A DNA stretch of 64,000 nucleotides from assembly GCA_030390025.1 (NCBI GenBank), contig CM059431.1, forward strand, positions 126,234,001 through 126,298,000, read 5' to 3'. This document shows, one piece after another, positions 1 to 64,000 of the stretch (position 1 is its first letter; every line of letters starts with the position of its first letter). The notes beneath the pieces were generated by a model, which was not told where the DNA came from, did not search any database, and worked only from the letters and a program-made list of their open reading frames with translations. The DNA comes from Squalus acanthias (Eukaryota). Both the position numbers and the translations under genes were made by a program.

Positions 1-147
1 TGTAGAGGAGACCGCATCGTGAGCAGCGAATATAGTATATTAAATTGCAAGAAGTACAAGTAAATCGCTACTTCACCTGGAAGGGGTGTTTGGAGCCCTG
101 GACAGTGGGAAGGGAGGAGGTACAAGGGCAGGTGTTGCATCTCCTGC
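1..147 (-). mobile_element. Penelope-like element fragment (GIY-YIG endonuclease region), degraded
   Basis: Reverse complement translates to RRCNTCPCTSSLPTVQGSKHPFQVK*RFTCTSCNLIYYIRCSRCGLLY, matching the Cys-rich linker and start of the PLE GIY-YIG domain (compare NVVYLIRCRKEC..WYIGET in 21837-23207). Confidence 0.8.
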
Positions 148-169
148 CTCCCTTCCCATTGATAAAGCT

Positions 170-715
170 GGGTATCATTAGCATAAATATAAAACCTGAC
201 CCATCTTATGGATAGTGTTGCCGTGGGGCAGCATTTGGATGAAAAATAGGAAGGAACCAATCATAGAACCTTGGGCATATTAGCAGTAATCATGCGGGCA
301 CAGGAGGAGGAACCATTGCAAGAGATGGTCTAGCGCTAGTGGGACATGTGGGAATGGAACCAGGTGAGGAGAGCATTATGGAGGTGGACCACAAAGTATT
401 GATGCTGAAGGTGGATGGTATGATCGACCTTGTTGAATGCACAATCAGGTCCAGGAGGACAAGGAGGGACAATTGACAATAGTCACACAGAATGTTGCTG
501 ACTTTGACCAGGGAAATCTCAGTGCTCTGGCAGGATGGAAAACAGACTGAAGGGATTTGAACCGGGAGCAGTTGGAGAGGTGAACATAGAGTTGGGTGGT
601 GCTGAACACATTACGGAGTGTTAAAAAAGAAGGGAAGGTTGGGGATGGGGTGGTAATTGGAGAGAGGTTGACAGTAAGTTTGTTAAGGACTGGGGTAACT
701 ACAGCAGTTTTGAAG
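170..715 (-). mobile_element. Degraded L2-type LINE reverse transcriptase fragment
   Basis: ORF 290..472 begins SLLVLLDL (L2 'SLLVLLDLSAAFDTVDH' motif); downstream minus-strand PQGS.IGSFLFFI resembles VPQGSVLGP; frameshifted. Boundaries approximate. Confidence 0.6.
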
Positions 716-1899
716 AAAGATCACATAAGAGACATGGACCTATGATTGAGTCACCTAATTTCATTTATAAATGTTATTAACATTTTGTTAATACAGATTG
801 TCTTATAATATGGTCAGCCAAATCATCTGTACAATGGATTGTACAGATTATCAATTGTAATTTTGATCTGATCCAATATGGGAATGAAATAAACTTAAAA
901 TTGTTGTTACCTGTATTTTCTCCATTGTCTTCTCTCTGATAGAATCAAGGGAAAACAAATTCAATTTGATCCGAACGTAATTGCCCCTCTTAGACTCCAA
1001 TGTGCCTTCTGTAACTTTAGGGTCTGCCTTAGATATTCTCTCGGGTACAGAGCTGCTGGGAATTCCTGTAAATGTTCCATTTGGAGCTATGCGCGTGCTG
1101 TCCAATATCAAATTACACAACAATGTAACTCAGGGGTATAGTAATAGAAACGCATAATGAACTGAAGTGGTGTTGTGTTTTTCACATCCACCCTAATGTG
1201 GGTTTCTCCAATCTTTGGGAAGATGAACTGAGAAACATCAGTTAAGATGAGACCATATATGAATCATTAAGCTGCTTTATTTCACAGACACCAAGTAAAT
1301 ATACAGAGGTACAATGAAAGCAATTTCCATTTACTCAATCTCACTCCTCTCCTTGAAAACATGGGAAAAGATAATAAGCCACACATTCTGTCGCTTTCAT
1401 GGGCTCACTTATTTTTGAAATTACCTTGCTTTCAGACTACTTCTAATTGCCAGAAATGATCTTCTGCATGTTTAGCTTCCAGCTCCAGGCCAAAGTCTGC
1501 AACTCACAATCCTCTGTTGAAAAACTGACTACTCACGTGTTCCTTTGTTCCTTTTCTCCAATAATTAGAGGGGTGGTGTTTAATACCTTACCATGCGGGG
1601 GTCACCAGCAGGCCTATCAACCAAATAAACTACCCTCTGTCCCAAGCGTACATCATCCGCAGACACCTCATGTTGTGTTTATGTGAATAAAATCATCCTC
1701 ATAACAATGGGTGTTTGACCATCTGAGTCTAGACAACAAATTGCTTAATAACCCTTCGTCATCTTGGCTACTGGGCCTGGAATGAGTAAATAGATCCTTA
1801 TCTATTAGTTTGTAAAAGGCTGTAAATTGTGATGCCGCAAAACTAGCTCATCTGGCTTTAATGCACATTCTCTAATGCTGGCAGACATTGGACTTTCAT

Positions 1900-2065
1900 A
1901 GACACTACCAGAGGATGAGCTTAAAAAGAATATTAATACAGTTGGAATAGAAAGGGAGAAAATAATTGACAAACTAGCAAAACTAAAAGAGGATAAGATC
2001 CCAGGTCCAGATGGTATGCACCCATGCATAGTCAAGGAAACTAGGGAGGAGATAGCAGAAGCACT

Positions 2066-2116
<51 letters not shown>

Positions 2117-3060
2117 AGAAGTACCATAGAAGAGGAGATAGTGCCAGATGACTGGTGGACAGCTAAAGTTGTTCCAATATAGAAAAATGGAGTTAGAACA
2201 AAACCTGGGAACTATAAACCAGTCTGCTTAATGTCAGTGCTAGGAAAGATACAGGAATCTATACTAAAAGAAGTGATAGATGAGCACCTACAGACAGAAA
2301 ATATAAGAAAAAATAATCAGTATGGATTCCAAAAGGCTTAACTAACCTGATAGAATTATTTGAGGTAACAGAAAGAGTAGACAAGGGTAATATAGTAGAT
2401 GTCATATACTTGGAATTTTAAAAGACCTTCGATAAGGTACCACACTATAGGCAAAGGTTAGGGCATGTGGAGTCAGGGGATAAATAGTTGAATGGATAGC
2501 AAATTGGCTAAATCAATAGAAAGCAGAGAATAGGGGTAAAGAGTAGTTATTCAGATTGGAGGAAGGTCGAAAGCAGTGTTCCACAAGGATGAGTGCTGGG
2601 ACCACAGTTATTCATAATTTACATTAATGATTTGGACCCAGAAACAAGTAAATCAATATCAAAATTTGCAGATGATACCAATCTCAGGGGGCATAGCTAA
2701 CACTGAGGAAGAGTTCAACTTAATACAAAAAGACATTAGAAAACTTGCAGACTGAGCAGTCAGTGGCAAATTAACTTTAAAATAGATAAATGTGACGTGA
2801 TGCACTTTGGTAGGAAAAATAGAAAAATCACCTACACCTCAAAAAATAAAGAACTGAATGGGATAGAAGAGCAAAGGTATCCAGGAATACAGGTGAGCAA
2901 ATCATTAAAAGCAGCACTGAAGGTTACCAAAGCAATTAAAAATGCTAACAAAGCACGGGGCTTTATTTCTAGGGGTATAGAATTCAAAAGTAGTGAAGTT
3001 ATCTTAAACTTGTATAGGAGCCTGGTCAGGTCACACTTAGAGAACTGTGCACTGTTCTGG
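1900..3060 (+). mobile_element. CR1 LINE RT fragment, 5' part of a copy that continues at 6979-7010 and 9475-9955
   Basis: PGPDGMHP, FDKVPH, FADDT motifs; ORF 2797 MHFGRKN...LYRSLVRSHLENCALFW. The CR1 sequence ttctgg|tctccatac is split at 3060/6982. Confidence 0.85.
2070..2112. repeat. (TA)n microsatellite
   Basis: Uninterrupted TA run inside the CR1 fragment. Confidence 0.95.
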
Positions 3061-3399
3061 AAGGCCAAATTCGGTAGCCCCCAAAAATGGGCACGGGGAT
3101 CACGTTGCGCGATTAACCTGTGCCCGTTGGTTCCGATGCAGGCAGCATGCAAACTTCATGCTGCCTGCTAATTTAAATGATTGCAGCGTGCAGCCCAGCA
3201 CTAAACGCACTGTTATTTGGCTGCACACCTCAGCAGGGGGCCCAAGTTTGCGCAAGGCTGGCACCACTTAAAGCTAGCCTGCACTACTTAAAGCCAGCTT
3301 GCACCTCTTAAAGAGGAGGTGCATTCTGGCTGTAGCAGGTGCTAGATATGGCTGTGGAAGAGAGTCTGACCTGCAAGAAGAGTGATTAATGGTGCAACA

Positions 3400-5240
3400 T
3401 GGGAGAGAGCGTGCTCCAAGGTTCTCAGATGCTGTACTGGATGCCTTGGTGGAGGAGGTGGAGAGGAGGAGAGAGGTCCTCTATCCACAGGGGGCCAGGA
3501 GGCCCTCCAGACAAACACAGCGAAGGCAATAGGAGCAGCTAGCCATGGCAGTCAATGCCAGAAGTCAAGCTCCGAGGACCTAGATGCAGTGCCGCAAGAA
3601 GTTCAATGACCTCACACGAGTAGTTAAGGTCAGTGAATGCATCTTCAAATGCCATATCCCACCAACTGCACAATGAGCCTTACATGCTGCTCAATGCACC
3701 ACACCCCCATCAATCACCTACCAACAATCTCTATTGAACAGGACTCATACCTCACATTCATAGCTTCACCTCACCCTTACACACATACCACTTTTGCAAG
3801 CCTCACACCCACATCTCACAGCTTGCACACACTGCCAGCTATTCAACCATGACAGACACATCCTTCAAACACATTGTACCACACTCTCTAAAATATTTCC
3901 CACTCTCTTGCAGGACAAGTTGGCGCATAACTGAAGGCAGCAGGAGCTACCTGGCGGGAAAGAGGTACACCTGTATCACCTTACCACAATGGAGGAGACA
4001 GTGGTCGCCATCAGTGGAGCAACCATCGCTGAGCCTGTGGCCAGCAGTGGGGCTGAAACAATCGAAGATGAAGATGTCCTCATACCTAATCCTCCTTCTC
4101 ACATCCCACTTCCCCCTCACCCCACAATGTGTTCTTTGATTTAAAAGCTGCAGATGGTGTAAGCATGCAACTCTTACTTTCCCCCTCCCCGCATTGCAAC
4201 CCTACCCTTGTGCCTTTCTCCTTTCAGATACTCAAGAACTGCAACTGGTAAGGCAGTAGTGGAAGAACAACAGGTGGAAGCGGAAGAAGGCAGTAATGAT
4301 GAAGACACAGCACCTGCCATCAGCTCAGATACTGACACACCACGCAATTGAAAGGATAGCTTACACGCGGGAGCTACATGTGGTGCGACACCGGACGCGA
4401 GTGCCCCACAGTTATGGCAGGGGACAAGGATAGCACAAGTGCCAGCTCGCCGGAGGGTGAGGTTGCACACGGGTTCCACTACAGATGACTCAGAGGAGCA
4501 CTTCGATGGGGAGGGCTACAGAAGAAGGCTGATGGGTATGCACAATGAAATGCTTGGTGCATTGGCAGGCCTGCCAGAAAACCTGCGTGCAATGTCAAGG
4601 AGCACGGAGGTGTCCGGCACCAACTTGGCACATGGCTTTGTGCAGAGCTTGGAGCCCATTCTTTCCAGCGTAAAAGTGGTGGCCAACTCCATTAGCACCC
4701 TTGCGGTCCCAACAATGATACAGCATCTGACGAGCAGTGTCTCAGCTTCCATTGCAGCACAAGCAGAAGCCACCCAACGTCTGGGTGCTGCAGTGAAAGC
4801 TTAGACTTCTGTCAGCAAGCTCAGCTTGCTGCCATCGTGGCTGCGGTTACAAGTGTTCAAAGGGGCTTGTATGGCGTCACAGCAGTCCAGCTATCTGACC
4901 TCCAACAGATTACTAGGATTGATGAGGCGCCGCCCCAGGGGAGTAGTAGTGACTCCGTGGAGCATGAATCTGGTGTCCTCACTCAGGATGACAGCATTTG
5001 AACTCTCACCATTGCCACTCCGCCAGTGACTTTGCTGTTGCCTGCCAGCCATTCAGCCGTGATGGTGTAGTCCAAAGCCGAGCCTCTCGGCCCAGAGCTG
5101 CTCAAGGTCATCCTCCAAGGCCATCTGCAGTCTCCCCCACTGAAAGTCAGCAGCTTTCCACCAGCCATGCTGCAACATAGGAGCACTAGGACAGGCAAAG
5201 GCACACGGAAGACAGGCACTAAGGGAATGCACAAGGGTGA
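3400..5240 (+). pseudogene. Harbinger Myb/SANT-like DNA-binding protein (MSANTD/NAIF1-like), intron-containing, with stops
   Basis: A frame not listed in the ORF track reads RERAPRFSDAVLDALVEEVERRREVLYP...AVNARSQAPRT*MQCRKKFNDLTRVVK, then donor gtcagt (~3629); acceptors ctcttgcag (3913) and ctcctttcag (4227); helical/low-complexity C-terminal exon (ORF 4439..4804). Confidence 0.8.
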
Positions 5241-5399
5241 ATAGTTTGTATGCAATATGGCATGGTTTGATTTATAAATTTGGTTTGGAATGTTTATTTT
5301 GCATTGGATGTTATTTTTCTATCGTGGCCAAGCAGACACTGTGATGGTCAATAACAGAGGGAAGGTAAGATGTGGGAGTGTTGGTGAATGCGGAATTGG

Positions 5400-6525
5400 G
5401 TTTACTGACATCGCAGCCAGATGAGTCAGTCAATGACAGCCCGGCCAGTAAGGGGTTGTCTGGGTTGCTTCCTCCCTTCCTCCTCCTCTTGCTCCTTCTC
5501 CTGCTCCTCATCCTGAGCTGGTCGTGGTATAGCTGGTGGCAAGGGCTGTGCGCTCATGATGACGAGGTTGTGCAGCATGCAGCAGACCACCAAACATCTC
5601 AACACACTATCTGCCGAGTACTGCAGGGTTCCTCCAGAGCGGTCTAGGCAGTTGAAGCATTGCTTCAGCATGCCAATGGTCTGCTAAATGATATTTTGTG
5701 TGACAGCATGGTTTTGATTGTATGAATACTGCCCACGAGTGTCCACGTGTCATGAACCATGTTGTTAATGGATAGCCCTTGTCACCCAGTAGCCACCCTC
5801 TGGTTTGTCGTGGTGGCTCAAATGCAGATGGCACAGCGGACAGCTGCCGAATGAAGGCATCATGACTCCTGCCAGGAAATGAGGCATTCACCTGCATGAT
5901 TCGCTGAGTATGGTTGCACACCAGCTGGACATTGAGGGAGTGGAATTCCTTTGGGTTGCGGTACATCTCAGATTTTACATGCGGCACCTGCAAAGCAACG
6001 TGCATGCAGTCAATGGTGCCCTGTACCATGGGGAAGCTTGCAATCCCTGCGAAGCCACATGCTCGCTCCACCTGTAGCTCTCTGGCCAGAGACAATGAAA
6101 TGTATTCAGCTCTCTTGGAATGCAGAGCCTCAGTTACCTCCCTTATGTAACAGTGCACGACAAACTGGGAGATGTTGCAACTATCTCCTGCTCCAGCCTG
6201 GAAGGAGCCGACACGTAAACGTTCATGGCCATGATCACCTTCACAGCCACTGACAATGCAGTCCTCACCCTGCTCTGAGGTTGCAGTTGTGGCTGCATCA
6301 GATGGCAGGTTTCAGTGAGGACATCCTTGATGAAGTGCAGACATCTGATACACTGTTCCTCGCTCAGGTTCAGGTAGGAGTATTGCTCCCTGAGCATCCT
6401 GGACGGATACGGCCTCCTGCTGAGAGCCCTTCTCCCCCTTCTCCGTCTTCCAGAAGCTTGTCCTGCTCTGTGTCACCTCTGCTCATTCACCCTGTCATGC
6501 TATATGTCTACTACTGCACCCATGT
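5400..6525 (-). pseudogene. Harbinger (HARBI1-like, DDE_Tnp_4) transposase, frameshifted
   Basis: ORFs 6143..6397, 5607..6158 and 5426..5671 give LSVAVKV, VQGTIDCMHVAL, FHSLNVQLVC, FPGRSHDAFI, WLLGDKGYPL, LKQCFNCLDRSGGTLQYS, CCMLHNL and an acidic tail. Confidence 0.92.
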
Positions 6526-7106
6526 CTGAGAGCAAGTGGTCTGTGCAGAATCCTTGAAGTCAGGACAAAGTCCTTAATTACCTGCCACTCCCTGTAGACT
6601 TTAGTAACTTTAAATAACTCTGGAAACCACCAAACACTTTTACAAACACAGCAAGAGCCAGTAGAAACCAATCAGCAATTAACTTATAAGTAGGTGATGT
6701 TCCCTATAAATATCGCTGGTAGGGGGTCCTTCCTGCTGCTGAACACATGTTCAGCTGTGCAAGCTTAAGAGATGGTGTTAGCTGGAGTGTTGAGCTCCAA
6801 AATGGCAGCGCTGGTGTCAAATCAGTGTTACACACTGATTAATATCACAACTGCCTACTCTGCATACGTCCAGCGCATGCTCCCTGCGCCCACGCAGATG
6901 GTGTCTGGCATAGCTCGCACCAGACGTGCATTTGTAGGGCTAAAAAACCGGGTGCTATGAAGCCAAATTTTGTGGCCCTGGTCTCCATACTATAAAAAGT
7001 ACATAGGAGCTGTAAAGTTTCGCAATTATCGCGATTCGAAATAACGAGATAGAAGCAGATTCGTTTGATCAGTTTATTTAAACGAAATGCTGTCATGATT
7101 AAACAG

Positions 7107-7874
7107 TGGTCATGATGCGGAGATGCCGGTGTTGGACTGGGGTGGACAAAATTGAGAGGTCGCACAACACCAGGTTATAGTCCAACAGTTTTATTTGAAA
7201 TCACAAGCTTTCGGAACTATCGCTCCTTCCTCAGGTGAAGTAAATTGGATACAGAATCGTCAGAGCATATATAGATGGAAAAAAAAGCATGTGTACTTTA
7301 CAATTGCAGACCAATAAATTAAATCATCCTGACTATCTGCCGAGGTGTGATAAAGTTAATTAAGTCAGCCAGGAAGGTACCACATCAAAAGACATAGCAA
7401 GATACAACTGAGACAATGAGGTGAAGTCGCAGGGGTTCTAACGTGTCAAAAGCTGCCGTCTGTATGTAAAACGAAAAGCTTTAAAAAAAAATTTACTTTT
7501 TTACTGGGAAAATTTTCCCAGTAAAAAAGTAAATTTTTTTTTAAAGCTTTTCGTTTTACATACAGACGGCAGCTTTTGACACGTTAGAACCCCTGCGACT
7601 TCACCTCATTGTCTCAGTTGTATCTTGCTATGTCTTTTGATGTGGTACCTTCCTGGCTGACTTAATTAACTTTATCACACCTCGGCAGATAGTCAGGATG
7701 ATTTAATTTATTGGTCTGCAATTGTAAAGTACACATGCTTTTTTTTCCATCTATATATGCTCTGACGATTCTGTATCCAATTTACTTCACCTGAGGAAGG
7801 AGCGATAGTTCCGAAAGCTTGTGATTTCAAATAAAACTGTTGGACTATAACCTGGTGTTGTGCGACCTCTCAAT
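7107..7874. mobile_element. Penelope terminal-repeat (pLTR) insertion forming a perfect palindrome 7151-7874
   Basis: 12-bp TSD ATGATTAAACAG (7095-7106, 7873-7884); absent from LTR copy 2 (~13355); the arm matches the Penelope 3' end at ~21415-21776. Confidence 0.9.
7787..7824 (+). ncRNA. Minimal type I hammerhead ribozyme motif (PLE type); mirror copy on - strand at 7201-7238
   Basis: TCAC-CTGAGGA-A-GGAGC(GATA)GTTCC-GAAA-GCTT-GTGA: CUGAnGA and GAAA core boxes, 5-bp stem II, TCAC/GTGA stem I, palindromic AAGCTT in place of stem III. Confidence 0.75.
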
Positions 7875-9474
7875 GATTAAACAGGACACAGAAGCCTGTA
7901 AAATGGCCGCCGCGCATCGTGGCAGAAGTTTCCAGAAGCACAGTGGGCAGACAAGATGGCGTTCGAATAAACATTTTCGATAAGCACTGATAAAGACAGG
8001 ATGCAACCTGTTTGCATTTGTGACAATAGCAAAAGATATAAGTGCTGGAATCATTTTCCATGCACAAATAAGGACCATTGTACTGGGCAATCGAAGGCCC
8101 ATCAAGACACATCAATACGCAAATACCCCCACGGCTCTACAATGAGAGAGCCATTCTCGGGTGATTAAACAAGTATTCGGGGGCCCCCAAAACCCAGCCA
8201 GGCAGGCTCCGAGCCGGTTCGACAATGGGGAAAACATTAACGGGTAGCTGGCCAGTCTCAGGTGCTACCGAAACCCGTTAAAGACAAGAATCACCCCATG
8301 CTGGGAGTTTTGAGCGCCAATATTTCACAAAGGACAAACATTAAGATTTGAGCAGGAGATAAGGGAACACAGCACTATAACTATAGTGAACAAATGTCCA
8401 TCGGTCTCTTATTCCCTTGATTCGGCTCTTATCTCTCCTATCCTTATCCTCGGGTATCGCTCTGCTGGACGAGCAGCCTTCTGTGTTTCTCTGGACTCTG
8501 TCGACTAATGTTGGGTGGAGCTCAATCGGGACGAGCCACCTCGACGGAGGGTGCGTAACCGGGTGCACCATCCCGAGTGTCGGTAAACGGTGTTCTGGAC
8601 CCGAAGGCCCGACAAGACAAGACAAGATGAGAGGAGAAGAAGAAGAGTCCACATGCCGCCGCGGTCAGTAAACCCCGACCGCGCCCGAAAATATATAGAC
8701 CATTTTTGAACTCTATAGGTTGCTGCACGAACCAGTGAAAGACTCTTCTTCGAATTCTATCGACAACCGGTGTCGATACAAGAAGACTCTTCTTTGAATT
8801 CTACCGGTAACTGGTGTCGGTCCAGGAAGACTTTTCTTTGAGTTCTACAGCCGGGCCCGAGCACTGTCGAGTTCTTCATGACAACGGGGAGCCCAGCCTG
8901 CTTGCAGCAGCAGCGAAAGTAAACAAGTGGGGTACAGAGACCCCTCAAAACACGTGACAGTCAGGCGCTGCAGCGAAACGAGCCGAGTGCCTCACTTTAA
9001 AATTCTCCGAAGAATCACGAGTGGTGAGCATGTTTCCCGATCCTACAAATCTAGATGTAGTGTAGGTATTGATAGGGGAGGGTGGTTTTATTAAGGATAA
9101 AGTATAATGTGTTCCCCTTTTTACGATGTGCCATGCGTTCTTCATTACCATAGACCAAGCTTTATGAATGTATGTATACTTGTACTATCGTTAATTTGTG
9201 CCTATGACATGTACTTCATGATTTTGGACGCTATGCAATAAAGATTTCCATTTTGTACTATTCAACCAGGTCTATTTGAGTTTTTCTCTGCATTACTGCT
9301 CTCGCACCTAAGTCCAGTGTTAGAACCGTAAGGGCGAGTGGGTCGAACCACTCACAGGTGCTTATTGCAACAAGGCTGGCCGGAGACCAGAGCAAGCAAT
9401 AGTATTAGGCAACGAAGGCCTAACCCCGCATCAGCACCGTCTGCGATACAAGCATGACACGAGAACCCCTTACA

Positions 9475-9955
9475 GAGCACTGGAGCTAAAATGATTTACA
9501 AGGATCGTAACAGAACTGAGAAATTACAGCTATCGGGAAAGATTGAACAGGTTGGAGCTTTTTTCTTTAGAAAAGAGGAAACTTAGAGGTGACCTGATAG
9601 AGGTCATTAAAATTATGAACTGGTTGGACAGGGTAGATGTGGATAGAATTTTTCCGCTAGGGTCCATAAATACAAGATAGTTAATAATAAATCCAATAGT
9701 GAAATAGGAGAAATTTCTTTACTCAGAGAGTGGTTAGAATGTGGAACTCACTACCACAATAAGTGATTGAGGCAAATAGCTTAGATGCTTTCAACAGTAA
9801 ACTAGATAATTACATGAGATAAAAAGGAATCAAAAGATATATTGAAAGGCTAAGATGAGGTAGATAGAATGGAAGACTCGTGTGGAGTATAAACACCAGC
9901 ACAGACTAGTTGGGCCGAATGGCCTGTTTCAGTGTTGTATATTCTATGTAATTTT
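9475..9955 (+). mobile_element. CR1 LINE 3' end (continuation of 1900-3060)
   Basis: LRGDLIEV and RNFFTQRVVRMWNSLP coding remnants; 3' UTR gggccgaatggcctgtttc; attctatgta tail. Confidence 0.85.
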
Positions 9956-11973
9956 AAACCTGTGGAAATTCACTTTGTTTTTCAGCACAACTTTTAAATG
10001 TAATTCAAATCCAAAAATCCTTTCTGTGAAACAGAAGATCCAAACTCAATAAATGTGACAGTGCGCGATTATGTTTTTTTAATGATTTCATCCTTTTCTT
10101 TCCATCACAGGTCCTGTTTTCCACCATCATTTAACTGCAACAGTAGTCAAAACTGATAATAGAACTGGAACATAAGCAATACTGTCAGTTATTCCTGTTC
10201 TTCACTATACATTGTACTCTGCCCTCAAAAAGAAGTGAAATTCATAACAATTTTTAAAGAACCTGTTCTTGCTTGTTGAGGCCGAATAAAGTTGTGTCAG
10301 AGAAAGAGACAGCAGTTTTCCTCCTAAGGAAATTAAAATGGTCCTCTAGGAATTAGATCCCTCCTCTCTCTTGACCCAGAGTTGATTCAGTGATGGAGCA
10401 ACTAACCTTTTTGCACAGTATCTGTTCTAGGTGGATTTTGTTGCTGTTGCTACATTCACTGCTTTAGTGCTAGTGATGGCAGGTGAAGGATGGGAGTGTG
10501 CAGGTTCCAGCAGAAAATTAAGCTGCCAGCTCATCACCTACCCTTGGAGCTCTTAAACATGTTATTGTATTGGGCTTATTGGCAATTTTGGCAGCTTAGC
10601 AGAGCTCCTTCCATGGACGCTTTAAACAGATGTGCTGCTCAGTTGTATATTTCATTCTCCGTCATGGGAAATTGAAAATCTCAAAGCCAAGATGTTTAAA
10701 TAACTCATTACAGTACAAAGTAGTCCATAACTAATCAAGAAATTAATTTAATATAAGACCGAATTCGCTAATCCTGCACGCCAAGCAGGAAGCCGTGCTC
10801 GAAGGCAGCAGGGAGTTGGAGAATTGACGTTAGCGTTGTAGTCCTATCTCCAGCCCAAGCTTTCTTGGAAGACAGCTCCCTGCTGGGACCAATGGATCAG
10901 TGGATTTATTCTATAATGTTAAATACAAACAACACAAGCAGACGATGCATACAATTCTTAAAAGATGAATTGTAATTTAATTTTTCTTTCTAATTTCAAA
11001 ACTCAGAGGCTGATTACACACATAAGAGGAAATACTTTGGTTCACAGATGTCACAGATCTATATATTTGTATTTCAGAATATGGAAATGGTCCTGTCAGT
11101 GAATCAGACTGTACAGATTTGTTGCTCTTCTTAACTTCTTATAGCTTTCTGCCTTGTGGAGCTGGATTAAGGTCTTTGGCTGTTCCTCAGCTGTTAAGTC
11201 GCTGTTAAGCCACTTGAGAGGAGCAAAATAAGCTTTACTGAAGGCCTGATTGACCAGATTTATGTTGGTAAGGCTAGTGAAATCCTGTTAAATAAACTCA
11301 CTGGCCTAAATCTTCCACTGGAATTATTGCGAATTGGAGTGAGAAATACTTCAGGAACGTCTCTTTGGCTCCCCACCCGCTCCTGCTAATTTCAGAAGTG
11401 TTGTTGGCCATACAATACATCCCCTCTAATATGGCTGGGAGTATAGTTATATCACTTGATATATTTCCTGTTATTAGTGCCCTAGAAATGCTGCATTCCA
11501 GTGTCCTTGGTTACTATCGTGGCTGGGTAAGAGTGGAACATTAATGGGTCACTTAGTCCACTGTATAGGCTATGGCACTTTATTTTAGAAAAAATACTGT
11601 CTGTGCCCAGGCCAAGGCTGATCACTAACCACACCACAGGAGGTGCCCAGGATCTGCTCCAGCCATACCTGGCACACTCCCAGGAGAGCACCTGGGCAGA
11701 GACCAGAAAAGACCACCCAAAATATGCCAAATAGCCTGACACTGTATTATTGGCAAGGCTCAAGTGTGGAAGCTGGTGGCCAAGGCAAAAAATGTGCCCC
11801 ACTGGGATTTATCTGAAGTGACAAATCCAAGCTCCCCCAGTGGAAAAGAGAAATAATTAACATTTCTATTAGTTTTCATTAAAGTAATAATAATAACATC
11901 AGATTAAATTAACACCCTGATTTCTTAAAGTGAACAACATCTTCCCTAGAATTTGAACTTGAAACAGATTAAT

Positions 11974-12757
11974 GGGCTAGAAATTAGGCTCCTTTGTGCC
12001 TGCCATTAGTGCCTCCGGGGGGTGTAATCTAAACTACACACACAGCTTGCCATTTGTTAATCTGAATTAAAATGTCTTTGTTTCTCACAAATGTAATTTG
12101 TTGCTTTCCTACAACATTGTCATAAAGTCATTAGTTTTGCTTAGTAGTCCAAGGAGTTCATGGGTGGAAATTGCATAGTGGCAGCCTGCAGGCAAGAACT
12201 GGAGGCAGGGAATAATCCCTCTGCCGGAACAAATGGGCCCGAAGCCCAATCGAATTTTGGCCTTGAGCCCAATTGAAATTAGACCGACAAAGTGCAGACA
12301 CCTGCTGCGCGTCCCCATGCAAGTTGCCTGTGAAACGTACATCAACGTCCGGCCGCCATGACACCGGCAGTGGCCCTCAGGTAAGTCCCAGGAGGTGGGT
12401 TGGAGCAGGCTGCGGGGGGAGTGGGGGAATGCAACGTTTGTGAAGTTGGGGCAGCACTCCTGCTTCTCCTGGCTCCCGAGGAATGGAGCCGTGGGGGCCA
12501 CTGAAGAGTCCCGACGCCTGCCCCACTCATCACTGATGATTTTTCAAAAGGGTTCCTGCACCAGTCATTAGACCCCTGGGTGCATATTCAAGGGGCCTAG
12601 CGCCTGTTTTAAGCATCTGGCCAAAAAATTGACCTGATGAATTTAGTAGTGGGACCAACATCTGTGCAGATTGGCGCAGACTAAACTGCTAAATTGGTAT
12701 GCTTTATTCCCATTTTCTGCATAAAAAATGGGAGCAATGCATACTAATTGCTACCCC
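11974..12757. mobile_element. Harbinger-type non-autonomous element (MITE)
   Basis: Termini gggctagaaattag / ctaattgctacccc resemble other Harbinger ends in the window; internal cactcctgcttctcctggc motif shared with other MITEs. Confidence 0.55.
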
Positions 12758-13192
12758 TGTTTCTCCAACAGGTTATTTTCTAAGAATTATCAATAATTAC
12801 TAAAGAGTGATATTTAGGAGACAGATAAAATTTTGCATTTGTTAAACCAAGTGATGAAGCAAAATAACTGTCCACCTCTGATCATTCAACAAGTACAGCT
12901 AATGAGATTAAATGTAACAGAAATACTGCTATTAAATTCATCATAGTCTAAGCTGTACCCTTCTATAAAATTTGTCTTCAGCAACAATTCAGTAATGCTA
13001 ATCTTTAACTAGCGTACAACCGAAAATTATTAATAAAGAATAGTCAGCATGGATTTCAAAAGAGAAGGTCATGCTTGACCAACCTTATTGAAGTCTTTGC
13101 AGAAGTAACAGAAAGACTAGACAAGGATAATAAAGTGGATGCAATATACATGGACTTTCAAATGCCTTCGATAAGGTACCGCATAATAGACT

Positions 13193-15083
13193 TGACATGA
13201 ATCTTGTAATTCATGTGGAAATGACTTATGAAATAATACTGGGCGGCCTGCTGGTGGCGCTGTCCAGGGTGTACAGTTTCGCAATTATCGCGATTCGAAA
13301 TAACAAGATAGAAGCAGATTCGTTTGATCAGTTTATTTAAACGAAATGCTGTCATGATATAAAGGACACAGAAGCCTGTAAAATGGCCACCGCGCATCAT
13401 GGCAGAAGCTTCCAGAATTACAGTGGGCAGACAAGATGGCGTTCGAATAAACATTTCAATATAAGACTGGGATCATACTCGATAAACACTGATAAAGACA
13501 GGATGCAACCTGTTTGCATTTGTGACAATAGCAAAGATATAAGTGCTGGAATCGTTTTCCATGCACAAGTAAGGACCATTGTACTGGGCAATTCGAAAGC
13601 CCATCCAGACACATCAATACACAAATACCCCCACGGCTCTACAATGAGAGAGACATCGACGGGTGATTAAGCAAGTATTCGGGGGCCCCCAAAACCAGTC
13701 AGGGAGACGATTCATACAATCCTGGCCGGGTCAACAATGGGGAAAACATTAACGGGTAGTTGGCCAGTTTCAGGTACTACCGAAACCCGTTAAAGAGAAG
13801 AATCGCCCCATGCTGGGAGTTTTGTGCACCAGTATTACACAAAGGACAAACATTAAGATTTGAGCGGGAGATAAGGGGACACATCACTATAACTATAGTG
13901 AACAAATGTCCATCGGTCTCTTGACTCGGGCTGGACTCTTATGCGCTGGATTCGGTCTCTTATCTGACTGCTCGACCGCTGGCTGAAGCTCTTCTGTAGG
14001 GCTGGACTCTGTTGACTGGACTTTTAGCCGCACTGGACGGTTATTCGAATGTTGGGTGGAGCTCAAACGGAACGAGCCGCCCCGACGAGGGCAAGTGACC
14101 GGGTGCACCATCCCGAGAGTCGGTAAACGGTGTCTGGACCCGAAGGCCCGAAAAGACAAGACGAAATGACAAGAAAAGAAGAAGAATCCACGTGCCGCCA
14201 TGGTCAGTAAACCCCGACCGCGCCCGAAAATACAAGAAAGACTCTTCATTGAAATCTACCGACAACCGGTGTCGGGAACAGGAAGACTTTTCTTTGAGTT
14301 CTACAACCGTGTCCGAGTTCTGTCGAGTTCTTCATGACAACAGGGAGTCGGGCCTGCTTGTCGCAGCAGCGAAGATAAACAAGTGGGGTACAGAGACCCT
14401 TCCAAACACGTGACAGTCAGGCGCTGCAGCGAAACGAGCCGAGTGCCTCACTTTAAAATTCTCCGAAGTATCATGAGTGGTGAGCATGTTTCCCGATCCT
14501 ACAAATCTAGATGTAGTGTAGGTATTGATAGGGGAGGGTGGTTTTATTAAGGATAAAGTATAATGTGTTCCCCTTTTTACGATGTGCCGTGCGTTCTTCA
14601 TTACCATAGACCAAGCTTTATGAATGTATGTATACTTGTACTCTCGTTAATTTGCGCCTATGACATGTACTTCATGATTTTGGACGCTATGCAATAAAGA
14701 TTTCCATTTCGTACTATTCAACCAGGTCTATTTGAGTTTTTCTCTGCATTACTGCTCTCGCACCTAAGTCCAGTGTTAGAACCGTAAGGGCGAGTGGGTC
14801 GAACCACTCACAGGTGCTTATTGCAACAAGGCTGGCCGGAGACCAGAGCAAGCAATAGTATTAGGCAACGAAGGCCTAACCTCGCACCAGCACCGTCTGT
14901 GATACAAGCACGACAAAACCCCTTACAAGGGAGAGTATAAATACTCGGGCATGGGCCCAGCTTGCTCAGGACATTCTTTAACAGGAACTAGTGACGGACA
15001 CAACTAGATCTCCATGTTGAAAAACAGTTGATTAAAGCCTTGTTTAATACTCAGACCAATTGCCTAGTAGTTTTCTTACGTCA
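13193..15083 (+). mobile_element. Small (~229 bp) solo LTR split by the long LTR
   Basis: TGACATGA...TTACGTCA termini; 5-bp TSD AGACT (13188-13192, 15084-15088); TATAAATA at ~14936 and ATTAAA at ~15031. Confidence 0.75.
13270..14927 (+). mobile_element. Long solo LTR, copy 2 (1658 bp)
   Basis: TGTA...TACA termini; 4-bp TSD AGGG (13266-13269, 14928-14931); homologous to 7011-9474. Confidence 0.87.
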
Positions 15084-15489
15084 AGACTCATGAATAATGT
15101 CAGAGCATATGGAGTCAGGGGACAAATAGCAGAATGGATAACAAACTGGCTACAAAACAGAAAACAGAGAGCAGGGGTTAAAGGTAGTTACTCAGACTGG
15201 TGGAGGGTGGGAAGTGGTGTTCCACAGGGACCGGTGCTGGAACCACTATTGTTCACCATTTATATAAATGATTTAGACTCAGGAATACAAAGTACAATAT
15301 CACAATTTGTGGAGGACACCAAATTGGGAGTTATAGTTAATACTGAGGAAGACTGCAACAAAAGAAGAAGACATTAAGAAATTTTCAGAATGGGTGTGTA
15401 AATGGCAAATGCATTTCAATATAGATAAGTGTGAGGTAATACATTTTGGTAGGAGGAATAAGGAGGCCACCTGCTCCTTGGAAAGTAAG

Positions 15490-16322
15490 GCCTTGTTATT
15501 ACCTCTGAGGCACGTGCAGTGCAGTTAAATTAGGAATGGGAAACCCAGAAATATGAGTTTCCCAAAGGTTCTACAGCTTTTAACCACAGGATGTCTTTTA
15601 ACATTTTTCTTTAGTTTTCCTGCCCACAGACAGCCTGATTGGAGACTGGCTGTCTGTTGGGTGGGAAAGCCTGCAGCACAAGGCCGTAACTGAGCTGAGA
15701 GCAGTTAGTTCTAGTGGGGGGGGTGGAAGAGATCGCGGCAGGGGGTGGGGGGTGGTGGTCGGGGGGTGGGGGGGCGGTCTGATCACAGGGCGGGGCAGAT
15801 GGTAGTCAGGGGAGTTCAATCGCGGGGGAGCAGATGGTGGTCGGCGGGGGGTCCGATCGCAGGGGCGGGGGTCCAATTGTGGGGGGGGGTCTGATGGTAG
15901 GTGGGTGAGCAGATGGTGGTTGTGGGGGTTCTGATCGCACGGAGTGGGGGGGTTTCTGTTAAGCTTGTTGGGCCTGGAGGAAACACTCTTGCTTCTCCTG
16001 GCCCACAAGTAGTAAAGGCACTGACCTTATGAATTCACCCCTTCTTGCCAACTTTCACCTGCCAGGTTTCCCAAGGCCAGGGGAACCCGACCAACTATGG
16101 TTAAAAATAGAATCACTGTTAAAATGAAGCACAGACTCATTAAAATATTTAAATGACCAACCCGTTTCCTGAGAGGGGATTGGTCACCCAACCCTCGTCC
16201 CGCCTCGTTAAAATCGGAAGTGGGCGGGTTCAAGGTGGGTTGGATTCTTGTTTCAGATTTTTAGCTTTTTAACCTCCCACCTGAACCAAACCCACCTGTT
16301 TTTGGGGGTTAAAATTACTTCC
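15490..16322. mobile_element. G-rich non-autonomous DNA element (Harbinger-type MITE family); relatives at ~20346-21112, 28720-29515, 42720-44208 (inverted), 53810-54758
   Basis: Shared blocks (cactcctgctcctcctggcccacaag, cattaaaatatt, aaaatcggaagtgggcgggtt) flanking a G-tract/GATC-rich core. Boundaries approximate. Confidence 0.6.
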
Positions 16323-16895
16323 AAAGGGTCTAAATGGGGTAGAAATGCAAAGAGATCCAGTAGTACAGATTCACAAATCACTAACATCGCAGGTTAACAA
16401 AGGCATAAAAAGTGCAAACAAAGCAACGGGGTTCATGTCTAGAGGAATAGAATTCAAAAGTGGAGAAGTTATGTTAAACTTATATAGAACCTTGGTTAGA
16501 CCACACTTAGAGTACTGTGCACAGTTCTGGTCTCCATATTATAAAAAGGAGATAGAAGCACTGGAAAAATGCACAAAATATTTACAAGGATGGTACCAGA
16601 GTTGAGAGGTTATAACTATCAGGAAAGATTGAACAGGCTGGAGCTCTTTTCTCGTGAAAAGAGAAGACTGAGATTTGAGCTGTTAGAGGTCTGTTTCCAC
16701 TTGTGGGGGAGTCCAAAACTAGGGGCCATAAATATAACATAGGCACTAATAAATCCAATAAGGAATTCAGGAAAACCTCTCTACTCAGAGAGTAAAGGGT
16801 GAGATGAAGTAATATAGGCTGATGCTCCTGTGGAGCATAAACACCAGGATAGACCAGTTGGGCCGAATAGACTTTTTTGTTCTGTAAAATTCTAT

Positions 16896-17565
16896 GGGCT
16901 GGATTTTCATTGAGCCGTGGAGGCAGGTTTGGAGGCGTGTGGGGGGTTAAAATTGTGAAAATTGGCGGGCGGGCACAAGTCCGCCTCCATCCCACCTCCA
17001 CGCAATTTTCATTAAATCGTGTCTGCTGGTTCCGACTCCGTCCCGCCTTTAAGAGGCGGGATAGGCTGTTAAGGCCCTTAACAAGCACTAAATTGGCTGT
17101 ATAATGCTATTTTGAAAGGACTTTGTGATTTGAACCCTTGTTCTTCGTGAAGCACGCCTGTTCTGAACCATGAATGTGAAACCTGGCGGTAAGACATTTC
17201 GAAAGCTGACTATCAGCTGCAGGTCCACTATTACAATGGAGTAGTAGTAGTAGGAAAAATATCTGGGCGCTCTCTCCCTCTCTCTCTCTGACTTAGGGCT
17301 GCTGCTGCTCATTTTGCATCCGGTTCCTCTCACAGCAAAGGCCAGGCAGTCTCTGAAGACCTTCAATGCAGCAGTAATGATGACATCATCAGAGGCGACT
17401 TTCAGACTCAAAACATTAATTGGTTCATGGGTTCCCACATGCTGGAACTCAATTACCCAATTAGGTGAAAATCGCATCAATCTCCCACATCCAATTGCAG
17501 TCGGGTGGATAACACGAAAAGTGGATGACACGACCCCAACCCGCCCCAGTATCAAAATCCAGCCC
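16896..17565. mobile_element. Harbinger-type MITE
   Basis: Perfect 12-bp TIR GGGCTGGATTTT / AAAATCCAGCCC; 3-bp flanks TAT/TGT; inserted in a CR1 tail. Confidence 0.75.
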
Positions 17566-18149
17566 TGTGTAATTCAATGTAACTCAAACAATACATATGG
17601 TCTTAAAAGGCATGAAGGCCTTGGGGGTACTGTTCACAAGTTTGTGGATGACACAAAGATCTGTGCTACTGTCAGAACAGTTGAGGAGAATAAAAGATTA
17701 TATCTGATCTCGATGCGATGGAGGAATGGGCCCACATCTGGCATATGATTTTTAATGTAGATAAAGGTAGTGTTATGCTGAATTCCTTATTGGATTTAAG
17801 AGGTGCTGGGTACCTTTAAGTGGCGTCAGAGATGCCCAATTCCCCACCGCCTCGAAGAAGCGTGCAGCCAATGAATAGTGCAGGTAGTACTGGCTGCATG
17901 ACCCCGCGTGCCAGCCCACAATCTTTTCAGACAAGAGCAAATTTTTAGGCCCTTAGTTGGAAAAATCAGTAGCTATGCTTATTAATTGTAAAATGCCCTC
18001 ACAAACTAGAGCCAACATCACCTGAGAGCTGTTCTTGTTATACCAATCAATAGCTTAAGCTATTCTTAGTGTAAGCCACTCTCAAACAGCACAATCTACT
18101 CTTAACTCAAAATTGCTTAATTCAAGTTATCTGATCATTCAAGAATTTT

Positions 18150-18850
18150 TAGCACTAAATCCCAATTTGCTGTGTTATTTACATTGCTTAATCCAAAATA
18201 TTGGATAATTGAATTTCTTTAGCACAAAAAACTACTTTAAATTATCAGGAGTAGGCCTTATCAGTCTTTACAGTAATTGTTTTCAGTCATTGATCACTTA
18301 TATGCCCAAAGAAATTCACTTCCCTGTGCATTTTGATACTCCTTCAACTTTAGCTCAAGTCCTCCAGCCTGAACGTCTCCTAAATCTGACTTGGGCTCTT
18401 GCAATAGCATTACCAAATTCCATGGTATAAACATCATCATCTAATCATGCTAACTGTAAATCTGCCAAGATAGTTTTTTTTAACACTTGATCCATTAGAT
18501 ATTGCAAAGCCAATATGATAACTAGTTCAGACATCATGGCGGCTGTGGCACAGTATTCGGTGATCCATGAATTAAGTGTCAGTTCTGAGAAAAAAGCTGG
18601 CAGATCTCTGAGGTGAAAGGCAGCCAGCTATTAGAAAGATTTTGTTAGAGCTTGTCATATAGATTAGTTTTAGCTAGATGGATGGATGCCTAGAGCAACT
18701 GCAAACCAAGAAACTTAGGACATTAGGGTGGGACAATGGCAATGTTATTATAATCATTGTACGTCTCATTGACAAAACAATACCCATTGAAGCTTAGATC
18801 AGAGATATGAGATGAAAGGTAAGGCTATTCGCTCAGATGGCCAGAGTTTC
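18150..18850 (-). mobile_element. Highly decayed Ty3/Gypsy-like reverse transcriptase remnant
   Basis: Minus-strand remnants in the expected order: LQLA*LDD (YLDD), KC..REVNFFGHI, PTPDNLK; many stops and frameshifts. Confidence 0.4.
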
Positions 18851-19494
18851 TATGCATCCACATTTCCAGTGCATTTAATGGAAGGCTTTTAGTCTTACAC
18901 AATGATCCATCTGTTGCCACAATTGTAACTAATGTATTGGCAAGTGCTTAGCAGAATAGCTGGTCTTAGTCAAGCTATTGGGACCATGTTATTACACCAG
19001 TCATGCAAAAAGATCAGAGTCACATTTGGTTACATATGACATTGCACCAGTTTTTCTTTGACGGCTTTGTCTCCGGATAGCAAAGCTTTTCAAATTCATC
19101 TTCTTAACAGGCTCATTGAATCCTTCATGTTTCTTCAACCTTTAAGTGACAAAGCAATATAAAGTGTGTTTCCCATACTCCACCTCCAGCTCTGTAACCA
19201 GCTTCAAAATTGAATAGCCATGGTGATTTATCATTTCAGGATGGATTTAGCACAGCAATACTGTTTTGCTTAGTTTGTTGCCAGCATTGGTATTAGAGGT
19301 TTCTCTGAACAATTCCATCTTCGATGCTGTTGCCATTGTTATTGAAAGTAAGGCAATGACCCTTCAGCTACTCAATATTTTTACATGGCAATGAACAGAG
19401 TGCATGAATTGCTTATCTTGAAAATTGCCACATATTGGAAGAATCACACAATGGAACATCCCCATTCTGCTTGCTGCTAGCTTGAAACTTCAGA

Positions 19495-19785
19495 CCAGTA
19501 CTGAGCAAATGCCGCAATATTGGAGGTGCCGTCTTTTGGATAAGACATTAAACCTGTCCACCCTCTCAGGTGAATGTAAAAGATCCCGTGGCACTATTCA
19601 AAGACGAGCAGGCCAGTTCTCTTGGAGTCCTGGCCAACATTTATCCCTTAACCAACACACTAAAACAGATTATCTGGTCATTTATCTCATTACAATTGCT
19701 GTGCGCAATTTTTGCTGCTGCATTACCCTACATTGCAACAGTCATTACACTGAAAAAAAGTATTTCCTTAGCTGTACAGCGCATG
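19495..19785 (+). mobile_element. Deu-domain SINE (SacSINE1/AmnSINE-like); further pieces at ~20045-20225, 27836-28085, 28350-28600, 40045-40140
   Basis: gtgccgtctttt.gataagacattaaacc, gtaaaagatcccgtggcactattc, tcctggccaacatttatccc, acagattatctggtcatt recognised from memory as the Deu domain; not database-verified. Confidence 0.65.
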
Positions 19786-21464
19786 TGAGAACCAATCACC
19801 CAACATGGTCTTATAGCCAAAGAAGATGAAGGATTATCTGCAAAAAAGTGCCATTCTTGACGAAAGATACAGTCAACAAAACCCTACCTCTATCCTGGGA
19901 TTGCTGCAAACTTCATAAAAAGTCTGATATCCTAATGTTGCTTCTGGACTCTTGTATTGAATTTAATGGAGTTGGCATCAAGTCAAAACAGGGCAGCTAT
20001 GACCTGGGTTATGCAGTGGGAGCATTGCAGTCTGGTATATCCTTGCCAAGTCTCCTGGCCAATATTTATCCCTCAACAAACATCACTAAAACAGGTTATC
20101 TAGTTATTTATGTCATTGCTGCTTGTAGAATCTAGCAAATTGTCTGTAACAGCATAACAATAGTGACTACACTTCAAAAGCATACTTCATTGACTCTGGA
20201 ATGCTATGTAAACTAACGTTCTTTCTTTCTTTCCTTCATTCTTTCTTTCTTTCTTTCTTTCTTTCTTCACCAAGTAAAGCAGCTATTATAAAATTATTCG
20301 ACCTTGAAAGAATTGTTGAGTGATAGAAGCTGAAGCAGTTTAGCAGTCAGGAAACCCGGAAGAATGGATTTCCCTCAGGGCCTGCTAAATTTAATGGCAG
20401 GACCTGATTACCATTTTTGGAATCCATTTCCCGGCCGCAGCCAACCAGAGTGAGAAGCTGGCTGGCTGTCGGGCGAGTAGGCCTACGGCACCAGGCCTCA
20501 GCCAAGGAGCGTAGAGGAGGGAGTGAGAAATTGGGGGCCTGGGGTGGAACGTCGATGTGGGGCCGGGAGAGATTCAGGGAGGAGGGGAATAGATCGTGGG
20601 GCCCCAGTGACATCGGGGGAGGACGGGAGGAGATCGTGGGAGGCCCACGGAGGAGGTCGGGGGAGGCTGTGGAAGGGATCTCAGGCCAGGGAGGACATTG
20701 GGGGGGGCATCGGATAGCAGGGTGAAGGGAGTCCGATCATTGGAGAGGTTAACAAGGTAGCTTGCTGGGTCGGGGGGGAAGCACTCCTGCTCCTCCTGGC
20801 CCACAAGCAGTGTTGGAAAGGCATTTACCTGTTCCATCCAGCAGTCCTTGACTCCCTTTAGTTGTCGGGTTTCGCAGGCCCGGAATCCCGGCCGGCTAGC
20901 ATTAAAGATGGAAGAGAGATAAAATCTTAGGCATGCAGTCTCATTAAAATATTGAAATGAGTGACCCGCCTCCTGGGAGCGAGTTGGTTACCCGCGCCCC
21001 CGTCCCACCTCCATTAAAACCAAAATTGGTTGAATTCGAGGTGAGTTTGGTTCGGGTTTGAAATCTTTTACATTTTAACATCCCACCCGACCCTAATTAC
21101 CTAATTACCTCCATAGAATCATAGAGCACCAAAGGAGACCATTTGGCCCATCATGCCTATGCCGGCTCTTTGAAAGAGCTATCCAATTTGTCCCATTCCC
21201 CTACTCTTTCCCCATAGCCCTGTAAATTTCTTCTTTTCAGTATATATCCAATTCCCTTTTGAAAGTTACTACTGAATTTGCTTCCATCAGCCTTTCAGGC
21301 AGTGCAGTCCAGATCATAACAACTAGCTGGGTAAAAAAAATATTCTCCTCATCTCCCCCATGTTTTTTTTCCAATTCCCTTAAATCTTTGTCCTCTGGGT
21401 ACAATTGGCCTAAAATTGAGAGGTCGCACAACACCAGGTTATAGTCCAACAGTTTTATTTGAAA

Positions 21465-21506
21465 TCACAAGCTTTCGGAGCTATCGATTGCTCCTTCCTC
21501 AGGTGA
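21465..21506 (-). ncRNA. Minimal hammerhead ribozyme motif in the Penelope terminus
   Basis: Reverse complement TCAC-CTGAGGA-A-GGAGC(AATCGATA)GCTCC-GAAA-GCTT-GTGA; stem II pairing is retained while the loop differs from 7787-7824. Confidence 0.75.
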
Positions 21507-21836
21507 AGTAAATTAGATACAGAATCGCCAAAGCATATATAGATAGAAAACAAAGCATGTGTACCTTACAATTGCAGACCACTAAATTAAATCATCCTGA
21601 CTATCTGCCGAGGTGTGATAAAGTTAATTAAGTCAGCCAGGAAGGTACCACATCAAAGACATAGCAAGATACAACTGAGACAATGAGGTGTAGTCGCAGG
21701 GGTTCTAACGTGTCAAAAGCTGCCGTCTGTATGTAAAACGAAAAGCTTTAAAATTTTTACTTTTTTACTGGGAAAATTTTTACTTTTTTACTGGGAATCA
21801 CATCTGTGAACAAGCCAACGACGACTCGAGTCCGGA

Positions 21837-23414
21837 TCACGTCATGTATCGTGACATAAACCCAAGATCCCGATTGAGACCGTCTTCATGAGTGCGGAAC
21901 TTGGCTATCAGTTTCTGCTCGATGATTTTGCGTTGTCGTGTGTTTCTAAGGTTGCCTTGGAGAACGCTTACCCGCAGATCCGAGACTGAATGTCCTTGAC
22001 TGCTGAAGTGTTCCCCGACTGGGAGGTAACAATCCTGCCTGGCGATTGTTGCGCGGTGCTCGTTCATACGTTGTCTCAGTGTCTGCATGGTCTCGCCGAT
22101 GTACCATGCCGCGGTGCATTCTTTCCTGCAACGTATGAGGTAGACAACGTTGGCCGAGTCACATGAGTATGTACCATGTACCTGGTAGGTAGTGTCCTCA
22201 CGTGTGATGGTGGTATCTGTGTTGATGATCTGGCATGTCTTGCAGAGTTTGCCATGGCAGGGTTGTGTGGTGTCGTGGTCACTGTTATCCTGAAAGCTGG
22301 ATAATTTGCTGCGAACGATGGTACTTCTGAGGTTAGGCGGCTGTTTGAAGGCAAGTAGTGGAGGCGTGGGGATGGCCTTAGCGAGGTGTTTGTCGTCATC
22401 GATGACATGTTGAAGGCTGCGAAGAACATGGCGTAGTTTCTCCGCTCCGGGGAAGTACTGGACGACGTAGGGTACCCTGTTGGTTGTGTCCCGTGTTTGC
22501 CTTCTGAGGAGGTCTATGCGATTTTTCGCTGTGGCCCGTCGGAACTGTCGATCGATGAGTCGAGCGTCATATCCCGTTCTTACGAGGGCGTTTTTCAGTG
22601 TCAGTAGGTGTCCATCGCGTTCCTCCTCGTCTGAGCAGATCCTGTGTATTCGCAGGGCTTGTCCATAGGGGATGGCTTCTTTAACATGGTTAGGGTGGAA
22701 GCTGGAGAAGTGGAGCATCGTGAGGTTGTCCGTGGGCTTGCGGTAGAGTGAAGTGCTGAGGTGTCCGTCTTTGATGGAGATTCGTGTGTCCAGGAATGAG
22801 ACCGATTCTGAGGAGTAGTCCATGGTGAGTTTGATGGTGGGATGGAACTTGTTTATGTTATCGTGTAGTCTTTTCAGTGATCCTTCGCCATGGGTCCAAA
22901 GGAAGAAAATGTCGTCGATGTATCTGGTGTACAGCGTTGGCTGGAGGTCCTGTGCAGCAAAGAAGTCTTGCTCAAACTTGTGCATGAAGATGTTGGCGTA
23001 TTGGGGTGTGAATTTGGTCCCCATGACTGTTCCGTGTGTTTGGGTAAAAAAATGGTTGTCGAAGGTGAAGACATTGTGGTCAAGGATGAAGCGGATGAGT
23101 TGTAGGATGGCGTCTGGAGATTGGCTGTTGTTGATGTTGAGTACTGAGGCTGTTGCAGCGATGCCGTCATCGTGGGGGATACTGGTGTAGAGTGCCGATA
23201 CGTCCATCGTGGCAAGGAGTGTTCCTGGTTCAACTGGTCCGTGGGTGCTGAGTTTCTGTAAGAAGTCTGTAGTGTCGCGACAGAAGCTGGGGGTTCCCTG
23301 TACGATGGGTTTCAGAATGCCCTCGACATATCCAGAGAGGTTCTCACACAGGGTTCCATTGCCTGATACGATAGGACGTCCGGGTGTGTTGGCTTTGTGT
23401 ATCTTTGGGAGGCA
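21837..23414 (-). CDS. Penelope reverse transcriptase + GIY-YIG endonuclease (N-terminally truncated open frame; the 456-aa ORF 21837..23207 is its C-terminal part)
   Basis: CLPKIHKANTPGRPIVS, MDVSALYTSIPH, GTVMG, RYIDDIF, FLDTRI, LYRKPT, CKTC, NVVYLIRC, WYIGET, RQRMNEH, EQKLI, GLNRD. Confidence 0.93.
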   Translation of the reverse strand, partial: CLPKIHKANTPGRPIVSGNGTLCENLSGYVEGILKPIVQGTPSFCRDTTDFLQKLSTHGPVEPGTLLATMDVSALYTSIPHDDGIAATASVLNINNSQSPDAILQLIRFILDHNVFTFDNHFFTQTHGTVMGTKFTPQYANIFMHKFEQDFFAAQDLQPTLYTRYIDDIFFLWTHGEGSLKRLHDNINKFHPTIKLTMDYSSESVSFLDTRISIKDGHLSTSLYRKPTDNLTMLHFSSFHPNHVKEAIPYGQALRIHRICSDEEERDGHLLTLKNALVRTGYDARLIDRQFRRATAKNRIDLLRRQTRDTTNRVPYVVQYFPGAEKLRHVLRSLQHVIDDDKHLAKAIPTPPLLAFKQPPNLRSTIVRSKLSSFQDNSDHDTTQPCHGKLCKTCQIINTDTTITREDTTYQVHGTYSCDSANVVYLIRCRKECTAAWYIGETMQTLRQRMNEHRATIARQDCYLPVGEHFSSQGHSVSDLRVSVLQGNLRNTRQRKIIEQKLIAKFRTHEDGLNRDLGFMSRYMT

Positions 23415-23499
23415 GTTGGCCTGCCAGTGGAAACAGTTTCTCCTGAGCTACTCTATCAAAACCCTTCATAATTTTGAACATCGCTTTTAAATTTCTCCA

Positions 23500-25381
23500 G
23501 GAGGCCGAAGTTCGCGATGTTCGAGTGAGGTTAGCTTTACTTAAAGCTAGACTGTGACTCTTAAAGGCAGTCTGCACCTCTTAAAGGTGAGCTGCCTTCT
23601 GCTGATGAAAAATGGTAAAAGAGCTTCAGCACTAACCCAAATGGCTCAACAAGTCAGGGAAGTGGCACCCAGGGTCTCAGACGTAGCACTCCAGCTTTGT
23701 GCAGGGGGTCAACACCAGAAGAGAGGTGCTCTACCCATAGCGGGGGGGGGGGGGGCAGGAAGCCCTCCAGAAAGAAGGATGCGGGACCAGGTTGCTGAGG
23801 CGGTCACTACCAGCAGTGTCGCCCCCAGGACCTGGCTCCAGTGCCAAAAGAAGTTTCAGGACCTCAGACGAATGGTAAAGGTCAGTGAATGCATCTTCAA
23901 AAGCCATCTCCTACCAACTGCACCACTAGCCTCACACACTGTTCAATGCACAACACCCCATCACTCACCTAGCAACAATCTCTACCAAACATGAGGCACA
24001 ATTCACATTCATAGCTTCACCTCACCCCATTGGAGGTGACGGTGCTGGCCATTCTTGGCAGGGGCGTGGCTGAGCCCTTGGCCAGCGGCAGGACTGAAAG
24101 AATACAAGATGCCGGTGTTCTCACTCACATCCCACTTCCCCCTCATCCCACAATATCTTCTGATTTACAAGCTGCACATAGTGTAAGCATGCACCTCTTG
24201 CTTTACCCCCTCCCCTCACCTCAAATCTACCCTTTTGCATTCCTCATTTCAGACACCAAGAAATCCAGCCTACCCAGCCATTGGGTCAACCAGAAGAGGG
24301 AGAGGCAAGTGAAAAAGAAGAAACTCCATCACTTGATTTTACACTCCCAGCGACCAGCTCCAAGGTCATCCTCCAAGGCCATCTGCAGTTTCCCCGACTG
24401 AAAGTCAGCAGCCATCCAGCAGCCACTGGGGTAGCACTGTGTAAGAGCACTAGGATAGGCAAAGGCACAAGCAAGATTGGAACATTTTGCTTTGTGGTGG
24501 CTTTTATTTCAGCATTGTGGTCAAGAGAGCACCGTGATGATCAGTAACAGAGGAAAGGTAAGGTGTGGGAGTAATGTTGAAAGGGGAATTGAGGTTGTGG
24601 TCACTGGTACCACAGGCGAATGATTCGATTCCGGATATACCGACCAGAAAGGGGCTGTCTGGGTTGCCACCTTCCTTCCGCTTCCTCCTCGTCTGCTTCC
24701 TCCTCTTCTGTTTTTTGCTCTCCTTCTTCTTCCTCTTCTGCTTCTTCCTCTTACTCCTCCTCCTCATCCTCCTCCTCCTCCCTCTGTAAGCAGCTTGTCC
24801 CCTTTGCTGCCTCTGCTCTATTGCCATGTCATGCTGCAGCCCGAGGGGGACTGCAACTAGAGACCCCAGTACTGGGAGAAAGTGGTGTTCTCAGAGGCGT
24901 TCCTTTAAGAGCCAATGCCTTGTAAACATCCAGCAGCACTTCCTGCACTCCCTTCACAATTGAACAACTTTTAAAATGTACTGCACCAAGCCACTTCTCC
25001 AATAAAATGTAAAGAAACCAGTAGAAAAGCAAAAATCTAAACTTAACTGAAAGTTACGTGTGTTCCTTTGAGAAGTGCTGGTAGGTGGTCCGTCTTAATG
25101 CTGCAGGCACGTTCTGCCATGCGTGCTTTGGAGAGGGCGTTAAAAGCAGTGGGGACATCCAAAATACCAGATTGTGCGTCAATTCAGCATTGCACGCCGA
25201 TTGACATCATGATCTGGCTCATCTCCATATCTAGAGCGAACGCAGGCGACGGCAGTGCGGCCGATCTGCCCAAAATGGCGCCCGCCGCGTTCCGCCGGAA
25301 GTGGGCGGAAGTGGGGCATTCGCCATTTTTTCTTCCAAACAGGCCTTAACGGCCGTCACAAACAGACTGAATTTCACGGCC
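23500..25381. mobile_element. Internally deleted Harbinger (Myb exon remnants + transposase 3' tail); duplicate at ~31558-33172
   Basis: ORF 23554: REVAPRVSD...PRTWLQCQKKFQDLRRMVK followed by gtcagt; blocks homologous to 3061-6978; right end gaatttcacggcc; sits inside a minus-strand CR1 fragment. Confidence 0.85.
24680..24785. repeat. CT-rich low-complexity tract; counterpart 32445-32578 contains ~3x ttcctcctattctg
   Basis: Positionally equivalent to the acidic C-terminal codons of the Harbinger transposase (5470-5515), expanded differently in each unit. Confidence 0.7.
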
Positions 25382-25619
25382 TCTGCCTCTATTTATAAAG
25401 CCAAGGATCCCATATGCTTTTTTAACAGACTTATTGACTTATCTTGCCATCTTCAAATATTTGTGCGTGTGAATCCCCAGGTATCTCTGTTCCTGCACCT
25501 CCTTTAAAATTGTATCATTTAGTTTATATTGCCTCTCTGCATTTTTCCTTCCAAAATGCATCACTTCACACTTCTCTGCATTAAATTTTATCATCTGTGT
25601 GTCTGCCCATTTCATTATT

Positions 25620-25935
25620 TGACAGCACCTCTCAAACCTGGAACCTCTACCACCTAGAAGGACAAGGGCAGCAGGCGCATGGGAACACCACCAACTCCAA
25701 GTTCCCCTCCAAGTCACACACCATCCTGACTTGGAAATATATCGCTGTTCTTTCATCGTCGCTGGGTCAAAATCCTGGAACTCCCTCCCTAACAGCACTG
25801 TGGGAGTACCTTCACCACACAGACTGCAGCGTTTCAAGAAGGTGGCTCACCACCAACTTCTCAAGGGCAATTAGGGATGGGCAATAAATGCTGGCCTTGC
25901 TAGCGATGCCCACAACCCATGAATACATTTTTAAA
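25620..25935 (+). mobile_element. 3' tail fragment of the LINE family at 29545-31214; others at ~33410-33728 and 51488-51788
   Basis: gggaacaccaccacc...caagggcaattagggatgggcaataaatgctggcctt tail. Confidence 0.8.
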
Positions 25936-26223
25936 AACAGTCTGTCTATGTCCTCCTTATCTCTGCTACTATCCTCCATGCTGTTTGCTACATTTACAAG
26001 CTTTATCTCATCTGCAAACTTTTAAATTATGGTTCCTACATCCAAGTTGAGGTCATTAATATATATGTTAAAGAGCAGTGGTCACTTCTGCTAGTCACTT
26101 TGGTGAGTCTGCAATAACCATAATATTGGTATTAGAACTTGTTTTGTGATCATGTTATCTGCTTCACAAATTTAACAAATGAGCAATTCTGTGGTTTTTA
26201 CCAACTTATAGTATTCACATAAT

Positions 26224-26988
26224 GGCCCAGAAATTCACCTCTCTGGCTTTCCGCGGGGGTAAGGATCGCGCGCGCACTTACCTACCGCACCTGCCGTTGT
26301 GTTTTGGGCCCACGGGAACTTCAGCTCTTGGGCCTCTCCCAACTGCCGGCGCGCAGTGCTTGCGTGTCCCAGGGACGCAGTTAGTGCGATGCGTCCCCTG
26401 GGATCACGTGGGCCATGGAGAGCCAATGGCAGCAGACCATCTTTCATTCATAGATTTGACAGGAGACCTGTCAAATCTGTGAATTGAAATCGGCCCCAAA
26501 AGAACAGCTAAACTTAAAATATTTTTTTTTTAAAACCCATCACATTTATAAAATAACTATAGTTAAATAAATTAACCACTATAAACAAAAATGTAAATTT
26601 TTGAAAAAATTAAAATACTTTTTAAAAGTGATATAAATAAACTTACCTTTCTTTAAAGTATCTAAAAAAGATAAACCTGTTGAATTTTTTTTTAAATTAT
26701 ACTTAATTAACCACTTACCATGTTGAAAACGGGTCTTGCGCCTCCTTTTCATAAGTGTAGTTTCTTCACTACTTACCCTCGCGTAGAAACCTGAAAAAAA
26801 ATCTAAGTTTGCTGCGTACGCGCAGCCTCTACCGCGCACGCAGTTCACCTAGGAACCGCCCCCTTCACCAGACATGAAGTTCCGGTTTCCCGCGCATGCG
26901 CAGTGCATGCAGGGAACCGGCACTTCGGGACGTCTTACGGGTGAGTACGCACTGTGTACTCACCCGGGAAGGGCCGAATTTTTGGCCC
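26224..26988. mobile_element. Harbinger-type MITE with internal hairpins, present only in unit A
   Basis: TIR ggcccagaaattc / gaatttttggccc; flanks AAT/ACT; empty site ttcacataatatctactcc at ~34033-34051. Confidence 0.88.
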
Positions 26989-29544
26989 ACTATCTACTCC
27001 TGTGTTCTCACCCGAAAACAGCTTGAAGCATGAAGGTTCCAGATTGTCATTATACCAAACACTACACCAGAAAGCATTCAGGCAACACCCTTGCAGTCCG
27101 GATGGATCACCACCAGCTTCGGTTCCCACATCCCCAATTCTCACCACAAGTTAAAATTGGGGCTAGAGAGTTATAGTTTCAGAGATTGATGGGCTTCCTT
27201 TCAAACTCAGGGCAATGCAGAAGCCCATGCATATAATATTATAGCCCTCCTCCCTCACTGCATGCTATAGTGGATGCAAGACAGCCAATTGTGAAAGAAA
27301 TACTTTGATACACTCAGAAGCAATGTCAGCCCAGATTATCGCTACGGTGAAAACCGCTTGACCCACGGGCAAAATAACAAAAGAACGTTGGTCCACAAAT
27401 CCCTCCACCATCCCCTCAGAACATTCCAACTGTCAGATCATTTACCTTTCATCAGTAGTAGGGAGACCAGAAAAGAAGCAAATGCAAATACCCACAAGAT
27501 GAGTAGAAATATAGATTTTGATAATGTACATAAAATAGGCATAGATTTTACACTTGCAAGGAACAAATTATTCATTTATAGTTCACCATGTTCCCCATGT
27601 TCTTTTTTTACTCTAATGAAACTGAGGTGAAGGGCTAAGAACACATGGCATGACTGGCCCAAGGATGAAGAGAGTAAAAGAGATGAGGTAAATCAGGAAG
27701 TGTTGATTCGATGACACAAAGGATGAGTTTTAAAAACCCTAAGGGTGTAAGAGAAAGGAAAGGCATAAGGAGGCTAAGAATTTGACAGACTTGAGGTTTG
27801 GAGAAAAAATGAATTGAAGTAGATACCTTCATTTCTTTTGGATAAGACATTAAACCTGTCCACCCTCTCAGGTGAATGTAAAAGATCCCGTGGCACTATT
27901 CAAAGAAGAGCAGGCCAGTTCTCTTGGAGTCCTGGCCAACATTTATCCCTTAACCAACACACTAAAACATTTTATCTGGTCATTTATCTCATTACAATTG
28001 CAGTGCAAAAAATTGGCTGCTGCATTTCCCTACATTGCAACAGTCACTACACTGAAAAAAAGTATTTCCTTAGCTGTACAGCGCATGTGAGAACCAATCA
28101 TCCAACATGGTCTTATAGCCAAAGAAGCTGATGGATTATCTGCAAAAAAGTGCCATTCTTGACGAAAGATATCGTCGTCAACAAAACCCTACCTCTATCC
28201 TAGGATTGCTACCAACTGCATTAAAAGCCTGATATCCTAATGTTGCTGCTGGACTCTTGTATTGAATTTAATGGCGTTGGCATCAAGTCAAAACAGGGCA
28301 GCTATGACCTGCGTTATGCAGTGGGAACATTGTAGTCTGGTTCATCCTTGCCAAGTCTCCTGGCCAATATCTTATTTAGCAGGCTCGAGTGGCCAAATAG
28401 CCTACTCCTGTTCCTATTTCTTATATTCTTGTATCCCTCAACGAACATCACAAAAACAGATTATCTAGTTATTTATGTCATTGCTGCTTGTAGGATCTTG
28501 CAAATTGTCTGTAACAACATAACAACAGGGACTACACTTCAAAAGCATACTTCATTGACTCTGAAGCACTTTGGAATGCTATGTAAACTAACGTTCTTTC
28601 TTTATTTCTTTCCTTCTTTCTGTCCTTCTTTCTTCACCAAGTAAAGAAGCTATTATTAAATTATTTGACCTTGAAAGAATTGCTGAGTGATAGAAGTTGA
28701 AACGAGTTTATCTAGAATAATGGCCTCGTACGGAAAGCCTGGAAGGAAGTGAAATGGTGGGGGCAGTGTAGCACTCAGGAAACCTGGAAGAACGGATTTC
28801 CCTTGGGGCCTGCTGAAATTAAAGGTAGGATCTGATTACCATTTTTGGAATCCATTTCCCGGCCGCAGCCAACCAGATTGAGAGACCGGCTGGCTGTTGG
28901 GCGAGTAGGCCTACGGCACCAGGCCTCAGCCAGGTAGCGTAGAGGAGGGAGTGAGAGATTGCGGGCCTGGGGCGGAACATCGATGTGATTCGGGGAGGAG
29001 GGTAAAAGATCGTGGGGGGCCCAGAGAGATCGGGGGAGGATGGGAGAAGATCATGGGAGGCCCATGGAGGAGGTCGGGGGAGGCCGTGGAAGGGATCTCA
29101 GGCCGGGGAGGACATGGGGGGGCCGGGGTGGAGCTCGCAGGCCGGGGAGGGCATCGGATCGCAGGGTGGAGGGGGATCGCTGGAGAGGTTAACAAGGTAG
29201 TTTGCTGGGTCGGGGGGATGCACTCCTGCTCCTCCTGGCCCACAAGCAGTGTTGGAAAGGCACATACCTGTTCCATCCAGCAGTCCTCACCTCCCTTTAA
29301 TTGTCGGATTTTGCAAGGCCCGGGAAATCCGGCCAGCTAGCACTAAAGCTGGAAGAGAGATAAAATCTTAGGCATGCAGTCACATTAAAATATTGAAATG
29401 AGTGACCCACCTCCTGGGAGCGGGTTGGTTGCCCGCACCCCTCGTCCTGCTTCCATTAAAATCAAAAGTGGTTGGGTTCGAAGTAGTTTGGGTTCAGGTT
29501 TACCAAATTACCCTCATAGAATCATAGAGCACCAAAGGAGACCA

Positions 29545-31214
29545 GAAGTGCCGAGTGGATGATCCATATCGGCCTCCTCCTGAGGTCCCCACCTTCACAG
29601 AAGCCAGTCTCCAGCCAATTCGATTCACTCCACGTGAGATCAAGAAACGGCGGAACGCATTGGATACAGCAAAGGCTATGAGCCCTGACAACATCCCGGC
29701 TGCCGTGCTGAAGACTTGTGCTACAGAACTAGCCACGCTTCTAGCCAAGCTGTTCCAGTACAGCTACAACACTGGCATCTACCCGACAATGTGGAAAACT
29801 GCCCAGGTATGTCCTGTCCACAAAAAGCAGGACAAATCCAATCCGGCCAATTACTGTCCCATCAGTCTATTTTCAATCATCAGCAAAGTGATGGAAGGTG
29901 TCGTCGACAGTGCTATCAAGCAGCACTTACTCACCAATAACCTGCTCACTGATGCCCATTTTTGGTTCCGCCAGGACCACTCGGCTCCAGACCTCATTAC
30001 AGCCTTGGTCCAAACATGGAGAAAAGAGCTGAATTCCAGAGGTGAGATGAGAGTGACTGCCCTTGACATCAAGGCAGCATTTGACCGAGTGTGGCATCAA
30101 GGAGCCCTAGTTAAACTGAAGTCAATGGGAATCGGAGGGGAAAACTCTCCACTGGCCAGAGTCATACCTAGCACAAAGAAAGATGGTTGTGGTGGTTGGA
30201 GGTCAATCATCACAGCCCCAGGACAGCGCTGCAGGAGTTCCTCAGTGCAGTGTCCTAGGCCCAACCATCTTCAGCTGCTTCATCAATGACATTCCCTCCA
30301 TCATAAGGTCAGAAATGGGAATGTTCGCTGATGACTGCACAGTGTTCAGTGCCATTCGCAACTTCTCAGACAATGAAGCAGTCTATGCCCACATGCAGTA
30401 AGACCTGGACGACATTCAGGCTTGGGCTGATAAGTGGCAGGTAACATTCGTGCCACAGAAGTGCCAGGCAATGACTATCTCCAACAAGCAAGCATCTAAC
30501 CACCACCCCTTGACATTCAACGGCATTATCATCTCTGAATCCCCCACCATCAATATCCTGGGGGTCACCATTGACCAGAAACTTAACTGGACCAGCCACA
30601 TAAATACTGTGGCAACAAGAGATGGTCAGAGGCTGGGTGTTCTGCGAAGAGTGTCTCACCTCTGACTCCCCAAAGCCTTTCCACCATCTACAAGGCACAT
30701 GTCAGGAATGTGATGGAATACTCACCACTTGCCTGGATTAGTGCAGCTCCAACAACACTCAAGAAGCTCGACACCATCCAAGACAAAGCAGCCTGATTGA
30801 TTGGCACCCCATCTACCACCTTAAACATTCACTCCCTCCACTACCGGTGTTCCGTGGCTGCAGTGTGTACCATCTACAAGATGGACTGCAGCAACTCGCC
30901 AAGGCTTCTTTGGCAGCACCTCCCAAACCTGCGACCTCTACCACCTAGATGGACAAGGGCAGCAGGCACATGGGAACACCACCACCTCCAAGTTCTCCTC
31001 CAAGTCACACACCATCCTGATTTGTAAGTATATTGCCATTCCATCATCGTCGCTGGGTCAAAATCCTGGAACTTCCTCCCTAACAGCACTGTGTACCTTC
31101 ACAACATGGGCTGCCATGGTTCAAGAAGGCCCTTCTCAAGGATAACTAAGGATGGGCAATAAATGCTGGCCTTTCCAGTGATCCCCACATCCGATGAATG
31201 AATTAAAAAAAAAA
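29545..31214 (+). mobile_element. 5'-truncated non-LTR retrotransposon (CR1/L2/Jockey-group RT, distinct from the classical CR1 copies), only in unit B
   Basis: ORF 29555..30289 PANYCPISL...ALDIKAAFDRVWH; ORF 30183 GVPQCSVLGP...MFADDCT; A-rich tail; empty site ggagaccatttggccc at ~21134-21149. Confidence 0.9.
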
Positions 31215-34200
31215 TTGGCCCATCGTGCCTGTACCGGCTCTTTGAGAGAGCTATCTAATTTGTCTGACTTCCCTGCTCTTTCCCTATAGCCCTGCAAATT
31301 TCTTCTTTTCAATATATATCCAATACCCCTTTGAAAGTTACTACTGAATTTGCTTCCATCAGCCTTTCAGGCAGTGCATTCCAGATCATAACAACTAGCT
31401 GGGTAAAAAAATATTTTCCTCATCTCCCCCTTGCTTTTTTGCCAATTCTCTTAAATCTTTGTCCTCTGGGTACAATTGGCCTGCCAGTGGAAACCGTTTC
31501 TCCCGAGCTACTCTATCAAAACCCCTCGTAATTTTGAACATGGCTATTAAATCACCCCAGGTGGCCGAAGATCGGAATGTTCGAGTGAGGTTAGCTTTAC
31601 TTAAAGCAAGTCTGCGACTCTTAAAGGCAGTCTGCACTTCTTAAAGGTGAGCTGCCTTCTGCTGATAAAAAATGGTAAAAGAGCTTCAGCACTAACCCAA
31701 ATGGCTCAACAGGCCAGGGAAAAGGCACCCAGGGTCTTGAACGTAACATCCAGCTTTGTGCAGGGAGTCAACACTGGTAGAGAGATCCTCTACCCATAGG
31801 GTGGCAGGAGGCCCTCCAGAAAGAAGGATGTGGGACCAGGTCACCAAGGCAGTCACTGCCAGCAGTGTCACCCCCGAGGACCATGCTCCAGTGCCCAACG
31901 AAGTTTCATGACCTTAGACAAGTGGTAAAATCAGTGAATGCATCTTCAAAAGCTCCTGCCAACTGCACCACTAGCCTCACACACTGCTCAATGCATAACC
32001 CCACCCCATCACTCATCTACCAACAATCTCTACCAAACACGAGGCACACCTTACATTCATAGTTTCACCTCACCCCCTTGGAGGTGACGGTGCTGGCTAT
32101 TCTTGGCAGGGGCATGACTGAGCCCTTGGCCAGCAGCAGGGCTGAAAGAATACAAGATGCCAGTGTCCTCATTCACATCCCACTTCCCCCTCATCCCACA
32201 ATATCTTCTGATTTACAAACTGCACATAGTGTAAGCATACACCTTTTGCATTACTCCCTCCCCTCACCTCAAATCTACCCTTGTGCCTTCCTCATTTCAA
32301 ACACCCAAGAAATCCAGCCTGCCCAGCAATTGGGTCAACCCGAAGAGGGAGAGGAAAGTGAAGAAGAAGAAACACCGTTACTCGATTTTACACACCCAGC
32401 GACCAGTTCCGAGGTCGTCCTGCAAGGCTATCTGCAGTCTCCGCTTCCTCCTTGTCTGCTTCCTCCTATTCTGTTTCCTCCTATTCTGTTTCCTCCTATT
32501 CTGCTTTTTGCTCTTCTTCTTCCTCCTTCTCTTCTGCTTCATCATCTTCCTCCTCTTCCTCCTCCTCCTCCTTCCTCTGCGGGCAGCTTGTCACTTTTGC
32601 TGCCACTGCTCCATCTCCATGTCATGCTGCAGCCCAAAGAGGACTGCAACTACAGCCCCCAGGACTGGGAGCAAATGGATTTCTCAGAAGTGTTCCTTTA
32701 AGAGCCAAGTCTTGCAAACGTCCAACAGCACTCCCTGCACTCCCTTCACACTTTAAAACTTTTTAAATGTACTGCACCAAGCCACTATTCCAATAAAATA
32801 TAAAGAAACCAGTAGAAAAGCAAAAATCTAAACTTAACTGAAAGTTACGTGTGTTCCTTTGAGAAGTGCTGGTCGGGGGTCCGTCTTACTGCTGCAGGCA
32901 CGTTCTGCCATGCGTGCTTTGGAGAGGGCGTTAAAAGGAGCGGGGACATCCAAAATACCAGAATGTGCGTCAATTCAGCATTGCACGCCGATTGACATCA
33001 TGATCTGGCTCATTTCCATATCTAGATCGAACGCAAGCGATGGCCATGCTGCCGACCTGCCCAAAATGGTGCCCGCCGCGTTCCACCGAAAGTGGGCGGA
33101 AGTGGGGCATTCATCATTTTTTCTTCCAAAAAGGCCTTAATGGTCGTCGCAAACAAACTGAATTTCACGGCCTCTACCTCTATTTATAAAGCCAAGGATC
33201 CCATATACTTTTTTAACAGACTTATTGACTTATCTTGCCACCTTCAAATATTTGTGCATGTGAATCCCCAGGTATCTCTCTGTTCCTGCACCTCCTTTAA
33301 AATTGTATCATTTAGTTTATATTGCCTCTCTGCATTTTTCCTTCCAAAATGCATCACTTCACACTTCTCTGCATTAAATATTATCATCTGTGTGTCTGCC
33401 CATTTCATTCTTCGACAGCACCTCCCAAACGCGTGACATCTACCTCCTAGAAGGACAAGCGCAGCAGGCGCATGGGAACACCACCACCTTCAAGTTCCCC
33501 TCCAAGTCACACACCATCCTGACTTGGAAATATAATGCTGTTCCTTCATCGTCGCTGGGTAACGATCCTGGAACTCTCTCCCTAACAGCACTGTGGAGTA
33601 CCTTCACCTCATGGACTGCAGCGGATCAAGAAGGTGGCTGAGCACCACTTCTCAAGGGCAATTAGGGATGGGCAATAAATGCTGGCCTTGTCAGCGACGC
33701 CCACATCCCATGAATAAATTAAAAAAACAGCCTGTCTATGTCCTCCTTATCTCTGCTACTATCCTCCTCGCTGTTTACTACATTTCCAAGCTTTGTCTCA
33801 TCTGCAAACATTGAAATGATGCTTCCTACACCCAAGTCGAGGTCACTAATATATATCTTAAAGAGCAGTGGTCACTTCTGCTAGTCACTATGGCGAGTGC
33901 CTTTCCTCCAATGTTATATTTGCCTATGCAAGAATTGTAGGCTGCAATAACCATAATATTGCTATTAGAACTTGTTTTGTTATCTGCTTCACAAATTTAA
34001 CAAATGAGCAATTCTGTGGATTTTACCACCTCTTCACATAATATCTACTCCTGTGTTCTCATCCTAAAACAACTTGAAGCATGAAGATTCCAGATTGTCA
34101 TTATACCAAACACTGCACCAGAAAGTATTTGGGCAACACCACCGCTGCTCCTGGCACCAGCACAGAGATCATGTCCCCTGTACAACCTTGTGAATCACCA

Positions 34201-35799
34201 ACACAGGCGCACTGGCTTAGCACATAAACAGTATGAAGGTAACTTGGGAAAGGCAGCAAGTGCATTGGAGAGACCAACAAAGGGCGTCAGGCATCCTGGA
34301 TCCGAGACCCAAACACAGGCAAGGGAATAAAATGGCGGGGTGTGGAGGGGGGAGGGGGCCAGGGGGGGCAGGTGTGGGGGGGCGCTGCGGCACTTTCTCG
34401 GCCCCCCCCATCTTAACTTGCTTAAATTCAGTCACGAGAATGCTGCCCACCCCAGAGGAGCAGGAGCCTAATTTGAATGGCAAAGTCACCACCTAATAAT
34501 GTCATTGGGATGCGCACACCATTTTAACTGCAGGTCCAACTAAGGACAGCATAGTCTCGAAGCCACCACTGAAAGCTAGAGGCAAGCAAGATCCTGGCCA
34601 AAGGTGGCCAAAGGTAGCCCAAGTAACTTTTGAAAGGTTCCTTGTCAGCCAGGAGGAGGAGGAGTGCTTCTCCTTACCCTACAAATATAATTTGTGCCTT
34701 CCCTGCCCTAAGCTTTTCCTTCTTTTGACCGTGGAATTTTGCAATCCCTTCATATTCCTGACTTGCCTTTACTGTGGACTGTTTCTATGGGTTCCCAGCA
34801 GAGGCCTGACCCCCAACAAATTTGGACTACTGCCCAGATGGCGGTGACATAATTCCTGTTGACTTCAGACGGGTGTCAGTATGTTCACGAGGCCTGGGAT
34901 TTACAATCTCCTTGGGCCTCACGCCCTTGGATCACCACCAGTTTCAGTTCCCACATCTCCAATTCCCACCATGAGTCAAAATTGGGGCTAGAGTGTGATA
35001 ATTTCAGATATTGATAGGCATCCTTTCAAACTCAGGCCAATGCAGGCTTGTGAAAGAAATACTTTGATACGCTCAGAAACAATGGAAGCAATGTCAGCCC
35101 AGATTATGGCTACGGTGAAAACCGCTTGACCCAGGGACAAAATAACAAAAGGACATTGGTCTACAAATCCCTCCACCATCCCCTCAGAACATTCCAACTG
35201 TCAGATCATTAACCTTTCATCAGTAGTAGGGAGACCAGAAAAGAAGCAAATGCAATTACCCATAAGATGAGTAGAAATATAGATTTCAAGGGGGATTTTG
35301 ATAATGTACATAAAATAGGCATAGATTTTACTCTCGCAAGGAACAAACTATTCATTTTTAATTCACCATGTTCCCCATGTTCTTTTTTTACTCTAATGAA
35401 ACTAAGGTGAAGGGCTAAGGACACATGGCATGACTGGCCCAAGGATGAAGAGAGTAAAAGAAATGAGGTAAATCAGGAAGTGTTGATTCGATGACACAAA
35501 GGATGAGTTTTAAAAGCCCTAAGGGTGTAAGAGAAAGGAAAGGCAGAAGGAGGCAAAGAATTTGACAGTCTTGAGATCAGAGAAAAATGAATTGAAGTAG
35601 ATACCTTAATTTCGATACAATGAGAATGTAGGAAGGAGGAAACGTGTATAGGACATCATATTTTCAACTGCTATACTGGCCTTAGTTTGAAAGTAGGCCT
35701 GGTTTCTGAAATCTGCATTGCCCGTGCTGTTCTAGTGGTAGGAGATGTTCTCTGCCAGCATGTAGCCAGAAAATAACGCCTGATAGAGGAAAGTTCGGA

Positions 35800-36960
35800 G
35801 GTGCACGCACCATAGTATTCATTCAGAGAGCGGAGCTTGGGGGCTAATAGTGAGAAACAGACTGTCTGTCTGACAATAAACTATTCCTTGTATCCTGTCC
35901 AGGAGTGAAGAATTTAAAGCAGCCTGCCCATGTATGGAGCATCATTCAGGTCACAGATGAATTTGAGCTTGTAGTGAATTGCGTTTTTGAAGGAAAAAGG
36001 GAATTGTTTGGCATCAAAGAGGAAACCAAACTGAGGCAGTTTTCAGAATAGAAGAGTTGTGGGAGTCAATGTCAGAGAACATAGTGAGAACAAGAATGCT
36101 GTAAGGTGAAGACAAACTGAGTGACGTCATCAAGTGTAAGAGATGGTAACCATTGGTTACATTTGTGAGAGTTATTTGAAGATCAAAAGAAACAACACTG
36201 AATGACACAAAGAAGATTAAGATGCAGTGATTCAACAATTTCACTCCCAAAAGACTAGTGATTTTGTTAAATAAAGACATGTAATTGGGGAACCATAGAG
36301 AGAGGAATCAACAACAAAAGAGTGCATAGGGTTGAATGATGAATGTAGAAGGTAATTGATAGGAAGAAGATATTGAATGGGAGAAAGAATAGAGGTCTAG
36401 GAAACCCTTGCATTAATAGGAAAAGAGCCAGAGTTTGAGCTATCAACTGCAGAATAGATAGAGGGGTAGAGTTTTACATGAGTTTCTCCTGATATCCCAC
36501 CAACATTACTGTAGGGGATTGGGAGAACCCCCATGGGAATGATTTAATAGGAAACATAATAGCCATGAACATAAATTTGGTGTAAGTTCATACAATGGTA
36601 ACCTGTTTAGAAGTGAACAGTACCAGACTCGGTCAAAGGCTTTGGCATGTATAAGATAATGACAGATGATTCATCAAAGCGCTCAACAGCAGAGTTCCTT
36701 AGGTATGTCACATAGGTGGACAGTGAACAACATACCAATGATCATGGATTAAGCCAGAACTGTCATGGTGATGGACCATTACAGAGTTAACAGCAGCCAA
36801 CTGAACTTTAGTTAGTCCCAGGAATGGCAAGAGAGATCATCTTTCTTATGGATAGGATGAACATGAGCAAATTTCCATGAGAAGGATAGGTGGAATGGAA
36901 GTATAAGAGATCGAAGCATTGTACAGGATAGAGTAAGTTTAGAAGCCTTATTTTGCAAGT
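35800..36960 (-). mobile_element. Very old LINE RT remnant (Jockey/CR1-group)
   Basis: 36290-36420 reverse complement reads INARVS*TSILSPIQYLLPINYLLHSSFNPMHSFVVDSSL, resembling INAGVPQGSVLSP.LFLL.INDL...NPIHSFADDSTL. Boundaries uncertain. Confidence 0.5.
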
Positions 36961-37037
36961 CTTATTGGAAACAAAAAATCAGAGGATCAGTCAAGAGGAT
37001 GCAATGAGCAATGGCGAAATTGAAGAAAAGCAGTCTG

Positions 37038-38910
37038 AAAACATAGAAACATAGATAAATAGGAGCAGGAGTAGGCCATTTGGCCCTTCGAGCCTGCTCC
37101 GCCATTCAATATGATCATGGCTGATCCTCCATCTGAATACCATATTCCTGTTCCCTCCCCATACCCCTTGATGCCTTTTGTGTCTAGAAATCTATCTATC
37201 TCCTTCTTAAATATATTCAGTGACTTGGCCTCCACAGCCTTCTGTGGTAGAAAATTCCACAGGTTCAACACCCTCTGAGTGAAGAAATTTCTCCTCATCT
37301 CAGTCCTAAATGTCCTACCCCATATCCTGAGACTGTGGCCCCTTGTTCTAGACCCCCAGCCAGGGTACACATCCTCCCTGCATCCAGTCTGTCTAGCCCT
37401 GTCAGAATTTTATACGTTTCAATGAGATCCCCTCTCATTCTTCTAAACTCTAGTGAATACAGGCCTAGTCAACCCAATCTCTCCTCATACGACAGTCCTG
37501 CCATCCCAGGAATCAGTCTGGTGAACCTTCGCTGCACTCCCTCTATGGCAAGTATATCCTTTCATAGGTAAGGAGACCAAAACTGCACACAGTACTCCAG
37601 GTGTGGTCTCACCAAGGCCCTGTACAACTGCAGTAAGACATCCTTGCTCCTGTACTCAAATCCTCTTGCAATGAAGGCCAACATACCATTTGCCTTCCTA
37701 ACTGCTTGCTGCACCTACATGTTTGCTTTCAGTAACTGGTGTACAAGGACACCCAGGTCCCTTTGTACATCAGCATTTCCCAATCTACCACCATTTAAAT
37801 AATACTCTGCCTTTCTGTTTTTCCTACCGAAGTGGATAACATTTATCCACATTATACTGCATCTGCCATGTATTTGCCCACTCACTCAACTTGTCTAAAT
37901 CGCCTTGAAGTCTTTGCATCCTCCTCACAACTCACAATCCCACCTAGTTTTGTGTCGTCAGCAAACTTGGAAATATTACATTTGGTTCCCTCATCCAAAT
38001 CATTGATATATATGGTGAGTAGCTGGGGCCCAAACACTGATCCCTGCGGTACCCCACTAGTCACCGCCTGCCACCTCGAAAAAGATCCATTTATTCCTAC
38101 TCTCTGTTTCCTGTCTGTTAACCAATTTTCAATCCATGCCAGTATATTACCCCCAATCCCATGTGCTATAATTTTGCACACTAACCTCTTGTGTGGGACT
38201 TTATCAAAGGCCTTCTGAAAATCCAAATTCACTACATCCACTGGTTCTCCCTTATCTATTCTTCCAGTTACATCCTCAAAAAGCTCCAGTAGGTTTGTCA
38301 AACACAATTTCCCTTTCATAAATCCATGTTGACTTTGTCTACTCCCGTTGATATTTTCTAAGTGTCCTGTTATCACATCCTTTATAATAGACTCTAGCAT
38401 TTTCCCTACTACTGATATTAGGCTAACCGGTCTGTAGTTCCCTGTTTTCTCTCTCCCTCATTTTTTTAAATAGTGGGGTTACATTTGCCACCCTCTAATC
38501 TGCAGGAACTGTTCAATAATCTATAGAATTTTGGAAGATGACAACCAATGCATTCACTATTTCCATGGCTACCTCTTTTAGTACTCTGGGATGCAGATTA
38601 TCAGGCCCTGGGGATTTATCAGCTTTCAGTCCCATTAATTTCTCCAGCGCTATTTTTTTACTAATACTTATTTCCTTTAATTCCTCCTTTTCACTAGACC
38701 CTTGGTTCCCTAGCATTTCTGTGAAGTTATTTGTGTCCTCTTCCGTGAAGACAGAACCAAAGTATTTGTTTAATTGCTCTACCATTTCCTTGTTCCCCAT
38801 TATAAATTCTCCCGTTTCTGACTGTAAGGGACCTACATTTGTCTTCACTAATCTTTTTCTTTTTACATACTCGTAGAAGCTTTTACAATCCACTTTTATG
38901 TTCCTTGCAA
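37038..38910 (-). mobile_element. CR1 LINE, 5'-truncated, frameshifted
   Basis: ORFs 38513..38893, 37882..38400 and 36987..37370 with KSPGPDNLHPRVL, QHGFMKG, FDKVPH, GVPQGS, FADDTKL; (ctatgttt)n tail. Confidence 0.95.
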
Positions 38911-38990
38911 GAGGTCAACTTGCTCCAAAGGAGAGCTAGTAACTGTATTATCACAATGGAAGCGAAGGTGGAAATAAGTTTATAGACAAT

Positions 38991-39718
38991 GGCCTGGATA
39001 TTCCGATCCCTACGGGTGGGTACGCGCTGTGTACCCACCCGTAGGGACATCGGAAATTCCGGTTTCAGGTATGCACAGGCATGCACAGCGCATGTGCTGA
39101 AAAGCGGCATTTCTGATCTGTCAAGAATGGTCTTGACAGATCCTCCGGCTGCACTGGAGAAGGGCCTCTGGGAAGTTATTTGTGTCCTCTTCCACTTTTT
39201 GGAGACACTCCGCCCGCGGAACACCCTTACAATTCTTACGTCTGGTAAAAGCAGGGGCGTAAGGCCTGCTTTTACCAGGATAAGAGTTGAAAAAAAGTTT
39301 AAAAAAAAATTTCACTGATATATCATTTAAAAATACTTTAAAAAAAGGTAAGTTTATTTTTAGCCCTGTAAAAAACTTTAATTATTTTTTTCAAAAAATT
39401 AAATTTTTGTTTAAAATACTTAATTTATTGCAATTTCAAGTCATTTTAAAAATGTGATTTAAAAAAAAAAATGTATTTAAAGTATTACTATGTTTTTTCA
39501 TTGATCTCCATTCATATATTTGACAGGTCTTCCCACGTGATCCCAGGGATGCTGCAAACTATATGCGCCCCTGGGATACGTGGGACTTGCACACTTCAAG
39601 TTTGGAGAGGCCCAGGAGCGGAAGCGTGTGCGTCCCGGGAGCCCTCAGGTAAGGGCGCAGATTTTTCCAGATCGCAGGCCTCCGCCCGCGGGAGGCCTGC
39701 GATCGGAAGATATGGGCC
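38991..39718. mobile_element. Harbinger-type MITE composed of serial hairpins
   Basis: Termini ggcctggatattccgatc / gatcggaagatatgggcc; flanks AAT/ATT; AT-rich core; architecture resembles 26224-26988. Confidence 0.78.
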
Positions 39719-40412
39719 ATTACTAAAGAAATTTTTCAATGGATCAGAAGGAATGATTGCTGGAGGGACAAGAACCTAACAGCTGATACTTTTTTCCAAT
39801 GAACTTACGTTTAGCAGCTGGAATAGTGAATTTACAGAGGGCCCAAGCAGAGGTGATGTAGGATTCATATGTTGGGATTTTTTGACCATTTTTGCCACAG
39901 AAAGACTTTGTAAAACAAATTACATTTAAGGGTTGTGTTTTGAAGCAAGTATTTTCACACATGTTTATAAAAAAGGCTCTGAGCTAAAAGTTCATTAAAA
40001 TGTTAAGCTTTTGATGTTTTGCAGCAAAGACTGATTTGTTCTTTGTGGGTCCTTACTGTGTGCCAATTGGCTTCCATATTCGGCTATATAACAGTAACTA
40101 CACTTCAAAAGTAATTGGCTGCGAAACATTTTGGGACATCGGCACGTTCTTTCTCGTTTTCTTCTATTGACTGCACCAGCCCGATGTTGCATGTTAGCTG
40201 TAAATGTCTTAGCACAGATAACCCAGCTCTGCAGTCAGCATTCTCTGCTGACCCAGATCATATGAAGACATGATCATCTACATGTAGCTGCAACCATTCC
40301 TACAGATATATTTGGTGGCATCTTCATGGATGTGGCTGATCAAGTTATGCTAGCTGCTGATCACCTCAGCATGCCTTCTTTCATGCAGTACCACTGAAAG
40401 CATAATGTACTG

Positions 40413-41922
40413 CCCTAGAAAGCCGATTGCACCCGGAAACCAGTGTCCAGGAGGCAGAGTGCGCACTGCATCCACCTGATAACGTAGACTCAAGCAACAT
40501 GCAATATTCGTGCTGCCTGATCAATTCAATCATGCAGGCATGCAGCCGGCACTATCCACGTTGCTCATTGGCTGCATGCCTATCGGGCGGGATGTATATC
40601 AGATGTTTCTGACGTCACTTAAAGGCAGCCAGCATCTCTTAAAGGGGAGGTGTACTCTGGTTGCACATCAAAGGTTATTGACAAATCTGGATGCTCAGGG
40701 GTGTACTACAAACCTCCTCCAGAACATCCAGGCAGCAGAAGTCTTGCTTGAACATATCGATGGACTGTTCGGGTACATGTCTGGTGGTGGCATGGCTCTC
40801 GTTGTAGGCCTGTTCTGCAGCTGTGCATGGGTTATTGGCAGGAGTCATGAGCCATCTCCAGAGGGGATAGCCCTTGTTGCCCAGTAGCCAGCCTTTAATT
40901 TTACGGCCTGGTTGGAATAAAGGTGGCTCAGAGGACTAGCACAGGATGAAATAGTCATGACTGCTGCCAGGACACCAGGTACAGAGCTGCACGATGCTCG
41001 GTCCATAGGGAAGGAGATGTAGGTGATCCTCTTGGTATAGCAAGCCTCAGTGACCTCTGTGATACAGTGGTGTACTATGAACTGTGACATGTCACTGATG
41101 TCACCAGCTGCAGCCTTAAAAGAGCCTGTGGCATAAAAGTTGAGGGCCATGGTCATCTTGACAGCCACAGGCAGAGTTGTACATGCTTTGGTGCAAGGGT
41201 CGGTTTATGGCTGCAGCAGGTGACATAGCTCGGTGATAGACTCCTTAATCAAGCATAAGCATCTCAGATATTGCTCCTGAGTAAAATTAATGTTGGAATA
41301 GTGTTCCCCATACATCTGCTGTGGATGTGGCCTCCTGCGCAGTGCCCTCCTCCTCCTCCCTCTTGTAGCAGCTGCTCATGTTCTCTGCTGTTTTCCTTGC
41401 TACTCACGTCGTCCTCCATCCCCAAGGCAGGCCTACCAAACGGCCCATGACTGCAGCCAAACTATCTCTGAGGCAGTCAACAACAGTGCAATAACAGCAA
41501 AATCTTGCTCTCTTCACACAAAGTGAACTTTCCAGCGTGATGAAACACACCAAGAAACATCCAGAAGTTAACCAGCAGCCTGAAATGACAAACCAGCAAC
41601 CTGTAAGTACTGCATGATCCCTTTAAATATCACTGGTGAATGCTCCTTCCTGCTGGTTAGCGCCACGTGTTGCTGTGCATGCTTAGCACATGGCTAGCAA
41701 TGCGCTGGGGCATATCAATATCGAAAACAGAGACTGCAAGGAGCACAGGACCCTAATGTAAATAACATGTTCTGCTGGATCTGGGTGCGCGCTCCTGATG
41801 CCAATGCAGCTACATGGCGGGCGGCGCACTTCCATCTCATAATGAGCATTCCTCTCCTGCCCACCATATTGAAAGGCTATAAGGCCATTTAGCACCAGAA
41901 AAACAGGCTGAATTTCTAGGCC
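40413..41922. mobile_element. Deleted Harbinger with N-terminal transposase remnant on - strand (~40845-41450)
   Basis: ORF 40845..41168 AVKMTMALNFYATGSFKAAAGDISDMSQFIVHHCITEVTEA is the HARBI1 N-terminal HTH region; right end gaatttctaggcc. Confidence 0.8.
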
Positions 41923-42906
41923 AGTGTGTTTGGGTGAGGAAGCACCCAACGTCTTGGATAGTGAAGCATTCACATGTTTTAGTGGTGCCACTGAGTCCAC
42001 TATCTCAGTTACCTTTGCAAATACGAGCCCCTGCCTGCACTAATTATCTGCTAAAATGTGATAGATTCACCTTTGTTTACTGGTGCAGCTGGGAAGGTGC
42101 CAGTGGATAGGTATAGAGCAGCTCTTGTACAGTCTGATCTGCCTGGCGTTCCACTATTGGTTCTCCCTTCTTCTTCCAATCCAATCAAATAGAGATATTC
42201 CCAGTTGAAAACCTATTAGTGGGATAATGGTACTGGGGGCAAAAAAGTAAAAAAAAAACCTGAACAATTAGCACAAAGATTCATGAAAATTAATTGCCAG
42301 CAGGGAAAAAGGAAACAGAGGAAAGATGGTTAAAAATTGGCTTTAAAACTGTTGATTTAATTTACTTACAGTGATGGTTAAATTGATTACTGCTTCCAGC
42401 TAATTCCCTAGCAAAACTGAATGTCCATGTCACGTAGGCATCAGTGGGAACTAACATCCTGCGTACCAGAGTGTTGGAAAATCTGTGCAGAATGTTGCTG
42501 CCCCCAAATGAATATTTCAAGAAAGTTCGCACCTGGTTTGATATGGTCACTTCCACAACTAGTGATTCCCACCCTACGGAAATTACATGTGACACAAAGT
42601 AGATGTAGACTCGACATGACAGGACTCGGCCAATTTTCTGGCCGTGTTGGCCTGAGTTGGACCTGTTAATTGGGTGGACCCAGTCAGAACATCTAGATTT
42701 ACATCTGGCCAGTAAATATATCTTAATTTTAACCACAAAAAATGGGTGGGTTGAGGTCAGGTGGGATGTTAAAATTTTAAAAATCTGCAACCCGACCCCA
42801 TCCCGCCTCCAACACTTCCGGTTTTAACGGAGGCAAGACGGGGGGGGCGGGGGGGGGGGCGGGCAACCAACCCACTCCCAGGAGGCGGTTTGTCCATTTA
42901 AATATT

Positions 42907-43644
42907 GGGCTAGAAATTCCCCTCGAGCCCCGTTTGGGGCGCTTAATCAGAAAAGCTGGAAAAGTTAGCGCCAGGCGCTAACCTCTTCCAGCCTCTCTGA
43001 AATTCCCATTTTTTGCTCCAGGAGGGAAGTAGAGCACTAAATCAAGCGTTCCACTTCCTTCTTGGAGCGCAAGAGATGGGGAAGTTCATGACCCGGGGCG
43101 CAGAGCTCAGCAGCGCCACGCACTGGGGACGCGTAGCGCTGCTGCATTGCAGGGGCTCTTCCCTGAATTAAAGTGAAGGGTCCCACGCTGCAAACTCTGC
43201 AGCATTTTTAAAAACTTACCTGGACCACCGGGAAGTAGGGGGTACCGTGCGATCAGCCCGGTTGCAGCACGGACCCCGCGTCTGGAGGCACAAGAAAAAG
43301 GTTTTTAAAAATCCGACATATTTTTCAAGGCGGTCGGACACCTATGGCGTTCCGCTAGTGGCCGGCCGCCCTGCTCGCGTCCCCTGTAGCAGTCGCTGCC
43401 ATTGCCTGGCGCTGCTGCAGCGGGCCAAGGGGAATTTTTGTGCCGGGGTGCGACCGGGGCGATGCGCCTGGAGATGATGTCATGATCTCCGGGCACAGGA
43501 GATTGGGGCGCAACCCGGTAACACCGGCGCTAACCTCCCGCCGAATTTGGCGGGAGGCGGGGTCAGCACGCGGCCGGGCGAAAAGGCCTTTGTGCCCCGT
43601 TAGCGCTCTCCACGGGAGGTGCAAAGGAGGGGAATTTCTCCCCC
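42907..43644. mobile_element. CpG-rich Harbinger-type MITE nested in another MITE (~42720-44208)
   Basis: TIR gggctagaaattcccctc / gaggggaatttctccccc; perfect 3-bp TSD ATT (42904-42906, 43645-43647). Confidence 0.85.
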
Positions 43645-44443
43645 ATTATAATGAAGCTGCGTGCCTCATATTTAACCTGTCTTCCAGATTTAACCCGGCA
43701 GCTGAAAGGAGGTGAAGAAGGCTGTGTGGAAAAGGTAAGTGCCTTTACAGCATTGCTTGTGGGCCAAGAGGAGCAGGAGTGCTTCCTTCAGGCCCACCAA
43801 GCTTACCAGCTTCTCTGTCCATCATCGAAACCCGCGCACCCCGCCCACTCCCCCCCCCCCCCCGCCCCCGGATTGGACCCCCGGGATCAGGGATCGGACT
43901 CTCCCCAGGATTAGGGATGCCCCCCGGTCCAACTTGCCCCTCCCCCCGGGGGATTGGGGATCACCTCGTCCCCAAGATCCAGAACCCCACCCTCACTAAC
44001 GCAGCTGCAGGCTCCCTACCTGGTCCTGGGGCTGCGGCATCCTCCAGAGCATTCCTCGCCCGACAGGGAGCCGAGCCTGTCAAACAGGCTGGCTTCCGGG
44101 CAGGGAACCTTCTCGAAAGAAAAGACCCACGCTGTGTAGTTAAAACTCCTTCCCGCTCCCCCGCCCTCCCCATGCTCACGGAACCCGCCCCAGTAAATAT
44201 CGGGGCCATAGAATCATACAACAGGGAAGAAGTTTTTAATCTTTTCTCAATTGAAAATATGCTCACTGTTGAAAATGCTTGTTATCCATTCTGTATCCAT
44301 ATTACATTGTATTTTTTATTTGAATTATTCTTTCAAGATGCTGCTATTTATTTAATGTTTCAGGTACACAATGCAAAATTGAAAAGTAAAATACTAGATC
44401 TATGGGAAATTATAAATTATACAGATCGATGTAGAAGCAAAAA

Positions 44444-44853
44444 TAGGGAACGGTAGCATAGTGGTTATGTTACTTGGACTAGTAATTCAGAGGCCTGGAC
44501 TAATGATCCATGAGACGTGAGTTCAAATCCCACCACTGCAGTTGGGGATTTTAAATTCAGTTAATCTGGAATAAAAAAGCTAGTATCAGTAATGGTGATC
44601 ATGAAACTACAGTATTGTCATAAAAACCCATCTGGTTCACTAATGTCCTTTAGGGAAGGAAATCTGTCATCCTTACCTGGTCTGGCCTGTATGTGACTCC
44701 AGACCCTACAGCAGTGTGGTTGACTCTGAAATGGCCTAGCAAGCCATTCAGTTGTTTCACCACCACCTTCTCAAGGGCAATTAGGGATGTGCAATAAATG
44801 CTGGCCTTGCCAGAGACGCCCACATTCACAAGCTATGAACAAATAAAAAAAAA
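44444..44853 (+). mobile_element. tRNA-derived SINE (MER131-like from memory) with a LINE-derived 3' tail
   Basis: Box A-like tagcatagtgg and box B-like gttcaaatcc; body cccatctggttcactaatgtcc; tail matches the 29545-31214 LINE 3' end; A-rich end. Confidence 0.75.
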
Positions 44854-46955
44854 TCCATATCAACACATTTTTTATAATATGATGATCCGATATATGATTT
44901 GTCATCAATATTGGTTTATTGGGATTGCTTGCAAAATGACAATAGCATTTTGTTTTACATTTCCACACTATGATTTTATAGGCACTTTTGAGAGACATTT
45001 TTAATGTTGTAAAGGTTTTCTTTTCCTGGGAAACAGCTTTCAATACATCAGGTCATATTCCTTTGACACATATTAGTGAGGTAACTATATTTTGGAAAAT
45101 ACCAAATAGACTTTTCATCACAACTACAAAGTGTTGTGGTGCTATCAGTCTTGTTTCTCATACTTGTGCTTTCAGTGTTGCTCAGTTATAAATGACTGTG
45201 AAGCCATTAAACAAATGAATACAAAAAGTAATATCATGTACTGAAACACCATTAAAATAGAATTAACTGTTCTTCTGATTTTATAATCAGTTCAAGGTAC
45301 AGTTTGATCTGATTTAAGTTGAAAAAATGATTTCCTATTACCTTACAATATTTAATCTTGCTATGTAATCTATCTCCTGAGATCACCTACCTCATTACTT
45401 GTTTAACAGTAAGCACTTGAGATTTAGCTTGGAAGTTTATAAAACCTTAAACAACTATAACCTGCAGCACTGAGTCCAGTGAATTTTCTGTGATTGACAA
45501 GTCAAGTGTATCTTATTGCATGAGGAGGGGTACCTCTAAACTTGGAGAGCAAAATATCATTTAGGCCGAGACCTCCTTTTGGGGAAAATTGAGCATTATG
45601 GGCAAATCAGGATTTCGACATTAGTATAGAAGTGTTACCACAGGTTTAACATACTTCACAAGTGAATAAAACAGGAATTTCATCAGTGATTTAGCTGCTT
45701 GTGAAGTGTGGAAGGAGCATTATCAAAGGTGCATAGAGATCAGCCAGCTTTATTTTCTTGCTATTGAATCTGTAATAAACAAATCCATCTGCTGCTAAGT
45801 AGTACGCGTCCACCATGTTGATCTGGGTCCATTTATATCTTTGAAAACAGGGCATTTAACCTATTGTTCAAAAAAAATAGATCTTAATCCACTTTTCAGA
45901 GGCAAGTGAAGGCCATGAGAGTAATTTTAACCTAACCCATCTGGTGGGAAACTGATAGGATCGGATTGGCTGTCTGTTGTAATTGGACATGGTGTGAAAC
46001 TGGCGGCAGATCCGATTCCATCAGTTTTCTGTCATGTGTGTGAAGTTAAAGTTACCCTCTGTTTCTAGTTATTGGTAATTGATGTGCACCTTTAGCTGCA
46101 TTGAAAGAGAATTTAACTGTAATAGGGACACTCGGATGGAAAGCATTATATGGGATGTGAGATATGATTATTTTGAGAGTTTGGCAGTTTATACCAGTGA
46201 AATGTAGGAAATGTAGGTCCTCCTTAATTAACTTGACTGAGTTCTTTGAATAACTGACCAAAATGGTGGATCAACAATGTCGGGTAGATGTTGTATACTT
46301 TGACTTCCAAAAAGTGTTGCACAGGTGACTATTCGAAACAAATAGATTTCATGGGACTATAGGACAGTTTTTACCCTGGATAGTAACTGGTTCAAGTCAT
46401 GTACACAGAGGATTGTTATTAATGGGAGTGGATCTAATTGGGGCCTGTTTATGAGCAGAGTTCCTCGGGGCTCTGTACGGCATTCATTGCTGTTCATCAT
46501 TTGAATTAATAATTTAAGATTATGAAAGGTGCGGGCAAATTGAATCCAAGTAAGCATTTTGCCATGTACAGAACATAAGCACAAGGGATCAGATTTAAAA
46601 TTAAGGACAATAAAAGAAAATAGGAAATGTAAGAGGAACATTTTTACTAAAAGGGTAGCAAGTATGTGGAACAGGTTATCGGTAAGGGTAATGGAATAAG
46701 AAACCTTGAAGGACATCAAGAAGGACCTAGACAGGTTGTTGTCAACAAATAGGTTTTAGGGTTCTTAGAAGTGCACCAAGGAAATACTGTGGATCGGTGG
46801 ACCAAAGGTCCTGCCTGAAACTGTAACTATCTAGAGGAGAGTTTGAAAAGAAACATTCTCAAATTCATGGATGAAATAAAAATGCACATGAAGGTTAGTA
46901 ATTCAGAACAAATCAATAGACTGCTGGCTGATTGAGACAAGATGGGTGAATGGGC

Positions 46956-47508
46956 CAGGGGTGGCTCTGCTGCACAGGACGGGAGGAAAAAGAGGGGTAG
47001 AGCTATAGTGATAGAGGATTCTATTGTAAGGGGAATAGATAGGCGTTTCTGTGGCCGCAAACGAGACTCCAGGATGGTGTGTTGCCTCCCTGGTGCAAGG
47101 GTCAAGGATGTCTCAGAGCGGCTGCAGAACATTTTGGAAGGGGAGGAGGAACAGCCAGTTGTCGTGGTGCATATAGGTACCAACGATATAGTTAAAAAAG
47201 GGGATGAGGTCCTAAAAGCTGAATATCGGGAGTTAGGAGGTAAATTAAAAAATAGGACCTCAAAGGTAGTAATCCCAGGATTGCTATCAGTGCCACGTGC
47301 TAGTCAGAGTAGAAATAGAAGGATATTTCAGATGAATACCTGGCTAGAGGAATGGTGCAAGGGGGAGGGATTCAAATTCCTGGGACATTGGAACCGGTTC
47401 TGGGGGAGGTGGGACCAGTACAAACCGGACGGTTTGCACCTGGGCAGGGCCGGGACCGATGTCCTAGGGGGAGTGTTTGCTAGTGCTCTGGGGGAGGATT
47501 TAAACTAA
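46956..47508 (+). CDS. CR1 ORF1 C-terminal SGNH/GDSL esterase domain (5'-truncated)
   Basis: AIVIEDSIVRG (GDS block, G>E), CLPGARVKDV, VVVHIGTND, DGLHL. Confidence 0.88.
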
Positions 47509-47630
47509 AATGGCAGAGGGTTGGGAACCTGAGCAGGGAGACATAGGAAAGGGAAACAAGGATAAGAGCAAAAGATAGGAAGGAGAAAAACAAAAGTGGC
47601 AGTCAGAGAAATCAACGGTTTAAATCAAAC

Positions 47631-50491
47631 ATGGCCACAGTAAATAATAATTCTACTAGGTCTAAGAGCGTTAAAAAAACAAGCCTGAAGGCTTTGTGTC
47701 TTAATGCGAGGAGCATTCGGAATAAGGTGGATGAATTAGCTGCACAAATAGAGGTAAACAAATATGATTTGATAGGGATTACGGAAACATGGCTCCAGGG
47801 TGGCCAAGGCTGGGAACTCAACATCCAGGGGTATTCAATATTCAGGAAAGAAAGGCAAAAAGGAAAGGGAGGTGGCGTAGCATTGCTGCTTAAAGAGGGG
47901 ATTAACACAATTGTAAGGAAGGATATTAGCTATGATGATGTGGAATCTGTATGGGTAGAACTGAGAAATACCAAGGGGCAGAAAACGTTAGTGGGAGTGG
48001 TATATAGACCTCCAAACAGTAATACGGATGTTGGGGATGGCATTAAAAGGGAAATTAGAGAAGCATGCAATAAGGGCACAGCAGTCATCCTGGGTGACTT
48101 TAATCTACATATAGATTGGGCTAGCCAAATTAGTAACAATACTGTGGAGGAGGAATTCCTAGAGTGCATACGGGATGGTTTCCTGGACCAATATGTCGAG
48201 GAACCAACCAGAGAGCAGGCCATCTTAGACTGGGTATTATGTAATGAGAAAGGATTAATTAGCAATCTTGTTGTGCGAGGCCCCTTGGGTCGGAGCGATC
48301 ATAGTATGATAGAATTCTTCATTAAGATGGAGAGTGAAGTAGTTGACTCAGAGACTAGGGTCCTGAATTTAAATAAAGGAAACTACGATGGTATGAGGTG
48401 CGAGTTGGGTAGGATTGATTGGAGAATGTCACTCAAAGGGTTAATGGTGGATAGGTAATGGCAAACATTCAAAGACCGCATGGATGAACTACAGAATTTG
48501 TTCATCCCAGTTTGGCATAAGAATAAAACAAAAAAGGTGACTCAACCGTGGCTAACAAGGGAAATTAGGGATAGCATAAGATCCAAGGAGAGCACATATA
48601 AATTGGCCAGAGAAAGCAGTAAACCTGAGGATTGGAGCAGTTTAGGATTCAACAAAGGAGGACAAAGGGAATAATTAAGAAGGGGAAAATAGAATATGAG
48701 AGGAAGCTTGCAGGGAACATAAAAACTGACTGTAAAAGCTTTTATAGATATGTGAAGAGAAAAAGATTGGTGAAGTCAAGCGTAGGTCCCTTGCAGTCAG
48801 AATCAGGGGCACTTATAATGGAGAACAAAGAAATGGCAGACCAATTAAATACATATTTTGGTTCTGTCTTCACAAAGGAGGACACAAATAACCTCCCAGA
48901 GATATTGGGGAACATAGGGTCTGATGAAAGGGAGGAACTGAAAGAAATCAGTATTTGTAGGGAAATGGTGTTAGGGAAATTGGCGGGATTGAAGGCCGAT
49001 AAATCCCCAGGGCCTGATAATCTACATCTTAGGGTACTTAAGGAAGTGGCCCTAGAAATAGTAGATGCATTGCTGATCATCTTCCAACATTGATGGAATC
49101 TGGAGCAATACCCATGGATTGGAGGGTAGCTAATGTTACCCCACTATTCAAAAAAGGCGGTAGAGAGAAAACAGGGAATTACAGACCGGTAAGCCTGACA
49201 TCGATAGTGGGGAAAATGCTAGAGTCCATTATAAAAGATGTAATAGCAGAGCACTTGGAAAACAGTGACAGGATCGGACAAAGTCAACATCGATTTACAA
49301 AAGGTAAATCAGTGCTTGACTAATCTACTGGAATTTTTTAAGGGTGTAACTGGTAAAATAGATAAGGGAGAACCAGTGGATGTTGTGTATTTGGACTTTC
49401 AAAAGCCTTTCGATAAGGTCCCGCATAAGAGATTAGCGTGCAAAGTTAAGGCACATGGGATTGGGGGCAAGGTATTGACTTGGATAGAGAACTGGTTGGC
49501 AGACAGAAAGCAAAGAGTTGCAATAAACGGGTCTTTTTCCGAGTGGCAGGCAGTGACTAGTGGGGTACCGCAGGGATCGGTCCTTGGACCCCAGCTATTC
49601 ACAATATATATCAATGATCTAGACAAGGGAATTAGATGTAATATCTCCAAGTTTGCAGACAACACAAAGCTGGGTGGGCATGTGTGCTGTGAGGAGGATG
49701 CCGAGAAACTCCAGGATGATTTGGACAGGTTGGGTGATTGGGCAGAAGCATGGCAGATGCAATATAATGTGGATAAATGTGAGGTTATCCACTTTGGTGT
49801 CAAAAACAGGAAGGCAGATTATTATCTGAATGGCAATAGATTGGGAGAAGGGGTTGTGCAACGAGACCTGGGTGTCCTTGTGCACCAGTCGCTGAAGGTA
49901 AGCATGCAGGTGCAGCAGGCGGTTAAGAAGGCAAATGGTATGTTGGCCTTCGTAGCGAGAGGGTTTGAGTACAGGAACAAGGATGTCTTGCTGCAGTTGT
50001 ACAGGGCCTTGGTGAGACCACATCTTGAGTACTGTGTGCAGTTTTGGTCGCCTTGTCTGAGGAAGGAGGTTCTTGCCATGGAAGGAGTTCAACGAAGATT
50101 CACCAGGCTGATACCTGGGATGGCAGGAAAGACGTATGAGGAGAGATTGGGTCGATTGGGCTTATACTCGCTGGAGTTTAGAAGAATGAGAGGGGATCTC
50201 ATTGAAACTTATAAAATTCTGAAGGGACTGGACAGACTAGATGCAGGAAGAATGTTCCCGATGGTCAGGGAGTCCAGAACCAGGGGTCACAGTCTAAGGA
50301 TAAGAGGTAAGCCATTTAGGACTGAGATGAGGAGGAATTTCTTCACCCAGAGAGTGGTGAACCTGTGGAATTCTCTAACACAGAAGGCAGTAGAGGCCAA
50401 TTCATTAAATATATTCAAGAAGGAGTTGGATATATTTCTTAAGGCTAAAGGGATCAAGGGATATGGGGAGAAAGCAGGGACAGGGTTCTGA
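47631..50491 (+). pseudogene. CR1 ORF2 APE endonuclease + reverse transcriptase, with a few stops/frameshifts
   Basis: LNARSIRNK, GITETWL, YRPPN, GDFN, SDH; PGPDNLH, NYRPVSLTS, FDKVPH, VPQGSVLGP, FADNTKL; split across ORFs 47631, 48480, 48632, 49090, 49265. Confidence 0.95.
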
Positions 50492-52236
50492 ATTTGGATG
50501 ATCAGCCATGATCGCATTGAATGGCGGAGCAGGCTAGAGGGGCCGAATGGCCTACTCCTGCTCCTATCTTCTATGTTTCTGTATTTCTATGTATGGCAGA
50601 TGTCATTTAATGTGCAGTTAAGAAACCCCAAGCATGTTTCTATCCATGCAAGCATACCTGTAAAAAGAAACAGATCAGGCAAGAGACCTGTGGGTAATAG
50701 CTGATCATTCAGTGAAAGTGCACGAGCAGTATTAAATTGCTACAAGGAAAGCAAATAGGGTTTTAGTTTGCATTATTAAAACAATTGAATACAAAATGAA
50801 GAATACTACCATTAGGCTGTATAAGGTTCTGGTGTAATCACACTAGCATTATTAGGGTGGATTGTTCTATTTGTTGTGCCTGGGGAGTATCGATTTCTGA
50901 GATATTGTAGAGAAGAAAAAAGGGCAGAGACCATTATATCAGATCTCTGCCCTCAGTTCACTATCCCAGGATTTCCTAGGACTTTCCAAAATGAGATAAC
51001 TGGGCCTGCATCTGGAGTAAGTAAAGGCCCAGCATTGCAATGGAAATGATAGAGGAGCAGGCTTTCTTTGCCTCAAGCCTTTACTTTCCTGCTTGGCATA
51101 TTGTTGGGCCCTCCAACAGAAGGACACTTGAGAAAACCTAGCATTAGGGCTTGTGCCAAGACTCCTGTGAACTGAAGAGTCTGTGGGGATTTCAGGTGCA
51201 GGCTGTAGATCATAACAGAATCAAAAATCTTTGCTGAGAATGGGTTTACCACAAAAAATACACATTTTTAATCAGTGTCTAGTCCACCACCTGTGAGTAA
51301 CATGATTTTAAATAACTGAAAATGACTTTTAAAAACTTTACAGAACCATTTACTAGTTTCTTAGTAAATAAATATGTTTTAATATTTACAAACTTTTAAA
51401 AGGTGACTCTTAGTGCCCTTGTACCTAAACGAAATGATTAATTTTAAGACCTCCTCGAAGGCGCGCAAATGGGCGCAATTAGCGGAAACCCGCGACCTTT
51501 ACCACCTAGAAGGATAAGGGCAGCAGACGCATGGGAACACCATCACCTTCAAGTTCCCTTTCATGTCACACACCATCCTGACTTAGCAATATATCGCCAT
51601 TCCTTCATCATCGCTGGGTCAAAATCCTGGAACTCCCTCCCTAACAGCACTGTGGGAGTACCTTCACCACACGGACTGCAGTGGTTCAAGAAGGCGGCTC
51701 ACCACCACCTTCTCAAGGGCAACTAGGGATGGGCAATAAATGCTGGCCTTGCCAGCGACGCCCACATCCCATGAATGAATAAAAAAAATGTTCATTAATT
51801 TGATAAGGGGGCATGGCCGGTTTTGTGAGTGGAGCTGGATTCCAGCACGATGTTTTTTAAAACCACTTTAAATATCGCAGAAATTCAATTTACACTGGAC
51901 GTAACTTGCACTGAAAATTCCTCAATCTTTTGTGTTGGTTTGGCCGTTTTCGGGCAAATTAAACTCTGAGTTCTAGACGGTAGGTGGGTTGATGGGGATA
52001 GTGGTACCAGTCCCTACAGACTACTTCAGCTTGCTTCATTGTCTACTGGGGTGAGAGAGGAATGTTCCAAAATAATGTCCCTAAACTGTCCCCAAGTTTT
52101 TGTTCTCTGTTTTTCTTCTCACAAGATATTGTGTGGCTGCAGTGATTTAAAGGCATAAGCAGGTTGCACCATGTGGGATGCAATAAGCTTTATGAATCAG
52201 GTGGTCTTTTCCAGTCTTTTTTCATACGTTCGAATG

Positions 52237-53525
52237 TTAGAAACATAGGAACAGGATTAAGTTATTCAGTCCCTCGAGCCTGCTCCGCCATTCAATTAGA
52301 TCATGGCTGATCTGTATCTCAACTCCATTTCCATGATCCTTCATACGCTTACCGAACAAAAATCTATCAATCCAATTGACCCAGCATCCACAACCTTTTG
52401 CAGAAGAGAATTCCAGATTCCTACTACCCTTTGTGTGAAAAAGTGCTATCTGATTTCCCTCCTCATTAGTTTAGCTCTAATTTTAGGATTTTACCCCTCA
52501 TTCTTGTTTCCCCCACCAGAGGAAATAGTTTCTCTGTATCTTCCCTAACAAATCCTTTTAACATTTTGAACACCTCAATCAGATCAGCCCTCCGTCTTTT
52601 ATACTCAAGGGATTACAAACCAAGTTTATGTAACGTGTCCTCATAATTTAACCCTCTAAGTCTCAGTATCATTCTGGTGACTCTACGCGGCACCCCCTCC
52701 AAATCAATATATCTTTCCTGAGGTCCATTGTTCAAAACTGGATGCAGTACTCTAGATGGGGTCTGACCAAGGCTCAGTACAACTGAAGCATGACTTCCTC
52801 CCCTCTGTATTCCAGCCCCCATGTGATAAAGGCCAACATTCCATTAGGTTTTTTTGATTGCTTGTTTATCAGTCTACCAGCTTTAAATGATTTGTGTACT
52901 TGGATTCCTAAATTTATTTTTTCCTCTACAGAACCTAGCTTCTCACCATTTAGAAACCACTCTGATTTATCTTTTTTAGGTCCTAAGTGGATGACCTCTC
53001 ACTTCCCCACATTGAACTCCATCTACCATATTTTGCCCACTCAAATAATCTGCCTAAGTCCCTTTGCAACGTTCTGCTGACATCTGCACTGCTTACTGAC
53101 ACTAATTTTGTGTAATTTGCCAACTTGGATGTACAACTCTATTCCTTCATCCAAATCACTTACCAATATGATGAAAAGTTGAGGCTCCAGAACAGATCCC
53201 TGGGGAACACCACTTATCACATCCTGCCAATCTGCATTCATACTCTTTATTCCCACACTCTATCTCCTACCTCCCAACAATTTCCAACCCAAGTCAAGAA
53301 GCTACCTCCAATTGCTTTCTCATTTTTTCTAATATTTTAAGCAGAACCTTATCGAATGCCTTCTGGAAATTCATATAGATAATATCCATAGATACTCCCT
53401 TGTCTATCTTATTAGTGATCTCCTCAACTAGTTTTGCTGACAGACTTACCATTACAAAGCCATGCTGCTAGCTCTCTCTGATCAGCTCATATTTGTTAAA
53501 GCGCTCAGTCATTCTATCCCTGTTC
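52237..53525 (-). mobile_element. Degraded CR1 LINE 3' part
   Basis: Tail tagaaacatagg; ORFs 52613 and 53041 with GVPQGSVLEPQLF and LRGLNYEDTLHKLGL. Confidence 0.85.
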
Positions 53526-55070
53526 TTATGACAGGTTCAAAGAATTAGGATTATTTACTAAGAGAAACATCGGTTTCGAGGGGATATGATGAAGATTTTA
53601 AAAATAGTAATGGAATTCGGTATGGTAGGGGTGGTAGGACTTGAGCCTATAACATCCATAGGTAAAGATTTAGGTTAGATGCCAGGAAGCAACGTTCCCT
53701 TTAAGCTGCGCATTGGCGTGGCCATGCAGCCCAGGACCGACCTCTTCCAATGTTAAATTATGCGCATGCGCGAAACTGTAAAGGGACCATGTACCCAAAA
53801 AAAGATTAGGGGGAAAATTGCCAGGACGTATTTTGTTTTGCAGAATCATTGGCCCTGATAGTGACCTGAGTCCATGAAGAGAGCGGAGGGGGAGGATTTC
53901 CAGACGGAAACCCAGAAGTACGGGTTTCCTGGCCAACTTGCTGTAATTAACTGCAGAACGTTTTTTAAATTTTTCCAGTAGGTTTCCCGTCCAATAGCCA
54001 GTCTGATTGATAGGCTAGTTGCCTGTCGAGTGAGAAAGCAGCCAGGGAACTGATGCCAGGTAAGTAGGAGAAGGGGACGGCAGGTGTAGTTGGAGATTGC
54101 GGGGGTGCGGGAGTCATAGATTGGGAGCTGAGTGGTGACACAAATTGAGGGTGGGAAGAGTCAGAGTTAGGGGGTGGGAAGTTGGAGATTGGGGGTTGGG
54201 GGAGTGGTAGATTGGGGGTGGGGGAGTCAGAGATGGGAAGTGGGTGAGTCGGAGATGGGGAGCTGGGTGGAGTCATGGATTGGGGCTGGGGGAGTCAGAG
54301 ATCAGCGTGTGGGGGGAGTTGGAGATAAGGGGGTGGAGGGCGCTGGAGATCCTAGGGCTGTAGTCAGTGATCACAGAGGGTGGGAGGGGTCCGATTGAAG
54401 GTTGTGTAAAAAGATTAGCTTGTTGGTCCTGGAGGAAACACTTCTGCTCCTCTTCGACCACAAGCAGTGCTGTAAACGCATTTACCTCATGGATCCACCT
54501 CCTTTTACCTGCCGGGTTTCCCAAGCCCCAGAAAACCCAGCCTCCATCAGGAAAAAAATAAAAATCCCATTAAAATGGAGGTACGCAGCCTCCTTAAGAG
54601 CTTTTACTGACTGGTCTGCCTCCTGAGAACCGATTGGTCGCCTGTCCCCTCAACCTGCATCCATTAAAACTGGAGTGTCAGGTTTGGGTTATAGATTTTT
54701 TAGATTTTTATTTCCCAACCACCCCAACCCACTCGTCCTTGAGGGTTAAAGTTTCCCCAAATGTCATCTGGAACAATCTACCAAGACATGGTGAGTATAA
54801 ATTCACTACAGTCCTTTAGGACAACATGCAAAGTCACAAGCTTCTGAGAGAAGAGGTCAATCGCAGTTATTGGGGTAAATTGTTAGTTAGTTGAGATTGT
54901 TATGACTCTTGAGCATCCGCAACCTCCTAAAGCAAGCTTGATTGTCTTAGTGAGATAAAGGGGAATGTCCCAAAGATTTTTCTTGGATTAGCATCTTTTC
55001 AAATGTTCACATGAACAATTTGAATCCTACCAAGTTTTGGCCACATCGTCCTTCAGTTACAGTATCATGT

Positions 55071-55385
55071 AACAACAACAGCGCCGTTATATAGCACCAT
55101 TAACAAAGAAAAATTCCCAAGGGGCTTCACAGGCGTAATCAGACAAAAATCGACATTGAGACAAAGAAGGTGATATTAGGACTGGTAACTAAAAGCTTGG
55201 TCAAAGAGGGCATTAAAGGAGGAGAGGGAGGTGGAGACGAGGAGTGGTTTAGGGATGGAATTCCAGATCGTGGGGCTTAGAAAGCAATCCCCCTTCATTT
55301 AAAGGGGATGGAGAATGCAGAAAAGCCCAGAGTCAAAGAAACGGAGAGATTAGGGTGAGGTTGTAATACTGGAGGAAATTAGAGA
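55071..55385 (-). mobile_element. L2 LINE 3' end fragment
   Basis: (AAC)n tail followed by ttatatagcacc...aaaagcttggtcaaagagg...gaattccagatcgtgggg, typical of L2 3' ends as I recall them. Confidence 0.55.
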
Positions 55386-56388
55386 GTACGACCCAATATC
55401 ACTTGATATTTTCCAACCAGAACTCATGATTGCAGGCTAAGCCAATAGTGCACCAGATAAACTCATGTCTGTGCCATGGACAAGAGGGAGCAAAGACATG
55501 GGGCCATACTCGGGGGAATCAACCAAAATGGGAGAGAGTAAAGGTTCTGTTGGAAACAAGGGCATCATAGGTAAACATGTGGGAGCGGTTAAGCAGATCA
55601 ACAGCGGCAGACGTATTGTGGTGAATTAAGGGCCAAAGGCTAGGCAGTTGTGGTACAAGTTTCATCTCTGCATCTTTCTGAACCGTGACAGGTAATTGTT
55701 AATCAATGTATGAGCTTACTTATTTTATCTGGCAAACAAGCTCAACTGAGTTATTCATAGATGTATTATTTCTTTGCTATCAAGGAGAGAGTGAATGTGA
55801 ATCTGGTCAATTCAACACCTCTTTAATTGTGCTGTGATGACATATAGGGGTAGATTTTAAACTTTGGGCAGCTGAAAAAGCAAAGCACGCCGTCCGTCCG
55901 CCTATTCTGGCAGCGAAGAGGCTGAGGCCATTTAAATAGAACCGGAGATCTGCCCGTCCCAAATGGATGCAGCTTATCGGAATCGAGCTGGCTGCAAGGT
56001 AGGTCCCAAGGGAATTCACGGTCACGGAGGGCGGCATTATTTTTGTGGAGCCTGGAGGGGAATTCTTGCTCCACCTGGCCCTACAAAAATAATTGAATAC
56101 TTTTGTTTTTGGTGCCTCTTCGGTGGTACCATCAGTAAAAGTGGTCATAGAGTGCATTGCGCATACTCTGACCAGTTCTTTGCTAAAATGCACATCATTA
56201 GACACCTATTTGCCTATTAAAAAGTGCTACTGCCTGAAAGAGGTGGAAGTTTCGGCAACACAATGCTAGGCCCCTGTAACACATACCAAAATATGGTGGT
56301 AATTCTACTGAACCCATTTGAGGCCTTTACACAACCCGATCATGCCACTTTTGCCAAATTTAAAATCGGCCACATAGACCTACAACAC

Positions 56389-56886
56389 AAAAGCAAAATA
56401 CTGCGGATGCTGGAAATCTGAAATAAAAACAGAAAATGCTGGAAATATTCAGCAGGTCAGGCAGCATCTGTGGAAAGAGAAATAGAGTTAACGTTTTGGG
56501 TCAATGACCCTTCGCCAGAACTGGAAAAAGTTGGAGATGGAACAGGTTTTTAAGCAAGTGCAGGGGCAGGGAAAGGGGGGAGGGGAGGAAAGAACAAAAG
56601 GGAAGGTCTGTGATAGGATGGAAGGCAGCTGTCTTTCATTCTGCCAGTGCCATTTACATTTCATCGAGAGCCATCTTTTGTTTCTTAACTTGTCCCATTA
56701 CCATCTCCTTTTGCCTTGCACCATCATCCCTTTTGTCTCTTAATCTTTCCTGCCTTCCATCCTATCACAGACCTTCCCTTTTGTTCTTTCCTCCCCTCCC
56801 CCCTTTCTCTGCCCCTACATTTGCTTAAAAACCTGTTCCATCTCCAGCTTTTTCCAGTTCTGACGAAGGATCATCGACCCGAAACG
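56389..56886. mobile_element. Second Penelope family: short terminal-repeat insertion with inverted arms and hammerhead remnants
   Basis: 14-bp TSD TAGACCTACAACAC (56375-56388, 56887-56900); inverted arms 56491-56628 / 56750-56887; CTGACGA...GAAAC at 56860-56885. Confidence 0.8.
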
Positions 56887-57235
56887 TAGACCTACAACAC
56901 TGTAGATTTTTCCACAAGAAATTCTCATAAGAAAGTATCATATTACAAAAGTATTGACTTTGCACACTGTGTTTTTACATTGTTTGAAATGTCACATCAT
57001 TGAAACAAGCACTAAAGCATTCCAGCTTCTCAATGAGTAATCTTGTCGGCAACCTAGCAGGGCAAGTGCTGCTGACATCAATTATCTTGTTGCAGCTCCT
57101 ATATACTCCTACAGGGTTAAATGGTTTTATTTGTAATGTTCAAGTGGAAATAATTGTCATCTGGCTTGTAATGTTGTACCCTTGATACTTGGGTAACTGA
57201 GCAAGATTTTGCAGAAAAGAAGTGGCAGAGTCATA

Positions 57236-57809
57236 GGGGGAAAAATTGGGTTGCTTTGTGCCTCCCGTTAGCGCCCGAAGAGGGCGCAAAGCAACTAGCG
57301 TCCGGGCACGGTGCCGCCCACACCTCCCGTGAAATTCAGCGAGAGGTTAGCGGCGGCGCTAATCGGTAGCACCCCGAGGCGCTGTGCTGCCGGTGATGAC
57401 GTCATCGCCGTGCGCAGCACCCCGCTAACGCCCCGGCTGCGATCTTCGGGAGCGCCCCCTGACTTACTGCCAGACGCTATGTCCGACGGGGTCGGGGGGC
57501 CTACCTGTGGCCGGGGAGGCGTAATTTAAAGGCAAGGTGCGGGGCGGCCATTTTTGTTGCTGGCCGCCTGCCAGCACCTGCCTGCGCTCCCGTCCCCAAC
57601 CTCCTGAACGGCCCCCACCCGCGGAGTGCCGGCTGCGCTCCAAGAGACAGACACTTCTCTTGAGTGCCGGGCTCTTTTGCCGGCACTGTCGATCCCTGGG
57701 TGCCCAGCTGGGCCCCTGGTCGCGCTGCGCAAGACACCGCCCCTTTAAGAAGGGAAGGAAGGCCTGCAATACCGCGACGCGATGTGCCACAGCACTTAAT
57801 TTTTAACCC
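57236..57809. mobile_element. CpG-rich Harbinger-type MITE inserted in a CR1 tail repeat
   Basis: Termini gggggaaaaatt / aatttttaaccc; TSD ATA (57233-57235, 57810-57812); gagtcata unit on both sides. Confidence 0.75.
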
Positions 57810-60638
57810 ATAGAGTCATAACGACACAGGAGGAGGCCATTCGGCCCATCGAGTCTGCACTGGCTCTCTGCAGAGCAATCCAGTCAGTTCCATTCCCCCG
57901 CTCAATCCCCGTACCATTGCAAGTTTATTTCCCTCAAGCCTATGCAGTCTCCCCTTGAAAACATTGCGTGTCTGCACTTCCACCACTTCCGTCAGCAGCG
58001 ACTTCCAGGTCCTCACCACTCGCTGCGTAAAAAAGCTTTTCCTCACTTCCCCACTGTATCTCTTGCCCAAAACCTTAAATCTGTGCCCCCTAGTCCTTGT
58101 ACCATCAACTAGTGGGAACAGCCTTTCCCCGTCTAGCCTGTTCAAACCCGTCATAATCTTGTACACCTCGATCAAATCACCCCTCAACCTCCTTTGCTCT
58201 AATGAAAACAAATCCAGCTTCTTCAACCTGTCCTTGTAGCTAAGATCTCCCATCCCCGGAACCATTCTGGTAAATCTCCTCTGCACCCTCTCAAGTGCCT
58301 TCACATCCTTCCTAAAATGTGGTGACCAGAACTGGACACAATACTCCAGTTGTGGCCTAACCAGCGCTTTATAAAGGTTCAGCATAACCTCTCTACTTTT
58401 GTACTCAATACCTCTATTTATCATGCCCAAGTTCCCATATGCTTTGCTAACCATTCTCTCAATATGTCCTGCCAGCTTCAGGGACCTATGCACATTAACT
58501 CCCAGGTCCCTCTGTCCCTGCACACTCTTTAAAACTGTGCCATTAAGTGTATATTGCCTCTCCCTGTTCCTTCTGCCAAAATGCATCACCTCACACTTCT
58601 CTGTATTAAATTCCATCTGCCACTTGTCTGCCCATTCTGCTTGCCTTTCTATGACTTGTTGCAGTCGATTGGTATAATCCTCACTGTTTGCCATACCCCC
58701 AAGTTTGGTGTCATCGGCAAATTTAGAAATTCTACTCTGTATTCCAATATCCAGGTCATTTATACATATCAAAAAAAGCAGTGGCCCCAGCACTGACCCT
58801 TGGGGAACACCACTGTCTACCATCCTCCAGTCTGAAAAACAGCCATTTACCACAACTCGCTGATTTCTGTCCTTAAGCCAATTCCTTATCCACGCTGCCA
58901 CTGACCCACCTATTCCATGAGCCTCAATTTTGTTAACCAGCCTTCTATGTGGTACTTTGTCAAACGCCTTCCATGTAGAAATCTTCCATTGCATTCCCTT
59001 CATCAATCCTCCCTGTTACTTCATCAAAAAATTCAATTAGATTAGTCAAACACGATCTGCCTTTTACAAATCCATGTTGGCTCTCCTTAATTAGCTTAAA
59101 CCTCTCCAAGTGCCCGTTAATTTTTTCCTTGATTATTGTTTCTAAAACTTTACCCACCACTGATGTTAAACAGATCGGCCTGTAGTTACTAGAATTGTCC
59201 TTACACCCTTTCTTGAACAATGGTGTCACATTTGCCACTTTCCAATCCTCAGGCACCTCCCCTGCATCTAGGGAAGATTGGAAAATTATGGCAAGCCCTT
59301 CTGCTATCTCCTCCCCCAATTCCCTTAGCAACCTGGGATGCAAGCCATCTGGACCAAGTGACTTATCCACATTAAGCATACCCAGCCTTTCTAGTACATC
59401 CTGTCTATCAATTTTCACCCCTTCCATTGCTTCTACCATTTCCACTTCTACCGATATTTTGTCAGCATCCACCTCCTTAATAAACACCGATACAAAGTAC
59501 ACATTGAGTATTCTAGCCTTGCCCTGCGCCTCTAAGCATATAGCACCTTCTTTGTCTCTAATAGGCCCCACCCTGCCTCTTACTCCTGTTTACATGCTGG
59601 TAGAAGATTTTTGGGTTCCCTTTTACATTAACCACCATTCTACTCTCATATTCTCTCTTTGCCAATCTTATTTTCATCTTCACTTGCCCTCTCAACTTAT
59701 TATATTTGGTCTGGTTCTCCCTTGAAGAATTCACCTGACATTCATCATACACCCACTTTTTTTGTTCCAACATCTTCTCTATCTCCCTCGTCATCCAAGG
59801 AGCCCTTGCTTTGGTTCCTTTATCCTTCCCTCTTGTTGGAATGTACCTAGCCTGTACTTGGAACATCTCCTCCTTAAAGATCACCCATTGTTCTGTTACA
59901 GTTTTCATTGTCAGTCTTTGGTTCCATTTTACCCTGGCTAGATCCTTTCGCATCCCATTGAAGTTAGCCCTATTCCAGTTTAGAAGTTGCACACTAGATT
60001 GTGCCTTGCTCCTCTCCATTGCTAATCTCAATCTTATGATACGATGATCACTCGTACCCAATTGTTCTCCCACAGACACTTGGTCGACCTGGCCCACCTC
60101 ATTCCCCAGCACCAGATCCAGCAATGCCTCCTTCCTAGTTGGGCCAAGAGCATACTGGTCAAGGAAATTCTCCTGAACACATTTTAGAAATTCCTTCCCT
60201 CCTTTCCCTTTACGCAAGCATTATCCCAATCGATATTTGGGTAATAATTAAAGTCCCCCAATATCACCACTCTATAGCTCTTGCATATCTCTGCGATTTC
60301 CCTGCAGATTTGCTCCTCTACCTCCCTCTCACAATTTGGAGGCCTGTAGAAAACCTCCAATAGCGTGATCATACCCTTTTCGCTCCTCAACTCTAACCAA
60401 ATGGATTCTGTCCTTGTCCCCTCAAGAACATCCTCCCTTTCCAACACTACAATTTCTTCCTTAATCAGCTATGCCTCCCCACCTCCCTTTTTTCCTTCCC
60501 TATCTTTTCTGAACACCTTTTACCCTTGAATATTAAGTGCCCAGTCCTCACCGTTTTTAAGCCATGTTTCTGTTATTGTCACAACATCATATTGCCACAC
60601 GCCTAATTGTGCTTGCAGCTCACCAACCTTATTCACCA
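57810..60638 (-). mobile_element. CR1 LINE ORF2 (APE + RT), frameshifted; its 5' end resumes at 61791-61830
   Basis: ORFs 60184, 59558, 58960 and 57816 with YRPPN, GDFN, SDH, NYRPICLTS, VPQGSVLGP, FADDTKL. Confidence 0.95.
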
Positions 60639-61790
60639 TAGAGTACATAGAGTTCATAGAGTTATACAGCACAGAAAGAGGCCCTTCGGCCCATTGTGTC
60701 CGCGCCGGCCATCAAGCCCTGTCTATTCTAATCCCATTTTCCAGCACTTGGTCCATAGCCTTGTATGCTATGGCGTTTCAAGTGCTCATCTAAATGCTTC
60801 TTGAATGTTGTGAGGGTTCCTGCCTCTACCACCCTTTCAGGCAGTGAGTTCCAGATTCCAACCACCCTCTGGGTGAAAAAGTTTTTCCTCAAATCCCCTC
60901 TAAACCTCCTGCCCCTTACCTTGAAACTATGCCCCCTGATTATTGACCCCTCTACTAAGAGGAAAAGTTCCTTTCTATCTATCCTATCTATGCCCCTCAT
61001 AATTTTGTACACCTCAATCAGGTCCCCCCTCAGCCTTCTCTGCTCCAAAGAAAACAACCCCAGCCTGTCCAGTCTCTCCTCATAGCTGAAGCGCTCCAGC
61101 CCAGGTAACATCCTGGTGAATCTCCTCTGTACCCTCTCCAATGCAGTCACATCCTTCCTATAGTGTGGCGACCAGAACTGCACACAGTATTCCAGCTGTG
61201 GCCTAACTAGCATTTTGTACAGCTCCATCATAACCTCCCTGCTCTTATATTCTATGCCTCGGCTAATGAAGGCAAGTATCCCATATGCCTTTTTAACCAC
61301 CTTATCTACATGTCCTGCTGCCTTCAGGGATCTATGTACATGCACACCAAGGTCCCTCTGATCCTCTGTCCTTCCTAGGGTCCTACCATTCATTGTGTAT
61401 TCCCTTGCCTTGTTAGTCCTCCCAAAATGCATCACCTCACACTTTTCAGGGTTAAATTCCATTTGCCACTGTTCTGCCCATCTAACCATCCCGTCTATAT
61501 CGTCCTGTAGCCTGAGGCTTCCCTCCTCACTATTTACCACTCCACCAATTTTCATGTCATCTGCGAACTTACTGATCATACCTCCTACGTTCATATCTAA
61601 ATCATTAATGTACACTACAAACAGCAAAGGACCCAGCACCGATCCCTGCGGTACACCACTGGACACAGGCTTCCAGTCACAAAAACAACCTTCGACCATC
61701 ACCCTCTGCCTCCTGCCACTAAGCCAATTTTAGATCCAATGTGCCAAATTGCCCTGGATCCCATGGGCTCTTACCTTCTTGACCAGTCTC
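60639..61790 (-). mobile_element. 5'-truncated CR1 LINE (RT C-terminal half) nested in the previous CR1
   Basis: 324-aa ORF 60728..61702 with VPQGSVLGP, FADDMKI, RPQLEYCVQFWSP; catagagt-type tail; CCA at both junctions. Confidence 0.93.
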
Positions 61791-62026
61791 CCACACTTTG
61801 TGTGTTTACGTACATGCATTCTAATGTTAACATCATGCTTCTATTTGATAAAATAGGCCAACATGGGGAATAAATAGGAGGAATAACCTAATTTCAGGCT
61901 TGATTCAATACATTTAGCAACATCTCTTGAATAGTTGCCCTCGTCTGATCATGCTTGAATAGCACCATGTGCATTGTAGGAAACTTTGTGGATGAATAAA
62001 AATTAAGGCCTATAAATTTGCCCATG

Positions 62027-62745
62027 CATTGTCCATTTTGCAGGCGCTACTAAGCCCCCAACATGGCGGGCAGAGAGCATGTGCACATTTCTGATTGGAG
62101 GTGCACTGCCCAACATATTGGGCATAAAGGACAAAAATGGTTGTGCAGTGCCCGCGCCTGAAACAGACTTTTATCCGTTGCAAATAAGGAGCCTAATGCA
62201 TGTTTGAGGCCCCCCACTGTAAGATTGGTTTTCCCTGAGGCAGCTGATGCCAGTGCCGGCTGCACTCAGGAAAACCATGCCTTCAGACAGCCCGTTACCA
62301 ACAAGGTAAGTTCTTCAAATATACTGACCTGTATGTGGTCTGGAGTGCTCCTCCCGGCCCCACATTTAAAGAACGCTCCCCTCACCAACCCCACCCCTCC
62401 AACCCCCGCTCTGGATCGCCGCCGCTCCCCCGACCTGACTTCCAATCTCCCTCACAGACCTCCATTACCCACCCCCCCCGGCCTCCGTTACCCCTGACCC
62501 GACTATCGGTACCCCTCTCTGGCCCCACTCTTTCCCCTCTGCCCACCCCCCCGCCTCCATTGCTTTCCCACAGCTACACTTAACTGAGGGCATCTGTGAT
62601 ACTAGCAGCAGCCTGATCTTCATTGACTCTGTGACAGCTTGATGAAAATGAAGCCTGACGCCCAATATCGGGGGCGACTCCAGCCTCACTATTCAGGCGC
62701 AGGGAATGGAATGCCCAAAAATGTTTGCGCCCGTATTTCTACCCT
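62027..62745. mobile_element. Harbinger-type MITE, degraded
   Basis: Termini ggcctataaattt / tatttctaccc; C-rich core; ggagtgctcctcccggcccc motif shared with other MITEs. Confidence 0.55.
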
Positions 62746-64000
62746 CTACTGCTCTTTTTTAGCTCACAGATGTCATTTTTTTTAAGCTAACAGCCCTGTA
62801 TGCGAATCTGTCTCCACAATACTTTTACTTTTGGAGTTAGATAGTCTTGTTAAAAATAATATTAAAATATATAGATGTTGTGATGTTCTGATTAGAGAAA
62901 ATGAACAGATTTCGTATCTGGCCTAGGAAAGGACAAGTCAGTATTTTTCCATCTCACTGCTGATTTTATACATGCCAGAAAGGTATCTCAGAAACTAAAA
63001 CAGGAAATTGCACTGCACTCCTCTCATTATCTGTAGGATAACATTCAATTGAAAAATGCTATTGCACATTCTCACGCAGAATCTATTACTATTGGTTTGA
63101 CACAGGTGCAGTGTGTGTCTGCTGATTTGGTACCATTTTACACATCTTTCTGATAAATATCTGGTAAAAATAAAAGTTGCATCTGCCCCTCCTTCCGCCA
63201 TTGCTTTCCTTAATAAAATGATATAAACGTTGGCCTCCCTTGTTAATTTTCAAGATGTTATCTCTTGTTAAACATTAAATTACCATTTATTGCCCTTAAA
63301 TAAGCCAGTAATGTTAGAATGACATCAAGATCTTTGCTTTTCCAAAGTAGCCAATGTGTTTATTAATTCATGTGATTCTTCATCATGTCCCTATCCTCCT
63401 TTCATTTTTATAATAGAATAAGTTTTAAAGTTAATACAAATTTAAATTGACCTTTTATATTCTGCATTCATTTTATTATTACTATGAGTTTTATAATGCC
63501 AGGCATTTCACATCAGAAATCTATTCACTGTTTCACCATTTTCAATTATATTAAAATTCTCTGATTATTCATCATTGTCATTTTATGGGGTAGAGATTAA
63601 TAACCTTTGCTTTATGGGCTTTTATTTTGGCAAGCCAACATCATACCACTTAAAGATCGATCGAGATTTATAGACCTGCATCCTGACACCATAGCATTTA
63701 AAAATGTATGTAACTATTTGAAGCATTATATATAATGAATTATTAAAACTAAGTTCAGTTCTAGTCCTGATAGACCAATCACATATTTGTAGCACACCAG
63801 TGTTTGCATAATTGAGCACTTCGTATAGCAATATCAATATTTTTGAAAATCAAATCTAAAAAGCAGACGATAAGTCTGCAGTGATTAGTATTTGTCAGGG
63901 TAACCGATCAAATTTTAACCCTTTAAAATCCACAACATTTTCGCACTTCAACAACAAGTATTAATATTTCCACTGAGTGCATGTCTGATAGCTAGCATGA

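Follow-up and report, generated by a model that had tools for sequence, protein, structure and literature searches.

A perfect palindrome inside a solo LTR-like repeat

How does a perfect, loop-less palindrome, carrying a hammerhead motif on each of its strands, come to lie within a repeat of the Squalus acanthias genome, and is a function required to explain it? In the window, as we call the whole 64-kb stretch of DNA analysed here (no N occurs anywhere in it), arm comparison places the two arms at 7151–7512 and 7513–7874. They are 362 nt each and 100% complementary, with zero spacer, and the preliminary description of a perfect 724-bp palindrome was thus accurate to the base. The folding z-score of the 724 nt, with 20 shuffles as the null, is −71. 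The palindrome is almost certainly a Penelope-like element (PLE) of the endonuclease-bearing type, inserted recently in 5'-truncated, head-to-head form, and the locus is ordinary in kind for this genome; we propose that it has no required function and that the terminal repeat merely brought the hammerheads along.

The boundaries are those of an insertion. A 12-bp target site duplication (TSD), ATGATTAAACAG, flanks it on the forward strand at 7095–7106 and 7873–7884, as had been claimed. The right copy overlaps the final 2 nt of the right arm (its first two nucleotides, AT, are common to the arm end), and the last two nucleotides of the left copy (AG) also match the element just past its tail, giving a 2-nt microhomology with the target at each end. 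The left arm, whose sense strand is the reverse one, is continued by 44 nt (7107–7150, − strand) that constitute the PLE tail, present at this end only; the tail reads into the ORF start (ATG ACC A) and is identical to the junction between pseudo-LTR (pLTR) and ORF in the near full-length copy L052. The right arm, sense on the forward strand, ends at the tail-less terminus of the family. Alignment of the left arm with the one-armed copy L075 gives 100% identity over 406 nt, and the self-complementary centre, AAAATTTT (7509–7516), an 8-nt microhomology common to both arms, is native to the parent subfamily. The perfect match between the arms therefore points to youth, and neither gene conversion nor selection is necessary to explain it, the arm being already identical to that of L075.

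Perfect symmetry without a loop, as assembled here, is also what an assembly error or a fold-back read would produce. Four sequencing runs compared with 7470–8300 yielded contigs roughly 60 nt long that derive from many copies, with no spanning piece among those listed, and the lack of cover at 7470–7525 in a presumed RNA run, which consists of short contigs only, is no evidence either way. We nevertheless consider an artefact hardly credible: the mirror halts exactly at the tail-less end of the family and omits the tail, the host sequence resumes with a TSD whose length, 12 bp, is the commonest in the family (12 of 32 scored units), the centre is a native octamer, and hundreds of comparable junctions with varied centres exist.

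The host of the insertion, a repeat at 7011–9474, is of the solo LTR-like type, with TG...CA ends and its own 4-bp TSD, GAGC. A paralogous solo LTR-like copy at 13270–14927, 83.6% identical to it and likewise with TG...CA ends and its own 4-bp TSD (AGGG), lacks the insertion in the repeat comparison. The absence that the preliminary description reported for the "second LTR copy" thus stands, but this copy is not a partner LTR; the separate 4-bp TSDs, and a longest intervening ORF of 144 aa, led us to reject the two repeats as LTRs of one element, and 13270–14927 serves only as a stand-in for an empty site. The host family has at least 897 left ends genome-wide; among 100 listed flanks we observed no internal region and no recurrent PBS- or PPT-like sequence.

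Identity and abundance of the element

The arms match a PLE 3' end, and the attribution to a Penelope terminus is borne out by a second, 5'-truncated PLE of the same family in the window (21412–23447, − strand), in which a frame with reverse transcriptase (RT) plus GIY-YIG is followed by the terminal repeat, 94.9% identical to the palindrome arms. In a profile search, the frame of this copy (P0001) matched RVT_1 above the cut-off (E 3.7e-8); its GIY-YIG match (E 0.001, 19.8 bits) lies below the cut-off of 22.6, and the motif YIGET...R...H is visible. The near full-length PLE L052 (G000:C1:2359690-2366820), which is accompanied by a 2.9-kb inverted copy, shows the order 104-nt 5' pLTR, tail, ORF, 3' pLTR and tail, i.e. 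a pseudo-LTR structure. Its ORF diverges from the frame of the window copy within the endonuclease domain. The features found are those of a PLE: RT with a C-terminal GIY-YIG, pseudo-LTR, one-sided tail, inverted 5'-truncated copy and TSD. The name Penelope/Poseidon-type is given on domain order and resemblance, and the association of RT with a C-terminal GIY-YIG is common to this family and Poseidon PAc of Anolis carolinensis (Frangieh et al., 2024, PMC11167929).

The family is very abundant, its terminal 29-mer having 18,733 exact matches (9,438 + 9,295) in the 3.7-Gb genome, against 0 for the control; for the subfamily of the palindrome arms there are 335 matches. We also observed recurrent insertion sites within other repeats, e.g. 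before TCAAACACTCCCAGGGC or at TTCTATGAGATA (L013, L026, L056, L058 and L063; also L005, L009, L022 and L072), which suggests a target preference.

Head-to-head units across the family

The layout of the palindrome is the usual product of this family. Among the first 100 listed matches of the 29-mer, a non-random sample that covers the first 13.6 Mb of one contig, we counted by eye 27 outward-facing pairs within 6 kb, against 0 inward-facing ones. Ninety of these matches were fetched and correspond to 62 insertions (the 10 left out were unpaired matches); 35 of the 62 are double-armed and head-to-head, not counting L020, which has an inverted internal piece and no second terminus. By extrapolation, the genome holds several thousand such units.

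In all double-armed units (35/35) the tail is present on one end only. Of the 26 ends for which no partner was seen, 3 of which run out of the fetched stretch, 22 are tail-less. Two one-armed, tail-less copies, L018 and L066, have an inverted tail stub of about 10–14 nt at the far end, which was not copied from the main arm, since that arm is tail-less; we read these stubs as aborted second priming. A TSD-like word of at least 8 nt is present in 27 of the 32 scored units.

The lengths of the two arms covary. They differ by no more than 50 nt in 20 of the 35 units, compared with 10.5 in permutations (0 of 20,000 reach the observed value), and the Spearman correlation is 0.59 over the 35 units and 0.93 for the 13 units with both arms longer than 130 nt, where the arm scored for L052 is its short inner pLTR and subfamily indels put four arm measurements off by 10–30 nt. 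The arms also share haplotypes, as minor-variant sites were concordant in 185 cases and discordant in 11, several of the latter being alignment artefacts, and 22 of 32 scored units, the window unit included, have no arm difference. L051 is an exception in that its arms differ at two sites, for which both alleles are known in other copies; these differences may reflect two RNA templates or, alternatively, A-to-I editing of one. At the 16 of 35 junctions without inserted bases, the mean microhomology is 2.4 nt, against 0.7 nt in the null; the other 19 were scored as insertions, of which at least 4 are artefacts of the extension rule. L042 and L041 have templated inverted inserts, the former resembling a short snap-back copy.

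Head-to-head inverted termini with a tail at one end were described for endonuclease-bearing PLEs (Arkhipova et al., 2013, PMC3846280; Craig et al., 2021, PMC8557442), with tails of 30–40 bp, TSDs of about 10 bp, a pLTR that contains TATA/Inr-like motifs, and palindromes at inverted junctions. By comparison, the window unit has both copies cut at the same base, no ORF and no spacer, and its TSD and tail measure 12 bp and 44 nt. As judged from these accounts, the layout is already described, and the palindrome appears to add a member to a known class rather than a new one. In the openly accessible literature, we found no count or model of spacer-less PLE palindromes in such a genome.

The centre and the loop-less form

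Zero-spacer centres recur among the double-armed units examined, with two cases in 35 (ATATAT and ATCGAT). In a genome-wide count, 527 head-to-head junctions fall in the 30 nt that precede the hammerhead core; of the 50 of these that were listed, 4 are exact palindromes and 2 of these 4 are blunt joins. A micro-palindrome is thus not a prerequisite for a zero spacer, and this idea was discarded. None of 11 further loci with junctions in the same A/T-rich stretch as that of the window unit is an exact palindrome, and a unit on the same contig combines perfect arms of 1,820 bp with a 35-nt spacer. The window unit is the tidy end of a common distribution, in which long zero-spacer cases are uncommon.

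The preliminary description had raised the possibility of a strand-symmetric, non-autonomous hairpin copied as a unit, and had proposed a genome search for TSD-flanked copies with the same apex. This search, allowing up to one mismatch, retrieved the same centre at one other locus only. That locus belongs to a different subfamily (about 94% identical) and lacks both termini, which indicates an independent origin. A mobile palindromic (MITE-like) unit, which would be expected in many copies with one centre and the same ends, was rejected on the same observations, the two loci being of different subfamilies. Recurrence of junctions could also speak for a copied hairpin: one identical short junction is found at 8 of 50 listed loci (e.g. 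G000:C1:641808), and among 11 loci with long junctions two share the same one. Yet centres vary between loci, and the short junction lies at a common stop site, where repeated formation probably explains its recurrence. Considering also that the layout is what the family usually produces, we regard copying of the hairpin as a unit as extremely improbable.

Non-LTR retrozymes are comparable in being non-autonomous, pLTR-related, hammerhead-bearing and of about 360 nt, but they are tandem head-to-tail, whereas the window unit is single and inverted (bioRxiv 10.64898/2026.07.22.740005). With two inverted arms and no tandem copy, a retrozyme identity was rejected.

A proposed origin by joining of two cDNAs

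We consider it probable that the palindrome arose in a single event, in which two cDNAs primed from two target ends were joined, and that this copy of a young PLE subfamily was dead on arrival. The GIY-YIG endonuclease would nick both strands 12 nt apart, a step for which the TSD is the observed trace and the enzyme the presumed agent. Each target 3' end would then prime RT on RNA of the element, the start being the tail site for one end and the pLTR end for the other, with 2-nt microhomology in each case; here the geometry is observed and the priming is extrapolated from in vitro data on Anolis. The two cDNAs, which in almost all units derive from a single source haplotype, would halt near the same place, as the family-level observations indicate, and in this unit they would have done so within an A/T-rich run. 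Finally, the two antisense 3' ends may have annealed through AAAATTTT and been filled in, leaving no spacer; the AAAATTTT duplex has −7.1 kcal/mol, compared with +1.8 kcal/mol for a hairpin within the octamer.

LINE-1 twin priming offers a parallel, in which the second target end primes RT and the resulting inversion is joined by microhomology. Twin priming, however, inverts a non-overlapping upstream segment, whereas both arms of the window unit start at the 3' terminus and duplicate it.

The tail provides an argument for priming at both ends. It could not have been copied from an arm that lacks it, and RNA was therefore most likely the template on which both target ends were primed. This agrees with the in vitro data on Poseidon PAc, which cuts and extends both strands and whose two RT start sites are separated by the tail (Frangieh et al., 2024, PMC11167929). 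A different origin was proposed for rotifer Penelope (Arkhipova et al., 2013, PMC3846280), in which self-priming on an antisense RNA template precedes integration and yields the inverted unit. The palindromes reported there at head-to-head junctions, and the natural micro-palindrome at the centre of our unit, would agree with it. Nevertheless, it does not readily yield a tail on one end (35/35) or tail stubs, for which two-ended priming is the better fit, and neither the target microhomology at both ends nor arms that stop at the sense Inr-like A are readily explained by it. For this locus we judge antisense self-priming very improbable, and the counts in this family favour two-ended priming over the self-priming of PMC3846280.

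If both ends were primed, the inner part of one arm could have been made by snap-back, with the long cDNA folding and copying itself and the resulting strand annealing to the short cDNA from the other end. This accounts for the covarying arm lengths, the small loops and the haplotype identity, and finds a counterpart in the templated inserts at L042 and L041; indeed, the shared arm haplotype counts against the joining of two cDNAs, because fold-back of a single cDNA predicts the same, and so do the 19 junctions scored as insertions count against it. Some of these, such as L042, resemble short copies made by snap-back, and this chemistry does occur. Against its operation here, a zero-loop centre requires a 2-bp stem at the +1.8 kcal/mol given above, the differences between the L051 arms involve alleles that both occur in other copies, and blunt perfect joins (2 of 4) are left unexplained by base-paired snap-back, which favours end joining. 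Snap-back is, in our estimate, an unlikely origin for the window unit. One-way fold-back from the tail-bearing arm is also unsupported, as among the 35 units that arm exceeds its partner in 10, falls short of it in 20 and matches it in 5 (p 0.10).

The single locus matters little and the family matters more. The origin of tandem and inverted PLE structures was called undefined by Craig et al. (2021, PMC8557442), and the thousands of fresh junctions in this genome allow two-ended priming to be tested against self-priming, an open question of PLE integration.

Hammerhead and promoter-like motifs

Each arm contains a minimal type-I hammerhead motif, at 7787–7824 (+) and 7201–7238 (−), so that one sense hammerhead lies on each strand, as first described, and the two read identically. 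By hand parse, the motif comprises stem I (TCAC/GTGA), the core CTGAGGA with one extra A, stem II (GGAGC/GTTCC), GAAA and helix III, which is palindromic (AAGCTT); a search of the whole window against Rfam returned 0 matches at the gathering threshold. The extra base between positions 9 and 10.1, the G10.1–C11.1 pair and the palindromic helix III that requires a dimer are shared with the minimal PLE hammerheads (Cervera and de la Peña, 2014, PMC4209133). Unlike those, the motifs of the window lie on opposite strands and do not form a tandem dimer within one RNA. The ORF of PAc begins within the hammerhead, whereas here the ATG is at the tail end, about 90 nt downstream of the motif, and the minimal hammerhead of PAc is unnecessary for insertion in vitro (Frangieh et al., 2024, PMC11167929).

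The pLTR also contains TATA-like and Inr-like motifs that face outward, to the right at 7752–7758 and 7784 (the Inr-like A) and to the left at 7273–7267 and 7241, for which a promoter role may be supposed. The Inr-like TTACTTC lies 32 nt after TATATAT, and many arms of the family end at its A (7784 on the + strand, 7241 on the − strand). Among 100 listed arms that stop at this A, 48 continue with C, 39 with G and 13 with T, as read by eye. The predominance of C is a weak hint of a cap copied from a capped RNA start, weak because the G class includes transitions and a subfamily variant.

For the family as a whole, we tentatively suggest, without considering it the likelier case, that both ends prime, that the two cDNAs halt at a common point, in many cases the capped 5' end of the RNA shortly before the hammerhead, and that their 3' ends are then joined directly. 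A near-perfect palindrome would result every time, and several thousand latent dsRNA hairpins could jointly supply ADAR or siRNA silencing directed at the family.

What RNA the window unit could give depends on where transcription starts. If transcription reads through, the RNA is predicted to form a hairpin of 360 bp, in which the predicted pairing of hammerhead stem II falls to about 0, abolishing it; in an outward monomer the predicted pairing is 0.81 for stem II and only about 0.1 for stem I. The expectation that full pairing would compete with ribozyme folding is thereby upheld in prediction. As the promoter-like motifs of the element point outward, a hairpin RNA needs read-through from outside, and if these motifs act as promoters, the unit would give divergent transcripts with one hammerhead each and no hairpin.

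Whatever the origin of the palindrome, a read-through hairpin might be edited by ADAR or diced into siRNAs directed against the PLE family. Its extreme stability (z −71) would suit such a role, Penelope inverted repeats yield siRNAs in Drosophila (PMC3681739) and, in lizard, Penelope is heavily hyper-edited, for which the paper gives no cause (PMC5625713). However, besides the outward direction of its own promoter-like motifs, the copy is unmutated, with no sign of selection, and units of this sort probably number in the thousands. We find a function of this kind doubtful, and siRNA production from the palindrome is only a candidate. When a long-read assembly of a genome like this one contains a palindrome that is perfect and loop-less, neither an artefact nor a functional RNA need thus be assumed.

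Other repeats in the window

Several further repeats were observed. A remnant of a Harbinger-type transposase (DDE_Tnp_4, E 2.5e-17) lies at 5607–6311 on the reverse strand. A tandem segmental duplication of about 8 kb (19532–27835 and 27834–35613) has copies that are 83–96% identical, and the PLE at 21412–23413 is present only in the first. Two LINE-like copies (37039–38911 and 48707–50586) form an inverted pair with 81% identity, and 56491–56887 holds an inverted repeat of 138 bp whose spacer measures 121 nt.
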